Source: Thermoplasmatota archaeon
Lineage (GTDB): Archaea; Thermoplasmatota; Penumbrarchaeia; Penumbrarchaeales; Penumbrarchaeaceae
Assembly: GCA_965234725.1 (NCBI GenBank)
Contig: CBDDUX010000054.1
Location: 1-38,376 of the forward strand
Length of the DNA stretch: 38,376 bases
Reading direction: 5' to 3'
Shown here: positions 1 to 38,376 of the stretch, in pieces
Position numbering within the stretch: the first letter of the stretch is position 1
Layout: the number at the start of each line of letters is the position of its first letter
Position numbers and translations under genes: made by a program
Notes under the pieces: model-generated
What the model was told of the DNA's origin: nothing
Database searches by the model: none
The model's input: only the letters and a program-made list of their open reading frames with translations

Positions 1-621
1 ACTATCAATTGTTTTAAGGATGGATATGTTGATTCAAACACGACTATCACATTAGAGCTTATACTGAGCAATGATACATTTCCTGAAGATTCAAATGAAT
101 GGATTGATTCAGATGGTGATGGTTATGTTGATAATCGAGACCTATTCCCCGATAATCCATTCGAGTGGAAGGATACTGATTCTGATGGATGGGGAGACAA
201 TAGAGATATGTTCCCTGATGATCGATATGAGTGGTTTGATACAGATGGGGACGGATTTGGTGATAATGGCGATAGGTTCCCGAATGATCCTCAGGAGTGG
301 AATGATACAGACGAAGATGGATATGGAGATAATGGAGATGCGTTTCCATTTGACCTTTCAGCCAGTTTGGATTCTGACGGTGATGGATATCCGAATAGCT
401 GGAATCCAGGTAAAAATGAATTAGATTCAACAACAGGCTTAAAACTGGATGAATATCCAGATGATCCAAAAAAGTGGGAAAGTGAAGAAGATTGTTGTGG
501 ATTTCAATTCCAATGGGTTATTATTCTGGTCTTCCTTGTTTTAATTATTGCTATAGCTTCAATAATAATAATGAACAGAAGAAATTCAAATCACAATATA
601 TCACCTATCAATGAGGAGTGA
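1..621 (+). CDS. 5'-truncated surface protein with thrombospondin type-3-like Ca-binding repeats and a C-terminal TM anchor
   Basis: Frame +1 is open from base 1 (TINCFKDGYV...) to TGA at 619-621, so the track ORF 208..621 is only its tail. It has five DxFPxDxxEWxDxDGDGxGDN-type repeats, then hydrophobic WVIILVFLVLIIAIASIIIM and NRR. Confidence 0.85.
   Translation, partial: TINCFKDGYVDSNTTITLELILSNDTFPEDSNEWIDSDGDGYVDNRDLFPDNPFEWKDTDSDGWGDNRDMFPDDRYEWFDTDGDGFGDNGDRFPNDPQEWNDTDEDGYGDNGDAFPFDLSASLDSDGDGYPNSWNPGKNELDSTTGLKLDEYPDDPKKWESEEDCCGFQFQWVIILVFLVLIIAIASIIIMNRRNSNHNISPINEE
73..402 (+). repeat. Five tandem 22-codon (66 nt) TSP3-like coding repeats
   Basis: DTFPEDSNEWIDSDGDGYVDNR / DLFPDNPFEWKDTDSDGWGDNR / DMFPDDRYEWFDTDGDGFGDNG / DRFPNDPQEWNDTDEDGYGDNG / DAFPFDLSASLDSDGDGYPNSW. 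Confidence 0.85.
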
Positions 622-846
622 AATTGTTTATTGATTTGGTTTCCCTCTTTCGCCGAAGAAGGCAGAAGATTAGATTCGAATCCTTACATCCGCACTGCAA
701 TTATAAGATATGTTATAGACAAGTCCATAATGGTACGATTTTTAAGGTGACTCAAACTCTATCATAATAAAACATTGATATTCCCAAACTGTACAAATAT
801 TATCATATAATCTTGATGAAGGAATAAATGTAGAAGGTGAGAAGAT

Positions 847-2544
847 CTGAAAGAGTACAAGAGAAAGAAAACATTCTTGATCATTATAATGATCTCACTG
901 GTATTCTTATCGGGTATGTGCCTTTGGAGCCTTCTAATTGATTATTATAGAGCAGATACGATCAAAGGAGAACCTTTAGAACCAGAATTAAACCTGCTCA
1001 CGGAGGATCCCATTGTTGGCCGGGAAGTAAAATTCAATGTCAGCGGAATTCCTGATGGATCTTATTCCAAATGGTCGATTCCAAATGAGGGGGTAGTTCA
1101 TGAAGGTTCGGAAATGGAGCATGTATTTTCCAGTTCAGGTGAATTCCTTGTGATCGTGGAGAGTATGTTCGAGGGAAGGGATGCTTCAAGAAACCTAACA
1201 GTTTCTGTAAGAGACCTTTATTCACCTAATGCAGTCATCAGGTTGGAATATGAGAATCTTGATATTCTGATGGGTGAGGAGTTGATTCTAAACGGTTCTC
1301 TTTCCCATGATGAGGATGGTCATATCCTTTCATATGAATGGAACATAGAAAACAAAACCATATTTGGCAGAGAGGTAAAATATATTTTCAAGGAAGCAGA
1401 CGAGCATTGGATAGGATTGACCGTAATTGATAATGATGGACTGACTTCCACTTCATGGGAGCTTGTGAACGTCCTCTCCACCGAGGAACTTATCAGAAAC
1501 AACCTCTCATTGGAGGTTGAATTGGAGAAATCTTCTTTCTATGTGGATGATCCACTTAACCTCACTGTCAAGATCACCAACAATGGGAGCCGTGCTCTAA
1601 GTATCAATTCTTTCGGACTGGAAAATCTCATCATCAGTTTTTCAACGGAGTTCTATGGTTGGAAGACCGTTATATGCCAGTTCGATCTAAGTTCATTGGA
1701 TGGAGATCTTCTAGAAAACAGGACATGGAATAGTCCCGAGGAAAAGATCAAGATCGAAGCTAGTAAAAACCTTACTGCCCATATAGATCTCAGGAACTTC
1801 ACGATATATATGGGAGATCGGGGTGACGGTGAAGAATGGAGAACAATAGACTGGTTCATGGAAAGATATATGGATGTCTACTGGATCGATGCGAATCTCA
1901 ATGTCACCCTTGGTTTTATTCACGGAAACAATATCTTGGACACTATTGATTCACCATCTTTTAATATACATGTAGAATGGAAGCCTATTTACGAATTTAT
2001 AATGGACAGGCAGGTCGATAATGATACCGAAGAAGAAATTCTAGAATATGTTGAAATGTTGGATTATGTTAATATTTCTGGAAAAGAGAGATGGGTTTAT
2101 GAATGGGGAGCGAAGATGTCCTCTTTTATCGACAGATCAATGATCGCAGAGTATACTTCCAGGTATAACTCGCAGAAAAATTACACTGATTTTAAAACCC
2201 ATATTTTCTTTAACTATACAGCTTCGGTTCATCGTCTTAATAATTTTACCTTTGACCAAAATTCATTAGGTACAATATTTTATTATAACAATGGTAGCTC
2301 CCTTCCTGAAGGATATCATGGGAAGAATGTTAGGGAACCAGAGTGGGAATATAAAGACAATGATCTTCTCAACAATACGGACCTGAACAAAACAGATTGC
2401 TACATAGTGAAAATGAAATTTAGTTATTCTCTGATGTATGGACCACTGGGAGGAGAACTTTGGTATAATTGCCAATGGGTTGTTGTTACAGAAAACTTCC
2501 AATTGCTTTACATTCTTTCCGAACCACAACATGGTGTTTCTTGA
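847..2544 (+). CDS. N-terminally anchored or secreted PKD-domain protein
   Basis: The track gives a TTG start at 877. An in-frame CTG at 847 lies 6 nt after AGGTGA and restores a basic n-region (KEYKRKK) before the hydrophobic helix. There are two PKD-like units (HVFSSSGEFLVIV; LNGSLSHDEDGHILSYEW...LTVIDNDG). The C-terminal half is unassigned. Confidence 0.75.
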   Translation: MKEYKRKKTFLIIIMISLVFLSGMCLWSLLIDYYRADTIKGEPLEPELNLLTEDPIVGREVKFNVSGIPDGSYSKWSIPNEGVVHEGSEMEHVFSSSGEFLVIVESMFEGRDASRNLTVSVRDLYSPNAVIRLEYENLDILMGEELILNGSLSHDEDGHILSYEWNIENKTIFGREVKYIFKEADEHWIGLTVIDNDGLTSTSWELVNVLSTEELIRNNLSLEVELEKSSFYVDDPLNLTVKITNNGSRALSINSFGLENLIISFSTEFYGWKTVICQFDLSSLDGDLLENRTWNSPEEKIKIEASKNLTAHIDLRNFTIYMGDRGDGEEWRTIDWFMERYMDVYWIDANLNVTLGFIHGNNILDTIDSPSFNIHVEWKPIYEFIMDRQVDNDTEEEILEYVEMLDYVNISGKERWVYEWGAKMSSFIDRSMIAEYTSRYNSQKNYTDFKTHIFFNYTASVHRLNNFTFDQNSLGTIFYYNNGSSLPEGYHGKNVREPEWEYKDNDLLNNTDLNKTDCYIVKMKFSYSLMYGPLGGELWYNCQWVVVTENFQLLYILSEPQHGVS

Positions 2545-2879
2545 TTTTACAGATCATCCCATTCTCTCAGAGGTAGATTGTTGATATTCAAATACTTCAT
2601 GATTTCAATATTGTGAATAAAAAAAATCCGACAACTTCCTAAATCCCCCAAAAGAGGCATACATTTATGAATTTTTTATTAGTATCCTCAAGGGTTTTCC
2701 AGCGATTACTAGGGTCGTTTCCGACTTGCGCACGTTTTTCGCAAAAAAAATCATCTCATTGACTTGATATTCGTTCAAGAACGTGACGGTTCAGTGAGAA
2801 GGATTCCTTTACTGGATCCCATTTTCTTCCATTCAAGATAAGATAAGTTCAGTATCTCATTTCGAAGGGTCCTGGATCT

Positions 2880-5800
2880 TTATGCCTTTTTAGTGATCCT
2901 TGCCACTATGAAGACCGCTATCGCCAGACATATTATACCGATGATCAACAACAGGAGAATGCCCAGAACACTGCCAGATCCATCCGATTTATCCTCCGTC
3001 TTGGGTGTGGAGGAAATATCCTTGGGATCGCTGAAATCTTCGTTTCCGGGGAGCCTGTCCTTTCCAAGGTACTCCTGCAGATTGGTATAACCGTCCTGAT
3101 CGAGGTCCTCTGCCCCGTCCCTCCTGTCGATATCAAGACCATAGAGGTACTCCCACCAATCGGGCATTCCATCCCCATCGGAATCTGTGGTTTCGGTCAC
3201 GATCCTTGTCGCGACAGATCCTTCGTTCCAATTTCCCAGAGCATCCATCGATTCGACGTGGAAGCTGACGGACCCGATCTTCAGATCCGAGGTATCAAAA
3301 TCGATGTCGAAAGCATATGAACTTAGATCTGTTACCCTTTCTATCTCTCCTATCCCATCAACAGAGAAGATGACCTCACCCAGTCCAGAGGGGTCCTCAA
3401 CGGTCCCTCTGAATATGACGTTGTCTCCCCTGAGGACGATCTCCGGAAGGTCCACTATATCGATCACAGGACCGCTGGGATCGAAGAATAGCGAAAGATG
3501 GGATGTTTCCATATTCCCAACGCTGTCATAAGCTCTGATCGATAGGTCAAGGTCTCCTTCATCACTTGCAAGGTCCTCTCCGATCTCCAGCTCGAAATCC
3601 CCTCCTCCCCGAATGCTCCTTGTAACATCTTCGAAGTTGATCCCGTCAACGGACCATTCAAGGAGAGAGATACCGTTCTCATCCGTGACGGTCCCCTCCA
3701 AAGTGTATGGGGATGAAGGTCCGAACAGGACCGTTCCCGGAGAATATAGGGTTAGATCAGGGGCGATACCATCCAGTTCCACTTCGATCAAGGATCCGTA
3801 CGTGTTCCCTGATGGGTCCTCGGCCCTTACTTCAAGTTCATTGACACCGTTGGTTCCTCCGGTCGTTCCGGTGTTCCAGAGATACGTGAACTTCCCATCC
3901 CTCTGGATAAGGGAAGTGATGTCGGCAACCTTCCTGCCATCAACTATAAGGGAAACAGATTCCAAACCCACGTTGTCAGATGCGAATCCGTCAAGAGTAA
4001 TGATATCTCCAAGACGCCAGATGGTACCGTCATTCGGACTGTTCAGGTTGACAACCGGAGGCTCTCCTTCGATGATGTCCAGGTCGATCCTGGAACTTCC
4101 CTGGTTACCGGACGGGTCCTCTGCAATTATTGAGATGGAATGGTCCCCATATCCAATATTGGAGAGGTCCAGTAGTAGAGACCATGTTCCCTCCCGGGGC
4201 ACCTTCATATCAAAACTCTGGGTCCTGTCTCCGTCAACGATGTAGAAGAGTTTTTCAATTCTATGTGCATCCTCCGCCCATCCTTCTATTGTTATGGTAT
4301 CGTCATCGTGGTAAGGACCGGGTGTCACAGAATCTATTGATACTCTGGGACTGGTTGTATCAATGACAGTAAGATTCACTCTGTCGTAATAGGTGATATT
4401 GCCTGTTACGAGACGGCTCCAAATTGAATAATTGCCAGGAACTGAAGGAGCTTCAGCAATCTCTGCAATCCAGGGATAATAGTTACTACTTGGGTTGATA
4501 TCGGCAGGTATCCAAGTTGTTTGATCTTCTATCATGACATGAATACTATCGATTTGAGAAGCAGTGGTTGCAACACCTTTGATAGTCATATTACTCCCTG
4601 CCTCGAAGGTTTGATATCCGATATTGAACTCATTTTTAACTAGACCGTAGAAATCTATCGTTACGTTTACTGTCTTTACTGTTCTTTGAGAGAACTGATT
4701 ATCGAAGATAAGTGAATAATCCTTACCATCCCATAAAGGAAATTCGATGGAATCTCCGGTTGATCTGGGATTGAAATATGAGGCAATAAAAGGAGCTCCA
4801 GACCTATAGGCCTGCATGTTACTTGATTCGATTATCAATGCCGAGATATCTCCACTATCACCTTTATCCTCGAATGTATCTCCTGTGAATGGATTTCTCC
4901 CCCTGGTGATATGATCAACAACTGTAAAATTGATGCTGGCCTGTATATCATAATATCCATATTCATCATTCACGATTCCAATGGGTAGATCTGCAGCTCT
5001 GGGAAGTTCAAATTTTACAGCATACTCAGCACCTACGGTAGTGTTCATAGCTATCTCTTTGGGAGCAATGTTGGGATTCAGAGGGTCCTTCCCCAGATCC
5101 CCGCCATCGGATACACCCCAGTAGTTCCTCTGGTCCCCGACCATGAAGGAGAGTTTTCCGGTGTAGTCTGTTGTTGCGAAATTGGTAGTTGTCTTCAGGT
5201 CCTCGGCGTAAAAGTTCTCCGTCTTAAGCTCAACAAGTGTGCCATCGGCTGGAAGACCCGCCTGATCCACAACTTCCATTTCTATAGTGGAAACTTCGGT
5301 ATACTTATCGGTCACATCCCAGGTGTAGCCATCCCCTCTTTGGTTCCAGACTGTGGAAAGGGTCTTACCCCAGCCTTTCTCATATGCGGTAGGATTGTTG
5401 ATCATTCCATCCCAATGGACCCATTCTCCTAACCAGAATTCGTTCCACACATGGTCCTCTGCGGAATTCGAAGTTGGAACCACGGGGATCAATGCGGCCC
5501 TGGCAGCAGAGCTTCTCATATCTTGGTATTCCCCGCATCTTCCGATGCCCTTTTCGTATATCCTGACCGGTTGATTTGGCCGTTCATTGTCCGATGTGAA
5601 CGTCATGGATCGGTCGATCCAATTGTTGATCGCCTTGATGCCGTCGAGAAGTGTTTCCGTAGTGTTCAGAAGATCGGGTAGGAGTGGTTGTCCGGACTTG
5701 TTATTGACGAAGAACCAATCCCTCCAGAATTTCCCTTCAGGTGGAGGAACTCCATAATCCCTGTCCCTGGGCTGGTCTTCAGCATAATTATAATCCGGAT

Positions 5801-6425
5801 CGACATAGGTTGGTATCTCGTCTCCCAGGTCCGGGTGGACCACGAACCAGTAGTAGATATCCCTTGGAAGCTCCAGTTCCCCTTCGGTGGTGTTGTAAAC
5901 GATAGTTGTGTAGTCCTCTTTCTCAACAATTTCGGCATATGGGACAAGTTCATCATGGGAATAGACGAGTTCGGCGTTATCTGTGATGATCTGGGGGAAG
6001 AAATAATCGTTCATTATCGTCTCAACGGATAGATGTGCTGCAGTGAAGGCGATCTCATCAAGGGTTTCATTACCCTCAGCAGCCAGGATCTCATTGGCAA
6101 GGGCAACAGCTGGATTGGAGGGCAAGACCCTGAACTTCAGAAATAGGTCGTCGTGGATCCATGCGGGAACGATATCCAGAGCATCCCAGCATGGATCCGG
6201 TAGACCGTAATGACCGGTAGGAGATGGGATCTCACCATTGGTTCCATCAAGGAACACTCCATCGTCCTCTCCAGGCAGGATCTGCATCTCGAACTGATAG
6301 CTGTTGACAATGGTCCATATCGTAGAAGGACTCTCTTCCAGGACCTCCTCGCTTGAAGCCTGGAAAGGCAGAACAGCCATTGATAGAAGTATCAGACAAG
6401 CTGTTATCGAAACGAATTTCCTCAT
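2880..6425 (-). CDS. Secreted, C-terminally anchored transglutaminase-like (peptide:N-glycanase-like) enzyme with Ig-like domains
   Basis: 1181 aa, GGTGA before the ATG, signal peptide MRKFVSITACLILLSMAVLPFQA. Catalytic triad motifs are GRCGEY (Cys 5535-5537), DHVWNE (His 5451-5453) and WVHWD (Asp 5409-5411). It has repeated Ig-like units (AEDPSGN, AYDSVGN), a DSDGDGMPDWWE Ca-binding motif, a TM helix and a KKA tail. Confidence 0.85.
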   Translation of the reverse strand: MRKFVSITACLILLSMAVLPFQASSEEVLEESPSTIWTIVNSYQFEMQILPGEDDGVFLDGTNGEIPSPTGHYGLPDPCWDALDIVPAWIHDDLFLKFRVLPSNPAVALANEILAAEGNETLDEIAFTAAHLSVETIMNDYFFPQIITDNAELVYSHDELVPYAEIVEKEDYTTIVYNTTEGELELPRDIYYWFVVHPDLGDEIPTYVDPDYNYAEDQPRDRDYGVPPPEGKFWRDWFFVNNKSGQPLLPDLLNTTETLLDGIKAINNWIDRSMTFTSDNERPNQPVRIYEKGIGRCGEYQDMRSSAARAALIPVVPTSNSAEDHVWNEFWLGEWVHWDGMINNPTAYEKGWGKTLSTVWNQRGDGYTWDVTDKYTEVSTIEMEVVDQAGLPADGTLVELKTENFYAEDLKTTTNFATTDYTGKLSFMVGDQRNYWGVSDGGDLGKDPLNPNIAPKEIAMNTTVGAEYAVKFELPRAADLPIGIVNDEYGYYDIQASINFTVVDHITRGRNPFTGDTFEDKGDSGDISALIIESSNMQAYRSGAPFIASYFNPRSTGDSIEFPLWDGKDYSLIFDNQFSQRTVKTVNVTIDFYGLVKNEFNIGYQTFEAGSNMTIKGVATTASQIDSIHVMIEDQTTWIPADINPSSNYYPWIAEIAEAPSVPGNYSIWSRLVTGNITYYDRVNLTVIDTTSPRVSIDSVTPGPYHDDDTITIEGWAEDAHRIEKLFYIVDGDRTQSFDMKVPREGTWSLLLDLSNIGYGDHSISIIAEDPSGNQGSSRIDLDIIEGEPPVVNLNSPNDGTIWRLGDIITLDGFASDNVGLESVSLIVDGRKVADITSLIQRDGKFTYLWNTGTTGGTNGVNELEVRAEDPSGNTYGSLIEVELDGIAPDLTLYSPGTVLFGPSSPYTLEGTVTDENGISLLEWSVDGINFEDVTRSIRGGGDFELEIGEDLASDEGDLDLSIRAYDSVGNMETSHLSLFFDPSGPVIDIVDLPEIVLRGDNVIFRGTVEDPSGLGEVIFSVDGIGEIERVTDLSSYAFDIDFDTSDLKIGSVSFHVESMDALGNWNEGSVATRIVTETTDSDGDGMPDWWEYLYGLDIDRRDGAEDLDQDGYTNLQEYLGKDRLPGNEDFSDPKDISSTPKTEDKSDGSGSVLGILLLLIIGIICLAIAVFIVARITKKA

Positions 6426-6459
6426 GATATCACCAGGAACGATAATTAACGAAAGTAGT

Positions 6460-6520
6460 GTGACGTATAAAAAGCATTTTGGAGAGACACCGAAAGCTCC
6501 GAAGGCCTTTTTACAAACAA
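6460..6520. promoter_or_regulatory. Divergent promoter region with TATA-like boxes
   Basis: The minus strand reads TTTTTATA about 40 nt upstream of the 6425 start. The plus strand has TTTTTACAAA about 25 nt upstream of ATG 6541, which lacks an RBS and may be leaderless. Confidence 0.4.
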
Positions 6521-6540
6521 TGTGTTCCTGATACGTTCAC

Positions 6541-7410
6541 ATGGTCGACCCCCCAGTTTACAAGAACGTCTTTCAGAAGATGATGGAACTTTATAGTTTC
6601 CCCGGGAAGCCATCGGCAATCGAAAGGTACTGGGTGGCGGACCTGGAGGAGAACCAATATAAGAGACTTGAAGGGCCTGTAAACGATAAAAAACAGGAAT
6701 TCAACTCCCCACAAGAGGCCGGAGAGGTTATCAGGAGCTTCGCAAAAGCTTGCGGTGCGGACCTGGTGGGATTCACGAATATCACAGAGGACCTCATATT
6801 CAAAGGAGCTGAAGTGAAAGGAAAGTATGCCATCTCTCTCGGATTCGAGATGGATTACGATGCCATATATACAGCTCCGGACCCCCCTGCCGGGATCGAA
6901 GCACTCAGGGCCTACTGGAGGCTGGGGTGGATCGTGATGAAGGTCTCCGAGTTCATAAGGTCCCTCGGATACCAGGCCCAGGGACATCAGGTGAGGACCT
7001 TTCTCGGTGATCCCCCGACTGTCCTGCACACCCTCACTGCGATGAGGGCAGGTCTTGGAGAAGTGGGGAGGTCCGGGATCCTCATCACTCCTGAATTAGG
7101 ACCGAGGCTACGGGTTGGAACCGTCACAACTGAATTGGAACTCCCAATTTCAGGGGAGAGGACCTTCGGAGTTGATGAGTTCTGCTCCCACTGTACGATC
7201 TGTGCTGATAAATGCAAAGGTGAGGCCATTCCCTATGAGAAGAAAATTGAGAGAGGTGTCCTGAAATACACCATCGACTACGATAAATGCCTTCCCGAGT
7301 TCGCAAAGTACGATGGCTGTGGGATATGCATCAAGGTATGTCCTTTCAATAGAAAACCGGAGGAGATGGAGTGGTTCCTGAAGAGTGTTGAGAAAATGAG
7401 AACAGATTGA
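6541..7410 (+). CDS. Reductive dehalogenase / epoxyqueuosine reductase (RdhA/QueG) family cobalamin and 2x[4Fe-4S] protein
   Basis: Motifs GADLVGF and AGLGEVGRSGILITPELGPRLRVGTVTTEL; clusters FCSHCTICADKC and C-x9-CGICIKVCP. No Tat signal. Confidence 0.8.
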   Translation: MVDPPVYKNVFQKMMELYSFPGKPSAIERYWVADLEENQYKRLEGPVNDKKQEFNSPQEAGEVIRSFAKACGADLVGFTNITEDLIFKGAEVKGKYAISLGFEMDYDAIYTAPDPPAGIEALRAYWRLGWIVMKVSEFIRSLGYQAQGHQVRTFLGDPPTVLHTLTAMRAGLGEVGRSGILITPELGPRLRVGTVTTELELPISGERTFGVDEFCSHCTICADKCKGEAIPYEKKIERGVLKYTIDYDKCLPEFAKYDGCGICIKVCPFNRKPEEMEWFLKSVEKMRTD

Positions 7411-7416
7411 CCAATA

Positions 7417-10400
7417 TCATTTATTCTCTTCATCTGTAGAAGTTTGATTGGCATTTGCTGCAGGTAGCTCCTGTAATCTATTCACGGGAGGAGCTGCGAG
7501 CATGTTGTTATCGATCCTCTGTCTTCCGATTCCGGGAGGTCTTGAAGGAACATTGACACCTGGTTCCGGGTTCTCTTCCGGAGCTTCCTTCTTTTTCTTC
7601 CTGACAATGATTAGGACAACAGCTCCGGCAATAATGATCAGGATCACTATAATGAGAACGATGATGATAATCAGCCCACCGGATCCACCGTCTACTTCAT
7701 CCTTCTCTTCCTCGATTGTGAAGGACCAAATCTCTTCAGCCTCGTTCCCTGCCTTGTCGATAATTTTTATTTTTATGGTGTGATCCCCTGGTGGAAGCAT
7801 ATCCGTTTTGTATGAATCCCCAAGGACCTCGATATAGTCCCCCCCATCCAGGGAAATCATCACTTTCATATCACTCTGAGTGACATCCGTAACCGTCCAT
7901 GAAAATGAGGCAGTTCCATCCTTTCCAACTATCTTGTCCACCATCTGCAGAGTTGGATCCTCGGTATCGATCAGGACCTCTTTCGGGTAGTTGAGGATAT
8001 ACTGCCAACCCCCGATATCGATGACGGTGAGAGAGATCGTATGTGATCCGTCCTCCAGATCAATAGTGCATGAAGTATCGTTGATGTCCAGATCTATCCT
8101 GTTCCCATCGACGGTCAGATACATTGTTTTGATTCCAACATCCTCGTCTATTTCCCATTCCAGTGTTATCCGGGTACTATTCATTATCGAGATCGGATTT
8201 CCTTTCCAGACAGCTCTTGGTTCAGTGGTGTCCACAACGATCACTGTTGAGATCGATTCAAGGTTCCCGGCAAGATCGGTTGCGTCCAGAGTTACTTCGT
8301 ATCTTCCATCTTGATTCAATGTTATCGAGTAACTGTCTTTTCCCAAGACATCCTTTTGTTTCAATCCCTCGATGGTGATGAACATGCTTTCGATCCCGTA
8401 GTTATCATCACATTCCCATTCTATCTCGATCCCGGTCGATGTGAACACATCCATATCCAGGAATTCGAGTTCGGGAGGTGTGATGTCCACGATCACTTCA
8501 ATCTCCGCCTCATCTATATTACCGGCAAGATCGAATGCTCTGATGGAAATGGTATGCTCTCCTTCTGTCAGACCCAGTTCGGAAGAGGTTTCCAGTCCTT
8601 TGTGATCCCAGTCTCTTTCATCTATCTTCAGTTCGTAGTGATCGATCCCGTTGTTATCCACGGCATTCCATGATAGGTCCATCTTCCATGTGTTAATGTA
8701 ATTGATATCATCGACATCCAGGAAACCAACGGTGGGATCTTTGGTATCTTTGATGATCCGGAAATTGGACTGGATGTAATTTCCCACTTCATCCACAAGT
8801 TTCAGAGTGATGAGATATTCTCCATCCTTTGGGAAACTCATCTCGGATTCGTAGGATGTGCCGATCGAAGAGAATTCGCTGTCTGTTCCAACTCTCAGGA
8901 ACGCCTCGGACCAGATGAACTTCCCTCCGTAGGTCCATTCCAGATCGATTGTATCTGTATTGAAGACCGTTCCATTTGAAGGTGAAAGGACCTCTACTAG
9001 GTTCCCTCTTGAGACCTGAAATGAAACCTCATGAACAGTGGTATGCCCTGCTCCGTCCACGGCTTCCACGTAGAACTCATGATCTCCGTAATCAAGGACC
9101 TTCTCGAAGGAGAAGTCCCCGGCAACTTCGATCCATTCTCCATTGTCCAGCCTATATCCTGCGGAATCCAATCCAACTGTCTCGATTATCTTGCAGTCGA
9201 ATATTACGGTTCGGGTTGATATTGTAGATCCAGATGAAGGGCCGCTCAATTCAATCAACGGAGCTTTCCTGTCAACAGTGAATTCAACTTTCTCTGTTAT
9301 TTCCAACCCGAGGTCGTCGGTCAGCGTTACGGATACTAAATGAGGACCTTCATTCAGATCAAGATTTCTTGATCTCGTATCAGTAGAAAGAGTGATCTTC
9401 TTTCCATCTATCGTAAAATTCTGTTTGGCCACAGGGAAGTAATCCACAATGTCCCACTGGACCGGAACAGGATCGTATTCGAGGAAGTATCCATCCGATA
9501 ATGTGGTAAAAATCAGGACAGGATATGTCCTCTCAAGCTCGAGTTGAAGATTGTTTTGATTAAACAAACCATTATTATCAGTACATTTTATTGCTAAATT
9601 ATGAGTTCCTTCTTCAAGAAAAACGGATATTACATCCTTACCGGTCACATTCACTCTTGAACCGGATGAATTCCATTCAACCCTCCTGATTCCGAATTCA
9701 TCATATGTTTCCCATTTTATCCGGTTGTATGATCTGTTTACCTGTCCAGATGAATGCGAAGTGAATTCAATTTCCGGTTTATCTATGTCAAAATTTTTAT
9801 TTGTTACAGGAATCATATCCCGATTCCTCTCACTAATGTTGCAGGGTTTATCCACAACACCATTTCCATCCATGTCTGGTGTTAAATGGTGATCCCAGTA
9901 GTTTCCCACCTCAACGCTGTTCCAATCATTATCATAATAGGAAGTACCTTCATTGTTGACTCCCGCCTGAATTGAATCTCCGTCCTTTAAAAATATATTC
10001 TTCCAGATCTTATACCCATCGGATCTTATCAGATAAATTCCATATACCAAACTGTGGTTGAAAAAATTACCTGTGACATCACAATCTGAAGATTCCCATC
10101 CATGAATTCCATAATCACAATGATTAAAATAATTGTTTTTTATTATTAATCTATCTTTTTCAAGATAATCATCTCCTATAATCCTTACAGCTTTGTAACA
10201 AGAATGGAATGAATTATTATTAATCAGACCATAAATATATTCATATACGGAACTTGCAAGATTTAAACCTCCTTTATAAAAATAATTATCACTTATCATA
10301 CTCATATTTGACATTTTTTCAGGGGATAGATAGGAATTCATGAAGGTCGAATTATGAATTATTTGACTTCCAGTGACATCAGTTATTAAATTAAATTTAT

Positions 10401-11046
10401 ATAGATAGGAATCATCAATTTCTAGACTCCCATTGTTAGATGTATATTTAATTTCACCATAATTATAATCATAGGTCATATTGAAGGCCGAGTTGGAAAT
10501 AAATAAATGATTAAAATCCTTAAAAAGCATTGATTCACTAAGCTTATCTGTTGAAAAGAATGAAGAAATGATCCTAATATCCATAGAATTGATTCCCTTG
10601 AATACCAATTCTGAAGATATTGATAAATTTTCTAATATTACATGAGTATTATTCATAAAAACCAATCTGTAATTATCCGATGTATCCCAGTCAATATTGG
10701 ATATCATGAAAAAGGAAGTGGTATTTTTCACAATTATTGAATATTCATTCATGTCAAGGTCGGAGATCAAATAGGGATCATTTTCTGTTCCATTTCCTGA
10801 GATGTGTGAATATTTTTCGAAATCTTCATCTCCATCTATTACGAGGTCCTGATCCATGGAAATTTCTGAAGAAAACATTTCTGGCTGTGAACCATCAACA
10901 ATATCGGTATTTTGAAAAATTATAATGAAAGAAAAACCGATCAGTATCGTTGTGATGAAGATTGTTATTACGAACCTGAATTCTTTCCTACAACCGGTTT
11001 CATCCATGGTACGATCTCTCCCAAGATGGCATTCATTCCGGTTCAT
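7417..11046 (-). CDS. Large surface protein: NosD-like right-handed beta-helix, multiple Ig-like domains and a C-terminal TM
   Basis: N-terminal hydrophobic helix; GNGTENDPYLIS and GNYWD...DGNGVVDKP motifs typical of beta-helix surface proteins; repeats of the form GxHxxxxxAxDxAGN / VDxxxP; TM followed by RKKKK and a Pro-rich tail. The start may instead be ATG 11007, which has GGGAG upstream. Confidence 0.85.
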   Translation of the reverse strand: MNRNECHLGRDRTMDETGCRKEFRFVITIFITTILIGFSFIIIFQNTDIVDGSQPEMFSSEISMDQDLVIDGDEDFEKYSHISGNGTENDPYLISDLDMNEYSIIVKNTTSFFMISNIDWDTSDNYRLVFMNNTHVILENLSISSELVFKGINSMDIRIISSFFSTDKLSESMLFKDFNHLFISNSAFNMTYDYNYGEIKYTSNNGSLEIDDSYLYKFNLITDVTGSQIIHNSTFMNSYLSPEKMSNMSMISDNYFYKGGLNLASSVYEYIYGLINNNSFHSCYKAVRIIGDDYLEKDRLIIKNNYFNHCDYGIHGWESSDCDVTGNFFNHSLVYGIYLIRSDGYKIWKNIFLKDGDSIQAGVNNEGTSYYDNDWNSVEVGNYWDHHLTPDMDGNGVVDKPCNISERNRDMIPVTNKNFDIDKPEIEFTSHSSGQVNRSYNRIKWETYDEFGIRRVEWNSSGSRVNVTGKDVISVFLEEGTHNLAIKCTDNNGLFNQNNLQLELERTYPVLIFTTLSDGYFLEYDPVPVQWDIVDYFPVAKQNFTIDGKKITLSTDTRSRNLDLNEGPHLVSVTLTDDLGLEITEKVEFTVDRKAPLIELSGPSSGSTISTRTVIFDCKIIETVGLDSAGYRLDNGEWIEVAGDFSFEKVLDYGDHEFYVEAVDGAGHTTVHEVSFQVSRGNLVEVLSPSNGTVFNTDTIDLEWTYGGKFIWSEAFLRVGTDSEFSSIGTSYESEMSFPKDGEYLITLKLVDEVGNYIQSNFRIIKDTKDPTVGFLDVDDINYINTWKMDLSWNAVDNNGIDHYELKIDERDWDHKGLETSSELGLTEGEHTISIRAFDLAGNIDEAEIEVIVDITPPELEFLDMDVFTSTGIEIEWECDDNYGIESMFITIEGLKQKDVLGKDSYSITLNQDGRYEVTLDATDLAGNLESISTVIVVDTTEPRAVWKGNPISIMNSTRITLEWEIDEDVGIKTMYLTVDGNRIDLDINDTSCTIDLEDGSHTISLTVIDIGGWQYILNYPKEVLIDTEDPTLQMVDKIVGKDGTASFSWTVTDVTQSDMKVMISLDGGDYIEVLGDSYKTDMLPPGDHTIKIKIIDKAGNEAEEIWSFTIEEEKDEVDGGSGGLIIIIVLIIVILIIIAGAVVLIIVRKKKKEAPEENPEPGVNVPSRPPGIGRQRIDNNMLAAPPVNRLQELPAANANQTSTDEENK

Positions 11047-11066
11047 GTAATATAATCATATTCGGT

Positions 11067-14000
11067 TCATGAATATTTTTCATCAGGTCCTATCTCCAAC
11101 TTAACCTCTTCAGCGGACCTCCTCTCTCTTCTGAGAAGGAGCAGGATGCCTCCGATTGTCAGGACCGTTGTCACTACTATCAATAAAATGAACCAGATCA
11201 TATCGTTATTTTTCTCATTACCGACAGGATCCGATCCATCAGGAGGTCCTGTCTGCTCTTCATTCTCCATCCCAACCAGTATATCGACATATGTGCTGAC
11301 GTTGTGTCCTGGAGTACCATCGTCTGCGAACAACGTGATCCTGTGATATCCATTTCTCAGTTTGATATCTGCCCTCGCCTTATTGGAAATCAACCCCGAG
11401 AGGTTTGAATACCATGTAAGGTGAATATCAGAGAACTCCCCCAATCCGTCATCAGTTGTCCCTGTCGCATCCAATCGGATCATATCGGGGGCATAGTGGA
11501 AGGATCCGTTGGCGGGTCTTGCAATTACTGGAACAGGAGGGTAGTTCACCGGTCTTTCCTCCACTTTGATCGATACGGTGCTGGATATCCCCTCTATGCC
11601 AACCCGATCCCGACACCTTGCCTGAAGTTCGATCTCGGAGGGATATACGGAGAGAACATACGAACCAAGAACTTCTCCATTTTCATCCACGGCAATAATA
11701 GAAACCCAGTCCTCCCAATCATCTTCAACCTCCCTCCACCTGATCTCTATCGTTTCTGGATCAACCCCGGATCCTCCGATGTCATGCGCTCTCACGCTGA
11801 CGTTGAGTTCCCCTTCAAGCAACTTATCTCCATCCAAGGGTCCCATGATCTTTATCGCGGGAGGTTCCATGTCGAAACCTATTGGGATCATTTCTGATTC
11901 ACCTGTGTTCAGGTTCAGGTCCGAGGCCCTGAACTGGATGAAACCTTTCCATCCGTTCGTACCGGTGATCTGAACGGAAAGATCTGCTGAAAGGTTCCCC
12001 TGTTCGGCCATCACTTTGATCCCTTTTCTGGTCCAGTCATCGGAAGGTTGTTCGTCTTCCTCCCATTTCCTGTATTGAATGCTTTTCAGATCAAGACTTA
12101 TCGGGTCTATTCCGGTGTCGACGGGATCGGAAACAGATGCGTTGATCACGATCTCTTCCTTACCATACCACCGGGGAGTATCCAAATGGAATTCCGGGGG
12201 TGTTCTGTCTATGTTCTGTTGATACCCCCAAGTTTCCGATACCCTGCCTGTCCAGTCCACTGCCTCAAGGGAGGTCCTTATCTCCGAATCTTCAATATCA
12301 GCATATGAGAATGATGATGCCGGATGGTAAACCCCTTCGGATCCGAGGAATCCGTATCTACCGAACGGGTCCTCCATTTTGATGGAGATCCTGGAATCGT
12401 CACCTCCGTATCTGTAATATATCTCGATGGGAACGAATTCGAATGCTTCAACCTCGTAACCGCCGAATATGGGTTTGGTGGTAAGATCGGTCCAGTTCAG
12501 GACCCTTTCCCCGCCCAGTAATACCTTGATCTCTCCTTTCCCCTCAAATACCAATCTTATGTTACCTGTTCTCTCCTGCATCAGCCATCCGTGCCACCTG
12601 ACGGAATAATCTCCGGGAGGGATCTCGCGGGGATTCGGACCCCATATTGCCCAGTCAAGATTGAATTTTTCTTCGATATGGGTGCATCTCTCCTCCATGA
12701 ATCTCCGATCCGTGAAACAGGTCGCCAAGAGTCCTCCCTCCTCCATCACGGGACCGTTGTGATAACTTTCACAATCCAGCTGATAGTACTTCACACCCGA
12801 TTCATCATTATCACCAATCTTTCCGAGTTGATATTCCCAATCCATTGTCAGGTTGAATGATTTCCCATAACCATCATCCATTACCAGGTTGTATGTGATC
12901 ATCTCCGGTTTCATGGGAGCTTCCCGATCCATGGGAATCCTGACATCCATTTCCATTCCGAGATCCGGAGGTTTGCTTCCGGGTAAAAGGTGATCCGGAA
13001 GGGCCAGGGATATCGAGAGTTTCTCTTCATCAATGTCCCTTGCAGTTGTTTCGACTATGGACGTTTCTCCGTTCAAGAACGAGTCCCTTACCTTTTCATC
13101 ATCTTCGAGCAGGATACTTACTGACCCGGGATGGGGAGTCCTGTTCGGGAATCCCTGGAAGATCACCTCCAATCCTGAAACTGCAACCTCCGATCCGGGA
13201 AGTGCGGTACCTCCAGTTTCCTCCAACGGGATCCCATCACCTGTCACAATCGGGGTTCCTATCAACTTCAGGTCCTTTCTGAAATCGATCCTATCCTTCA
13301 GGATCGAATATATTTCATCACCCAAGTCATCGATCAGGGTGACCTTCACATCCGTTTCTCCGTTGAAAGGGATGGACCAGTTGAAGTAGAGGTCCAGTTC
13401 ACAATAACCAATTCCACTTCCATTGTGGTGGAAACCGGAAGATAGTATCTGCACATCCCTCATGTCTCCAAAAAAATGTGCTTTGATATTTTGTCCAATC
13501 AAAAATTTCATTGTCTGTGAATCCTGAACGAATTCCATCTCCACCCAGGTAATATTATTTTTCTTATTGGTATCCAGGAATGATATGTTCCAGTTCGAAT
13601 TTCCAGACCTGCAGAAAATCCTGTTATTCTCCACTGCAGGTCCCATCACCTTCAGGTCCTTGAACCTGTAACCCGATCCGTAAATGATGAAGATCTCACC
13701 ACATCTTGGTCTTGAATTATTGACACCGTCTGCATATGGAGCGGAAATGATCAAATCCTTGAATCCATCAAGATCCAGGTCAACCATTTCCACTATCCAT
13801 CCGAAAGAGTCACCCTCATCGTTTGCCACGATGGTCAATTTATCCGAGGGATGGTCGAGAATGATATGGCCCTTCCCGGCTGAAAGCAGGGTTGAAATGT
13901 CGAAAAGATCCATCCAGCCGCTATTCAACCATGTTCTGTCGTCGACCCCTGTCTGAGTTCCCGCGTAATTGATCACTATCAGTTCTTTTACACCGTCCCC

Positions 14001-14804
14001 CTCGAGGTCTGAAACGATGAAATCCTTCCCGATCTTGTCACCGACATAATTCTTATGATCTTCTCCCTTGATCTTGTTTCCTTCCAGAACGTAATCGCTT
14101 ACCATATCTATCGTGGTTTGTAGGGGAAAACTCCGATTGTCCTTACCCATGATGATGTGGATCTCGCCGCAATTTGGTCTCAGATTATCCAAACCGTCCG
14201 CCTCGGATGCTCCCACAAGAATGTCATGCTTCCCGTCCCCATCCAGATCGTTCACAATGAGATGATGACAGAGCCTGTCCTTGGAATCGGTTTCGCCAAT
14301 ATTGCAGATCCTGCCCCCTGAATCGGAATCGAATATGATCTGCAGCATATTTCCCATGGCTTGGACCGTATCGTTGTAACCATTGCCATCTATATCGATT
14401 CCCGTGGATCGAGTTGGGAGATCGACGGGTTTGCTACCTTGAAAACGGTTTTTCTTCTCAAGATCGATCAGCGCCGGAAATCTTTCCCCGTTTCCCTCGA
14501 TGGTGTAGGATCTGTATCCTTCCGGGTCCTCTGCAGGGATCTCAATATTGTATCCTTTTTCGGTTTTTAAATTGGTGAATCGGAGACCGATCTGTGCGCC
14601 GTTGGGTTCTATCAAAGGTCCAATTATCCTTGTTCCGGCAATTTCTTCAATACTGACAGAACCCGAAAGTGATGTTTCCTCACCTTTTGCATTAATTGAG
14701 GATGTGTTGATATCAAACGGAATGGAAACTATCTGGAAACCCATTATAACCATCAATACAACTGTCAAGAAAGATGTGCCTCCCTTCCCAATGGCACTCC
14801 GCAA
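11067..14804 (-). CDS. Surface protein with FG-GAP (integrin-alpha-like) repeats, a PA14 domain, Ig/PKD-like domains and a C-terminal TM
   Basis: TTG start preceded by GGGTGA. FG-GAP units DLDGDGKHDILVGA and FGWIVEMVDLDLDGFKDLIISAPYAD...GEIFIIYG. PA14-like GLLAT..F...YSVRWHGWL...LLGGERVLNW. TM followed by RRERR. Confidence 0.85.
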   Translation of the reverse strand: MRSAIGKGGTSFLTVVLMVIMGFQIVSIPFDINTSSINAKGEETSLSGSVSIEEIAGTRIIGPLIEPNGAQIGLRFTNLKTEKGYNIEIPAEDPEGYRSYTIEGNGERFPALIDLEKKNRFQGSKPVDLPTRSTGIDIDGNGYNDTVQAMGNMLQIIFDSDSGGRICNIGETDSKDRLCHHLIVNDLDGDGKHDILVGASEADGLDNLRPNCGEIHIIMGKDNRSFPLQTTIDMVSDYVLEGNKIKGEDHKNYVGDKIGKDFIVSDLEGDGVKELIVINYAGTQTGVDDRTWLNSGWMDLFDISTLLSAGKGHIILDHPSDKLTIVANDEGDSFGWIVEMVDLDLDGFKDLIISAPYADGVNNSRPRCGEIFIIYGSGYRFKDLKVMGPAVENNRIFCRSGNSNWNISFLDTNKKNNITWVEMEFVQDSQTMKFLIGQNIKAHFFGDMRDVQILSSGFHHNGSGIGYCELDLYFNWSIPFNGETDVKVTLIDDLGDEIYSILKDRIDFRKDLKLIGTPIVTGDGIPLEETGGTALPGSEVAVSGLEVIFQGFPNRTPHPGSVSILLEDDEKVRDSFLNGETSIVETTARDIDEEKLSISLALPDHLLPGSKPPDLGMEMDVRIPMDREAPMKPEMITYNLVMDDGYGKSFNLTMDWEYQLGKIGDNDESGVKYYQLDCESYHNGPVMEEGGLLATCFTDRRFMEERCTHIEEKFNLDWAIWGPNPREIPPGDYSVRWHGWLMQERTGNIRLVFEGKGEIKVLLGGERVLNWTDLTTKPIFGGYEVEAFEFVPIEIYYRYGGDDSRISIKMEDPFGRYGFLGSEGVYHPASSFSYADIEDSEIRTSLEAVDWTGRVSETWGYQQNIDRTPPEFHLDTPRWYGKEEIVINASVSDPVDTGIDPISLDLKSIQYRKWEEDEQPSDDWTRKGIKVMAEQGNLSADLSVQITGTNGWKGFIQFRASDLNLNTGESEMIPIGFDMEPPAIKIMGPLDGDKLLEGELNVSVRAHDIGGSGVDPETIEIRWREVEDDWEDWVSIIAVDENGEVLGSYVLSVYPSEIELQARCRDRVGIEGISSTVSIKVEERPVNYPPVPVIARPANGSFHYAPDMIRLDATGTTDDGLGEFSDIHLTWYSNLSGLISNKARADIKLRNGYHRITLFADDGTPGHNVSTYVDILVGMENEEQTGPPDGSDPVGNEKNNDMIWFILLIVVTTVLTIGGILLLLRRERRSAEEVKLEIGPDEKYS

Positions 14805-15171
14805 ATATATTCACCCGATTCGAATCTATTCAATATCTTTTAAAGCATTCCGGTTCAGAATTGGAGATACGAGATAAGATCAAGCCACTTTTCAATACGA
14901 TAGGATCCCAACTCAATTCAAGAACCGGAAATTCTCTTGTTAAATAATTTTCATCGGTCCTTATAACCATTATCGATCTATCGAATGTTTTGACAATAGG
15001 ATCACATATTCAAATCAAAACCCTCCGGATAGCCAGTGGTTTTTACCTTCTTCAGCTAAAGCTGTATTAAATGTATGATAACGTTCGTATACGGGTGAAG
15101 GTATTCCCCTGTATTATTTTGCCCCGTGGACCCACTGGCCCCTATCTTTATTCCCAATAATTCACTTGATG

Positions 15172-15223
15172 ATAACATAATGTTATAGGAAATGGAAAAT
15201 TCCGTATACAAAATTTGCAAATT
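15172..15223. promoter_or_regulatory. Palindromic candidate operator sites in the AT-rich divergent intergenic region upstream of the synthase
   Basis: ATAACAT-A-ATGTTAT at 15172-15186 and AATTTGCAAATT at 15212-15223. Confidence 0.35.
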
Positions 15224-15363
15224 ATTTACGTCAATAAGTAAAAAAATGGAAAAATGAAAGTCATTTTGAAACATTAATTTTATTAACCTAATGAGGTTAA
15301 AGGAAAATGCGTCTTATCTAAAAAGTGAAGTCGCCCTCAAACCCCCTCCGGAGGATCTTCCCA

Positions 15364-18300
15364 ATGAGTCCTGACAGAGTAAACACCATACTGAGTATCA
15401 ATAGAGATGTAATTTTATACAGTTCACCGGCACAAAAGGATGTCAAATCCGTATTGGAGGCATCAGAAAAAGGTGCCTTAGGTGTCCTGGACATGGAATA
15501 CCTCGATGCTGCCTTCATTACCGAAGCGGTCACAACACTCAATGGTTCATCACTTCCATTCGGTGTCAGGATAGATCCCATGAGCGACAAGCTCATGACA
15601 CTCATGGCAGGAGATGTCCCCAAGGACATGAGGCTCCTGATCTCTATCTCCAAGGAGGGCCTCCCGGCAATGGTCAGGTCCGGTATTTACGATACCGCCC
15701 ATGAGATGAACATCAAGGTCTTCCAGGAGGTTTGTGCCAAGGAAGAGGCTGAGGATTCTGTTGAAGGTGGCTGTGACGGTCTTATCATCAGACCATACGA
15801 AGGTGGAGGAAGGGTATCCTCCTCGAACCTCGTTGATCTATTGAAGGAGATCCGTACCGTCTCCAAGAACGTTCCAGTCCTGGTCCGGGGAGGTTTCAGT
15901 TCAGATTCTATCGATAAGCTTGATGTTGAAGGCTATGTAGTCGACCAGGAACTACTCGGACCACGATCCCTTCCCGAACCAGTAAGGAATAGGATCTCCC
16001 AAAACAAGAATGTCTCCATTATCACGTTGATGAAGGACATTGGCAGGACAATGCGCTTCATTGCAGGGTCAGATGAGAAGAAGAAATTGGAGGCTCTCGA
16101 GAAGGATATGATGTCCGACGGTGCCTCACCCAAGGAGTTGTACAAGGCATTGAAGAAGGAGACCACCGAACTCCTTGAAGAGACCATGAATGGAAACGCT
16201 CTTCTTTATCCGGCAGGAGAATATGCACTTAGCGGACCTTCCATGGATCTTGATTCCATATTCGGTGGGCCAGGAACAATACACGCACACATCACCTCAG
16301 CAGAGGCCACTGTGGATGGAAAGCCTGTTCCAGCTGAATATCATGATAAATCCATTGCGATCGTCGGTATGGGCACTGTATTTCCCAAAGGCATAGGGTT
16401 GAATACATTCTGGAAGGCGGTCTTGGATGGTGTGGATGCTTGTATGGAGATACCTCCCGACAGGTGGGATTGGAGGCTTCATTACGATCCTGACCCGTCG
16501 GTTCCCAACAAGACCTATTCTAAAATAGGGGCATTCATCACGGATTTCGAGTTCAACTCATTCGATTTCAAGATCCCCCCCAAGGTTGCGGAACTCATCG
16601 ATCGTTACCAGAGGTACGGTCTGGTCGCAACAAAGGAAGCATTGAACGATTCCAAGCTAATGGAAACAAAAGGCCTGGATACTAACAGGGTTGGCGTGAT
16701 CGTTGCCAATTCAGCCGGGGGAGAGAACAGGGACTGGGTGGCTACCAGGATAAACTTCGAGGAGGTCCATGGATGGATGCAGGAGACCGATATCTGGAAG
16801 GACCTCCCCGAGGATGCCAGGAAGAAGCTCTACGAACAGACCAGAAAGAAGGTTGATGACAATACGATAGAGATCACAGAGGACACCATGCCGGGTTCCC
16901 TCCCTAACATCGCTTCCGGAAGACTGGCAAATATATTCAATTTCAGAGGGCCGAATATGATCACCGACGCCGCATGTGGATCGGCCCTTGCCGCAATGTT
17001 CGTTGCGAGGAATTCTCTCCTTCTGAAGCAAATTGATGCGGCTGTCTCCGGTGGGTTAGAGTCCTTGATGGCATCCCATGGGTTCGTTGAGTTCTGCAAG
17101 ATAGGTGCACTGACCCCCGACGGGTCCAGACCATTCTCCGATGGAGCAAACGGTTTCCTTATGGGAGAAGGAGCCGGTATAGTCATCCTGAAAAGATTGG
17201 ATGATGCGGTGGAGGCCGGAGACAAGATCTATGCTGTTATCAGAGGTATTGGCGGATCATCCGATGGTAAAGGAAAGGGAATAACAGCTCCCAATCCAGA
17301 GGGTCAGAGGTTGGCTGTTGTGAGGGCCATGGAGGATGCCGGAATAGACCGCAGCACCATATCCTTCATCGAGGCACATGGTACATCGACCGCTGTTGGT
17401 GACGTTGCTGAGGTCAATTCTCTGAAAACCGTCTTTGGAGGACTTCCCAGGAACTCAATTGGCCTCACCTCGGTTAAGTCCCAGATCGGTCACCTCAAAT
17501 CCGCTGCCGGAGTGGCCGGTGTTGTCAAAGCTGCAATGGCTGTTCATGAAAAGGTCCTTCCTCCCCAGATCAATTTTGACAAACCCAACCATTACATCAA
17601 TTGGGAGGAGACACCGTTCTATGTCATAACCGAGTCGAAAGATTGGGAGAGGATCTCTCCGGATATTCCCAGGAGATGTTCCGTTTCAGCTTTCGGGTTC
17701 GGTGGGACCAATTTCAATGTGGTTCTGGAGGAGTTCGACAGGGAAATCTATGATTCCTGGAAGAAGGCAAAGGAAGATACTGGAAAACCCTCGATCCCCC
17801 TTCCCGAACCAGAGGTAAAGACAGCAACGGTATCCATTGAAGCCGAGATCTCAGTTGACATGGATAAGGTAAGGGCGTACCTTGAAACGGAAGGCCACAA
17901 GGAAGGAGAAGCATTCCTTTTCTCATCGGATAATCCACTGGACCTCCTCAAACAGGCATCTGTATCCGTCGCAAAAGCTCGAGGTATCGTGGAAAAAGGA
18001 GGAAGGTTCAGGGATGCTTTCGAGATGCCCTCATATGATGGAAGGTACCGGCTGGGGATCATGGCAAAGGACCCTGACCATTACGAGAAACAGGTAGAGA
18101 CATTAAAGAAAGTGGGAATGAACGAGAAAGCCCTCATGGCCCTTGCCAACAAAGGTATATTCGTCGGGGATAAAGAGAGAATAGACCATGGTAAGGTCTG
18201 TTTCATGTTCCCAGGGCAGGGATCGCAGTACATCAACATGTTTCGGGACCTGGCGGAAAAATACAAGCCGGTCATGGAAGCGTTCAATGATGCTGACAGG

Positions 18301-21300
18301 GTCATGTCAGATCTGATAGAGAAACCTCTTTCTTCATATGTGTTCCAGGACCTGAAAAGGGGTGATGAAGGGTTCGACGAGGCGGCCGATACCCTTCGGA
18401 GGACCGAGTTCAACCAGCCATCCATGCTGACCGTGGATACAGCCATGTACAAGATGCTTTTGAGGCTGGGTGTCGAACCCGATCTGGTCATGGGTCATTC
18501 TTTGGGTGAGTACGGGGCCCTTATCGCATCGGGGATCATGAGCTTCGATGACGCGCTCAGAGCTGTTTCCGCAAGGGGAAAGGAGATGCGGGACCTCAAA
18601 GTGGATGATGTGGGAAAGATGGCCTCCGTGATGGCCGGACTGAAGGAGGTCGAAGAGGTCCTGAAGGATATCGAAGGTTATGTCATCCCTGCTAACAAGA
18701 ACTGCCACATCCAGACCGTTATTGCCGGGAACACGGAACCAATGGAGGAAGCTGTTAGGAAGTTCAAGGAAAAAGGGATCGAAACCGTTTTCATCCCTGT
18801 ATCCCACGCTTTCCACAGCGAGGTTGTAGCCCCCGCAAAAGTCCCATTGAGGAACTACCTATCGAAACTGGATATAAGACCTCCGAGGATTCCCATACTC
18901 TCCAATGTTACAGCCGATCTCTATCCCATGGAAGGAACTCCCGAGGAGCTCAAGGAACAGGTCCTCGACCTTCTGAAGGAACAGGTTGCACATTCCGTTG
19001 AGTGGATGGGAGAGATCGACAGGGCTTACAAGGAGGGTTGCAGGACATTCATCGAGGTCGGACCTAAAAGGGCCTTGACCTCCTTTGCATACAATCTGAT
19101 GGAAGATGATGTGAAGAAGGGACGGGTCTTCCCGATCACATCCAATCATCCCAAGAAAGGGGGGATACAGACCTTCAACGAGCTGGTTGCTTCACTGTGG
19201 TCGCTGGGATTCGATCTGAAGGTCCCTGACCTCAAGGATCAAAGCTACTACAACAAGGAGTTCATTGAGGCTTTCGAACCATTCACCACGAAGATGAAGG
19301 TCCCGGAAAAGAGGGTGTTCGAGGTTCCGATTGCCCAGGAGAAAACCAACCCGATATCATTCGAGACCTTCAGATCAGAGAATTCCGATCTCGTAGATGA
19401 GCTCCTTAAGAAGGTGTACGAGAGGATCCCCTCCAGTTCTTCCTCCAGCGAGTCATCCAGAATGGATGTCGATCTCACTGGTATCGGATCGACGGTCCCT
19501 TCAAGAAAAGGAGTCAAAGTTGTGATCTCCGGGGCTGCAATGGGCCTTCCAGGAACATTCAAAGGGGTCTTCGATCCCAACAACCTTGGTTATCTTGTGG
19601 AGGGAAGGAACCTCATCGGCAACATGGATGAAAGATACCTGGAAAGATTCATTGACAAGCATATAGTAAGACTTGACAAGAAACCGGACGGAAGCGCAGA
19701 AATGGTGACATTGAACCATCCATCCATGGTGGTGAAGCTCTCCGGAAAGCTGGGTTCCTTCGATCTTGTGGAGGAATTCGGTGTCCCGAAAGCATTGAAC
19801 GATGTTTTGGATATCACAACAAGGCTTGCTTTTGCCTCAGGTCTGCTGGCACTGAAGGATGCAGGTATTCCACTTGTGAAACGTTATGCACAGACCTCAA
19901 CAGGTTCCTTCCTCCCCGAGGAATGGGAGCTGCCGCTGGAGATGCAGGAGGATACCGGAATACTATTCGCCTCCGCATTTCCTGGAACGAACAATCTGAT
20001 AGACGAGTTGACATCCTACTTCGAAGCGAAGATGTCCAGATCGAGCAATGAGGAAAAGGCAAGGTTATACGAACAGCTCAGAGCAAAGGTGAAGGGCACA
20101 GATGCGGAAAAGGAGCTAGACGCCTGGTACAGTTCATCCCTAGAGGAACCTGAATCGAAGTACGATTTCCCCAGGCTCTTCATGTTCAAGGTCCTGGCCA
20201 TGGCCCATTCTCAGTTCGCTCAATATATCAAGGCCAAGGGACCCAATACCCAGGTGAACTCTGCCTGTGCTTCATCGACTCTTGCAATATCCATCGCTCA
20301 GGACTGGATACAGATGGGGCGCTGCAAGAGGGTCATAGTCCTTGGAGCAGATGACCCAGCCTCCGATACCATGATCGAATGGTTCGGTTCTTCCCTTCTT
20401 GCCATGGGAGCGCTCACACCGGAACGGGATGTGACCCAGGCAGCCCTTCCTTTCGACAGAAGGAGGAAGGGAATGATAATCGGCTCAGGAGCCGCTGCTC
20501 TTATCGTGGAAGCTGAGGAGGAACCGGGAAGAAGGGGAATGAATCCAATAGTAGAGATCCTTGGATCTCATATAGCAAATTCAGCTTTCCACGGATCCAG
20601 GCTTGACATCGCCCATATCGCCCGGTCCATGGACCATTTCATAACAGGTATGGAAAAGGAATGGTCAATGGACAGGAACGTGATGGCACCTGATCTGATA
20701 TTCATGTCCCATGAGACCTATACACCCGCAAGGGGCGGGTCCTCTGCAGCCGAAGTGGAATCACTGAGGAGGACCTTCGGAGAGAGATACAGGGACATCC
20801 TGATAATGAACACCAAAGGTTACACAGGTCATGCTTTCGGAGCATGCATCGAGGACCCGGTCTTGGTGAAATGTCTGGAAGAGGGCGTCTCCATTCCTCT
20901 TTCCAACCTCACTCCTGATCAGATCGATCCTCAGTTCGAAGGTCTCCAGCTTTCAAGCGGAGGTCATCACAACAGGCACTATGGACTGAGGATCGCCGCC
21001 GGGTTCGGTTCACAGCTGGCATTCCTTTTGATTAGAAAACCTGATACCAGTGGAAGGTTCAAAGATGATCAGAAGTATAAGTCCTGGCTCAACTCGGTGG
21101 CCACAACACAACCTGTGGAACTGGAGGTGTATCTGAACAATCTCAGGTTGAAGGACAGTGGAAGGGATAACCTCATCCCGCATATGGCCGTCAAAAGAGG
21201 ATCATCCGTCATTGGTTACAAAAAGGACACCATGGAGGATGTGGACCAGGAACGGTTCGATCATTACAAGGAAGGGGTCCTTGAAATATTCTCGAAGAAG

Positions 21301-24300
21301 ACGGATATTCCCATCGAGATGATCGATATAGATTCCGACCTTGAGAACGATCTGGGTATCGATACCGTCAAACAGGTGGAGCTCTTCGGAACTGCCAGGA
21401 TCGCTTTCGAACTACCCAAGGATGAAGGTGTGAATCTCAGGGATTATCCAACTCTCCGTCATGTCATTCTGTATATTATGTCAAAGAAAGAGGCAACCAA
21501 CGGCTGGAAGAAAGAGGACAAATCAGAAAATGAAGAAGTCGAAAAGGAAACCTCTGTAGAGGAACCTTTGAAGGCGGTCGAATCAGCAGGTACTAACTGG
21601 GATTCGATCAAGGATAGGGTGGTTGTCCTTGTCTCACAGAAGACTGGGTACCCTATTGATATGCTGGACATAGACCTTGACCTGGAAGCGGACCTTGGGA
21701 TCGACACCGTGAAACAGGTAGAACTTTTCGGAATGGCCAGGGGCGAGTTCGATCTTCCCAGGGATGATACCATCAATCTCTCCGAGTTCAATACACTCAG
21801 AAAGATAGTGGATTACGTAGTGGGCCAATCCTCCAAGGAAGTAGAGGGGGCGATCCCAAAGATCGAGGAAGTTGAACCGGTGAAGGAAGAAGAGCCGGTG
21901 GAAGAAGAGACTCAACCAGAACCTAAGATACCGGCTACCGGTGATGGCTGGGATTCCATGAAGGACCGTGTTATCGAAATCGTGGCGGAGAAGACCGGTT
22001 ACCCTACAGATATGCTTGAGCTGGATCTCGATCTGGAAGCGGACCTGGGAATAGACACCGTGAAACAGGTGGAACTTTTCGGAATGGCCAGGAGCGAGTT
22101 CGATCTTCCCAGGGACGATACCATCAATCTTTCAGAGTTCAATACACTCAGAAAGATAGTGGATTACGTTGTAGGCCAGTCCTCTAAAGGAGTAGTGGAA
22201 AAGGTTCCAGAGATCGAGGAAGTTGAACCGGTGAAAGAAGAAAAGCCGGTGGAAGAAGTGCCTGAAGAAGAACAGGAGGCTGGATCACCAGCAACCGGTG
22301 ATGGCTGGGATTCCATGAAGGACCGTGTCATTGCCATCGTGGCGGAGAAGACCGGTTACCCTACAGATATGCTTGAGCTGGATCTCGATCTGGAAGCGGA
22401 CCTGGGAATAGACACCGTGAAACAGGTGGAACTTTTCGGTATGGCCAGGAGCGAGTTCGATCTTCCCAGGGATGATACCATCAATCTTTCAGAGTTCAAC
22501 ACTCTCAGAAAGATCGTGGATTATGTTGTAGGCCAGGCTTCCAAGAAGGTGGTGGAAGAGGTTCCAAAGATAGAGGAAGTTGAACCGGTGAAAGAAGAAA
22601 AGCCGGTGGAAGAAGAGATTCAACCAGCATCCGAACCTGAACAAGAGGCAAAATCACCAGCATCCGGTAGCAACTGGGATTCGGTCAAGGACCGTGTTAT
22701 CGAAATCGTGGCGGAGAAGACCGGTTATCCAGTCGATATGCTTGAACTCGACCTTGACCTGGAAGCGGATCTGGGGATCGACACCGTGAAACAGGTAGAG
22801 CTATTCGGGATGGCAAGGGGAGAGTTCGACCTTCCAAGAGACGATTCCATCAACCTATCCGAGTTCAACACTCTCAGGAAGATAGTGGATTATGTTCAGG
22901 GAATGGTAGTTTCCAAGAAGGAATCTATCTCATTAAAAGAAGAACCTGTAGAGGAAAATGAGGTTCCGGAGGTTGATGAAGACTACCATTGGGAGAACGT
23001 CAAGGAGAAGGTCGTGACCATTGTTGCTGAAAAGACCGGATATCCCGCTGACATGCTGGAACTCGACCTTGACCTTGAGGCGGACCTTGGAATAGACACT
23101 GTGAAGCAGGTTGAACTTTTCTCCATGGCAAGAAGTGAGTTCGATATTCCCAGGGACGATTCCATAATTCTATCGGAATTTCCCACGTTGAGGCATATCA
23201 TAGATTTCGTTTCAAAGAAGACCCTTGAGGGTAAAGGATCCGAAGTGGCAGACAATAAAGAAGAGGTTCCCGCTCAGGAAAAGGCCCTTTCGATCGAGGA
23301 ACTGAAATGTAGGATCAACAGATGGGTCCTTCAGGCCGATGAGAGAGAACCTCTCTCCGGTTCCAAAGGAAAACCCCTTGAGGGAAAGACATTACTCGTC
23401 TTCGGAGGCCTGAAAGAAGAAATCGGTATCCTGGAGGAGGTCCTGGGCTGTAAAGCGGAACCGATGGACCCCAATGAAGCATCAGAGATGGAGCTGGACC
23501 TGTCCGGATATGATGGTATCTTGAACCTCTATTCCTTCAGATTGTCCAGGGGACCATATCCGGCAGAATGGGAGAAGGAGAACCATCTGGCTATCAAGGT
23601 CCTTTTCAGAATCGTCAAGTCAATGGACAAGGTTTTCAAGAAGGGAGGTTTCCTTCTTTCCATAACAAGGATGGGAGGAAGGTTCGGACTTGGAAGGGAT
23701 ATAAATCCGATAAACGGTGCCATCTCAGGATTCACCAAAGCCGTTCACAGGGAATACAAGGATACAAGAGCAATGGTTCTGGACATTCCCGATGAGTTCG
23801 ATCTCAACCAGGCTGTGAGCAGACTTGGAGATGAGCTATCTGCCGATCATGGACTTCCGGAGGTTGGGTGGGACGGATCGATGGGTTACAGACCGGTTCT
23901 GAGGATAGTGGAACCAGGCGAACCTTCATTTCTGGAGATCAAGGATGGAATGAACATCCTGATCACCGGAGGAGGCTCCGGGATCACAGCCGAGATAGCA
24001 AGGGGACTCTCGAATGTGGCTTCCCTGAAGCTTCATCTTACCGGACGGACAAAGGTCCTTGAGGATGTTGAAAAGTTCGCATCGATGGATGAGAATGGTC
24101 TGGAAGCCGAGAAGGAGGCGATCAAGGAGAAGCTTAAGGCCTCCGGAGAGAAGGTGACTCCCGTGAAGATCGACCGGGAGTTCTCAATAATTACGAAATC
24201 CATATCCATACAACGGTTGTTGAAAGATATTGAAACCAACGGTTCTGAAGGTACCTATCATTCTATCGATGTGACAGATGTTGAGGGAATGAAAGAACTG

Positions 24301-26547
24301 GCTGTAACTTTCGGGCCATTCGATATGGTGGTCCATGCTGCTGGTATAGAACAATCCAAACTGATCGCGAACAAGACAGAGGAGGATTTTGCAAGGGTCT
24401 TCGATACAAAAGTCAAAGGGGCTCTTTCACTCCTTGAGGCGACTCGGGAACATCCTTTGAAGTTGTTCCTCTCGTTCTCTTCGGTTGCAGGCAGGTTCGG
24501 TAACGCGGGACAGGTGGATTATGCCGCTGCCAATGACCTTCTTTCCAAACTTCCGGGAGCGGTCAGGTCCCTCCATCCCAATTGTGTTGTCAAATCGGTC
24601 GGATGGTCGGCATGGTCCGATGTGGGGATGGCCAGTAAAGGATCTATCAAGACGATCCTGGAAATAGGCGGGATCACTTTCATCCCTGTCGATCAGGGTG
24701 TCAGATTTGCAATTGATGAACTTGGATCAGGTAAGGAGAGGGAAGTCCTCTATTCTGGATCGATGGGACCACTGGACCGTGAGTGTTCCATGAGATGGGA
24801 GGAAGGCATCAATGTACCATCTGATGAATATATCTCAGAACTGGAAAAGGAGATACCTCTCAAGCAGATGGAAGAAGTTATCGAGGAAGAAGAAGTCACC
24901 GAAGTGGAGGAAGAGAGCCAAATAGAGTTACCTTCCAACACTCCGATGGATCCAATATCTCCTCTTGTGGACAGGATAGTCGAGAAGGATGATACCTCGA
25001 TCGTTGCGATCAAGGTTCTTGATATCAACAGGGAGAGGTTCCTTCCGGACCACTCTGTGATGGGTACACCTGTCCTTCCAGGTGTGATGGGATTGGAGGT
25101 ATTTGCCGAGGTAGCAAAATTGCTCAGACCCGATCTGGATGTCATAGGTCTTTCTGAGGTCCAATTCAAGAAGCCGGTCAATGTCAAGGACACACTGGAG
25201 ATCAAGATCTCAGGGAAGATAGAGGACGATGATGAGCTTGAAAAGACAGTCAACATCAGACTGACCTCAACGGATCCCAAGAAGAAGAAAGAGATCGTCC
25301 ATTTTATCGGTAATGTCATCTTGGGGAATTCCGAGGATGTTTGCAGGATCCAGGACGGCCACCCTTTGAGACCGGACTCCGTCAAAGCCCAGGTCCTTAG
25401 AGATGAGATCTATCAGCATCTTTTCCATGGACAGCTGTTCCAGGTGACCGCGGGCATGTCCGTATTGACATCCGAGGAGCTGCTTGGAACCTTCAGGATA
25501 CCAGAGGGTCCACAGTTCGAACCGAAAACTGGCTGGACGGATGGAGACCTGCAAACACCAGCCCTCCATACTGAATTGGGATTTCAAGTGGCAGGTGCAT
25601 ATGTTCTCGACCGCTTCGATATGATGGCGCTTCCGGTAAAAGTCGGAAGGATCTCCTATTCCTCCAGGATACGGACGGATGAGAAGGCCTTCGCATGGGT
25701 CCGTTTCAAGGGTCAGGAGGAGAACGAGTTCTCTTTCGATGTGGACATCATAGACCCCAGCGGAAACGTGAGGTTCTCCTATCAGGATTATAGATTGAAG
25801 GGTCTGATGGCCAGCAAGGTTGACCTCCAGGGGGACCACTCCATACCGTTCGAAGAGGTCCCTTCCCCCATCAAGGGGATCAAGGTGTTCAGGCTGGATG
25901 TTGATGCCTTCACAACGGAACTTGATGTGGTCAAGGACCATTTCTCCGAGGATGAATGGGCCTCCCTTGTCAATGAAAAGATGAGTGACAAGAGAAAGAG
26001 GGAGCATGTGCTTGGGAGGGTGATATCCAAGCTTGCGGTTTCCTGGTACGTGAACATCAGCGAGGCCAGACCGGTATCTCTCACCAATATCAGCATCCAG
26101 ACAGAAGATGGTGGAAGACCGTTCGCGATCCTCGATGGGAAGAGGATCGAGATATCGATATCACATTCCCACAGATGGGCCATTTGTTCGGTTGGCGACA
26201 AACAGCATGGATGCGACATCGAACTGGCAGAGTCAAGGGACAGGGCCTTCTCGGATGAGGCTTTCGATCAAGGAGAGGTTCAACTGATGAAGAGGATCCA
26301 GGAAGAAATGGATATAGGCGAGCCACTTGCCCAGACCTTGCTGTTCTCATCAAAGGAGGCCTATTTGAAGATGATAGGTACAGGGTTGAGGACGGACCTG
26401 AAAAAGGTCGCTTGCACTGATGTTTTAATACTTCCGGCAAGGACCGGACTTGCTTTCGAAGTCCTTGTCGGACATGATGATAAGATATCAAAGGTCGAGG
26501 CCAGTGTCGCATCAGCATATGTATTGACGATCTGTTCAAAATCATAA
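15364..26547 (+). CDS. Single-chain iterative type I fatty acid/polyketide synthase: ER-like(FabK/NMO)-KS-AT-KS-ACPx6-KR-DH-PPTase
   Basis: The ORF is open from GTG 15325; ATG 15364 is preferred because GGAGG lies at 15350-15354 (3727 aa). KS1: DAACGS (Cys 16975), HGTST (17377), GHLKSAAG (17491). AT: FPGQGSQ, GHSLG (Ser 18499), HAFH (18805). KS2: NSACASS (Cys 20266), HETYT (20710), TGHAFGA (20830). Six ACPs with LGIDTVKQVELF. KR: TGGGSGI and GQVDYAAAN (Tyr 24520). DH: HSVMGTPVLP (His 25051). PPTase: SISHS, GCDIE, FSSKEAYLK. Confidence 0.95.
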   Translation: MSPDRVNTILSINRDVILYSSPAQKDVKSVLEASEKGALGVLDMEYLDAAFITEAVTTLNGSSLPFGVRIDPMSDKLMTLMAGDVPKDMRLLISISKEGLPAMVRSGIYDTAHEMNIKVFQEVCAKEEAEDSVEGGCDGLIIRPYEGGGRVSSSNLVDLLKEIRTVSKNVPVLVRGGFSSDSIDKLDVEGYVVDQELLGPRSLPEPVRNRISQNKNVSIITLMKDIGRTMRFIAGSDEKKKLEALEKDMMSDGASPKELYKALKKETTELLEETMNGNALLYPAGEYALSGPSMDLDSIFGGPGTIHAHITSAEATVDGKPVPAEYHDKSIAIVGMGTVFPKGIGLNTFWKAVLDGVDACMEIPPDRWDWRLHYDPDPSVPNKTYSKIGAFITDFEFNSFDFKIPPKVAELIDRYQRYGLVATKEALNDSKLMETKGLDTNRVGVIVANSAGGENRDWVATRINFEEVHGWMQETDIWKDLPEDARKKLYEQTRKKVDDNTIEITEDTMPGSLPNIASGRLANIFNFRGPNMITDAACGSALAAMFVARNSLLLKQIDAAVSGGLESLMASHGFVEFCKIGALTPDGSRPFSDGANGFLMGEGAGIVILKRLDDAVEAGDKIYAVIRGIGGSSDGKGKGITAPNPEGQRLAVVRAMEDAGIDRSTISFIEAHGTSTAVGDVAEVNSLKTVFGGLPRNSIGLTSVKSQIGHLKSAAGVAGVVKAAMAVHEKVLPPQINFDKPNHYINWEETPFYVITESKDWERISPDIPRRCSVSAFGFGGTNFNVVLEEFDREIYDSWKKAKEDTGKPSIPLPEPEVKTATVSIEAEISVDMDKVRAYLETEGHKEGEAFLFSSDNPLDLLKQASVSVAKARGIVEKGGRFRDAFEMPSYDGRYRLGIMAKDPDHYEKQVETLKKVGMNEKALMALANKGIFVGDKERIDHGKVCFMFPGQGSQYINMFRDLAEKYKPVMEAFNDADRVMSDLIEKPLSSYVFQDLKRGDEGFDEAADTLRRTEFNQPSMLTVDTAMYKMLLRLGVEPDLVMGHSLGEYGALIASGIMSFDDALRAVSARGKEMRDLKVDDVGKMASVMAGLKEVEEVLKDIEGYVIPANKNCHIQTVIAGNTEPMEEAVRKFKEKGIETVFIPVSHAFHSEVVAPAKVPLRNYLSKLDIRPPRIPILSNVTADLYPMEGTPEELKEQVLDLLKEQVAHSVEWMGEIDRAYKEGCRTFIEVGPKRALTSFAYNLMEDDVKKGRVFPITSNHPKKGGIQTFNELVASLWSLGFDLKVPDLKDQSYYNKEFIEAFEPFTTKMKVPEKRVFEVPIAQEKTNPISFETFRSENSDLVDELLKKVYERIPSSSSSSESSRMDVDLTGIGSTVPSRKGVKVVISGAAMGLPGTFKGVFDPNNLGYLVEGRNLIGNMDERYLERFIDKHIVRLDKKPDGSAEMVTLNHPSMVVKLSGKLGSFDLVEEFGVPKALNDVLDITTRLAFASGLLALKDAGIPLVKRYAQTSTGSFLPEEWELPLEMQEDTGILFASAFPGTNNLIDELTSYFEAKMSRSSNEEKARLYEQLRAKVKGTDAEKELDAWYSSSLEEPESKYDFPRLFMFKVLAMAHSQFAQYIKAKGPNTQVNSACASSTLAISIAQDWIQMGRCKRVIVLGADDPASDTMIEWFGSSLLAMGALTPERDVTQAALPFDRRRKGMIIGSGAAALIVEAEEEPGRRGMNPIVEILGSHIANSAFHGSRLDIAHIARSMDHFITGMEKEWSMDRNVMAPDLIFMSHETYTPARGGSSAAEVESLRRTFGERYRDILIMNTKGYTGHAFGACIEDPVLVKCLEEGVSIPLSNLTPDQIDPQFEGLQLSSGGHHNRHYGLRIAAGFGSQLAFLLIRKPDTSGRFKDDQKYKSWLNSVATTQPVELEVYLNNLRLKDSGRDNLIPHMAVKRGSSVIGYKKDTMEDVDQERFDHYKEGVLEIFSKKTDIPIEMIDIDSDLENDLGIDTVKQVELFGTARIAFELPKDEGVNLRDYPTLRHVILYIMSKKEATNGWKKEDKSENEEVEKETSVEEPLKAVESAGTNWDSIKDRVVVLVSQKTGYPIDMLDIDLDLEADLGIDTVKQVELFGMARGEFDLPRDDTINLSEFNTLRKIVDYVVGQSSKEVEGAIPKIEEVEPVKEEEPVEEETQPEPKIPATGDGWDSMKDRVIEIVAEKTGYPTDMLELDLDLEADLGIDTVKQVELFGMARSEFDLPRDDTINLSEFNTLRKIVDYVVGQSSKGVVEKVPEIEEVEPVKEEKPVEEVPEEEQEAGSPATGDGWDSMKDRVIAIVAEKTGYPTDMLELDLDLEADLGIDTVKQVELFGMARSEFDLPRDDTINLSEFNTLRKIVDYVVGQASKKVVEEVPKIEEVEPVKEEKPVEEEIQPASEPEQEAKSPASGSNWDSVKDRVIEIVAEKTGYPVDMLELDLDLEADLGIDTVKQVELFGMARGEFDLPRDDSINLSEFNTLRKIVDYVQGMVVSKKESISLKEEPVEENEVPEVDEDYHWENVKEKVVTIVAEKTGYPADMLELDLDLEADLGIDTVKQVELFSMARSEFDIPRDDSIILSEFPTLRHIIDFVSKKTLEGKGSEVADNKEEVPAQEKALSIEELKCRINRWVLQADEREPLSGSKGKPLEGKTLLVFGGLKEEIGILEEVLGCKAEPMDPNEASEMELDLSGYDGILNLYSFRLSRGPYPAEWEKENHLAIKVLFRIVKSMDKVFKKGGFLLSITRMGGRFGLGRDINPINGAISGFTKAVHREYKDTRAMVLDIPDEFDLNQAVSRLGDELSADHGLPEVGWDGSMGYRPVLRIVEPGEPSFLEIKDGMNILITGGGSGITAEIARGLSNVASLKLHLTGRTKVLEDVEKFASMDENGLEAEKEAIKEKLKASGEKVTPVKIDREFSIITKSISIQRLLKDIETNGSEGTYHSIDVTDVEGMKELAVTFGPFDMVVHAAGIEQSKLIANKTEEDFARVFDTKVKGALSLLEATREHPLKLFLSFSSVAGRFGNAGQVDYAAANDLLSKLPGAVRSLHPNCVVKSVGWSAWSDVGMASKGSIKTILEIGGITFIPVDQGVRFAIDELGSGKEREVLYSGSMGPLDRECSMRWEEGINVPSDEYISELEKEIPLKQMEEVIEEEEVTEVEEESQIELPSNTPMDPISPLVDRIVEKDDTSIVAIKVLDINRERFLPDHSVMGTPVLPGVMGLEVFAEVAKLLRPDLDVIGLSEVQFKKPVNVKDTLEIKISGKIEDDDELEKTVNIRLTSTDPKKKKEIVHFIGNVILGNSEDVCRIQDGHPLRPDSVKAQVLRDEIYQHLFHGQLFQVTAGMSVLTSEELLGTFRIPEGPQFEPKTGWTDGDLQTPALHTELGFQVAGAYVLDRFDMMALPVKVGRISYSSRIRTDEKAFAWVRFKGQEENEFSFDVDIIDPSGNVRFSYQDYRLKGLMASKVDLQGDHSIPFEEVPSPIKGIKVFRLDVDAFTTELDVVKDHFSEDEWASLVNEKMSDKRKREHVLGRVISKLAVSWYVNISEARPVSLTNISIQTEDGGRPFAILDGKRIEISISHSHRWAICSVGDKQHGCDIELAESRDRAFSDEAFDQGEVQLMKRIQEEMDIGEPLAQTLLFSSKEAYLKMIGTGLRTDLKKVACTDVLILPARTGLAFEVLVGHDDKISKVEASVASAYVLTICSKS
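21265..23215 (+). repeat. Tandem array of six ACP-coding repeats with Glu/Pro/Val/Lys-rich linkers
   Basis: The conserved Thr codons are at 21364, 21706, 22057, 22414, 22783 and 23098 (spacing 315-369 nt). Copies 3 and 4 are nearly identical at DNA level. Confidence 0.95.
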
Positions 26548-26585
26548 GAAACAACCGTTGCAGAATACATCGGATGTGAGATTCT

Positions 26586-28541
26586 ATGGTGAAGAAGAGC
26601 AATATACTTGGAGGGGCAGGCGAGACAGTTCTGCTCACTGGGAACGAAGCGGTAGCCAGGGGCTGTTTAGAGGCAGGACTTGCAGTCGGTACCGCCTATC
26701 CGGGAACACCCGCGTCGACCATTATGGAGAAACTTGGTGAGGTAGCCCCCGAACTGGGTTTCTGGGCCGAATTCTCGGTGAACGAGGCCGTTGCCTTTGA
26801 GGTGGCGGCAGGATCGGCCCTTGCCGGTGTGAGATCGTTGATGTCTACAAAAATGCTTGGGGTCAATCTGATCGCCGATGCCCTCACCGTGATATCTGTC
26901 ACCGGTGTAAGGGGTGGATTGGTGATCATAACAGCTGACGATCCTCAACAGTTCTCCTCTCAGAATGCGGAAGATACCAGATTCTTCGCAATGCTGGCCA
27001 AGGTCCCTGTCCTTGAACCCGCAGACGGACAGGAAGCCAAGGACATGGTGAAGTATGCCTTCGAACTGTCCGAACAGCTTGAGCTTCCGGTGTTTTTAAG
27101 GATCACTCCAAGGATATGCCATTCTTCCTTCGATGTGGAGCTGGCTGAGATCAGGAAACCGAAATTGGACGGAAAGTTCGTGAGGGATCCCAAGAGATTC
27201 GTCATGATATCCACTTACTCCAGGCCCAGACAGTCTATCCTCAATGAGAAGATGGATAAGGCCAAGGAGATCTTCAACGATAATGAATGGAACTATGAGG
27301 TGGATTTCCAGAACGGTAAACAGGTGAAGAAGGGTGAGGCCTTCAACACATTCGGTATAATTGCATCAGGTCTTACCTATCACTACATCGAGGAGGTCCT
27401 GGAGGTAACAAAGGTAAATGCCAGGGTCTTGAAGCTTGCGACAACATATCCCTTACCAGAGGATCTCATAGCAAACTTCATCTCCAGATTGGACCAGGTC
27501 CTGATCGTCGAGGAGAACGAGGGTGTTACAGAGATGCTTACAAGGGCCCTCGCCCAGAAAAGAAGGATAGATGTTAGGATCATGGGCAAGGACGATGGTC
27601 TGATCCCATTGGCAGGCGAACTGAATCCGGATATCGTGGGAGGGGCATTCCAGAAGATATTCGGAGTCAAGTTCACCGAAGAGCTTACGGAACCTTATCT
27701 CGAGGCAGAGGAGATGGTATCCAAGAGGGTTCCCGCACTATGCGCTGGTTGTCCCCACAGGGCTTCATTCTTTGCAATAAAGGAGGCTTTGAGGAGGAAG
27801 GGAAAGGGGGGTGCGATAATGGGGGACAGAGGATGTTACAATCAGGGAGCATATGAACCCCTTGAAGGTATGGATACCTGCATATGCATGGGGGCCTCCA
27901 TTGCAATGGCCTCCGGACTGGCCCACTCCGGTACGAACGAACCCGCTGTTTCCGTTATCGGCGACGGCACATTCTATCATGCCGGAATACCATCCCTCCT
28001 CAATGCGGTCCACAACCGGGCCAATATTGTCTCTTTGATCTTCGACAACTCCATAACCGCAATGACCGGACATCAGCTGAATCCCGGTTCAGGTGTCAAC
28101 CTGATGGGTCAGCATACAGGTTTTGCAAATCTGAAGAAGATCGTTGAAGCCTGTGGTGTCGAGAACGTCCGTGTCATCAATGCATTCGATACGGAGAAGC
28201 TTGTCAATGCCGTTATGGAAGAGATAGATAACGATGGTCCTTCTGTCATCATCTCCAGGTCACCCTGTGCCTTGGTCGTGGAGAGGAACATCAGGAAGCG
28301 AAAGATGAAGTTTCCCAGAGCAGTGGTGGATATCGACAAGTGTGTGGGATGCAAGGTCTGCATGAAGAAGATAGGATGCCCTGCATTTGGATGGAGTGAT
28401 GATCCCAAACAGCATCTGGAGATCCTTCCTCACTGCAACGGATGCGGATTATGTGTTGAAATGTGCCCGTTCGGTGCGATCTCGGTCCCAGACAAACCAA
28501 AGGGAACACTTGGTATCACCGTCAGGGAGGGGAAGAAATGA
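26586..28541 (+). CDS. iorA: Indolepyruvate:ferredoxin oxidoreductase alpha subunit
   Basis: LLTGNEAVARG, AYPGTPAS, SVNEAVAFEVAAG, DDPQQFSSQNAEDTR, LCAGCPHR, the TPP-binding motif GDGTFYHAG...DNSITAMTGHQ, and a C-terminal 2x[4Fe-4S] (CVGCKVC...GCP; CNGCGLCVEMCP). Confidence 0.95.
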   Translation: MVKKSNILGGAGETVLLTGNEAVARGCLEAGLAVGTAYPGTPASTIMEKLGEVAPELGFWAEFSVNEAVAFEVAAGSALAGVRSLMSTKMLGVNLIADALTVISVTGVRGGLVIITADDPQQFSSQNAEDTRFFAMLAKVPVLEPADGQEAKDMVKYAFELSEQLELPVFLRITPRICHSSFDVELAEIRKPKLDGKFVRDPKRFVMISTYSRPRQSILNEKMDKAKEIFNDNEWNYEVDFQNGKQVKKGEAFNTFGIIASGLTYHYIEEVLEVTKVNARVLKLATTYPLPEDLIANFISRLDQVLIVEENEGVTEMLTRALAQKRRIDVRIMGKDDGLIPLAGELNPDIVGGAFQKIFGVKFTEELTEPYLEAEEMVSKRVPALCAGCPHRASFFAIKEALRRKGKGGAIMGDRGCYNQGAYEPLEGMDTCICMGASIAMASGLAHSGTNEPAVSVIGDGTFYHAGIPSLLNAVHNRANIVSLIFDNSITAMTGHQLNPGSGVNLMGQHTGFANLKKIVEACGVENVRVINAFDTEKLVNAVMEEIDNDGPSVIISRSPCALVVERNIRKRKMKFPRAVVDIDKCVGCKVCMKKIGCPAFGWSDDPKQHLEILPHCNGCGLCVEMCPFGAISVPDKPKGTLGITVREGKK

Positions 28542-29161
28542 ACGTGATCCTTTGCGGGGTAGGTGGAAATGGTGTGGTCTTGACCACTCGGATCATTGCT
28601 GAAGCAGCCCTGAGGGAAAGAACCAAGGTAAGGGTGGGAGAGGTCCACGGTCTTGCAATGAGAGGTGGAACTGTTGTTTCACATCTGAGACTTGGTTCCG
28701 ATGCAAAGGGCGTACTGGTTCCCCAGAGGAAAGCGGATATCCTCCTTGCCTTCGAACCACTTGAAGCATTGAGACAGATGAAGTTCCTCAAGAGGGGGGC
28801 GAAGGTCATCCTTAACAATGAGCCTTATGTCGGTGTCGATGCCCATCTGGGTCTTTCAAGATATCCTGAGGTTTGCGATATCCTGGAAAAGATCCAGGCC
28901 TCCCAGGATCTCGTTGATGTACCTGCCACAAAGCTGGCGATCGAAGCGGGTGGAGCAGTAATGACAAATGTTGTGATGCTCGGAACGCTTTCAGCTTCCA
29001 AGGAGCTTCCCATAGGCCGTGATTCGCTTATAGAGGCGATCAAGTCAAGAGTACCTCCGATGATGGTCGATGCCAATATCAAGGCCTTCGAGCTCGGTGA
29101 GAAGGCTTTCAAGGAATGGGAAGCCAACAGGGTCTGCGAGATCAAGGACCCCACCCAATAG
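28538..29161 (+). CDS. iorB: Indolepyruvate:ferredoxin oxidoreductase beta subunit
   Basis: The ATG overlaps the iorA stop (ATGA) with GGGAGG upstream, so the track start at 28463 is too long. Motifs NVILCGVGGNG, GEVHGLAMRGGTVVSHLRLG, AFEPLEALR, NVVMLG, NIKAFELG. Confidence 0.93.
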   Translation: MNVILCGVGGNGVVLTTRIIAEAALRERTKVRVGEVHGLAMRGGTVVSHLRLGSDAKGVLVPQRKADILLAFEPLEALRQMKFLKRGAKVILNNEPYVGVDAHLGLSRYPEVCDILEKIQASQDLVDVPATKLAIEAGGAVMTNVVMLGTLSASKELPIGRDSLIEAIKSRVPPMMVDANIKAFELGEKAFKEWEANRVCEIKDPTQ

Positions 29162-29212
29162 ACCAATCTATTTTAGTATGCCCAACCACCTCCATGTCCT
29201 GGGTGAAGGGAC

Positions 29213-30724
29213 TTGGAAGCAAATTGCAAGCGTGTGGATATTTCCACTGGAGGACATAGGGTAGTATATGTTCCCAGAAAGATCTCCGGAGAGCTGGACC
29301 TTCATCTCATGGACAGGGTCGAGGTTGTAAATGCAGCAGATCCCTCCATTACATCCATGGCATCCGTGCAGTTCTGGTCGGATCCCGGGAACCGGATAGG
29401 CCTATGCACCGAGCTTGCGGATGAGCTTCGCATCAGTGATGACGGTTTTCTTCTGTTCGTAGCCGTGGACAAACCTCTTTCCGTATCCCACATTGTTGAA
29501 CGGATGAACGGAAGCGAACTTACTGGTGATCAAATAGAAGTGGTAGTGGGCGATATCGCCTCGGACTCACTATCTCAGGTTGAGCTATCATGTTTCGTCA
29601 CATCCGCCACAATGCGAGACCTTTCCATGTCAGAGCTTTATGATCTGACAAGGTTCCTAGCGGAGTCCGGAGACACGTTTGACTGGGATGACCCCCTTGT
29701 TGCTGACAAACATTGTACAGGAGGCGTTCCAGGGAACAGGACATCTCCGATTGTCGTTCCGATCATAGCCTCTCTGGGAGTGAAGATACCCAAGGCGTCT
29801 TCCAGGGCCATAACCTCTCCCGCAGGAACGGCGGATGTCATGGAATCCGTATGCAATGTGGTATTCGAAAAGGAGAGGATAAAGGAGATAGTTGATAAGA
29901 CCGGAGGGTGCTTGATTTGGGGGGGAGGTCTAAATGTCGCTCCGGCGGATTCAAGATTGATAGGTGTCAGGAAGATGATAAGTTCCAATCCCGAGGGACT
30001 ACTGATATCTTCCATACTATCAAAGAAGTACGCCATGGGTTCGAAATATCTGCTTGTGGACATGCCAGTTGGCTTGGAGACCAGGTACCATTCCCTTGGA
30101 GAGGTCCGTCATATGGCCCAGAAGGTGAAGAAGATAGCTTCAATGTTGGGTATGAGAGCACAAGTGGAGATCACCTTCGGTGACGAGCCCATAGGGAACG
30201 GGATAGGTCCGAATCTGGAAACAAGGGATGTATTGCAGGTCCTCATGAACAGATCGGATGCTCCGATCGATCTCAAAGAGAAGGGGATCAGGATAGCCGG
30301 AAAGTTGATTGATCTCTTCGGACCGGATAGGTTCGGTCCCGACCATAAAGCGGGAGATGGTTTGGAGATTGCCAGGGAATGTCTTGATTCGGGAAAGGCA
30401 TTTTCCAAATTTCAGGAGATTGTTGAGGCTCAGGGAGGAGAAAAACCGCTGGATCCGGACAGGTTCAAGGGATCCTCCCATACGATTGAAGTGCGGGCCA
30501 CGAAGAATGGTCAGTTGGTTGATTACGATAACAGAGTAATTGCGAAGGTTGCAAGGCTGGCAGGAGCTCCCTCAAACAAGGAAGCGGGTCTGGACCTCTG
30601 CAGGAAATCAGGTGACATGGTCAGGTCCGGGGAACTGATCATGATGATACATGCCGGATCAGAATCCAGGAAGAAGTTGGTCAATAACCATCTGGAACAG
30701 AACAGGATCTATACGGTTGAATGA
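29213..30724 (+). CDS. AMP phosphorylase (archaeal-type thymidine phosphorylase family)
   Basis: TTG start after GGGTGA. Motifs DKHCTGGVPGNRTS, IPKASSRAITSPAGTAD, SILSKK and PIGNGIGPNLE, plus the N-terminal extension domain (DRVEV) typical of ~500 aa AMP phosphorylases. Confidence 0.88.
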   Translation: MEANCKRVDISTGGHRVVYVPRKISGELDLHLMDRVEVVNAADPSITSMASVQFWSDPGNRIGLCTELADELRISDDGFLLFVAVDKPLSVSHIVERMNGSELTGDQIEVVVGDIASDSLSQVELSCFVTSATMRDLSMSELYDLTRFLAESGDTFDWDDPLVADKHCTGGVPGNRTSPIVVPIIASLGVKIPKASSRAITSPAGTADVMESVCNVVFEKERIKEIVDKTGGCLIWGGGLNVAPADSRLIGVRKMISSNPEGLLISSILSKKYAMGSKYLLVDMPVGLETRYHSLGEVRHMAQKVKKIASMLGMRAQVEITFGDEPIGNGIGPNLETRDVLQVLMNRSDAPIDLKEKGIRIAGKLIDLFGPDRFGPDHKAGDGLEIARECLDSGKAFSKFQEIVEAQGGEKPLDPDRFKGSSHTIEVRATKNGQLVDYDNRVIAKVARLAGAPSNKEAGLDLCRKSGDMVRSGELIMMIHAGSESRKKLVNNHLEQNRIYTVE

Positions 30725-30854
30725 TGAAAGATGAATATTAGATCTGAAATAGATTTTCGATCATCAGAAAGTTTGAGATTGAATATGTCCTATCTTCACT
30801 TCAGGAGAATTACTCGATGAGGACAAAAAGGGTCCTGATATCATTCAAGTTTGT

Positions 30855-31382
30855 TCAAACAGGGACCCAGCCTATGGAGACCTTGTCCTTTCTGATTTGA
30901 TTCAAAGAGGCCATGTCCACGATCGGGAACGAGTAGTCCTCATGGTCCTTCAGGAGCTTCATGAATATACCATCCCTATCCTTCTTGGTGAAAGTCTGCT
31001 CTATGGTAAGACATCTGTTAGGATTGTTCTTGGTGGAGGGTTCGCTGTAAACAAGAAGGATGGCATCCTTGCCAGCCACTCCTACCCTGTATGTCTTGAT
31101 CATATTCCGATAAGGGATCCTTCCCTTCGACCAACCTTTTCTGAACCTTATCTCACCATCGCTGATATTGATCCTGTGGCCCTTGAGAACTAGACCTGAA
31201 AGAGAGAGGGAAACAAGGATCACTATCATGTCGAATATCAGGACGAAACCCCACCACTCCACCAGCATGAAAAGTGCAAGGGATATTGATATCGCAACTA
31301 GGGGAAGGACAATGACCAATGTCCAGATCAAAAGCCTTTTGGCTATGTTATAGTTGGAGATCGACCCCTGATAGGACACCAT
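30855..31382 (-). CDS. Membrane protein with two N-terminal TM helices and a possible PH-like soluble domain
   Basis: 175 aa; two hydrophobic segments, then HRINISDGEIRFRKGWSKGRIPYRNM, which resembles bacterial PH-like domains. Confidence 0.65.
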   Translation of the reverse strand: MVSYQGSISNYNIAKRLLIWTLVIVLPLVAISISLALFMLVEWWGFVLIFDMIVILVSLSLSGLVLKGHRINISDGEIRFRKGWSKGRIPYRNMIKTYRVGVAGKDAILLVYSEPSTKNNPNRCLTIEQTFTKKDRDGIFMKLLKDHEDYSFPIVDMASLNQIRKDKVSIGWVPV

Positions 31383-31434
31383 TGAAGATAGTCAATCCTG
31401 AATAGGTATTTATTTTTCACGTAAGATGATCTTC

Positions 31435-31860
31435 TCAAAGGTCTCCTTTGACCCTGTGCATCAATATCTCTGAAAAGACACTGTCCTTGATCATGGAAGG
31501 GGGATCGCATTCGATATCAAGGTCTGTCAGTACATCCAGTTCTCTGGCCTTCCTCTCTCCGTCATCTGTGGAGATCTCGAAGACCATCTTGCCGTTTTGA
31601 AAGTGGACATCTATCTTGCTTATTGATGACTTGTACAATTTTATCCTTCTTCCCTTTTCAGATACCTGGGTGCCTTCCTCGAAAACCAGACCCCTCGCCC
31701 TGAGGTCCTCTATCCTTCGATAGCAAGCAGTGATGGGTATGTCAAAATCCTCACTGAGTTGTGTGATGGACCTGGGTTTATCATTTGTAGCATATAGTAT
31801 CTTGAGCATATACTCATCGCTCAGGAGCTCAATAAGGTACTGACTAGTGTTCATCTGCAT
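31435..31860 (-). CDS. Winged helix-turn-helix (ArsR-like, archaeal type) transcriptional regulator
   Basis: LLSDEYMLKILYATNDKPRSITQLSEDFDIPITACYRRIEDLRARGLV...GRRIKLYKS. ATG 31860 (GAGGA upstream) is preferred to 31896, which lies very close to a TTTATAA box. Confidence 0.85.
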   Translation of the reverse strand: MQMNTSQYLIELLSDEYMLKILYATNDKPRSITQLSEDFDIPITACYRRIEDLRARGLVFEEGTQVSEKGRRIKLYKSSISKIDVHFQNGKMVFEISTDDGERKARELDVLTDLDIECDPPSMIKDSVFSEILMHRVKGDL

Positions 31861-32010
31861 TCCTCTTATCAGTATCCCCTTTTCTATGTCAAGCATGGAC
31901 TTTTTACTATTATAAATCTCTTGTTAATCATTGATTATCTTTGCATAAACCCTTATAAAATCGACATTCTTCTTCAATAGAGGAGGATAATGAAAGATGA
32001 TTTTTCAATT

Positions 32011-32667
32011 CTACCGGAAGAATCCTTTTTCTATATCTGTAATTGAAGGGTCCCTATCCTTTTTAGGATCTATGAAAAGAAGAAATGAGATGAAGGCAGG
32101 AATGGTCGATGAAAGGAGTAGATAAAGTGAATCTCCCGGTCTCCCGGAGTCCTCCAATGAGGACCTTTCATCAGCTTCAAGTTCGATTCCGGCAGGATCG
32201 ACATCATTTTCTAATTGATCTGAGACAGCATCATCAATGGAAATAATGTAGAAAACTCCTGAAAGGAGCACCCCCAGGAAGACGATCAAACACATCACCA
32301 TGGGTGTTCCTGTCCCTAACCGATCGGTAATTGTAGCCAGACCGAAAATTGTGGTTAGGGCAAGAAGCAGGATCAAAAGGCACATCGATGTTACGATATA
32401 ATCGCTGAGGTCTTCCAGGTCTCCGGTTGTCTTTCGTTCCATCTCTATGAAATTGTCACCAAGTATCCCTGACCAAACCTCAAGGTATCTGAATTCATAG
32501 AGACCATAATCCAGTTTATATTCCCTCCAGATGGATCCCTCTTCCTTCGTACCCTCAAGGTATTCCACGGAATACCAATCGTCTAGTACAAAGGACACGA
32601 TGAGAAGACCTATGGAAAGTATGGGGAGAAGTGACCCCGCGATCCTCCTAGCTGTTCTGAGTACCAG
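32011..32667 (-). CDS. Four-TM membrane protein with claudin/PMP22-like topology
   Basis: The frame extends upstream of track start 32598 to a CTG at 32667 (stop at 32668-32670 just before it; GGGAGTGGTG RBS-like), adding TM1 RRIAGSLLPILSIGLLIVSFVL. Three further hydrophobic helices follow. Confidence 0.65.
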   Translation of the reverse strand: MVLRTARRIAGSLLPILSIGLLIVSFVLDDWYSVEYLEGTKEEGSIWREYKLDYGLYEFRYLEVWSGILGDNFIEMERKTTGDLEDLSDYIVTSMCLLILLLALTTIFGLATITDRLGTGTPMVMCLIVFLGVLLSGVFYIISIDDAVSDQLENDVDPAGIELEADERSSLEDSGRPGDSLYLLLSSTIPAFISFLLFIDPKKDRDPSITDIEKGFFR

Positions 32668-32709
32668 TTACACCACTCCCATCATTTACAAAGAACATGC
32701 ATTCGATGT

Positions 32710-33162
32710 TCATGATCTCCAGGCTTCCTTCAATACCTCTTCGATCTTTTGATACAGGGGAGGATCATCATCATAGGTCAGCAATTCCCTGGCCTCATCG
32801 AAGGCCCTTATTGAAATATCCTTGTAATCCTCATCCCCCGTCAACTTCCAGAGTTCCAGATAGGCCAGTCCGAGCTCGAAGTGTGCCCGGGATGATCCGT
32901 GGGGGTCCCTTTCTTTGTTTAAGATGTTCATGGATTCCGTTAGGATCGAGATCGCCGATCTGAGCTTCTTCTCGGGATCATCAGAGATCAGAGATAGGTT
33001 GCGAAGGACCCTTCCCTTTTCATACATGGTCTTGGCATAAAGGTTCTCATATCTTCTACTGTCCTTGTCGTTCAATTCATTGTCAATGACCCTGAGGGTC
33101 TTCTCGAGGCCTTGTTTAACCTCCGAGATATCCCGGACCATCATTTTAATCCACACCTTCAT
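32710..33162 (-). CDS. TPR-like alpha-helical repeat protein
   Basis: YAKTMYEKGRVLRNLS...AISILTESM and SRAHFELGLAYLEL...SIRAFDEARELL fit a TPR-like pattern. The start codon is uncertain. Confidence 0.7.
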   Translation of the reverse strand: MKVWIKMMVRDISEVKQGLEKTLRVIDNELNDKDSRRYENLYAKTMYEKGRVLRNLSLISDDPEKKLRSAISILTESMNILNKERDPHGSSRAHFELGLAYLELWKLTGDEDYKDISIRAFDEARELLTYDDDPPLYQKIEEVLKEAWRS

Positions 33163-33267
33163 TGGTCTATATCGGTAATAATGGTAACTGATGTTCTTGC
33201 ACCGGAAAATGTATTAGTATCCAATAGAAATATTATTGATGTCCTTATTGAAAACGGGGAGGGAAAA

Positions 33268-34596
33268 ATGGGTTCCTTCATTAAGACATCCATTGAAAGA
33301 AGGAAGATCAAAAAAGTAATGAGGCTGCTTGAAGAAAAAAAAGCATTGGACCTTCTAAATATGCTTAAAGACAGCAATCCAAGAGTGGTCACTGAATCCC
33401 TGAAGGCACTTGGCAATATCGCTCATGAGGGGAATATCGGAAGGATCACATTGAATAACGGGATCGAGAGAATAGGACAGTGCCTGAAACATTCTGATAA
33501 GTACGTCAGATTATATGCGGTCAGGTCCCTTTGCTGGATAACTGAAGATGATTCCCCATCGGAATTGATCTCTACTGGTGTGATCCCCAGCATCGTACCC
33601 CTTCTTTCGGATGAAGAGACGGATACCAGGAGGTATGCACTTTCGATATTCGATAAATTGGTGGAGAACAATCAAGTATCTGTCGTAGCAAATGTGGGAG
33701 GTATTGGCCCGATCGGGAAACTGGTGGTCACACCAGATGAGTTCACATCCATTCTATCCATGAAATTATTGGGAAGGATCGGCAGGAAAGGATACGGTTC
33801 GCAGATAGTCAGGTCAGGTTCGGCAAGGCTTCTTCTCCTTGCTTCCGATATGGTTGATGGTAATATCAAGAAAACTGCGCTTGAATCCCTTGGTATAATA
33901 GGAGATTCCATGGGATACAATGATCTGGATTCCTTCAAGAAACATATAACTGAAGCAGAGAACATCGCGGGGAGATCCGTGCAGATAGATACGATAGCGG
34001 GAAGGAGCATGGATGCATTCTTCTCAGGCGGAGCAACAGGTGTCTCGACGATCGATGAGATTGTCCATCATGGCGTCCCTGAACCTGGTAGCCCACCAGA
34101 TAGATGGAAGAGTCGTGTGGTGGACGGATTTCCTCCGGATGGATCCGAATTCGAGGTCAATGAGATAGATGTCAGGATCGATGAGGAGTTCGATCTGGAC
34201 CTCGATATCATGGAAGAGGTGGAGAGGAAATTCCCATTTTCTTTGCTTATGGCTCGGTTGAGAGAGGTTAAAAGACTTACCGATGATGGAGTGATCGATC
34301 TCTTTGATTATTACAATCTCAAGACCAGGGTAATGGAGGATGTGGAACTCTCCATCAAGCTTGATTGTATCAATTGCTATGATATTCTTGGAGTAGACCA
34401 GTCCGCAGGACCAGAGGAGATCAAAAGAGCCTATAGGAAGCTCGCATCCCAGTATCATCCGGACAAGGTCGAGAACCTGGGTCATAAACTGAGGAAGATG
34501 GCTATGGAGGAGATGACCAAGCTCAACCATGCAAAGGAGACCCTTCTTGACCCTGTGAGGAGGTCAGCTCATGATACCTTGATCAGCAGGACCTAA
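33268..34596 (+). CDS. ARM/HEAT-repeat protein with a SHOCT-like segment and a C-terminal DnaJ (J) domain
   Basis: ATG 33268 follows GGGGAGG, whereas track start 33112 overlaps the divergent gene. ARM-like repeats (LKDSNPRVVTESLKALGNIA; GVIPSIVPLLSD). J domain YDILGV...EIKRAYRKLASQYHPDK (HPD at 34456-34464). Confidence 0.88.
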   Translation: MGSFIKTSIERRKIKKVMRLLEEKKALDLLNMLKDSNPRVVTESLKALGNIAHEGNIGRITLNNGIERIGQCLKHSDKYVRLYAVRSLCWITEDDSPSELISTGVIPSIVPLLSDEETDTRRYALSIFDKLVENNQVSVVANVGGIGPIGKLVVTPDEFTSILSMKLLGRIGRKGYGSQIVRSGSARLLLLASDMVDGNIKKTALESLGIIGDSMGYNDLDSFKKHITEAENIAGRSVQIDTIAGRSMDAFFSGGATGVSTIDEIVHHGVPEPGSPPDRWKSRVVDGFPPDGSEFEVNEIDVRIDEEFDLDLDIMEEVERKFPFSLLMARLREVKRLTDDGVIDLFDYYNLKTRVMEDVELSIKLDCINCYDILGVDQSAGPEEIKRAYRKLASQYHPDKVENLGHKLRKMAMEEMTKLNHAKETLLDPVRRSAHDTLISRT

Positions 34597-34664
34597 GAAC
34601 CGAGAGATCATTGTTTTTAGGGGATAACACATTTAAACACCTATCGTATCGATATTTAGGTGAA

Positions 34665-34868
34665 ATGATGGAGAAAATGAACGTATATCAATGTGAGGAT
34701 TGTAAAAGATACGAGACAGAGCCCTTGAAGGATGGAGAGTACCCTACCTGCTGCGGAAAGAAAATGAAGGAGGTCCCGCTAATGGAATGTGTCAAAGATC
34801 CAGCTTTCGCCGAGCATGCAAGGTTCGATGATGACGATACTCCCTGCGATCCCGGAGTATCTGGATAA
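34665..34868 (+). CDS. Small desulforedoxin-like metal-binding protein
   Basis: TTTAAA box at ~34632, AGGTGA RBS, ATG at 34665 or 34668. Motif C-x2-C-x15-CCG-x2-M, plus an acidic tail containing Cys, His and Cys. Confidence 0.75.
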   Translation: MMEKMNVYQCEDCKRYETEPLKDGEYPTCCGKKMKEVPLMECVKDPAFAEHARFDDDDTPCDPGVSG

Positions 34869-34950
34869 TAGTGAAAGAAATAATTGGTAGGACCTTTCCT
34901 TGTGAAATCTTTATTAAGGGTCCAGTGGTTCCTCGTTCGAGGGACCTGAT

Positions 34951-37900
34951 ATGAGGAAGAGAGCCCTGTTGTTGATATCTATCCTAATTATCAGCCAATC
35001 ATTTTTTTTATTTGAGAGTGGGACAGGCCAGAATGAATATTCATCTGGATACAACCATCCGATGGGTGATCCGTATGACCTCCAGTCTGAGATAGATTCC
35101 ACTCCCGAAGGTGGAACTCTTCACCTCCCTGAAGGCGAGATAAGAGGGAATTTCTATATCAATCGGTCCCTGAACCTGATCGGCCAGGGAAACGATACAA
35201 CCATTCTGACCTCAAGTTATAATCTGATCCAGATATACTCATCGGATGTCAATATCTCCCATGTCGGTTTTAGATCAAGGGGTACCTGTATCTATATGAG
35301 AGGGGACTATCATAATATTACAATTACAAGCTGCAGTTTCAGTAACTCTTACAGAGGTTTTGCAGTCTACAATACTTTCACCCTTTCCCAAAGGATCATC
35401 GTCACGAATAGTACCTTTTCCAATATGATAAACAGCGGAGTATACCTGCAAGGGGTCAAAGAATGCAGGATCTATCACAACAAATTCGAGCATGTCGGAG
35501 ATGGGATCTATGCAAATGAGATGGAGGACTCGGATATTTCATTGAACATCTTCAGGTATGGTGATACCGGAACCAATGTTAGGAACAGTGAAAATGTCAA
35601 TATCACATATAATATGATAATGGAATTCCAAATGGGGATCACCATCAGTTACTCCAAGTATGTCAACACATCCCAAAACAAGATCAATGACACGATGATC
35701 GGAATTGAACTGGACAGGAGTGACTTTATCGATGCGGGGAGAAATATTTGTAAGGACCTGGAAAAGGGGATATACCTTTTCTATTCGGATGAAAACAGGA
35801 TCCACAACAACACCATTGAAAGGAGTACCGGAAATGGCATTGAAGTTTATTTCAGCCGGTATAATTCCATTGAGAACTGTTCCGTTTCAGATTGTGCAAC
35901 TAACTTTGAAGGACTGGTGATTGCAGGTATATACGTCGGTTATGTCTCATACTATAACACGGTGAAAGATAATGATATGGCAGGTTGCGGAATGTCCATA
36001 TATCCCTTCTTATCCACATGGGAAGGACAGGAAGTTTTCAATAACACTGTAAATGGCAGGGACCTTGTATTCGTTAAATATGAAAGCGATATCCTCATCG
36101 ACGAGAATGCTGGTCAGGTCCTCATCTACAAATGCAGGAATGTTACGATATCCGGACAGGACCTTTCCAATGCCACATTCGGTCTTCTTGCAGTGGATTG
36201 TGATGACATTCATTTAGATGAGTGCCGACTGGATGACAATCATTACGGGATCGATTTTTTAAGTGACGAGAATTACGACATGGTCTCCGATATATCCATC
36301 ATCAATTGTTCTATTGAAAGGACATTCTTCTCGATATTGATCGAGTCTGATTACTGGATAAAGGATGTGATAATAGCATCCAATATTCTTTCGGAGGGAA
36401 GGACCGCCATCAATATGAATGCTTATTATTCCAGTTCATCGAGTTCCACTGGGATCGAGATATCCAATAACACCATATCGGGATTCGAATACTACGGGAT
36501 CTTACTTACTGCGCTAAGAGAAGTCGATATTGTGAGAAACCGTTTCGACAATTGCAACAATTCCTTGAATGTATTCGGCAACTACTACGATGACAATTAC
36601 TGGAATGATATATCCCACAATACCGTAGAAAGAGGAGAGAAGGGTTTCAATCTTACCAGTATAAACGACCTGACTCTAATGGATAATCTAATCAGGAACA
36701 CCACGGAATTCGGAATATCATTCTCGGCAGTGAAAGACGCAGAGGTTACCGGTAACAGGATCGAACCCTCTGGGGGATCGGGGATCATCTATTCCGGCTA
36801 CTTATCCGATAATCAGGTCGTAAAGGAGAATATCATCCATGATGCGGAGACGTACGGAATACTGATGAAGGGTGCATCTACCGTCGAATTTAAAAACAAC
36901 GAGCTTGAAACCTGTGGATTCTTCATCGATCCCAACGGTGGTGGGAATTGGAACGATATCGATCTTGATGATTCCAACAAAGTCAATGGAAGACCGGTCT
37001 TTTTTGCCGCACATAAAACCTCGATATCAGTACCGGAGGACCCTGGCCAGATAATTGTCAAAGAATGCGACACCGTAAACCTGCAGGACCTCTCCATTGA
37101 GAATACAACTGTGGCAGTTGAGCTGGTCAATTGCGACAATTACAAGATAGATAATTGCTCATTCGATGACAACTATATCGGAATGCATATCCAGTCGAAC
37201 CAAGATGACTGGAGAGGAGGCAAGATCACAAGGTCGACTATAAGGAGGTGCAGGTATGATGGAATATCTGTGACCCGATCCGGGCTTCTAGTGGAGGACT
37301 GCACGATCCTGGACTGCGGCTATCCATACTATGAAAAAGGGAGGTCAGGCCTTTACTCAGTTCACGAGGACCTCTATCTGAGGGAAACAGATTTCATCAG
37401 ATGTGGATTATTCTTCGATCTCGAATCCGTTGAAGATATCGGAGATGACCTGGTCTCTGAGAATACAACGGTCAACGGAAGAGACCTCGTTGTCATTGTC
37501 AGCAAAGATGAAATTGAGATCGAACAAACGGCAGGCCAGATATACCTTATCGACTGCTTCGACGTAAAGATAATTGATCAGGATCTGTCAAGATCAACTA
37601 TCGGTATCTATTCCATATCCAGCTGGAAGATAAACATAGAAAATGTAACCACAAACCAATGTCTGTATGGGATCCATCTCATTTGCTATGAGAGCCAGCC
37701 GACAGGATTTGATATGGAGAATTCGACCTCCAACAACTGCAGATATGAAGGAGTGAAGATCAAAGCAAGCGATCCCTATTTCATAGACAACATCAGGTTC
37801 TTCGGGATCGAATGCTCTGGAAACGGTGGAAATGGATTAACCATAAACAGGGTAAGGAATGGCTTCTCCATGGAGAACTCTACCCTTTCGGGAAATGGGA

Positions 37901-38367
37901 AGACCGGGCTGGACCTGATTCAATTTCAAGGGTGGGAGTATGAGATCAGGATAGCAAACTGCACCATGGATAAAAATGAAATGAGCGGAGTGGTCTTGAC
38001 AGTCAATTCAAGAAATTTCATCTATGGGAACAGCCTGAGTAACAACGGAAGATACGGTATGAAGATCAGAGAATCCCATTATATAATGGAGATCTTGAAA
38101 AACAATATGAGCCAAAACGGGATGAGCGGATTTTTCATGGTTAACTCGTTCAACAATTTCGTTCTGGATAACAACACATTCTCTAAAAACGGCATGTTCG
38201 GTATCGATATGAGGGGATCATTACATAAGATCACATACAATGATATTATTGGAAACGGAGAGGACGGTGTCTGGATGCAATCATCCAGGACAGAGGTCAG
38301 ATGGAACAATATCTCAATGAATCAGTACTTCACCAGTTTTTACATAAGTGATTTGTACACTGGCTAA
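34951..38367 (+). CDS. Secreted right-handed parallel beta-helix (NosD/CASH-like) repeat protein
   Basis: 1138 aa, signal peptide MRKRALLLISILIISQSFF; LQSEIDSTPEGGTLHLPEG...INRSLNLIGQG beta-helix cap; many IxNNxI/GIxL repeats. The stop lies 9 nt before the window end. Confidence 0.85.
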   Translation: MRKRALLLISILIISQSFFLFESGTGQNEYSSGYNHPMGDPYDLQSEIDSTPEGGTLHLPEGEIRGNFYINRSLNLIGQGNDTTILTSSYNLIQIYSSDVNISHVGFRSRGTCIYMRGDYHNITITSCSFSNSYRGFAVYNTFTLSQRIIVTNSTFSNMINSGVYLQGVKECRIYHNKFEHVGDGIYANEMEDSDISLNIFRYGDTGTNVRNSENVNITYNMIMEFQMGITISYSKYVNTSQNKINDTMIGIELDRSDFIDAGRNICKDLEKGIYLFYSDENRIHNNTIERSTGNGIEVYFSRYNSIENCSVSDCATNFEGLVIAGIYVGYVSYYNTVKDNDMAGCGMSIYPFLSTWEGQEVFNNTVNGRDLVFVKYESDILIDENAGQVLIYKCRNVTISGQDLSNATFGLLAVDCDDIHLDECRLDDNHYGIDFLSDENYDMVSDISIINCSIERTFFSILIESDYWIKDVIIASNILSEGRTAINMNAYYSSSSSSTGIEISNNTISGFEYYGILLTALREVDIVRNRFDNCNNSLNVFGNYYDDNYWNDISHNTVERGEKGFNLTSINDLTLMDNLIRNTTEFGISFSAVKDAEVTGNRIEPSGGSGIIYSGYLSDNQVVKENIIHDAETYGILMKGASTVEFKNNELETCGFFIDPNGGGNWNDIDLDDSNKVNGRPVFFAAHKTSISVPEDPGQIIVKECDTVNLQDLSIENTTVAVELVNCDNYKIDNCSFDDNYIGMHIQSNQDDWRGGKITRSTIRRCRYDGISVTRSGLLVEDCTILDCGYPYYEKGRSGLYSVHEDLYLRETDFIRCGLFFDLESVEDIGDDLVSENTTVNGRDLVVIVSKDEIEIEQTAGQIYLIDCFDVKIIDQDLSRSTIGIYSISSWKINIENVTTNQCLYGIHLICYESQPTGFDMENSTSNNCRYEGVKIKASDPYFIDNIRFFGIECSGNGGNGLTINRVRNGFSMENSTLSGNGKTGLDLIQFQGWEYEIRIANCTMDKNEMSGVVLTVNSRNFIYGNSLSNNGRYGMKIRESHYIMEILKNNMSQNGMSGFFMVNSFNNFVLDNNTFSKNGMFGIDMRGSLHKITYNDIIGNGEDGVWMQSSRTEVRWNNISMNQYFTSFYISDLYTG

Positions 38368-38376
38368 TCGGTACCT

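What the first reader, a model, noticed from the sequence alone, without database searches (positions are those of the whole stretch)
15364..26547. Self-contained 3.7-kaa type I FAS/PKS megasynthase in an apparently archaeal genome
Seen: one uninterrupted ORF with recognisable ER-like, KS, AT, KS, 6xACP, KR, DH and Sfp-type PPTase motifs, an archaeal-style gene neighbourhood, and the same AGG/AGA-Arg and ATA-Ile codon habits as the adjacent iorA. Established: archaea build isoprenoid ether lipids and generally lack ACP-dependent type I FAS/PKS. The KS-AT...ACPn-KR core resembles PfaA-type PUFA/Hgl synthases, which normally need separate Pfa and PPTase genes. Inference: this is a long-resident, one-gene, self-activating acyl-chain factory for an unknown lipid or polyketide. 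It is the best candidate here for an undescribed system.
Basis: partly seen in the sequence, partly recalled or inferred. Interest (0 to 1): 0.93.

Follow-up and report, generated by a model that had tools for sequence, protein, structure and literature searches.

The report
Archaeal lipid megasynthase with threonine carriers
A marine-sediment archaeon carries a giant bacterial-style fatty-acid/polyketide synthase of a widespread but uncharacterised family, whose carrier domains have threonine where all well-studied relatives have the essential serine.

Summary
One 3,727-codon gene (15364-26547) encodes a FabK-like enoyl-reductase head, KS, AT, a second active-looking KS, six carriers, KR, DH and an Sfp-type PPTase. 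The host is an archaeon (Thermoplasmatota-labelled relatives). The gene has the genome's codon usage and lies in conserved synteny. Contigs from an independent study bridge its junction with iorA.

It is not an undescribed one-gene system. It belongs to the "Type R" secondary-lipid synthases of Shulse and Allen (2011): KS-MAT-"CLF"-ACPn-KR plus a PPTase, product unknown. That family occurs in many bacterial phyla and in 133 of 401 sampled genomes of this archaeal phylum. The fused FabK-like head was seen only in this archaeal family; the PPTase fusion occurs in several archaeal families and rarely elsewhere.

Bacterial clusters also carry a long acyl-CoA dehydrogenase, ETF and a giant acetyl-CoA carboxylase. 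The archaeon has a long dehydrogenase and the carboxylase on other contigs, and both are confined to synthase-bearing lineages, as (nearly) are PlsC-type acyltransferases.

Every carrier in this family has Thr at the phosphopantetheine site (231 Thr, 2 Ser in an unbiased sample), whereas canonical PfaA has Ser. A dedicated PPTase was found in most complete loci. I found no published precedent.

The product is unknown, most likely a long reduced acyl chain.

The parts
15364..26547 (+). Whole megasynthase gene: 3,727 codons plus the stop
15364..16263 (+). FabK-like FMN enoyl-reductase head (residues ~1-300). The FabK 'GGH' histidine is an invariant Arg150 here.
   Evidence: Profile against PDB FabK, E 7e-15. 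Pfam NMO hit in 9 of 10 family members. AlphaFold pLDDT 86.3. Foldseek top 12 hits all FabK, TM 0.66-0.72. Arg150 seen.
16348..17748 (+). KS1 (residues 329-795). Cys538/His672/His710 are invariant.
18193..19143 (+). Acyltransferase (residues 944-1260) with GHSLG and HAFH motifs, as in malonyl-specific ATs (the motif meaning is recalled, not from a call)
   Evidence: FabD model 198 bits; S1046 and H1148 invariant.
19516..21063 (+). KS2 (residues ~1385-1900), the 'CLF' of Type R, but with Cys1635/His1783/His1823 kept
   Evidence: PDB alignment to FabF-type KS. Invariant across 11 archaeal and bacterial proteins. Second PF00109 match at 20137-20520.
21241..23283 (+). Six tandem carrier domains, each reading LGIDTV, with Thr at residues 2001, 2115, 2232, 2351, 2474 and 2579
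23284..24813 (+). Ketoreductase with its structural subdomain (residues ~2640-3150). S3040, Y3053 and N3057 are invariant.
24931..25863 (+). PKS-type double-hotdog dehydratase (residues ~3190-3500). H3230 lies in an HxxxGxxxxP motif.
25864..26544 (+). Fused Sfp-type phosphopantetheinyl transferase (residues ~3501-3727)
   Evidence: Pfam ACPS 32.7 bits against a cut-off of 25. Matches AcpS and Sfp. Homologous to the separate PPTase genes of bacterial clusters.
6541..7410 (+). Reductive-dehalogenase/QueG-like Fe-S protein. It lies upstream of the synthase in four other genomes of the family, directly upstream in G001 and G023. A functional link is untested.
26586..29161 (+). iorA and iorB, 39 nt downstream of the synthase. 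They are next to it in only some relatives, so this reads as chromosomal context rather than a conserved partnership.
29213..30724 (+). Archaeal-type thymidine/AMP-phosphorylase-like gene, a conserved downstream neighbour

Best explanation
This is an archaeal member of the 'Type R' secondary-lipid synthases. It is an iterative enzyme related to PUFA synthases that builds a long acyl chain from malonyl units held on six tandem carrier domains.

Shown: the domain set and order; intact catalytic residues in KS1, AT, KS2, KR and DH; a FabK-fold head; a fused PPTase; Thr at every carrier attachment site; archaeal residence with vertical inheritance; and no other carrier protein, PfaD, FabA/FabZ or strong KS match elsewhere in the genome.

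Inferred mechanism: the fused PPTase attaches phosphopantetheine to the carrier Thr. It is a dedicated enzyme because ordinary PPTases expect Ser. AT loads malonyl-CoA, which comes from the co-inherited 2,145-aa single-chain acetyl-CoA carboxylase on contig C22. KS1 and KS2 share the elongation rounds, and KR and DH process each beta-keto group. The enoyl group is then reduced by the FabK-like head and/or by the co-inherited long acyl-CoA dehydrogenase working with ETF. There is no thioesterase, so the chain probably leaves by acyl transfer, and the PlsC-type acyltransferases that co-occur with the synthase are the best candidates.

All components of the bacterial cluster occur in these archaea, so the cluster was shared between domains as a set. 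The direction of transfer is unresolved.

Confidence by part: membership of the Type R family about 0.9; Thr is the phosphopantetheine site about 0.75; the product is a long, largely reduced acyl chain about 0.6.
For: Architecture and residues.

Family: the Type R description (KS-MAT-CLF-ACP3-6-KR plus a downstream PPTase, in Acidobacteria, Elusimicrobia and Chloroflexi) comes from passages of PMC3098273. The best 80 are 72 bacterial and 8 archaeal-labelled loci, and the bacterial ones include those same phyla. In the KS1-AT tree the KS2-bearing proteins are separated from canonical PfaA by a 100* branch.

Thr carriers: the Thr aligns with the modified Ser of solved ACPs. Of 122 proteins, 99 are all-Thr, 6 are Ser+Thr and 17 are all-Ser, and the all-Ser ones are canonical PfaA lacking KS2. 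In loci found through KS and AT motifs only, 238 carrier domains gave 231 Thr, 2 Ser and 5 gaps. Only the first carrier toggles between Ser and Thr within the archaeal family, so a hydroxyl is kept at that position.

Dedicated PPTase: it is a separate downstream gene in 35 loci and fused in 4. It lies directly downstream in a complete genome of family f31.

Partners in bacterial loci: an ACAD-like gene directly upstream in 49 loci, an ACC-like gene downstream in 39, ETF-alpha in 22, ETF-beta in 19 and an Fe-S/CCG protein in 21. In archaea, G010 has ACAD-ETFb-ETFa about 1.7 kb upstream of the synthase. G006 has the giant ACC directly downstream, 70.5% identical to the own-genome copy.

Phyletic pattern among 41 relatives: the long ACAD is in 26 of 27 synthase-bearing genomes and 0 of 14 others. 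The giant ACC is in 16 of 27 and 0 of 14. PlsC-type acyltransferases are in 26 of 27 and 3 of 14.

Own genome: the only PP-binding domains are the six in this gene. PfaD and FabA/FabZ were not found. The only strong KS matches are the two in this gene.

Residence.
Against: There is no product, expression or modification data. I found no precedent for phosphopantetheine on Thr, and I recall that an E. coli ACP Ser36Thr mutant is not modified by AcpS.

The head domain has Arg where FabK has the His of its GGH motif. It may therefore be inactive or do other chemistry; FabX, a dehydrogenase/isomerase, shares the fold.

The giant ACC was not found in several synthase-bearing genera (g5, g7 and most of g6). 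The ACAD paralogue that sits near the synthase in five relatives (G002, G003, G010, G012, G018) was not found in this assembly. The long ACAD could simply serve beta-oxidation.

GpsA and PlsY were not found, so a full bacterial phospholipid route is not supported and the acceptor of the PlsC-type enzymes is unknown. Relatives are not independent, so the co-occurrence counts overstate the support.
Confidence: 0.65

Rival explanations
1. The product is not a saturated membrane fatty acid. It is instead a specialised lipid, such as a polyene, a hydroxy or unsaturated very-long chain, or a hydrocarbon precursor. In this reading the FabK-like head and the ACAD act as dehydrogenases or isomerases, or act only in some elongation cycles.
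For: There is no canonical ER and the FabK His is replaced. FabX matches the predicted head fold, though below FabK. An ACAD with ETF and an Fe-S/CCG protein normally runs in the oxidative direction (established knowledge, recalled). There are two KS domains, as in PUFA synthases, where different KS domains handle different rounds (recalled). Type R is classed as a 'secondary' lipid synthase in bacteria that have FAS II (PMC3098273 passages).
Against: No FabA-type isomerising dehydratase was found. The archaeon has no FAS II to supply ordinary acyl chains. PlsC-type acyltransferases co-occur with the synthase. Six tandem carriers suggest high flux (PMC3098273 passage on carrier number).
Confidence: 0.3
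2. The Thr carriers are not phosphopantetheinylated. The array would then be inactive, or it would carry intermediates in some other way, for example as oxygen esters directly on Thr.
For: No precedent for Thr modification was found. I recall that E. coli ACP S36T is not modified.
Against: Thr holds in 231 of 233 scored carrier sites across many phyla, with all catalytic residues intact. A PPTase gene is found with the synthase in most complete loci or fused to it. Ser and Thr interchange at the first carrier.
Confidence: 0.12
3. The gene is bacterial DNA that was mis-binned or chimerically assembled into an archaeal genome bin.
For: The family is mainly bacterial in the named loci (72 of 80). 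The local GC (~0.50) is somewhat above the genome's 0.454.
Against: Codon frequencies correlate with the genome at r 0.911, better than 92% of 300 long ORFs. The neighbouring iorAB genes have the same GC. The same flanking genes surround the synthase in other assemblies. Contigs of another study bridge the synthase/iorA junction (X3 record 24, X2 record 13), and X3 record 17 bridges the 5' intergenic region. The gene is present in 21 of 23 genomes of the family, including a complete single-contig genome of another family.
Confidence: 0.02

Closest known systems
Type R secondary-lipid synthase cluster (Shulse and Allen 2011, PMC3098273; passages read)
   Same: A single pfaA homologue with KS-MAT-second KS ('CLF')-tandem carriers-KR, plus an associated PPTase. 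No pfaB, pfaC or pfaD. An ACC gene lies in the cluster of some members. My loci include the same bacterial phyla.
   Different: Here the PPTase is fused to the C-terminus, and a FabK-like head is fused to the N-terminus; the head was seen only in this archaeal family. The host is an archaeon, and that paper's main text has 0 occurrences of 'archaea'. The 'CLF' keeps its active-site Cys. The paper does not mention the Thr carriers (0 occurrences of 'threonine'). I also did not meet the ACAD/ETF partners in the passages I read, but I did not search the paper for them, and its supplements were not seen.
Canonical omega-3 PUFA synthase PfaA with PfaBCDE (Shewanella, Moritella, Colwellia)
   Same: KS-AT-tandem carriers-KR-DH core, scoring above the PfaA model's cut-off. 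Iterative logic. A dedicated PPTase.
   Different: Canonical PfaA has no KS2 and has Ser carriers reading LGIDSIKRVE. It needs PfaB, PfaC (FabA-type dehydratases) and PfaD, none of which was found here. A 100* branch separates the two groups.
Enediyne polyketide synthase PksE (SgcE/CalE8 type); architecture recalled, not from a call
   Same: Iterative type I enzyme with KS-AT-carrier-KR-DH and a C-terminal fused PPTase that primes its own carrier.
   Different: PksE has a single carrier, no second KS and no ER-like head, and it makes a conjugated polyene released by a partner thioesterase (recalled). I made no sequence comparison with PksE.
ACP-independent archaeal fatty-acid synthase complex of Sulfolobus acidocaldarius (bioRxiv 10.1101/2024.07.05.601840; passages read)
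   Same: A proposed route to fatty acids in archaea.
   Different: That system uses thiolase/DUF35, reductase and MaoC proteins acting without ACP. [quoted passage not shown] The gene here is ACP-dependent and carries its own PPTase.

Membership tests
Type R secondary-lipid synthase (Shulse and Allen 2011) | One pfaA homologue with the order KS-MAT-CLF(second KS)-ACP(3-6)-KR | tested here: met
   KS1, AT, KS2, six carriers, KR, then DH.
Type R secondary-lipid synthase (Shulse and Allen 2011) | A PPTase encoded with the synthase (a downstream gene in the paper) | tested here: met
   Fused here. Homologous to the separate downstream PPTase genes of bacterial loci.
Type R secondary-lipid synthase (Shulse and Allen 2011) | The proximal KS groups with the Type R organisms (Koribacter, Solibacter, Elusimicrobium, Roseiflexus) | tested here: inconclusive
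   It groups with KS2-bearing proteins of Elusimicrobiota, Acidobacteriota (including Korobacteraceae-labelled loci) and Chloroflexota. The paper's own strains were not in my set.
Type R secondary-lipid synthase (Shulse and Allen 2011) | No pfaB, pfaC or pfaD homologues in the cluster | tested here: met
   PfaD family and FabA-type dehydratase not found in the genome. No other strong KS match.
PfaA of omega-3 PUFA synthases (TIGR02813) | Score above the curated cut-off of the family model | tested here: met
   1210.6 bits against 1010.1.
PfaA of omega-3 PUFA synthases (TIGR02813) | KS-MAT followed directly by the carriers, with no second KS | tested here: not met
   KS2 lies between AT and the carriers. 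All 17 Ser-type PfaA in the set lack KS2.
PfaA of omega-3 PUFA synthases (TIGR02813) | Ser as the phosphopantetheine attachment site of the carriers | tested here: not met
   Thr in all six carriers.
PfaA of omega-3 PUFA synthases (TIGR02813) | Works with PfaB, PfaC (FabA-type DH) and PfaD | tested here: not met
   Not found in a genome estimated 97.65% complete.
FabK (enoyl-ACP reductase II), for the head domain | FMN-type TIM-barrel fold and sequence-profile similarity to FabK | tested here: met
FabK (enoyl-ACP reductase II), for the head domain | His of the conserved GGH motif (its catalytic role is recalled) | tested here: not met
   An invariant Arg150 (GGGR) in 10 of 10 family members.
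FabK (enoyl-ACP reductase II), for the head domain | Binds FMN and NAD(P)H and reduces enoyl-ACP | not testable with these tools
   Needs purified protein.
Sfp-type phosphopantetheinyl transferase, for the tail domain | ACPS-superfamily domain above the Pfam cut-off, in a two-lobed domain of about 230 residues | tested here: met
   32.7 bits against 25. Matches AcpS (E 3e-4) and, weakly, Sfp (E 0.016).
Sfp-type phosphopantetheinyl transferase, for the tail domain | Transfers phosphopantetheine to the carrier hydroxyl (here a Thr) | not testable with these tools
   Needs mass spectrometry of co-expressed domains.
Enediyne PKS PksE (architecture recalled) | A single carrier between AT and KR, and no second KS | tested here: not met
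   Six carriers and KS2.

The most novel reading that the evidence does not exclude
A large share of Thermoplasmatota (133 of 401 sampled genomes) may make fatty-acyl chains on an ACP-dependent type I synthase. Its carriers would hold phosphopantetheine on threonine, a protein modification I found no report of. PlsC-type acyltransferases would then pass the chains into glycerolipids, giving mixed ether/ester membranes in living archaea. The archaeal clades sit as deep in the family tree as the bacterial ones, so the family might even be as old in archaea as in bacteria.
Probability: 0.25. Interest if true: 0.9.

Novelty: new variant of a known kind. Interest (0 to 1): 0.72.

Why it matters
Textbook accounts, and a 2024 preprint (passages read), hold that archaea have neither FAS I nor FAS II and almost never have ACP or ACP synthase. 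Here an ACP-dependent megasynthase with its own PPTase is a stable, vertically inherited gene of whole archaeal families. It comes with a malonyl-CoA supply and with acyltransferases that the four archaeal control genomes lack. That makes the 'lipid divide' directly testable: express the gene, and look for acyl lipids in sediments and water columns where these archaea live.

Separately, the Thr-for-Ser swap at the carrier site marks the whole Type R family in bacteria and archaea and is paired with a dedicated PPTase. If the Thr is modified, that would be new carrier-protein chemistry and a possible orthogonal PPTase/carrier pair for engineering.

The conserved ACAD-ETF-Fe-S genes suggest an unusual trans enoyl-reducing or desaturating module for a synthase family whose product has been unknown since 2011.

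Tried and rejected
1. A whole-protein database search timed out, so I used regional searches instead.

3. I tested whether the window's 5'-open ORF (1-621) is the C-terminus of the synthase-proximal ACAD paralogue. It is not (best E 1.3-1.6); it is an Asp-rich repeat protein.

4. I considered iorAB as a starter-unit supplier. It is next to the synthase in only G000, G001 and G008 of the loci compared, so I treat it as context.

5. Expression: no RNA holder was listed for the stretch, so nothing can be said. The Cariaco Basin paper reports PKS transcripts from four Thermoplasmatota MAGs (passage), but I cannot tell whether they belong to this family.

6. Literature searches for this gene in archaea found only survey-level mentions of PKS clusters. 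Searches for follow-up on Type R found nothing beyond the 2011 paper. Searches for Thr phosphopantetheinylation found nothing relevant. PMC13291983 has 0 occurrences of my terms. About 1.7 million PMC articles, subscription journals and all supplements were not searched.

7. The ESM Atlas gave only mixed bacterial/Thermoplasmatota KS clusters.

8. I sent no complex-prediction job, because an enzyme with its carrier would probably pass by likeness to solved pairs.

10. My first regex count of carrier sites missed most bacterial motifs. The HMM-based count replaced it.
Full report
**1. The observation**

The window is a whole contig (C54) of a 3.54-Mb, 114-contig assembly estimated at 97.65% complete and 2.54% contaminated. 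A single + strand frame runs 15325-26547. From the ATG at 15364 it gives 3,727 residues without a stop. That ATG has GGAGG 9 nt upstream, and the closest homologues also begin MSPD.

Pfam finds KS (329-795), AT (944-1260), carrier domains, KR (2865-3085), a PKS-type DH (3200-3293) and an ACPS-type PPTase (3616-3686). The PfaA model scores 1210.6 bits against its cut-off of 1010.1.

**2. The segments Pfam left open**

The first ~300 residues are a FabK-type FMN enoyl-reductase homologue:
- A single-sequence search is weak (E 0.006).
- A 10-member family profile gives E 7e-15 to FabK structures.
- 9 of 10 members hit Pfam NMO.
- The AlphaFold model has pLDDT 86.3.
- Its top 12 PDB matches are all FabK, with TM 0.66-0.72; FabX and PfaD score lower.

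The His of FabK's GGH motif is an invariant Arg here.

The region between AT and the carriers is a second ketosynthase. It aligns with FabF-type enzymes with Cys, His and His in place, and these residues are invariant across 11 archaeal and bacterial family members.

The C-terminus matches PKS dehydratases, then AcpS and (weakly) Sfp.

**3. Is it archaeal, and does it belong there?**

- A full-length 16S on C103 scores 1,515 bits on the archaeal model and wins the clan competition.
- A GGGP synthase is present.
- C54 has a typical tetranucleotide profile, r 0.986 against a median of 0.975.
- The synthase's codon frequencies correlate with the genome at 0.911, better than 92% of 300 long ORFs. 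The AGR-Arg and ATA-Ile habits match.
- The same neighbours recur in other assemblies of the family: an RDH/QueG-like Fe-S gene upstream and a thymidine/AMP-phosphorylase-like gene downstream.
- Contigs of an independent marine-sediment study bridge the synthase stop and the iorA start (X3 record 24, X2 record 13). X3 record 17 runs from the 5' intergenic region into the gene.
- Named relatives are labelled Thermoplasmatales or Thermoplasmatota archaeon.

Chimerism and contamination are therefore rejected.

**4. Distribution**

Among 41 relatives including the own genome, residues 1-1300 find the gene in 27:

| Group | Genomes with a match |
|---|---|
| Same family (f1) | 21 of 23 |
| f7 | 4 of 4 |
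| f5 | 1 of 1 |
| All other families | 0 of 12 |

Across the phylum the KS2 region finds it in 133 of 401 sampled genomes and 42 of 162 genera. One of these is a complete single-contig genome of family f31. There, a 2,941-aa synthase is followed directly by a 253-aa PPTase gene.

**5. What family is it?**

A carrier-array search returned 120 listed proteins out of 6,425 hits. All proteins with Thr-type carriers have KS1-AT-KS2-carriers-KR-DH; the bacterial ones are about 3,000 aa and 45-50% identical in KS1. The 17 canonical PfaA proteins (Shewanella, Moritella, Colwellia, Psychromonas, Vibrio) lack KS2.

This matches the 'Type R' cluster of Shulse and Allen (PMC3098273, passages read): one pfaA homologue with KS-MAT-CLF-ACP(3-6)-KR plus a downstream PPTase, found in Acidobacteria, Elusimicrobia and Chloroflexi, with an uncharacterised product.

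The best 80 are 72 bacterial loci (those three phyla plus Myxococcota, Actinomycetota, Gemmatimonadota and others) and 8 archaeal-labelled loci.

In a FastTree of KS1-AT, the KS2-bearing family is separated from canonical PfaA by a 100* branch. That tree had 108 rows. Of 127 sequences, 18 were dropped for lacking full KS1 and AT, and one was dropped as a duplicate.

**6. The threonine carriers**

All six carriers read LGIDTV. In alignments to solved ACPs the Thr sits on the phosphopantetheinylated Ser.

An HMM of the carrier domain gave the following over 122 proteins:

| Carrier-site residues | Proteins | Which |
|---|---|---|
| All Thr | 99 | KS2-bearing family |
| Ser in the first carrier, Thr in the rest | 6 | All from the archaeal family |
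| All Ser | 17 | Canonical PfaA |

That set was chosen by shared words and so is biased towards the motif. I therefore repeated the count on the 80 genome loci, which had been found through AT and KS peptides only. Of 238 carrier domains in 71 loci, 231 have Thr, 2 have Ser and 5 are gapped; the other 9 loci are truncated before the carriers.

A dedicated PPTase accompanies these synthases. It is a separate downstream gene in 35 loci and fused in 4. Other archaeal families also show fusions (f47, f35 and part of f16).

I found no paper reporting phosphopantetheine on Thr. The Type R paper never mentions threonine.

**7. Partners**

Around the bacterial synthases the conserved genes are:
- a ~560-aa acyl-CoA-dehydrogenase-like protein directly upstream (49 loci);
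- ETF-alpha (22 loci), ETF-beta (19) and an Fe-S/CCG oxidoreductase (21) further upstream;
- an ACC-like biotin protein downstream (39 loci);
- the PPTase (35 loci).

In the archaea:
- G010 keeps ACAD-ETFb-ETFa about 1.7 kb upstream of its synthase. Its ACAD is 52% identical to a bacterial one.
- G006 has a 2,142-aa single-chain ACC directly downstream.
- The own genome has the same ACC on C22 (2,145 aa, 70.5% identical). It is a full-length homologue of the ~1,880-aa gene that lies between synthase and PPTase in bacterial loci.
- The own genome also has a long ACAD at the end of contig C6, 59% identical to a bacterial cluster ACAD.

**8. Phyletic pattern in the 41 relatives**

| Gene | In the 27 synthase-bearing genomes | In the other 14 |
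|---|---|---|
| Long ACAD | 26 | 0 |
| Giant ACC | 16 | 0 |
| PlsC-type acyltransferase | 26 | 3 |

The PlsC family rings in none of the four archaeal control genomes. The related genomes are not independent of each other, so these counts are suggestive only.

**9. The rest of the genome**

- The six carriers are the only PP-binding domains.
- The only other PPTase is a 125-aa AcpS-type gene on C26.
- PfaD, FabA/FabZ, GpsA and PlsY were not found.
- The only strong KS matches are the two in this gene.

The synthase is therefore the genome's sole ACP-dependent condensing system. A full bacterial phospholipid route is not supported.

**10. Evolution**

A wider FastTree had 102 rows, with 8 loci dropped for lacking full KS1 and AT. 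It places the archaeal copies in several deep clades near the base of the family. Elusimicrobiota fall near f1, f7 and f31, and the backbone is poorly supported. The starred branches do not exclude a single archaeal origin. The direction and number of transfers are unresolved.

**11. Verdict**

The gene is a fused variant of a known but uncharacterised family, not a new kind of system, and it probably works with partners encoded elsewhere.

Three points appear to be unreported:
- its breadth in Thermoplasmatota;
- the conserved ACAD/ETF/ACC partnership;
- the family-wide Thr carrier site paired with a dedicated PPTase.

The product and the Thr modification remain inferences.

Noticed in passing
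G000:C26:89000-89377 (L117:3001-3378, + strand): A 125-aa AcpS-type PPTase gene overlaps the end of a GT1/GT4 glycosyltransferase gene and follows an NAD synthase gene. The genome has no carrier protein other than the six domains of the megasynthase, so the target of this PPTase is unknown.
   Followed up: partly
L113:5853-16577: A 461-kb contig labelled Candidatus Heimdallarchaeota carries a 3,574-aa version with a fused PPTase. It branches near the base of the family tree on a long branch. I did not check whether the contig is really archaeal.
   Followed up: no
window 7417-14804 (- strand): Two giant surface proteins (1,209 and 1,245 aa; Big, PKD, NosD and FG-GAP domains) lie between the RDH-like gene and the synthase. 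This occurs only in this genome and one congener (G003). In G001 and G023 the RDH-like gene is directly upstream of the synthase.
   Followed up: partly
G008:C39:9841-11487, G013:C4:43584-45230, G017:C331:2434-4080: All three genomes of genus g5 have one in-frame TAG inside the long acyl-CoA dehydrogenase match. This could be a shared pseudogene, a read-through codon or a recoded codon.
   Followed up: no
G004:C4:43488-47388 and G004:C13:31755-38082: In one congener the synthase match is interrupted by a TGA, and the giant ACC by TAG and TGA stops. These are either decay or assembly errors.
   Followed up: no
G008, G012, G013, G017, G009; protein P0004: In several genera the gene is split after KS2 and the first carriers into a ~2,100-2,200-aa ORF and a second ORF. 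In G008 the second ORF is a 1,095-aa KR-DH-PPTase, and only two carriers are present. It recurs in several assemblies, so it may be real rather than a repeat-assembly artefact.
   Followed up: partly
G036, G032, G030; G043: In families f7 and f16 the FabK-like head is absent. One or two extra GIDT carrier domains sit at the N-terminus before KS1, which looks like a loading-type arrangement.
   Followed up: no
window 33112-34596 (+ strand): An unusual protein combines HEAT/Armadillo repeats with a C-terminal DnaJ domain. It is conserved in G003 and, weakly, in G008.
   Followed up: no
window 1-621 (+ strand): A 5'-open ORF rich in DxDGDG-like Asp repeats with no Pfam match, probably a calcium-binding surface protein. 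It is not related to the ACADs.
   Followed up: yes

What the first reader, a model, noticed from the sequence alone, without database searches (positions are those of the whole stretch)
21265..23215. All six ACP domains have Thr instead of the phosphopantetheine-accepting Ser
Seen: every ACP reads DLGIDTVKQVELF, with ACC at 21364, 21706, 22057, 22414 and 22783 and ACT at 23098, including the divergent copies 1 and 6. A sequencing error or single recent mutation is therefore unlikely. Established: ACPs are primed on the Ser of the GxDS motif (GIDSIKRVE in PfaA). Inference: since KS, AT, KR, DH and PPTase motifs look intact and no Ser-type ACP is seen in the window, these may be carriers primed on threonine, which would be non-canonical chemistry. 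I recall similar GxDTVKQ motifs in uncharacterised bacterial synthases but cannot verify that here.
Basis: partly seen in the sequence, partly recalled or inferred. Interest (0 to 1): 0.92.

Follow-up and report, generated by a model that had tools for sequence, protein, structure and literature searches.

The report
Carrier domains anchored on threonine
All six carrier domains of a giant archaeal fatty-acid/polyketide-type synthase have threonine where textbook carrier proteins have the serine that holds their cofactor, and the same swap marks a very large, unstudied enzyme family in bacteria and archaea.

Summary
ORF 15325-26547 (3740 aa) holds six tandem ACP domains. Each reads DLGIDTVKQVELF, with ACC at 21364, 21706, 22057, 22414 and 22783 and ACT at 23098.

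The Thr aligns with the cofactor Ser of solved ACPs. It is the first residue of helix II in a confident model.

The swap is not local. Among 676 ACP domains in 121 related synthases the site is T 534, S 142 and nothing else. T-type proteins form a separate class built KS-AT-KS2-ACPn-KR-DH, like the published 'Type R' secondary-lipid synthases. They occur in many bacterial phyla and in 126 of 401 sampled genomes of the window's own archaeal phylum (Thermoplasmatota by homologue names).

Within the archaeal clade Ser and Thr swap repeatedly at ACP1. One Heimdallarchaeal protein is S-T-S.

Five near-complete related genomes each have one PPTase gene, next to the synthase, and only T-type carrier domains over the Pfam cut-off.

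Best reading (about 0.7): the Thr hydroxyl is the phosphopantetheine acceptor, primed by the fused Sfp-type PPTase. No mass spectrometry exists. E. coli ACP S36T is inactive, so this is not trivial. Ten literature searches found no description.

Verdict: a real new variant of a known kind, of high interest.

The parts
15325..26547 (+). One ORF of 3740 aa: an all-in-one PfaA-like synthase (NMO-like N-terminus, KS1, AT, KS2, six ACPs, KR, DH, PPTase)
   Evidence: TIGR02813 PfaA 1210.5 bits, cut-off 1010.1
15325..16329 (+). N-terminal domain (aa 1-335), weakly like nitronate monooxygenase/PfaD-type enoyl reductase
   Evidence: PF03060, E 0.019, below cut-off. Relatives P0004 and P0121 carry a precomputed PF03060 hit.
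16342..17754 (+). KS1 (aa 340-810) with Cys551, His685, His723
18172..19224 (+). Acyltransferase (aa 950-1300) with GHSLGE and HAFH
19507..21039 (+). KS2 (aa 1395-1905), in the 'CLF' position of Type R. It retains Cys1648, His1796 and His1836.
21274..21468 (+). ACP1; Thr2014 codon ACC at 21364-21366
21613..21819 (+). ACP2; Thr2128 codon ACC at 21706-21708
21964..22170 (+). ACP3; Thr2245 codon ACC at 22057-22059
22321..22527 (+). ACP4; Thr2364 codon ACC at 22414-22416
22690..22896 (+). ACP5; Thr2487 codon ACC at 22783-22785
23005..23211 (+). ACP6; Thr2592 codon ACT at 23098-23100
23272..24774 (+). Ketoreductase region (aa 2650-3150; Pfam KR 2878-3098)
24922..25794 (+). PKS-type dehydratase (aa 3200-3490; His3243)
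25822..26544 (+). Fused Sfp-type phosphopantetheinyl transferase (aa 3500-3740) with Asp3631, Glu3633, Glu3678 and Lys3682. It is the presumed priming enzyme for the Thr-type ACPs.

Best explanation
The six domains are working acyl carrier domains whose 4'-phosphopantetheine arm is attached to the hydroxyl of threonine instead of serine. The Sfp-type PPTase fused to the C-terminus of the same protein transfers the arm from CoA in the ordinary way: a Mg-bound pyrophosphate and a Glu general base.

The holo-domains then serve KS1, AT, KS2, KR, DH and probably an N-terminal enoyl-reductase-like domain. Together these form an iterative, self-contained fatty-acyl/polyketide synthase of the 'Type R' secondary-lipid kind.

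Shown here:
- the Thr occupies the Ser site;
- the domain has a canonical ACP fold;
- the family is large, and only Thr or Ser occurs at the site;
- a PPTase is linked to the synthase (fused, or encoded next to it).

Inferred: the covalent modification of Thr, and the product. Why Thr is preferred is open. My own inference, untested, is that a phosphodiester on Thr resists beta-elimination or phosphodiesterases better.
For: 1. Site equivalence.
- HMMER aligns the Thr to the cofactor Ser of solved ACPs.
- An AlphaFold2 model of ACP2 (mean pLDDT 87.7) starts helix II at exactly this Thr.
- The model matches solved ACPs at TM 0.74-0.84 and rmsd 1.3-1.8 A, with 57 PDB matches at E <= 0.001.

2. 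Only hydroxyl residues occur at the site.
- 676 HMM-detected ACP domains in 121 proteins give T 534, S 142 and other 0.
- A regex census gives 533 T and 141 S.
- All four Thr codons are used in relatives: ACC 200, ACG 160, ACT 35, ACA 21. Loci L009-L128 were selected for ACN by the search pattern.
- In 30 archaeal loci not selected for Thr the count is T 111, S 6.

3. No substitute site. In 513 distinct T-type 88-aa windows no other column exceeds 20% Ser, and at most 2% Cys occurs in any column.

4. Ser and Thr interchange.
- In the archaeal clade of the KS1 tree (13 rows, SH-aLRT 100), STTT... and TTTT... forms interleave. Starred branches force at least 4 changes.
- P0001 (TTTTTT) is sister to P0002 (STTTTT).
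- A Heimdallarchaeum protein with the same fused PPTase has ACPs reading S, T, S.

5. Closed systems. In five near-complete genomes of the phylum (1-10 contigs) the only PF00550 matches over the cut-off are the 3-4 synthase domains. All 16 read GIDTVKQAEIM. Each genome has exactly one PF01648 hit, next to the synthase.

6. PPTase intact. The catalytic motifs are invariant in 12 of 12 archaeal homologues.

7. Docking. The modelled complex of PPTase + CoA + Mg + ACP2 scores 0.90, against 0.10 for the best of 3 controls. That mark was reached by 58 of 80 solved complexes and 2 of 110 mismatched pairs. The runs agree in at least 96% of contacts and the partner pLDDT is at least 90. The interface holds ACP residues 2127-2129 (D-T-V) and PPTase Glu3633 and Glu3678.

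8. Conservation. The gene is kept intact in 126 of 401 sampled genomes of the phylum, and in 22 of 23 genomes of the window's own family.
Against: - No experiment shows phosphopantetheine on Thr in any protein that I could find.
- E. coli ACP S36T cannot be modified and does not complement an acpP deletion (PMC3340395, passages read). So at least AcpS-type priming rejects Thr.
- The docking pass may be memory of solved Sfp-PCP and AcpS-ACP complexes. It says nothing about reactivity.
- The window's own genome does hold one stand-alone Ser carrier protein and a second, AcpS-type PPTase.
- In bacterial T-type loci, a PPTase fused or within 2.5 kb downstream was seen in only 22 of 66 loci that covered the region. 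This used an HMM built from archaeal sequences, so it is a lower bound.
- Mixed S/T proteins could also mean that T-domains do something different from S-domains.
- Two sub-threshold PF00550 hits in the five genomes were not inspected (17.4 and 15.5 bits).
Confidence: 0.7

Rival explanations
1. The Thr domains are never primed. They are structural or scaffolding pseudo-carriers. The synthase uses another carrier (such as the stand-alone Ser protein on contig C3) or CoA-bound intermediates, in line with the idea, recalled here, that archaeal fatty-acid synthesis is ACP-independent.
For: - E. coli ACP S36T is not modified.
- The genome has a 99-aa Ser carrier (TIGR00517 27.4 bits; PF00550 20.4 bits against a cut-off of 20.8) and an AcpS-type PPTase.
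Against: - The Ser carrier lies in an AT-rich glycan-type cluster (UDP-glucose dehydrogenase-like, NAD-synthase-like and glycosyltransferase-like ORFs). The AcpS-like gene lies between glycosyltransferase-like ORFs.
- Five related near-complete genomes show no other carrier over the cut-off, yet keep one PPTase beside the synthase.
- The whole D-L-G-x-D-T recognition motif is invariant, and only S or T occurs at the site.
- Tandem copy numbers of 3-9 are maintained.
Confidence: 0.12
2. The Thr carries something other than ordinary 4'-phosphopantetheine. Examples are a different CoA-derived or nucleotide-derived arm, or direct O-acyl tethering.
For: The T-type domains form a distinct subfamily with fixed neighbours (T-V-K-Q, F at +7, R at +11), against S-I-K-R in PfaA. 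The class also has its own architecture. Nothing tested here fixes the identity of the group attached.
Against: - The linked enzyme is an ordinary Sfp-type PPTase with intact catalytic motifs.
- Ser-type and Thr-type domains coexist behind the same PPTase.
- KS, AT, KR and DH are of the standard thioester-handling kinds.
Confidence: 0.08
3. The Thr is an artefact: a sequencing or assembly error, a recent mutation in a dying gene, or a non-standard reading of ACN codons.
For: None found.
Against: - Six of six copies carry Thr, including divergent copies.
- Relatives across phyla carry Thr, using all four Thr codons.
- The ORF is intact at 3740 aa, with invariant catalytic residues.
- ACC and ACA encode invariant Thr elsewhere in the ORF.
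Confidence: 0.01

Closest known systems
PfaA, subunit A of the polyunsaturated fatty acid synthases of marine gamma-proteobacteria
   Same: It scores above the curated cut-off of the PfaA model (1210.5 against 1010.1 bits). It has tandem ACPs flanked by KS-AT and KR-DH. The ACP motif frame E-A-D-L-G-I-D-x is shared.
   Different: - PfaA reads GIDSIKRVEI with Ser in 21 of 21 all-S proteins, and lacks KS2 in 21 of 21 (0 with KS2).
- It forms a separate KS1 clade (SH-aLRT 100, branch 1.07).
- It works with PfaB, PfaC, PfaD and a separate PfaE (recalled). No such partner ORFs are in the window.
'Type R' secondary lipid synthases of Shulse and Allen 2011 (PMC3098273, passages read)
   Same: - The layout is one pfaA homologue with KS-MAT-CLF-ACP(3-6)-KR plus a PPTase gene directly downstream, with product unknown.
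- The window's protein has that order with six ACPs and the PPTase fused. A related complete genome has the PPTase as a separate gene 7 bp downstream.
- The phyla named for Type R (Acidobacteria, Elusimicrobia, Chloroflexi) are among those holding the Thr motif.
- An Amycolatopsis locus has an acyl-CoA carboxylase gene after the synthase, as described for Koribacter.
   Different: - The paper does not use the words serine or threonine (0 occurrences each). It lists no archaea (0 occurrences).
- The archaeal form adds an N-terminal NMO-like domain, a recognisable DH and a fused PPTase.
- I did not fetch sequences of the named Type R organisms, so the equation T-type = Type R is an inference from architecture and taxa.
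E. coli ACP with AcpS (canonical serine priming) and its S36T mutant
   Same: The fold is the same, and the acceptor sits at the start of helix II.
   Different: In E. coli the Ser-to-Thr change abolishes modification and function. Here Thr is the conserved natural state.
Sfp-type PPTases and the solved Sfp-carrier complex (4mrt)
   Same: The C-terminal domain matches PF01648 (43.3 bits, cut-off 25). It matches Sfp chains 1qr0 and 4mrt weakly (E about 0.006). The modelled docking puts the acceptor residue against the catalytic Glu residues.
   Different: It is fused to its synthase, and its presumed acceptor is Thr.
Enediyne polyketide synthases (PKSE such as CalE8 and SgcE), iterative synthases with a C-terminal PPTase domain (architecture recalled; only a search listing for a CalE8 ACP paper was seen)
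   Same: The order ACP-KR-DH-PPTase at the C-terminus, with self-priming in cis, is a precedent.
   Different: PKSE has a single Ser-type ACP and no KS2. It did not appear among the 25 best of 109 NCBIfam matches shown. No phylogeny was made.

Membership tests
Acyl carrier protein / PP-binding domain (PF00550) | Match to the family model above its curated cut-off | tested here: met
   Six matches of 23.2-36.8 bits against a cut-off of 20.8. The whole protein scores 122.8 bits.
Acyl carrier protein / PP-binding domain (PF00550) | Small helical-bundle fold like solved ACPs | tested here: met
   The model has pLDDT 87.7. The top PDB matches are all ACPs, at TM 0.74-0.84.
Acyl carrier protein / PP-binding domain (PF00550) | Conserved serine of the D-S motif at the start of helix II as the cofactor site | tested here: not met
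   Thr in six of six domains. It aligns to the Ser and is the first residue of helix II.
Acyl carrier protein / PP-binding domain (PF00550) | Carries 4'-phosphopantetheine | not testable with these tools
   Needs mass spectrometry of the expressed domain.
PfaA (TIGR02813) | Score above the curated cut-off | tested here: met
   1210.5 bits against 1010.1.
PfaA (TIGR02813) | Falls in the KS1 clade of, and shares the GIDSIKRVE carrier motif with, gamma-proteobacterial PfaA | tested here: not met
   The all-S proteins form a separate clade (SH-aLRT 100) that excludes P0001. The motif differs.
PfaA (TIGR02813) | Accompanied by PfaB/C/D-type partner genes | tested here: not met
   None among the window's ORFs. 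A genome search with PF00109 found only the two KS of this ORF and three ORFs of 409-425 aa.
Type R secondary lipid synthase (Shulse and Allen 2011) | A single pfaA homologue with KS-MAT-CLF-ACP(3-6)-KR | tested here: met
   The order is KS1-AT-KS2-ACPx6-KR. KS2 retains the Cys.
Type R secondary lipid synthase (Shulse and Allen 2011) | PPTase encoded directly downstream | tested here: met
   It is fused here. It is a separate 253-aa gene 7 bp downstream in G037.
Type R secondary lipid synthase (Shulse and Allen 2011) | KS groups with the named Type R members (Koribacter, Solibacter, Elusimicrobium, Roseiflexus) | not tested
   No sequences of those organisms were fetched.
Sfp-type (group II) PPTase | PF01648 match above the cut-off, in a domain of about 230-250 aa made of two halves | tested here: met
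   43.3 bits against 25. The first half aligns to AcpS chains, and residues 107-217 align to Sfp. The 4PPT_N match is weak (E 0.37).
Sfp-type (group II) PPTase | Mg-binding G-x-D-x-E and the K-E general-base motif (motif definitions recalled) | tested here: met
   G3629, D3631, E3633 and F3674, S3675, K3677, E3678, K3682 are invariant in 12 of 12 sequences.
Sfp-type (group II) PPTase | Transfers phosphopantetheine to its carrier, here to Thr | not testable with these tools
   Only a docking model is available.
Enediyne PKSE | A single ACP between AT and KR (recalled) | tested here: not met
   There are six ACPs, and a second KS lies before them.

The most novel reading that the evidence does not exclude
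A very large clade of PfaA-like ('Type R'-like) synthases spans both domains of life and uses O-(4'-phosphopantetheinyl)-threonine rather than -serine as the carrier anchor. The anchor is installed by Sfp-type PPTases that accept both Thr and Ser. In many Thermoplasmatota this is the only carrier-protein system in the cell. If so, these archaea have a self-contained, ACP-dependent acyl-chain synthase. The window's genome also holds two PlsC-type acyltransferases that could use its products.
Probability: 0.6. Interest if true: 0.9.

Novelty: new variant of a known kind. Interest (0 to 1): 0.8.

Why it matters
That carrier proteins are primed on an invariant serine is a textbook rule. Motif definitions, annotation rules and PPTase engineering all rest on it. 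A natural, widespread Thr-type carrier would have several consequences:
- It would extend PPTase chemistry to a secondary alcohol.
- It would explain why annotation rules that require Ser would mark no cofactor site in these proteins (my inference).
- It would give a sequence marker (G-[IV]-D-T-V-K-Q) for a huge class of synthases with unknown products.
- It would offer a possibly orthogonal carrier/PPTase pair for engineering.

The archaeal setting adds a second point. A complete iterative synthase with its own PPTase is common in one archaeal phylum, which bears on whether and how archaea make fatty-acyl chains.

The claim can be tested directly with one small expressed domain and its PPTase.

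Tried and rejected
**Literature.** All ten searches of the held library were used.
- They covered motif strings (DTVKQ, LGIDT, GIDTV and others, matched anywhere), threonine with carrier protein / phosphopantetheine / PUFA synthase, archaeal pfaA and Marine Group II.
- None returned a paper on Thr-type carrier domains.
- In one search only 40 of 241 listed titles were seen.
- Passages were read in PMC3098273, PMC3340395, PMC8049014, PMC10308959, PMC5811116 and PMC8436480. The last four were irrelevant to the question.
- Subscription journals and supplementary files (closed) were not searched. Supplements of PMC3098273 may hold alignments that show the residue.

**Expression.** No RNA holder is listed for 23300-26547.

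**PPTase adjacency in bacterial loci.** The result was inconclusive, at 22 of 66. An intervening carboxylase gene, as in Amycolatopsis, would escape the 2.5-kb limit.

**Promoter scan upstream.** 3 sites were found against a shuffle mean of 2.9, and the sigma-70 model does not apply to archaea.

**IorAB and the nucleoside phosphorylase-like gene (26586-30724) as partners.** Rejected. The 86%-identical locus L129 has no counterpart of 26540-30856 at this place.

**A looser motif regex.** In one search it gave stray letters (F, E, H, M, N, V, I, Y). These were chance matches outside the ACP array. The HMM census found none.

**Tree.** It used 103 of 121 proteins. 18 were dropped for lacking at least 85% of KS1, or for a KS1 hit beyond residue 1200.

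Full report
**The observation**

The window holds one ORF of 3740 aa at 15325-26547 on the + strand. Pfam finds two ketosynthases, an acyltransferase, PP-binding repeats, KR, a PKS-type DH and a C-terminal ACPS-family domain. NCBIfam's PfaA model scores 1210.5 bits against a cut-off of 1010.1.

The six PP-binding domains lie at 21274-21468, 21613-21819, 21964-22170, 22321-22527, 22690-22896 and 23005-23211. Each contains DLGIDTVKQVELF.

Copy 1 shares only 50-54% of its residues with the others. Copy 6 shares 70-78%, and copies 3 and 4 share 99%. A 357-bp tandem array covers 21638-22896.

**Is the Thr at the cofactor site?**

- HMMER alignments of one copy to solved carrier proteins (PigH, E. 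coli ACP and others) place the Thr on the Ser of the D-S motif.
- An AlphaFold2 model of ACP2, built on 73 natural sequences, has mean pLDDT 87.7. Helix II begins at residue 37, which is the Thr.
- The model's best PDB matches are all ACPs, at TM 0.74-0.84 and rmsd 1.3-1.8 A.
- ACC and ACA encode invariant Thr elsewhere in the same ORF, so no recoding is involved.

**It is a family trait, not a local oddity**

A search with the ACP region returned 7418 proteins at E <= 1e-5 among 7999 scored. The best 120 were listed.

In P0001 plus these 120, an HMM built from the domains detects 676 ACP domains (4 to 9 per protein). The site is T in 534, S in 142 and nothing else. By protein, the regex census gives 94 all-T, 21 all-S and 6 mixed.

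The all-S proteins are the classical gamma-proteobacterial PfaA (Psychromonas, Colwellia, Vibrio, Moritella and Shewanella by source names), which read GIDSIKRVEI.

The T-type domains have fixed neighbours: T-V-K-Q, F at +7 and R at +11. No other column has more than 20% Ser, and at most 2% Cys occurs in any column, among 513 distinct windows. So there is no alternative attachment residue.

The hits lie in:
- Elusimicrobia, Acidobacteriota and Chloroflexota;
- Actinomycetota, including isolates labelled Amycolatopsis sp. and Mycolicibacterium xanthum;
- Myxococcota and Desulfobacterota;
- Heimdallarchaeota.

All four Thr codons occur at the site in relatives: ACC 200, ACG 160, ACT 35 and ACA 21. 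Loci L009-L128 were chosen for ACN by the pattern, so the unbiased set is the 30 archaeal loci, which give T 111 and S 6.

**A distinct architecture**

A second KS-like domain (KS2) lies between AT and the ACPs in 93 of 94 all-T proteins. The exception is a 2205-aa fragment. KS2 is also present in 6 of 6 mixed proteins and in 0 of 21 all-S proteins.

In a KS1 tree of 103 rows the all-S proteins form one clade (SH-aLRT 100), apart from all T-type proteins.

This layout is what Shulse and Allen (2011; PMC3098273, passages read) called Type R. They describe one pfaA homologue with KS-MAT-CLF-ACP(3-6)-KR and a PPTase gene downstream, in Acidobacteria, Elusimicrobia and Chloroflexi, with product unknown. 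That paper never uses the words serine, threonine or archaea.

An Amycolatopsis locus has an acyl-CoA carboxylase gene after the synthase, as they describe for Koribacter. I did not fetch the named Type R organisms, so the equation is an inference.

**The organism and its relatives**

The closest homologues carry source names of Thermoplasmatota archaea. A 90%-identical protein lies in a record titled uncultured Thermoplasmatales archaeon.

The genome (3.54 Mb, 114 contigs, 97.65% complete) has a PcrB/GGGP-synthase-family gene, as the archaeal control genomes do.

Tandem T-type ACPs were found in 126 of 401 sampled genomes of the phylum. Among high-quality genomes the count is 63 of 262, and in the window's own family it is 22 of 23.

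In the archaeal clade, Ser occurs only in ACP1. It comes and goes among close relatives, and starred branches force at least 4 changes. P0001 (TTTTTT) is sister to P0002 (STTTTT).

A Heimdallarchaeum protein with the same fused PPTase has three ACPs reading S, T, S. Ser and Thr therefore look interchangeable in front of the same PPTase.

**The priming enzyme**

The last 240 residues match PF01648 (43.3 bits). They also match Sfp weakly, and their first half matches AcpS chains. The Mg-binding and general-base motifs (definitions recalled) are invariant in 12 of 12 archaeal homologues.

In a complete 2.06-Mb genome of the phylum, the 2941-aa synthase is followed 7 bp later by a separate 253-aa PPTase gene.

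Five such near-complete genomes were searched:
- the only PF00550 matches over the cut-off are the 3-4 synthase domains;
- all 16 of those domains are T-type;
- each genome has exactly one PF01648 hit, beside the synthase.

Two sub-threshold hits were not inspected. These are closed systems: one PPTase and only Thr carriers.

A complex model of PPTase + CoA + Mg + ACP2 scored 0.90 against 0.10 for the best of 3 controls. That mark was reached by 58 of 80 solved complexes and 2 of 110 mismatched pairs. The runs agree in at least 96% of contacts, and the partner pLDDT is at least 90. The D-T-V residues 2127-2129 lie against Glu3633 and Glu3678. Like complexes are solved, so this shows likeness of docking and not reactivity.

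**Evidence against, and limits**

- E. coli ACP S36T cannot be modified and does not complement (PMC3340395). A Thr is therefore not trivially accepted.
- The window's genome holds a 99-aa stand-alone Ser carrier. A first PF00550 search missed it, and TIGR00517 then found it at 27.4 bits. Its PF00550 score is 20.4 bits against a cut-off of 20.8. It lies in an AT-rich cluster of sugar-nucleotide and glycosyltransferase-like genes.
- The genome also holds a 125-aa AcpS-type PPTase between glycosyltransferase-like ORFs. These two look like a separate pair, but that is inferred from context only.
- In bacterial loci a nearby PPTase was seen in only 22 of 66 loci.
- No mass spectrometry, expression data or product is available. 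No RNA holder is listed.

**Conclusion**

The most likely mechanism is ordinary PPTase chemistry on a Thr hydroxyl, giving Thr-linked holo-ACPs that serve an iterative, self-contained synthase (confidence about 0.7).

The rivals are:
- unprimed pseudo-carriers with another carrier or CoA-bound substrates (0.12);
- a different group on the Thr (0.08);
- an artefact (0.01).

I found no description in print within the library searched. This is a new variant of a known kind. It is directly testable and affects a very large protein family.

Noticed in passing
window 19507-21039 (+): The second KS-like domain, in the position called CLF in Type R, keeps a full Cys-His-His set (C1648, H1796, H1836, invariant in 12 of 12). 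It may therefore be an active condensing enzyme rather than a classical chain-length factor.
   Followed up: partly
window 15325-16329 (+): The archaeal proteins carry an N-terminal domain of about 335 aa with a weak nitronate-monooxygenase/PfaD-like signal (E 0.019). This may be an enoyl reductase fused in front of KS1. It was found in 14 of the 100 T-type or mixed proteins (8 of 94 all-T, 6 of 6 mixed) and in none of the 21 all-S proteins.
   Followed up: partly
window 26540-30856: The indolepyruvate:ferredoxin oxidoreductase-like alpha and beta genes and a nucleoside/AMP phosphorylase-like gene follow the synthase by 39 bp. They have no counterpart at this place in the 86%-identical locus L129, so this is a 4.3-kb insertion or deletion. 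Window 7402-11082, which holds a 1209-aa surface-protein ORF, is likewise missing there.
   Followed up: yes
G000 contig 3, L160:2184-2483 (+); G000 contig 26, L007:1489-1866 (+): There is a stand-alone 99-aa Ser-type carrier protein in a very AT-rich cluster with UDP-glucose-dehydrogenase-like, NAD-synthase-like and glycosyltransferase-like ORFs. A 125-aa AcpS-type PPTase lies between glycosyltransferase-like ORFs on another contig. Together they may form a separate carrier/PPTase pair for glycan decoration in an archaeon.
   Followed up: partly
G000:C62:14378-14746 (-), G000:C35:26848-27234 (-), G000:C18:18456-19136 (-): The archaeal genome has two PlsC-type acyltransferase matches (92.9 and 80.4 bits), a family that rang in none of the four archaeal control genomes. 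It also has a GGGP-synthase-family gene. The acyltransferases could be users of acyl chains made by the synthase.
   Followed up: no
L022:3-7538 (+), record titled Candidatus Heimdallarchaeum aukensis: An Asgard archaeon encodes a homologous KS-AT-KS2-ACPx3-KR-DH-PPTase protein. Its three carrier domains read Ser, Thr, Ser.
   Followed up: partly
L070:2-7998 (+), record titled Amycolatopsis sp.: A cultured actinomycete has four T-type ACPs spaced only 84-86 aa apart, then KR-DH. A biotin carboxylase/BCCP gene follows directly downstream.
   Followed up: partly
L129:9983-21211: In the 90%-identical relative the synthase reading frame is split into four ORFs of 1067, 1371, 733 and 579 aa. These could be frameshifts or assembly errors of that record; this was not resolved.
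   Followed up: no
window 877-14804 and 34951-38367: The synthase is flanked by very large ORFs with PKD, Big, FG-GAP, transglutaminase-core and NosD/right-handed beta-helix signals. These are presumably surface proteins.
   Followed up: no
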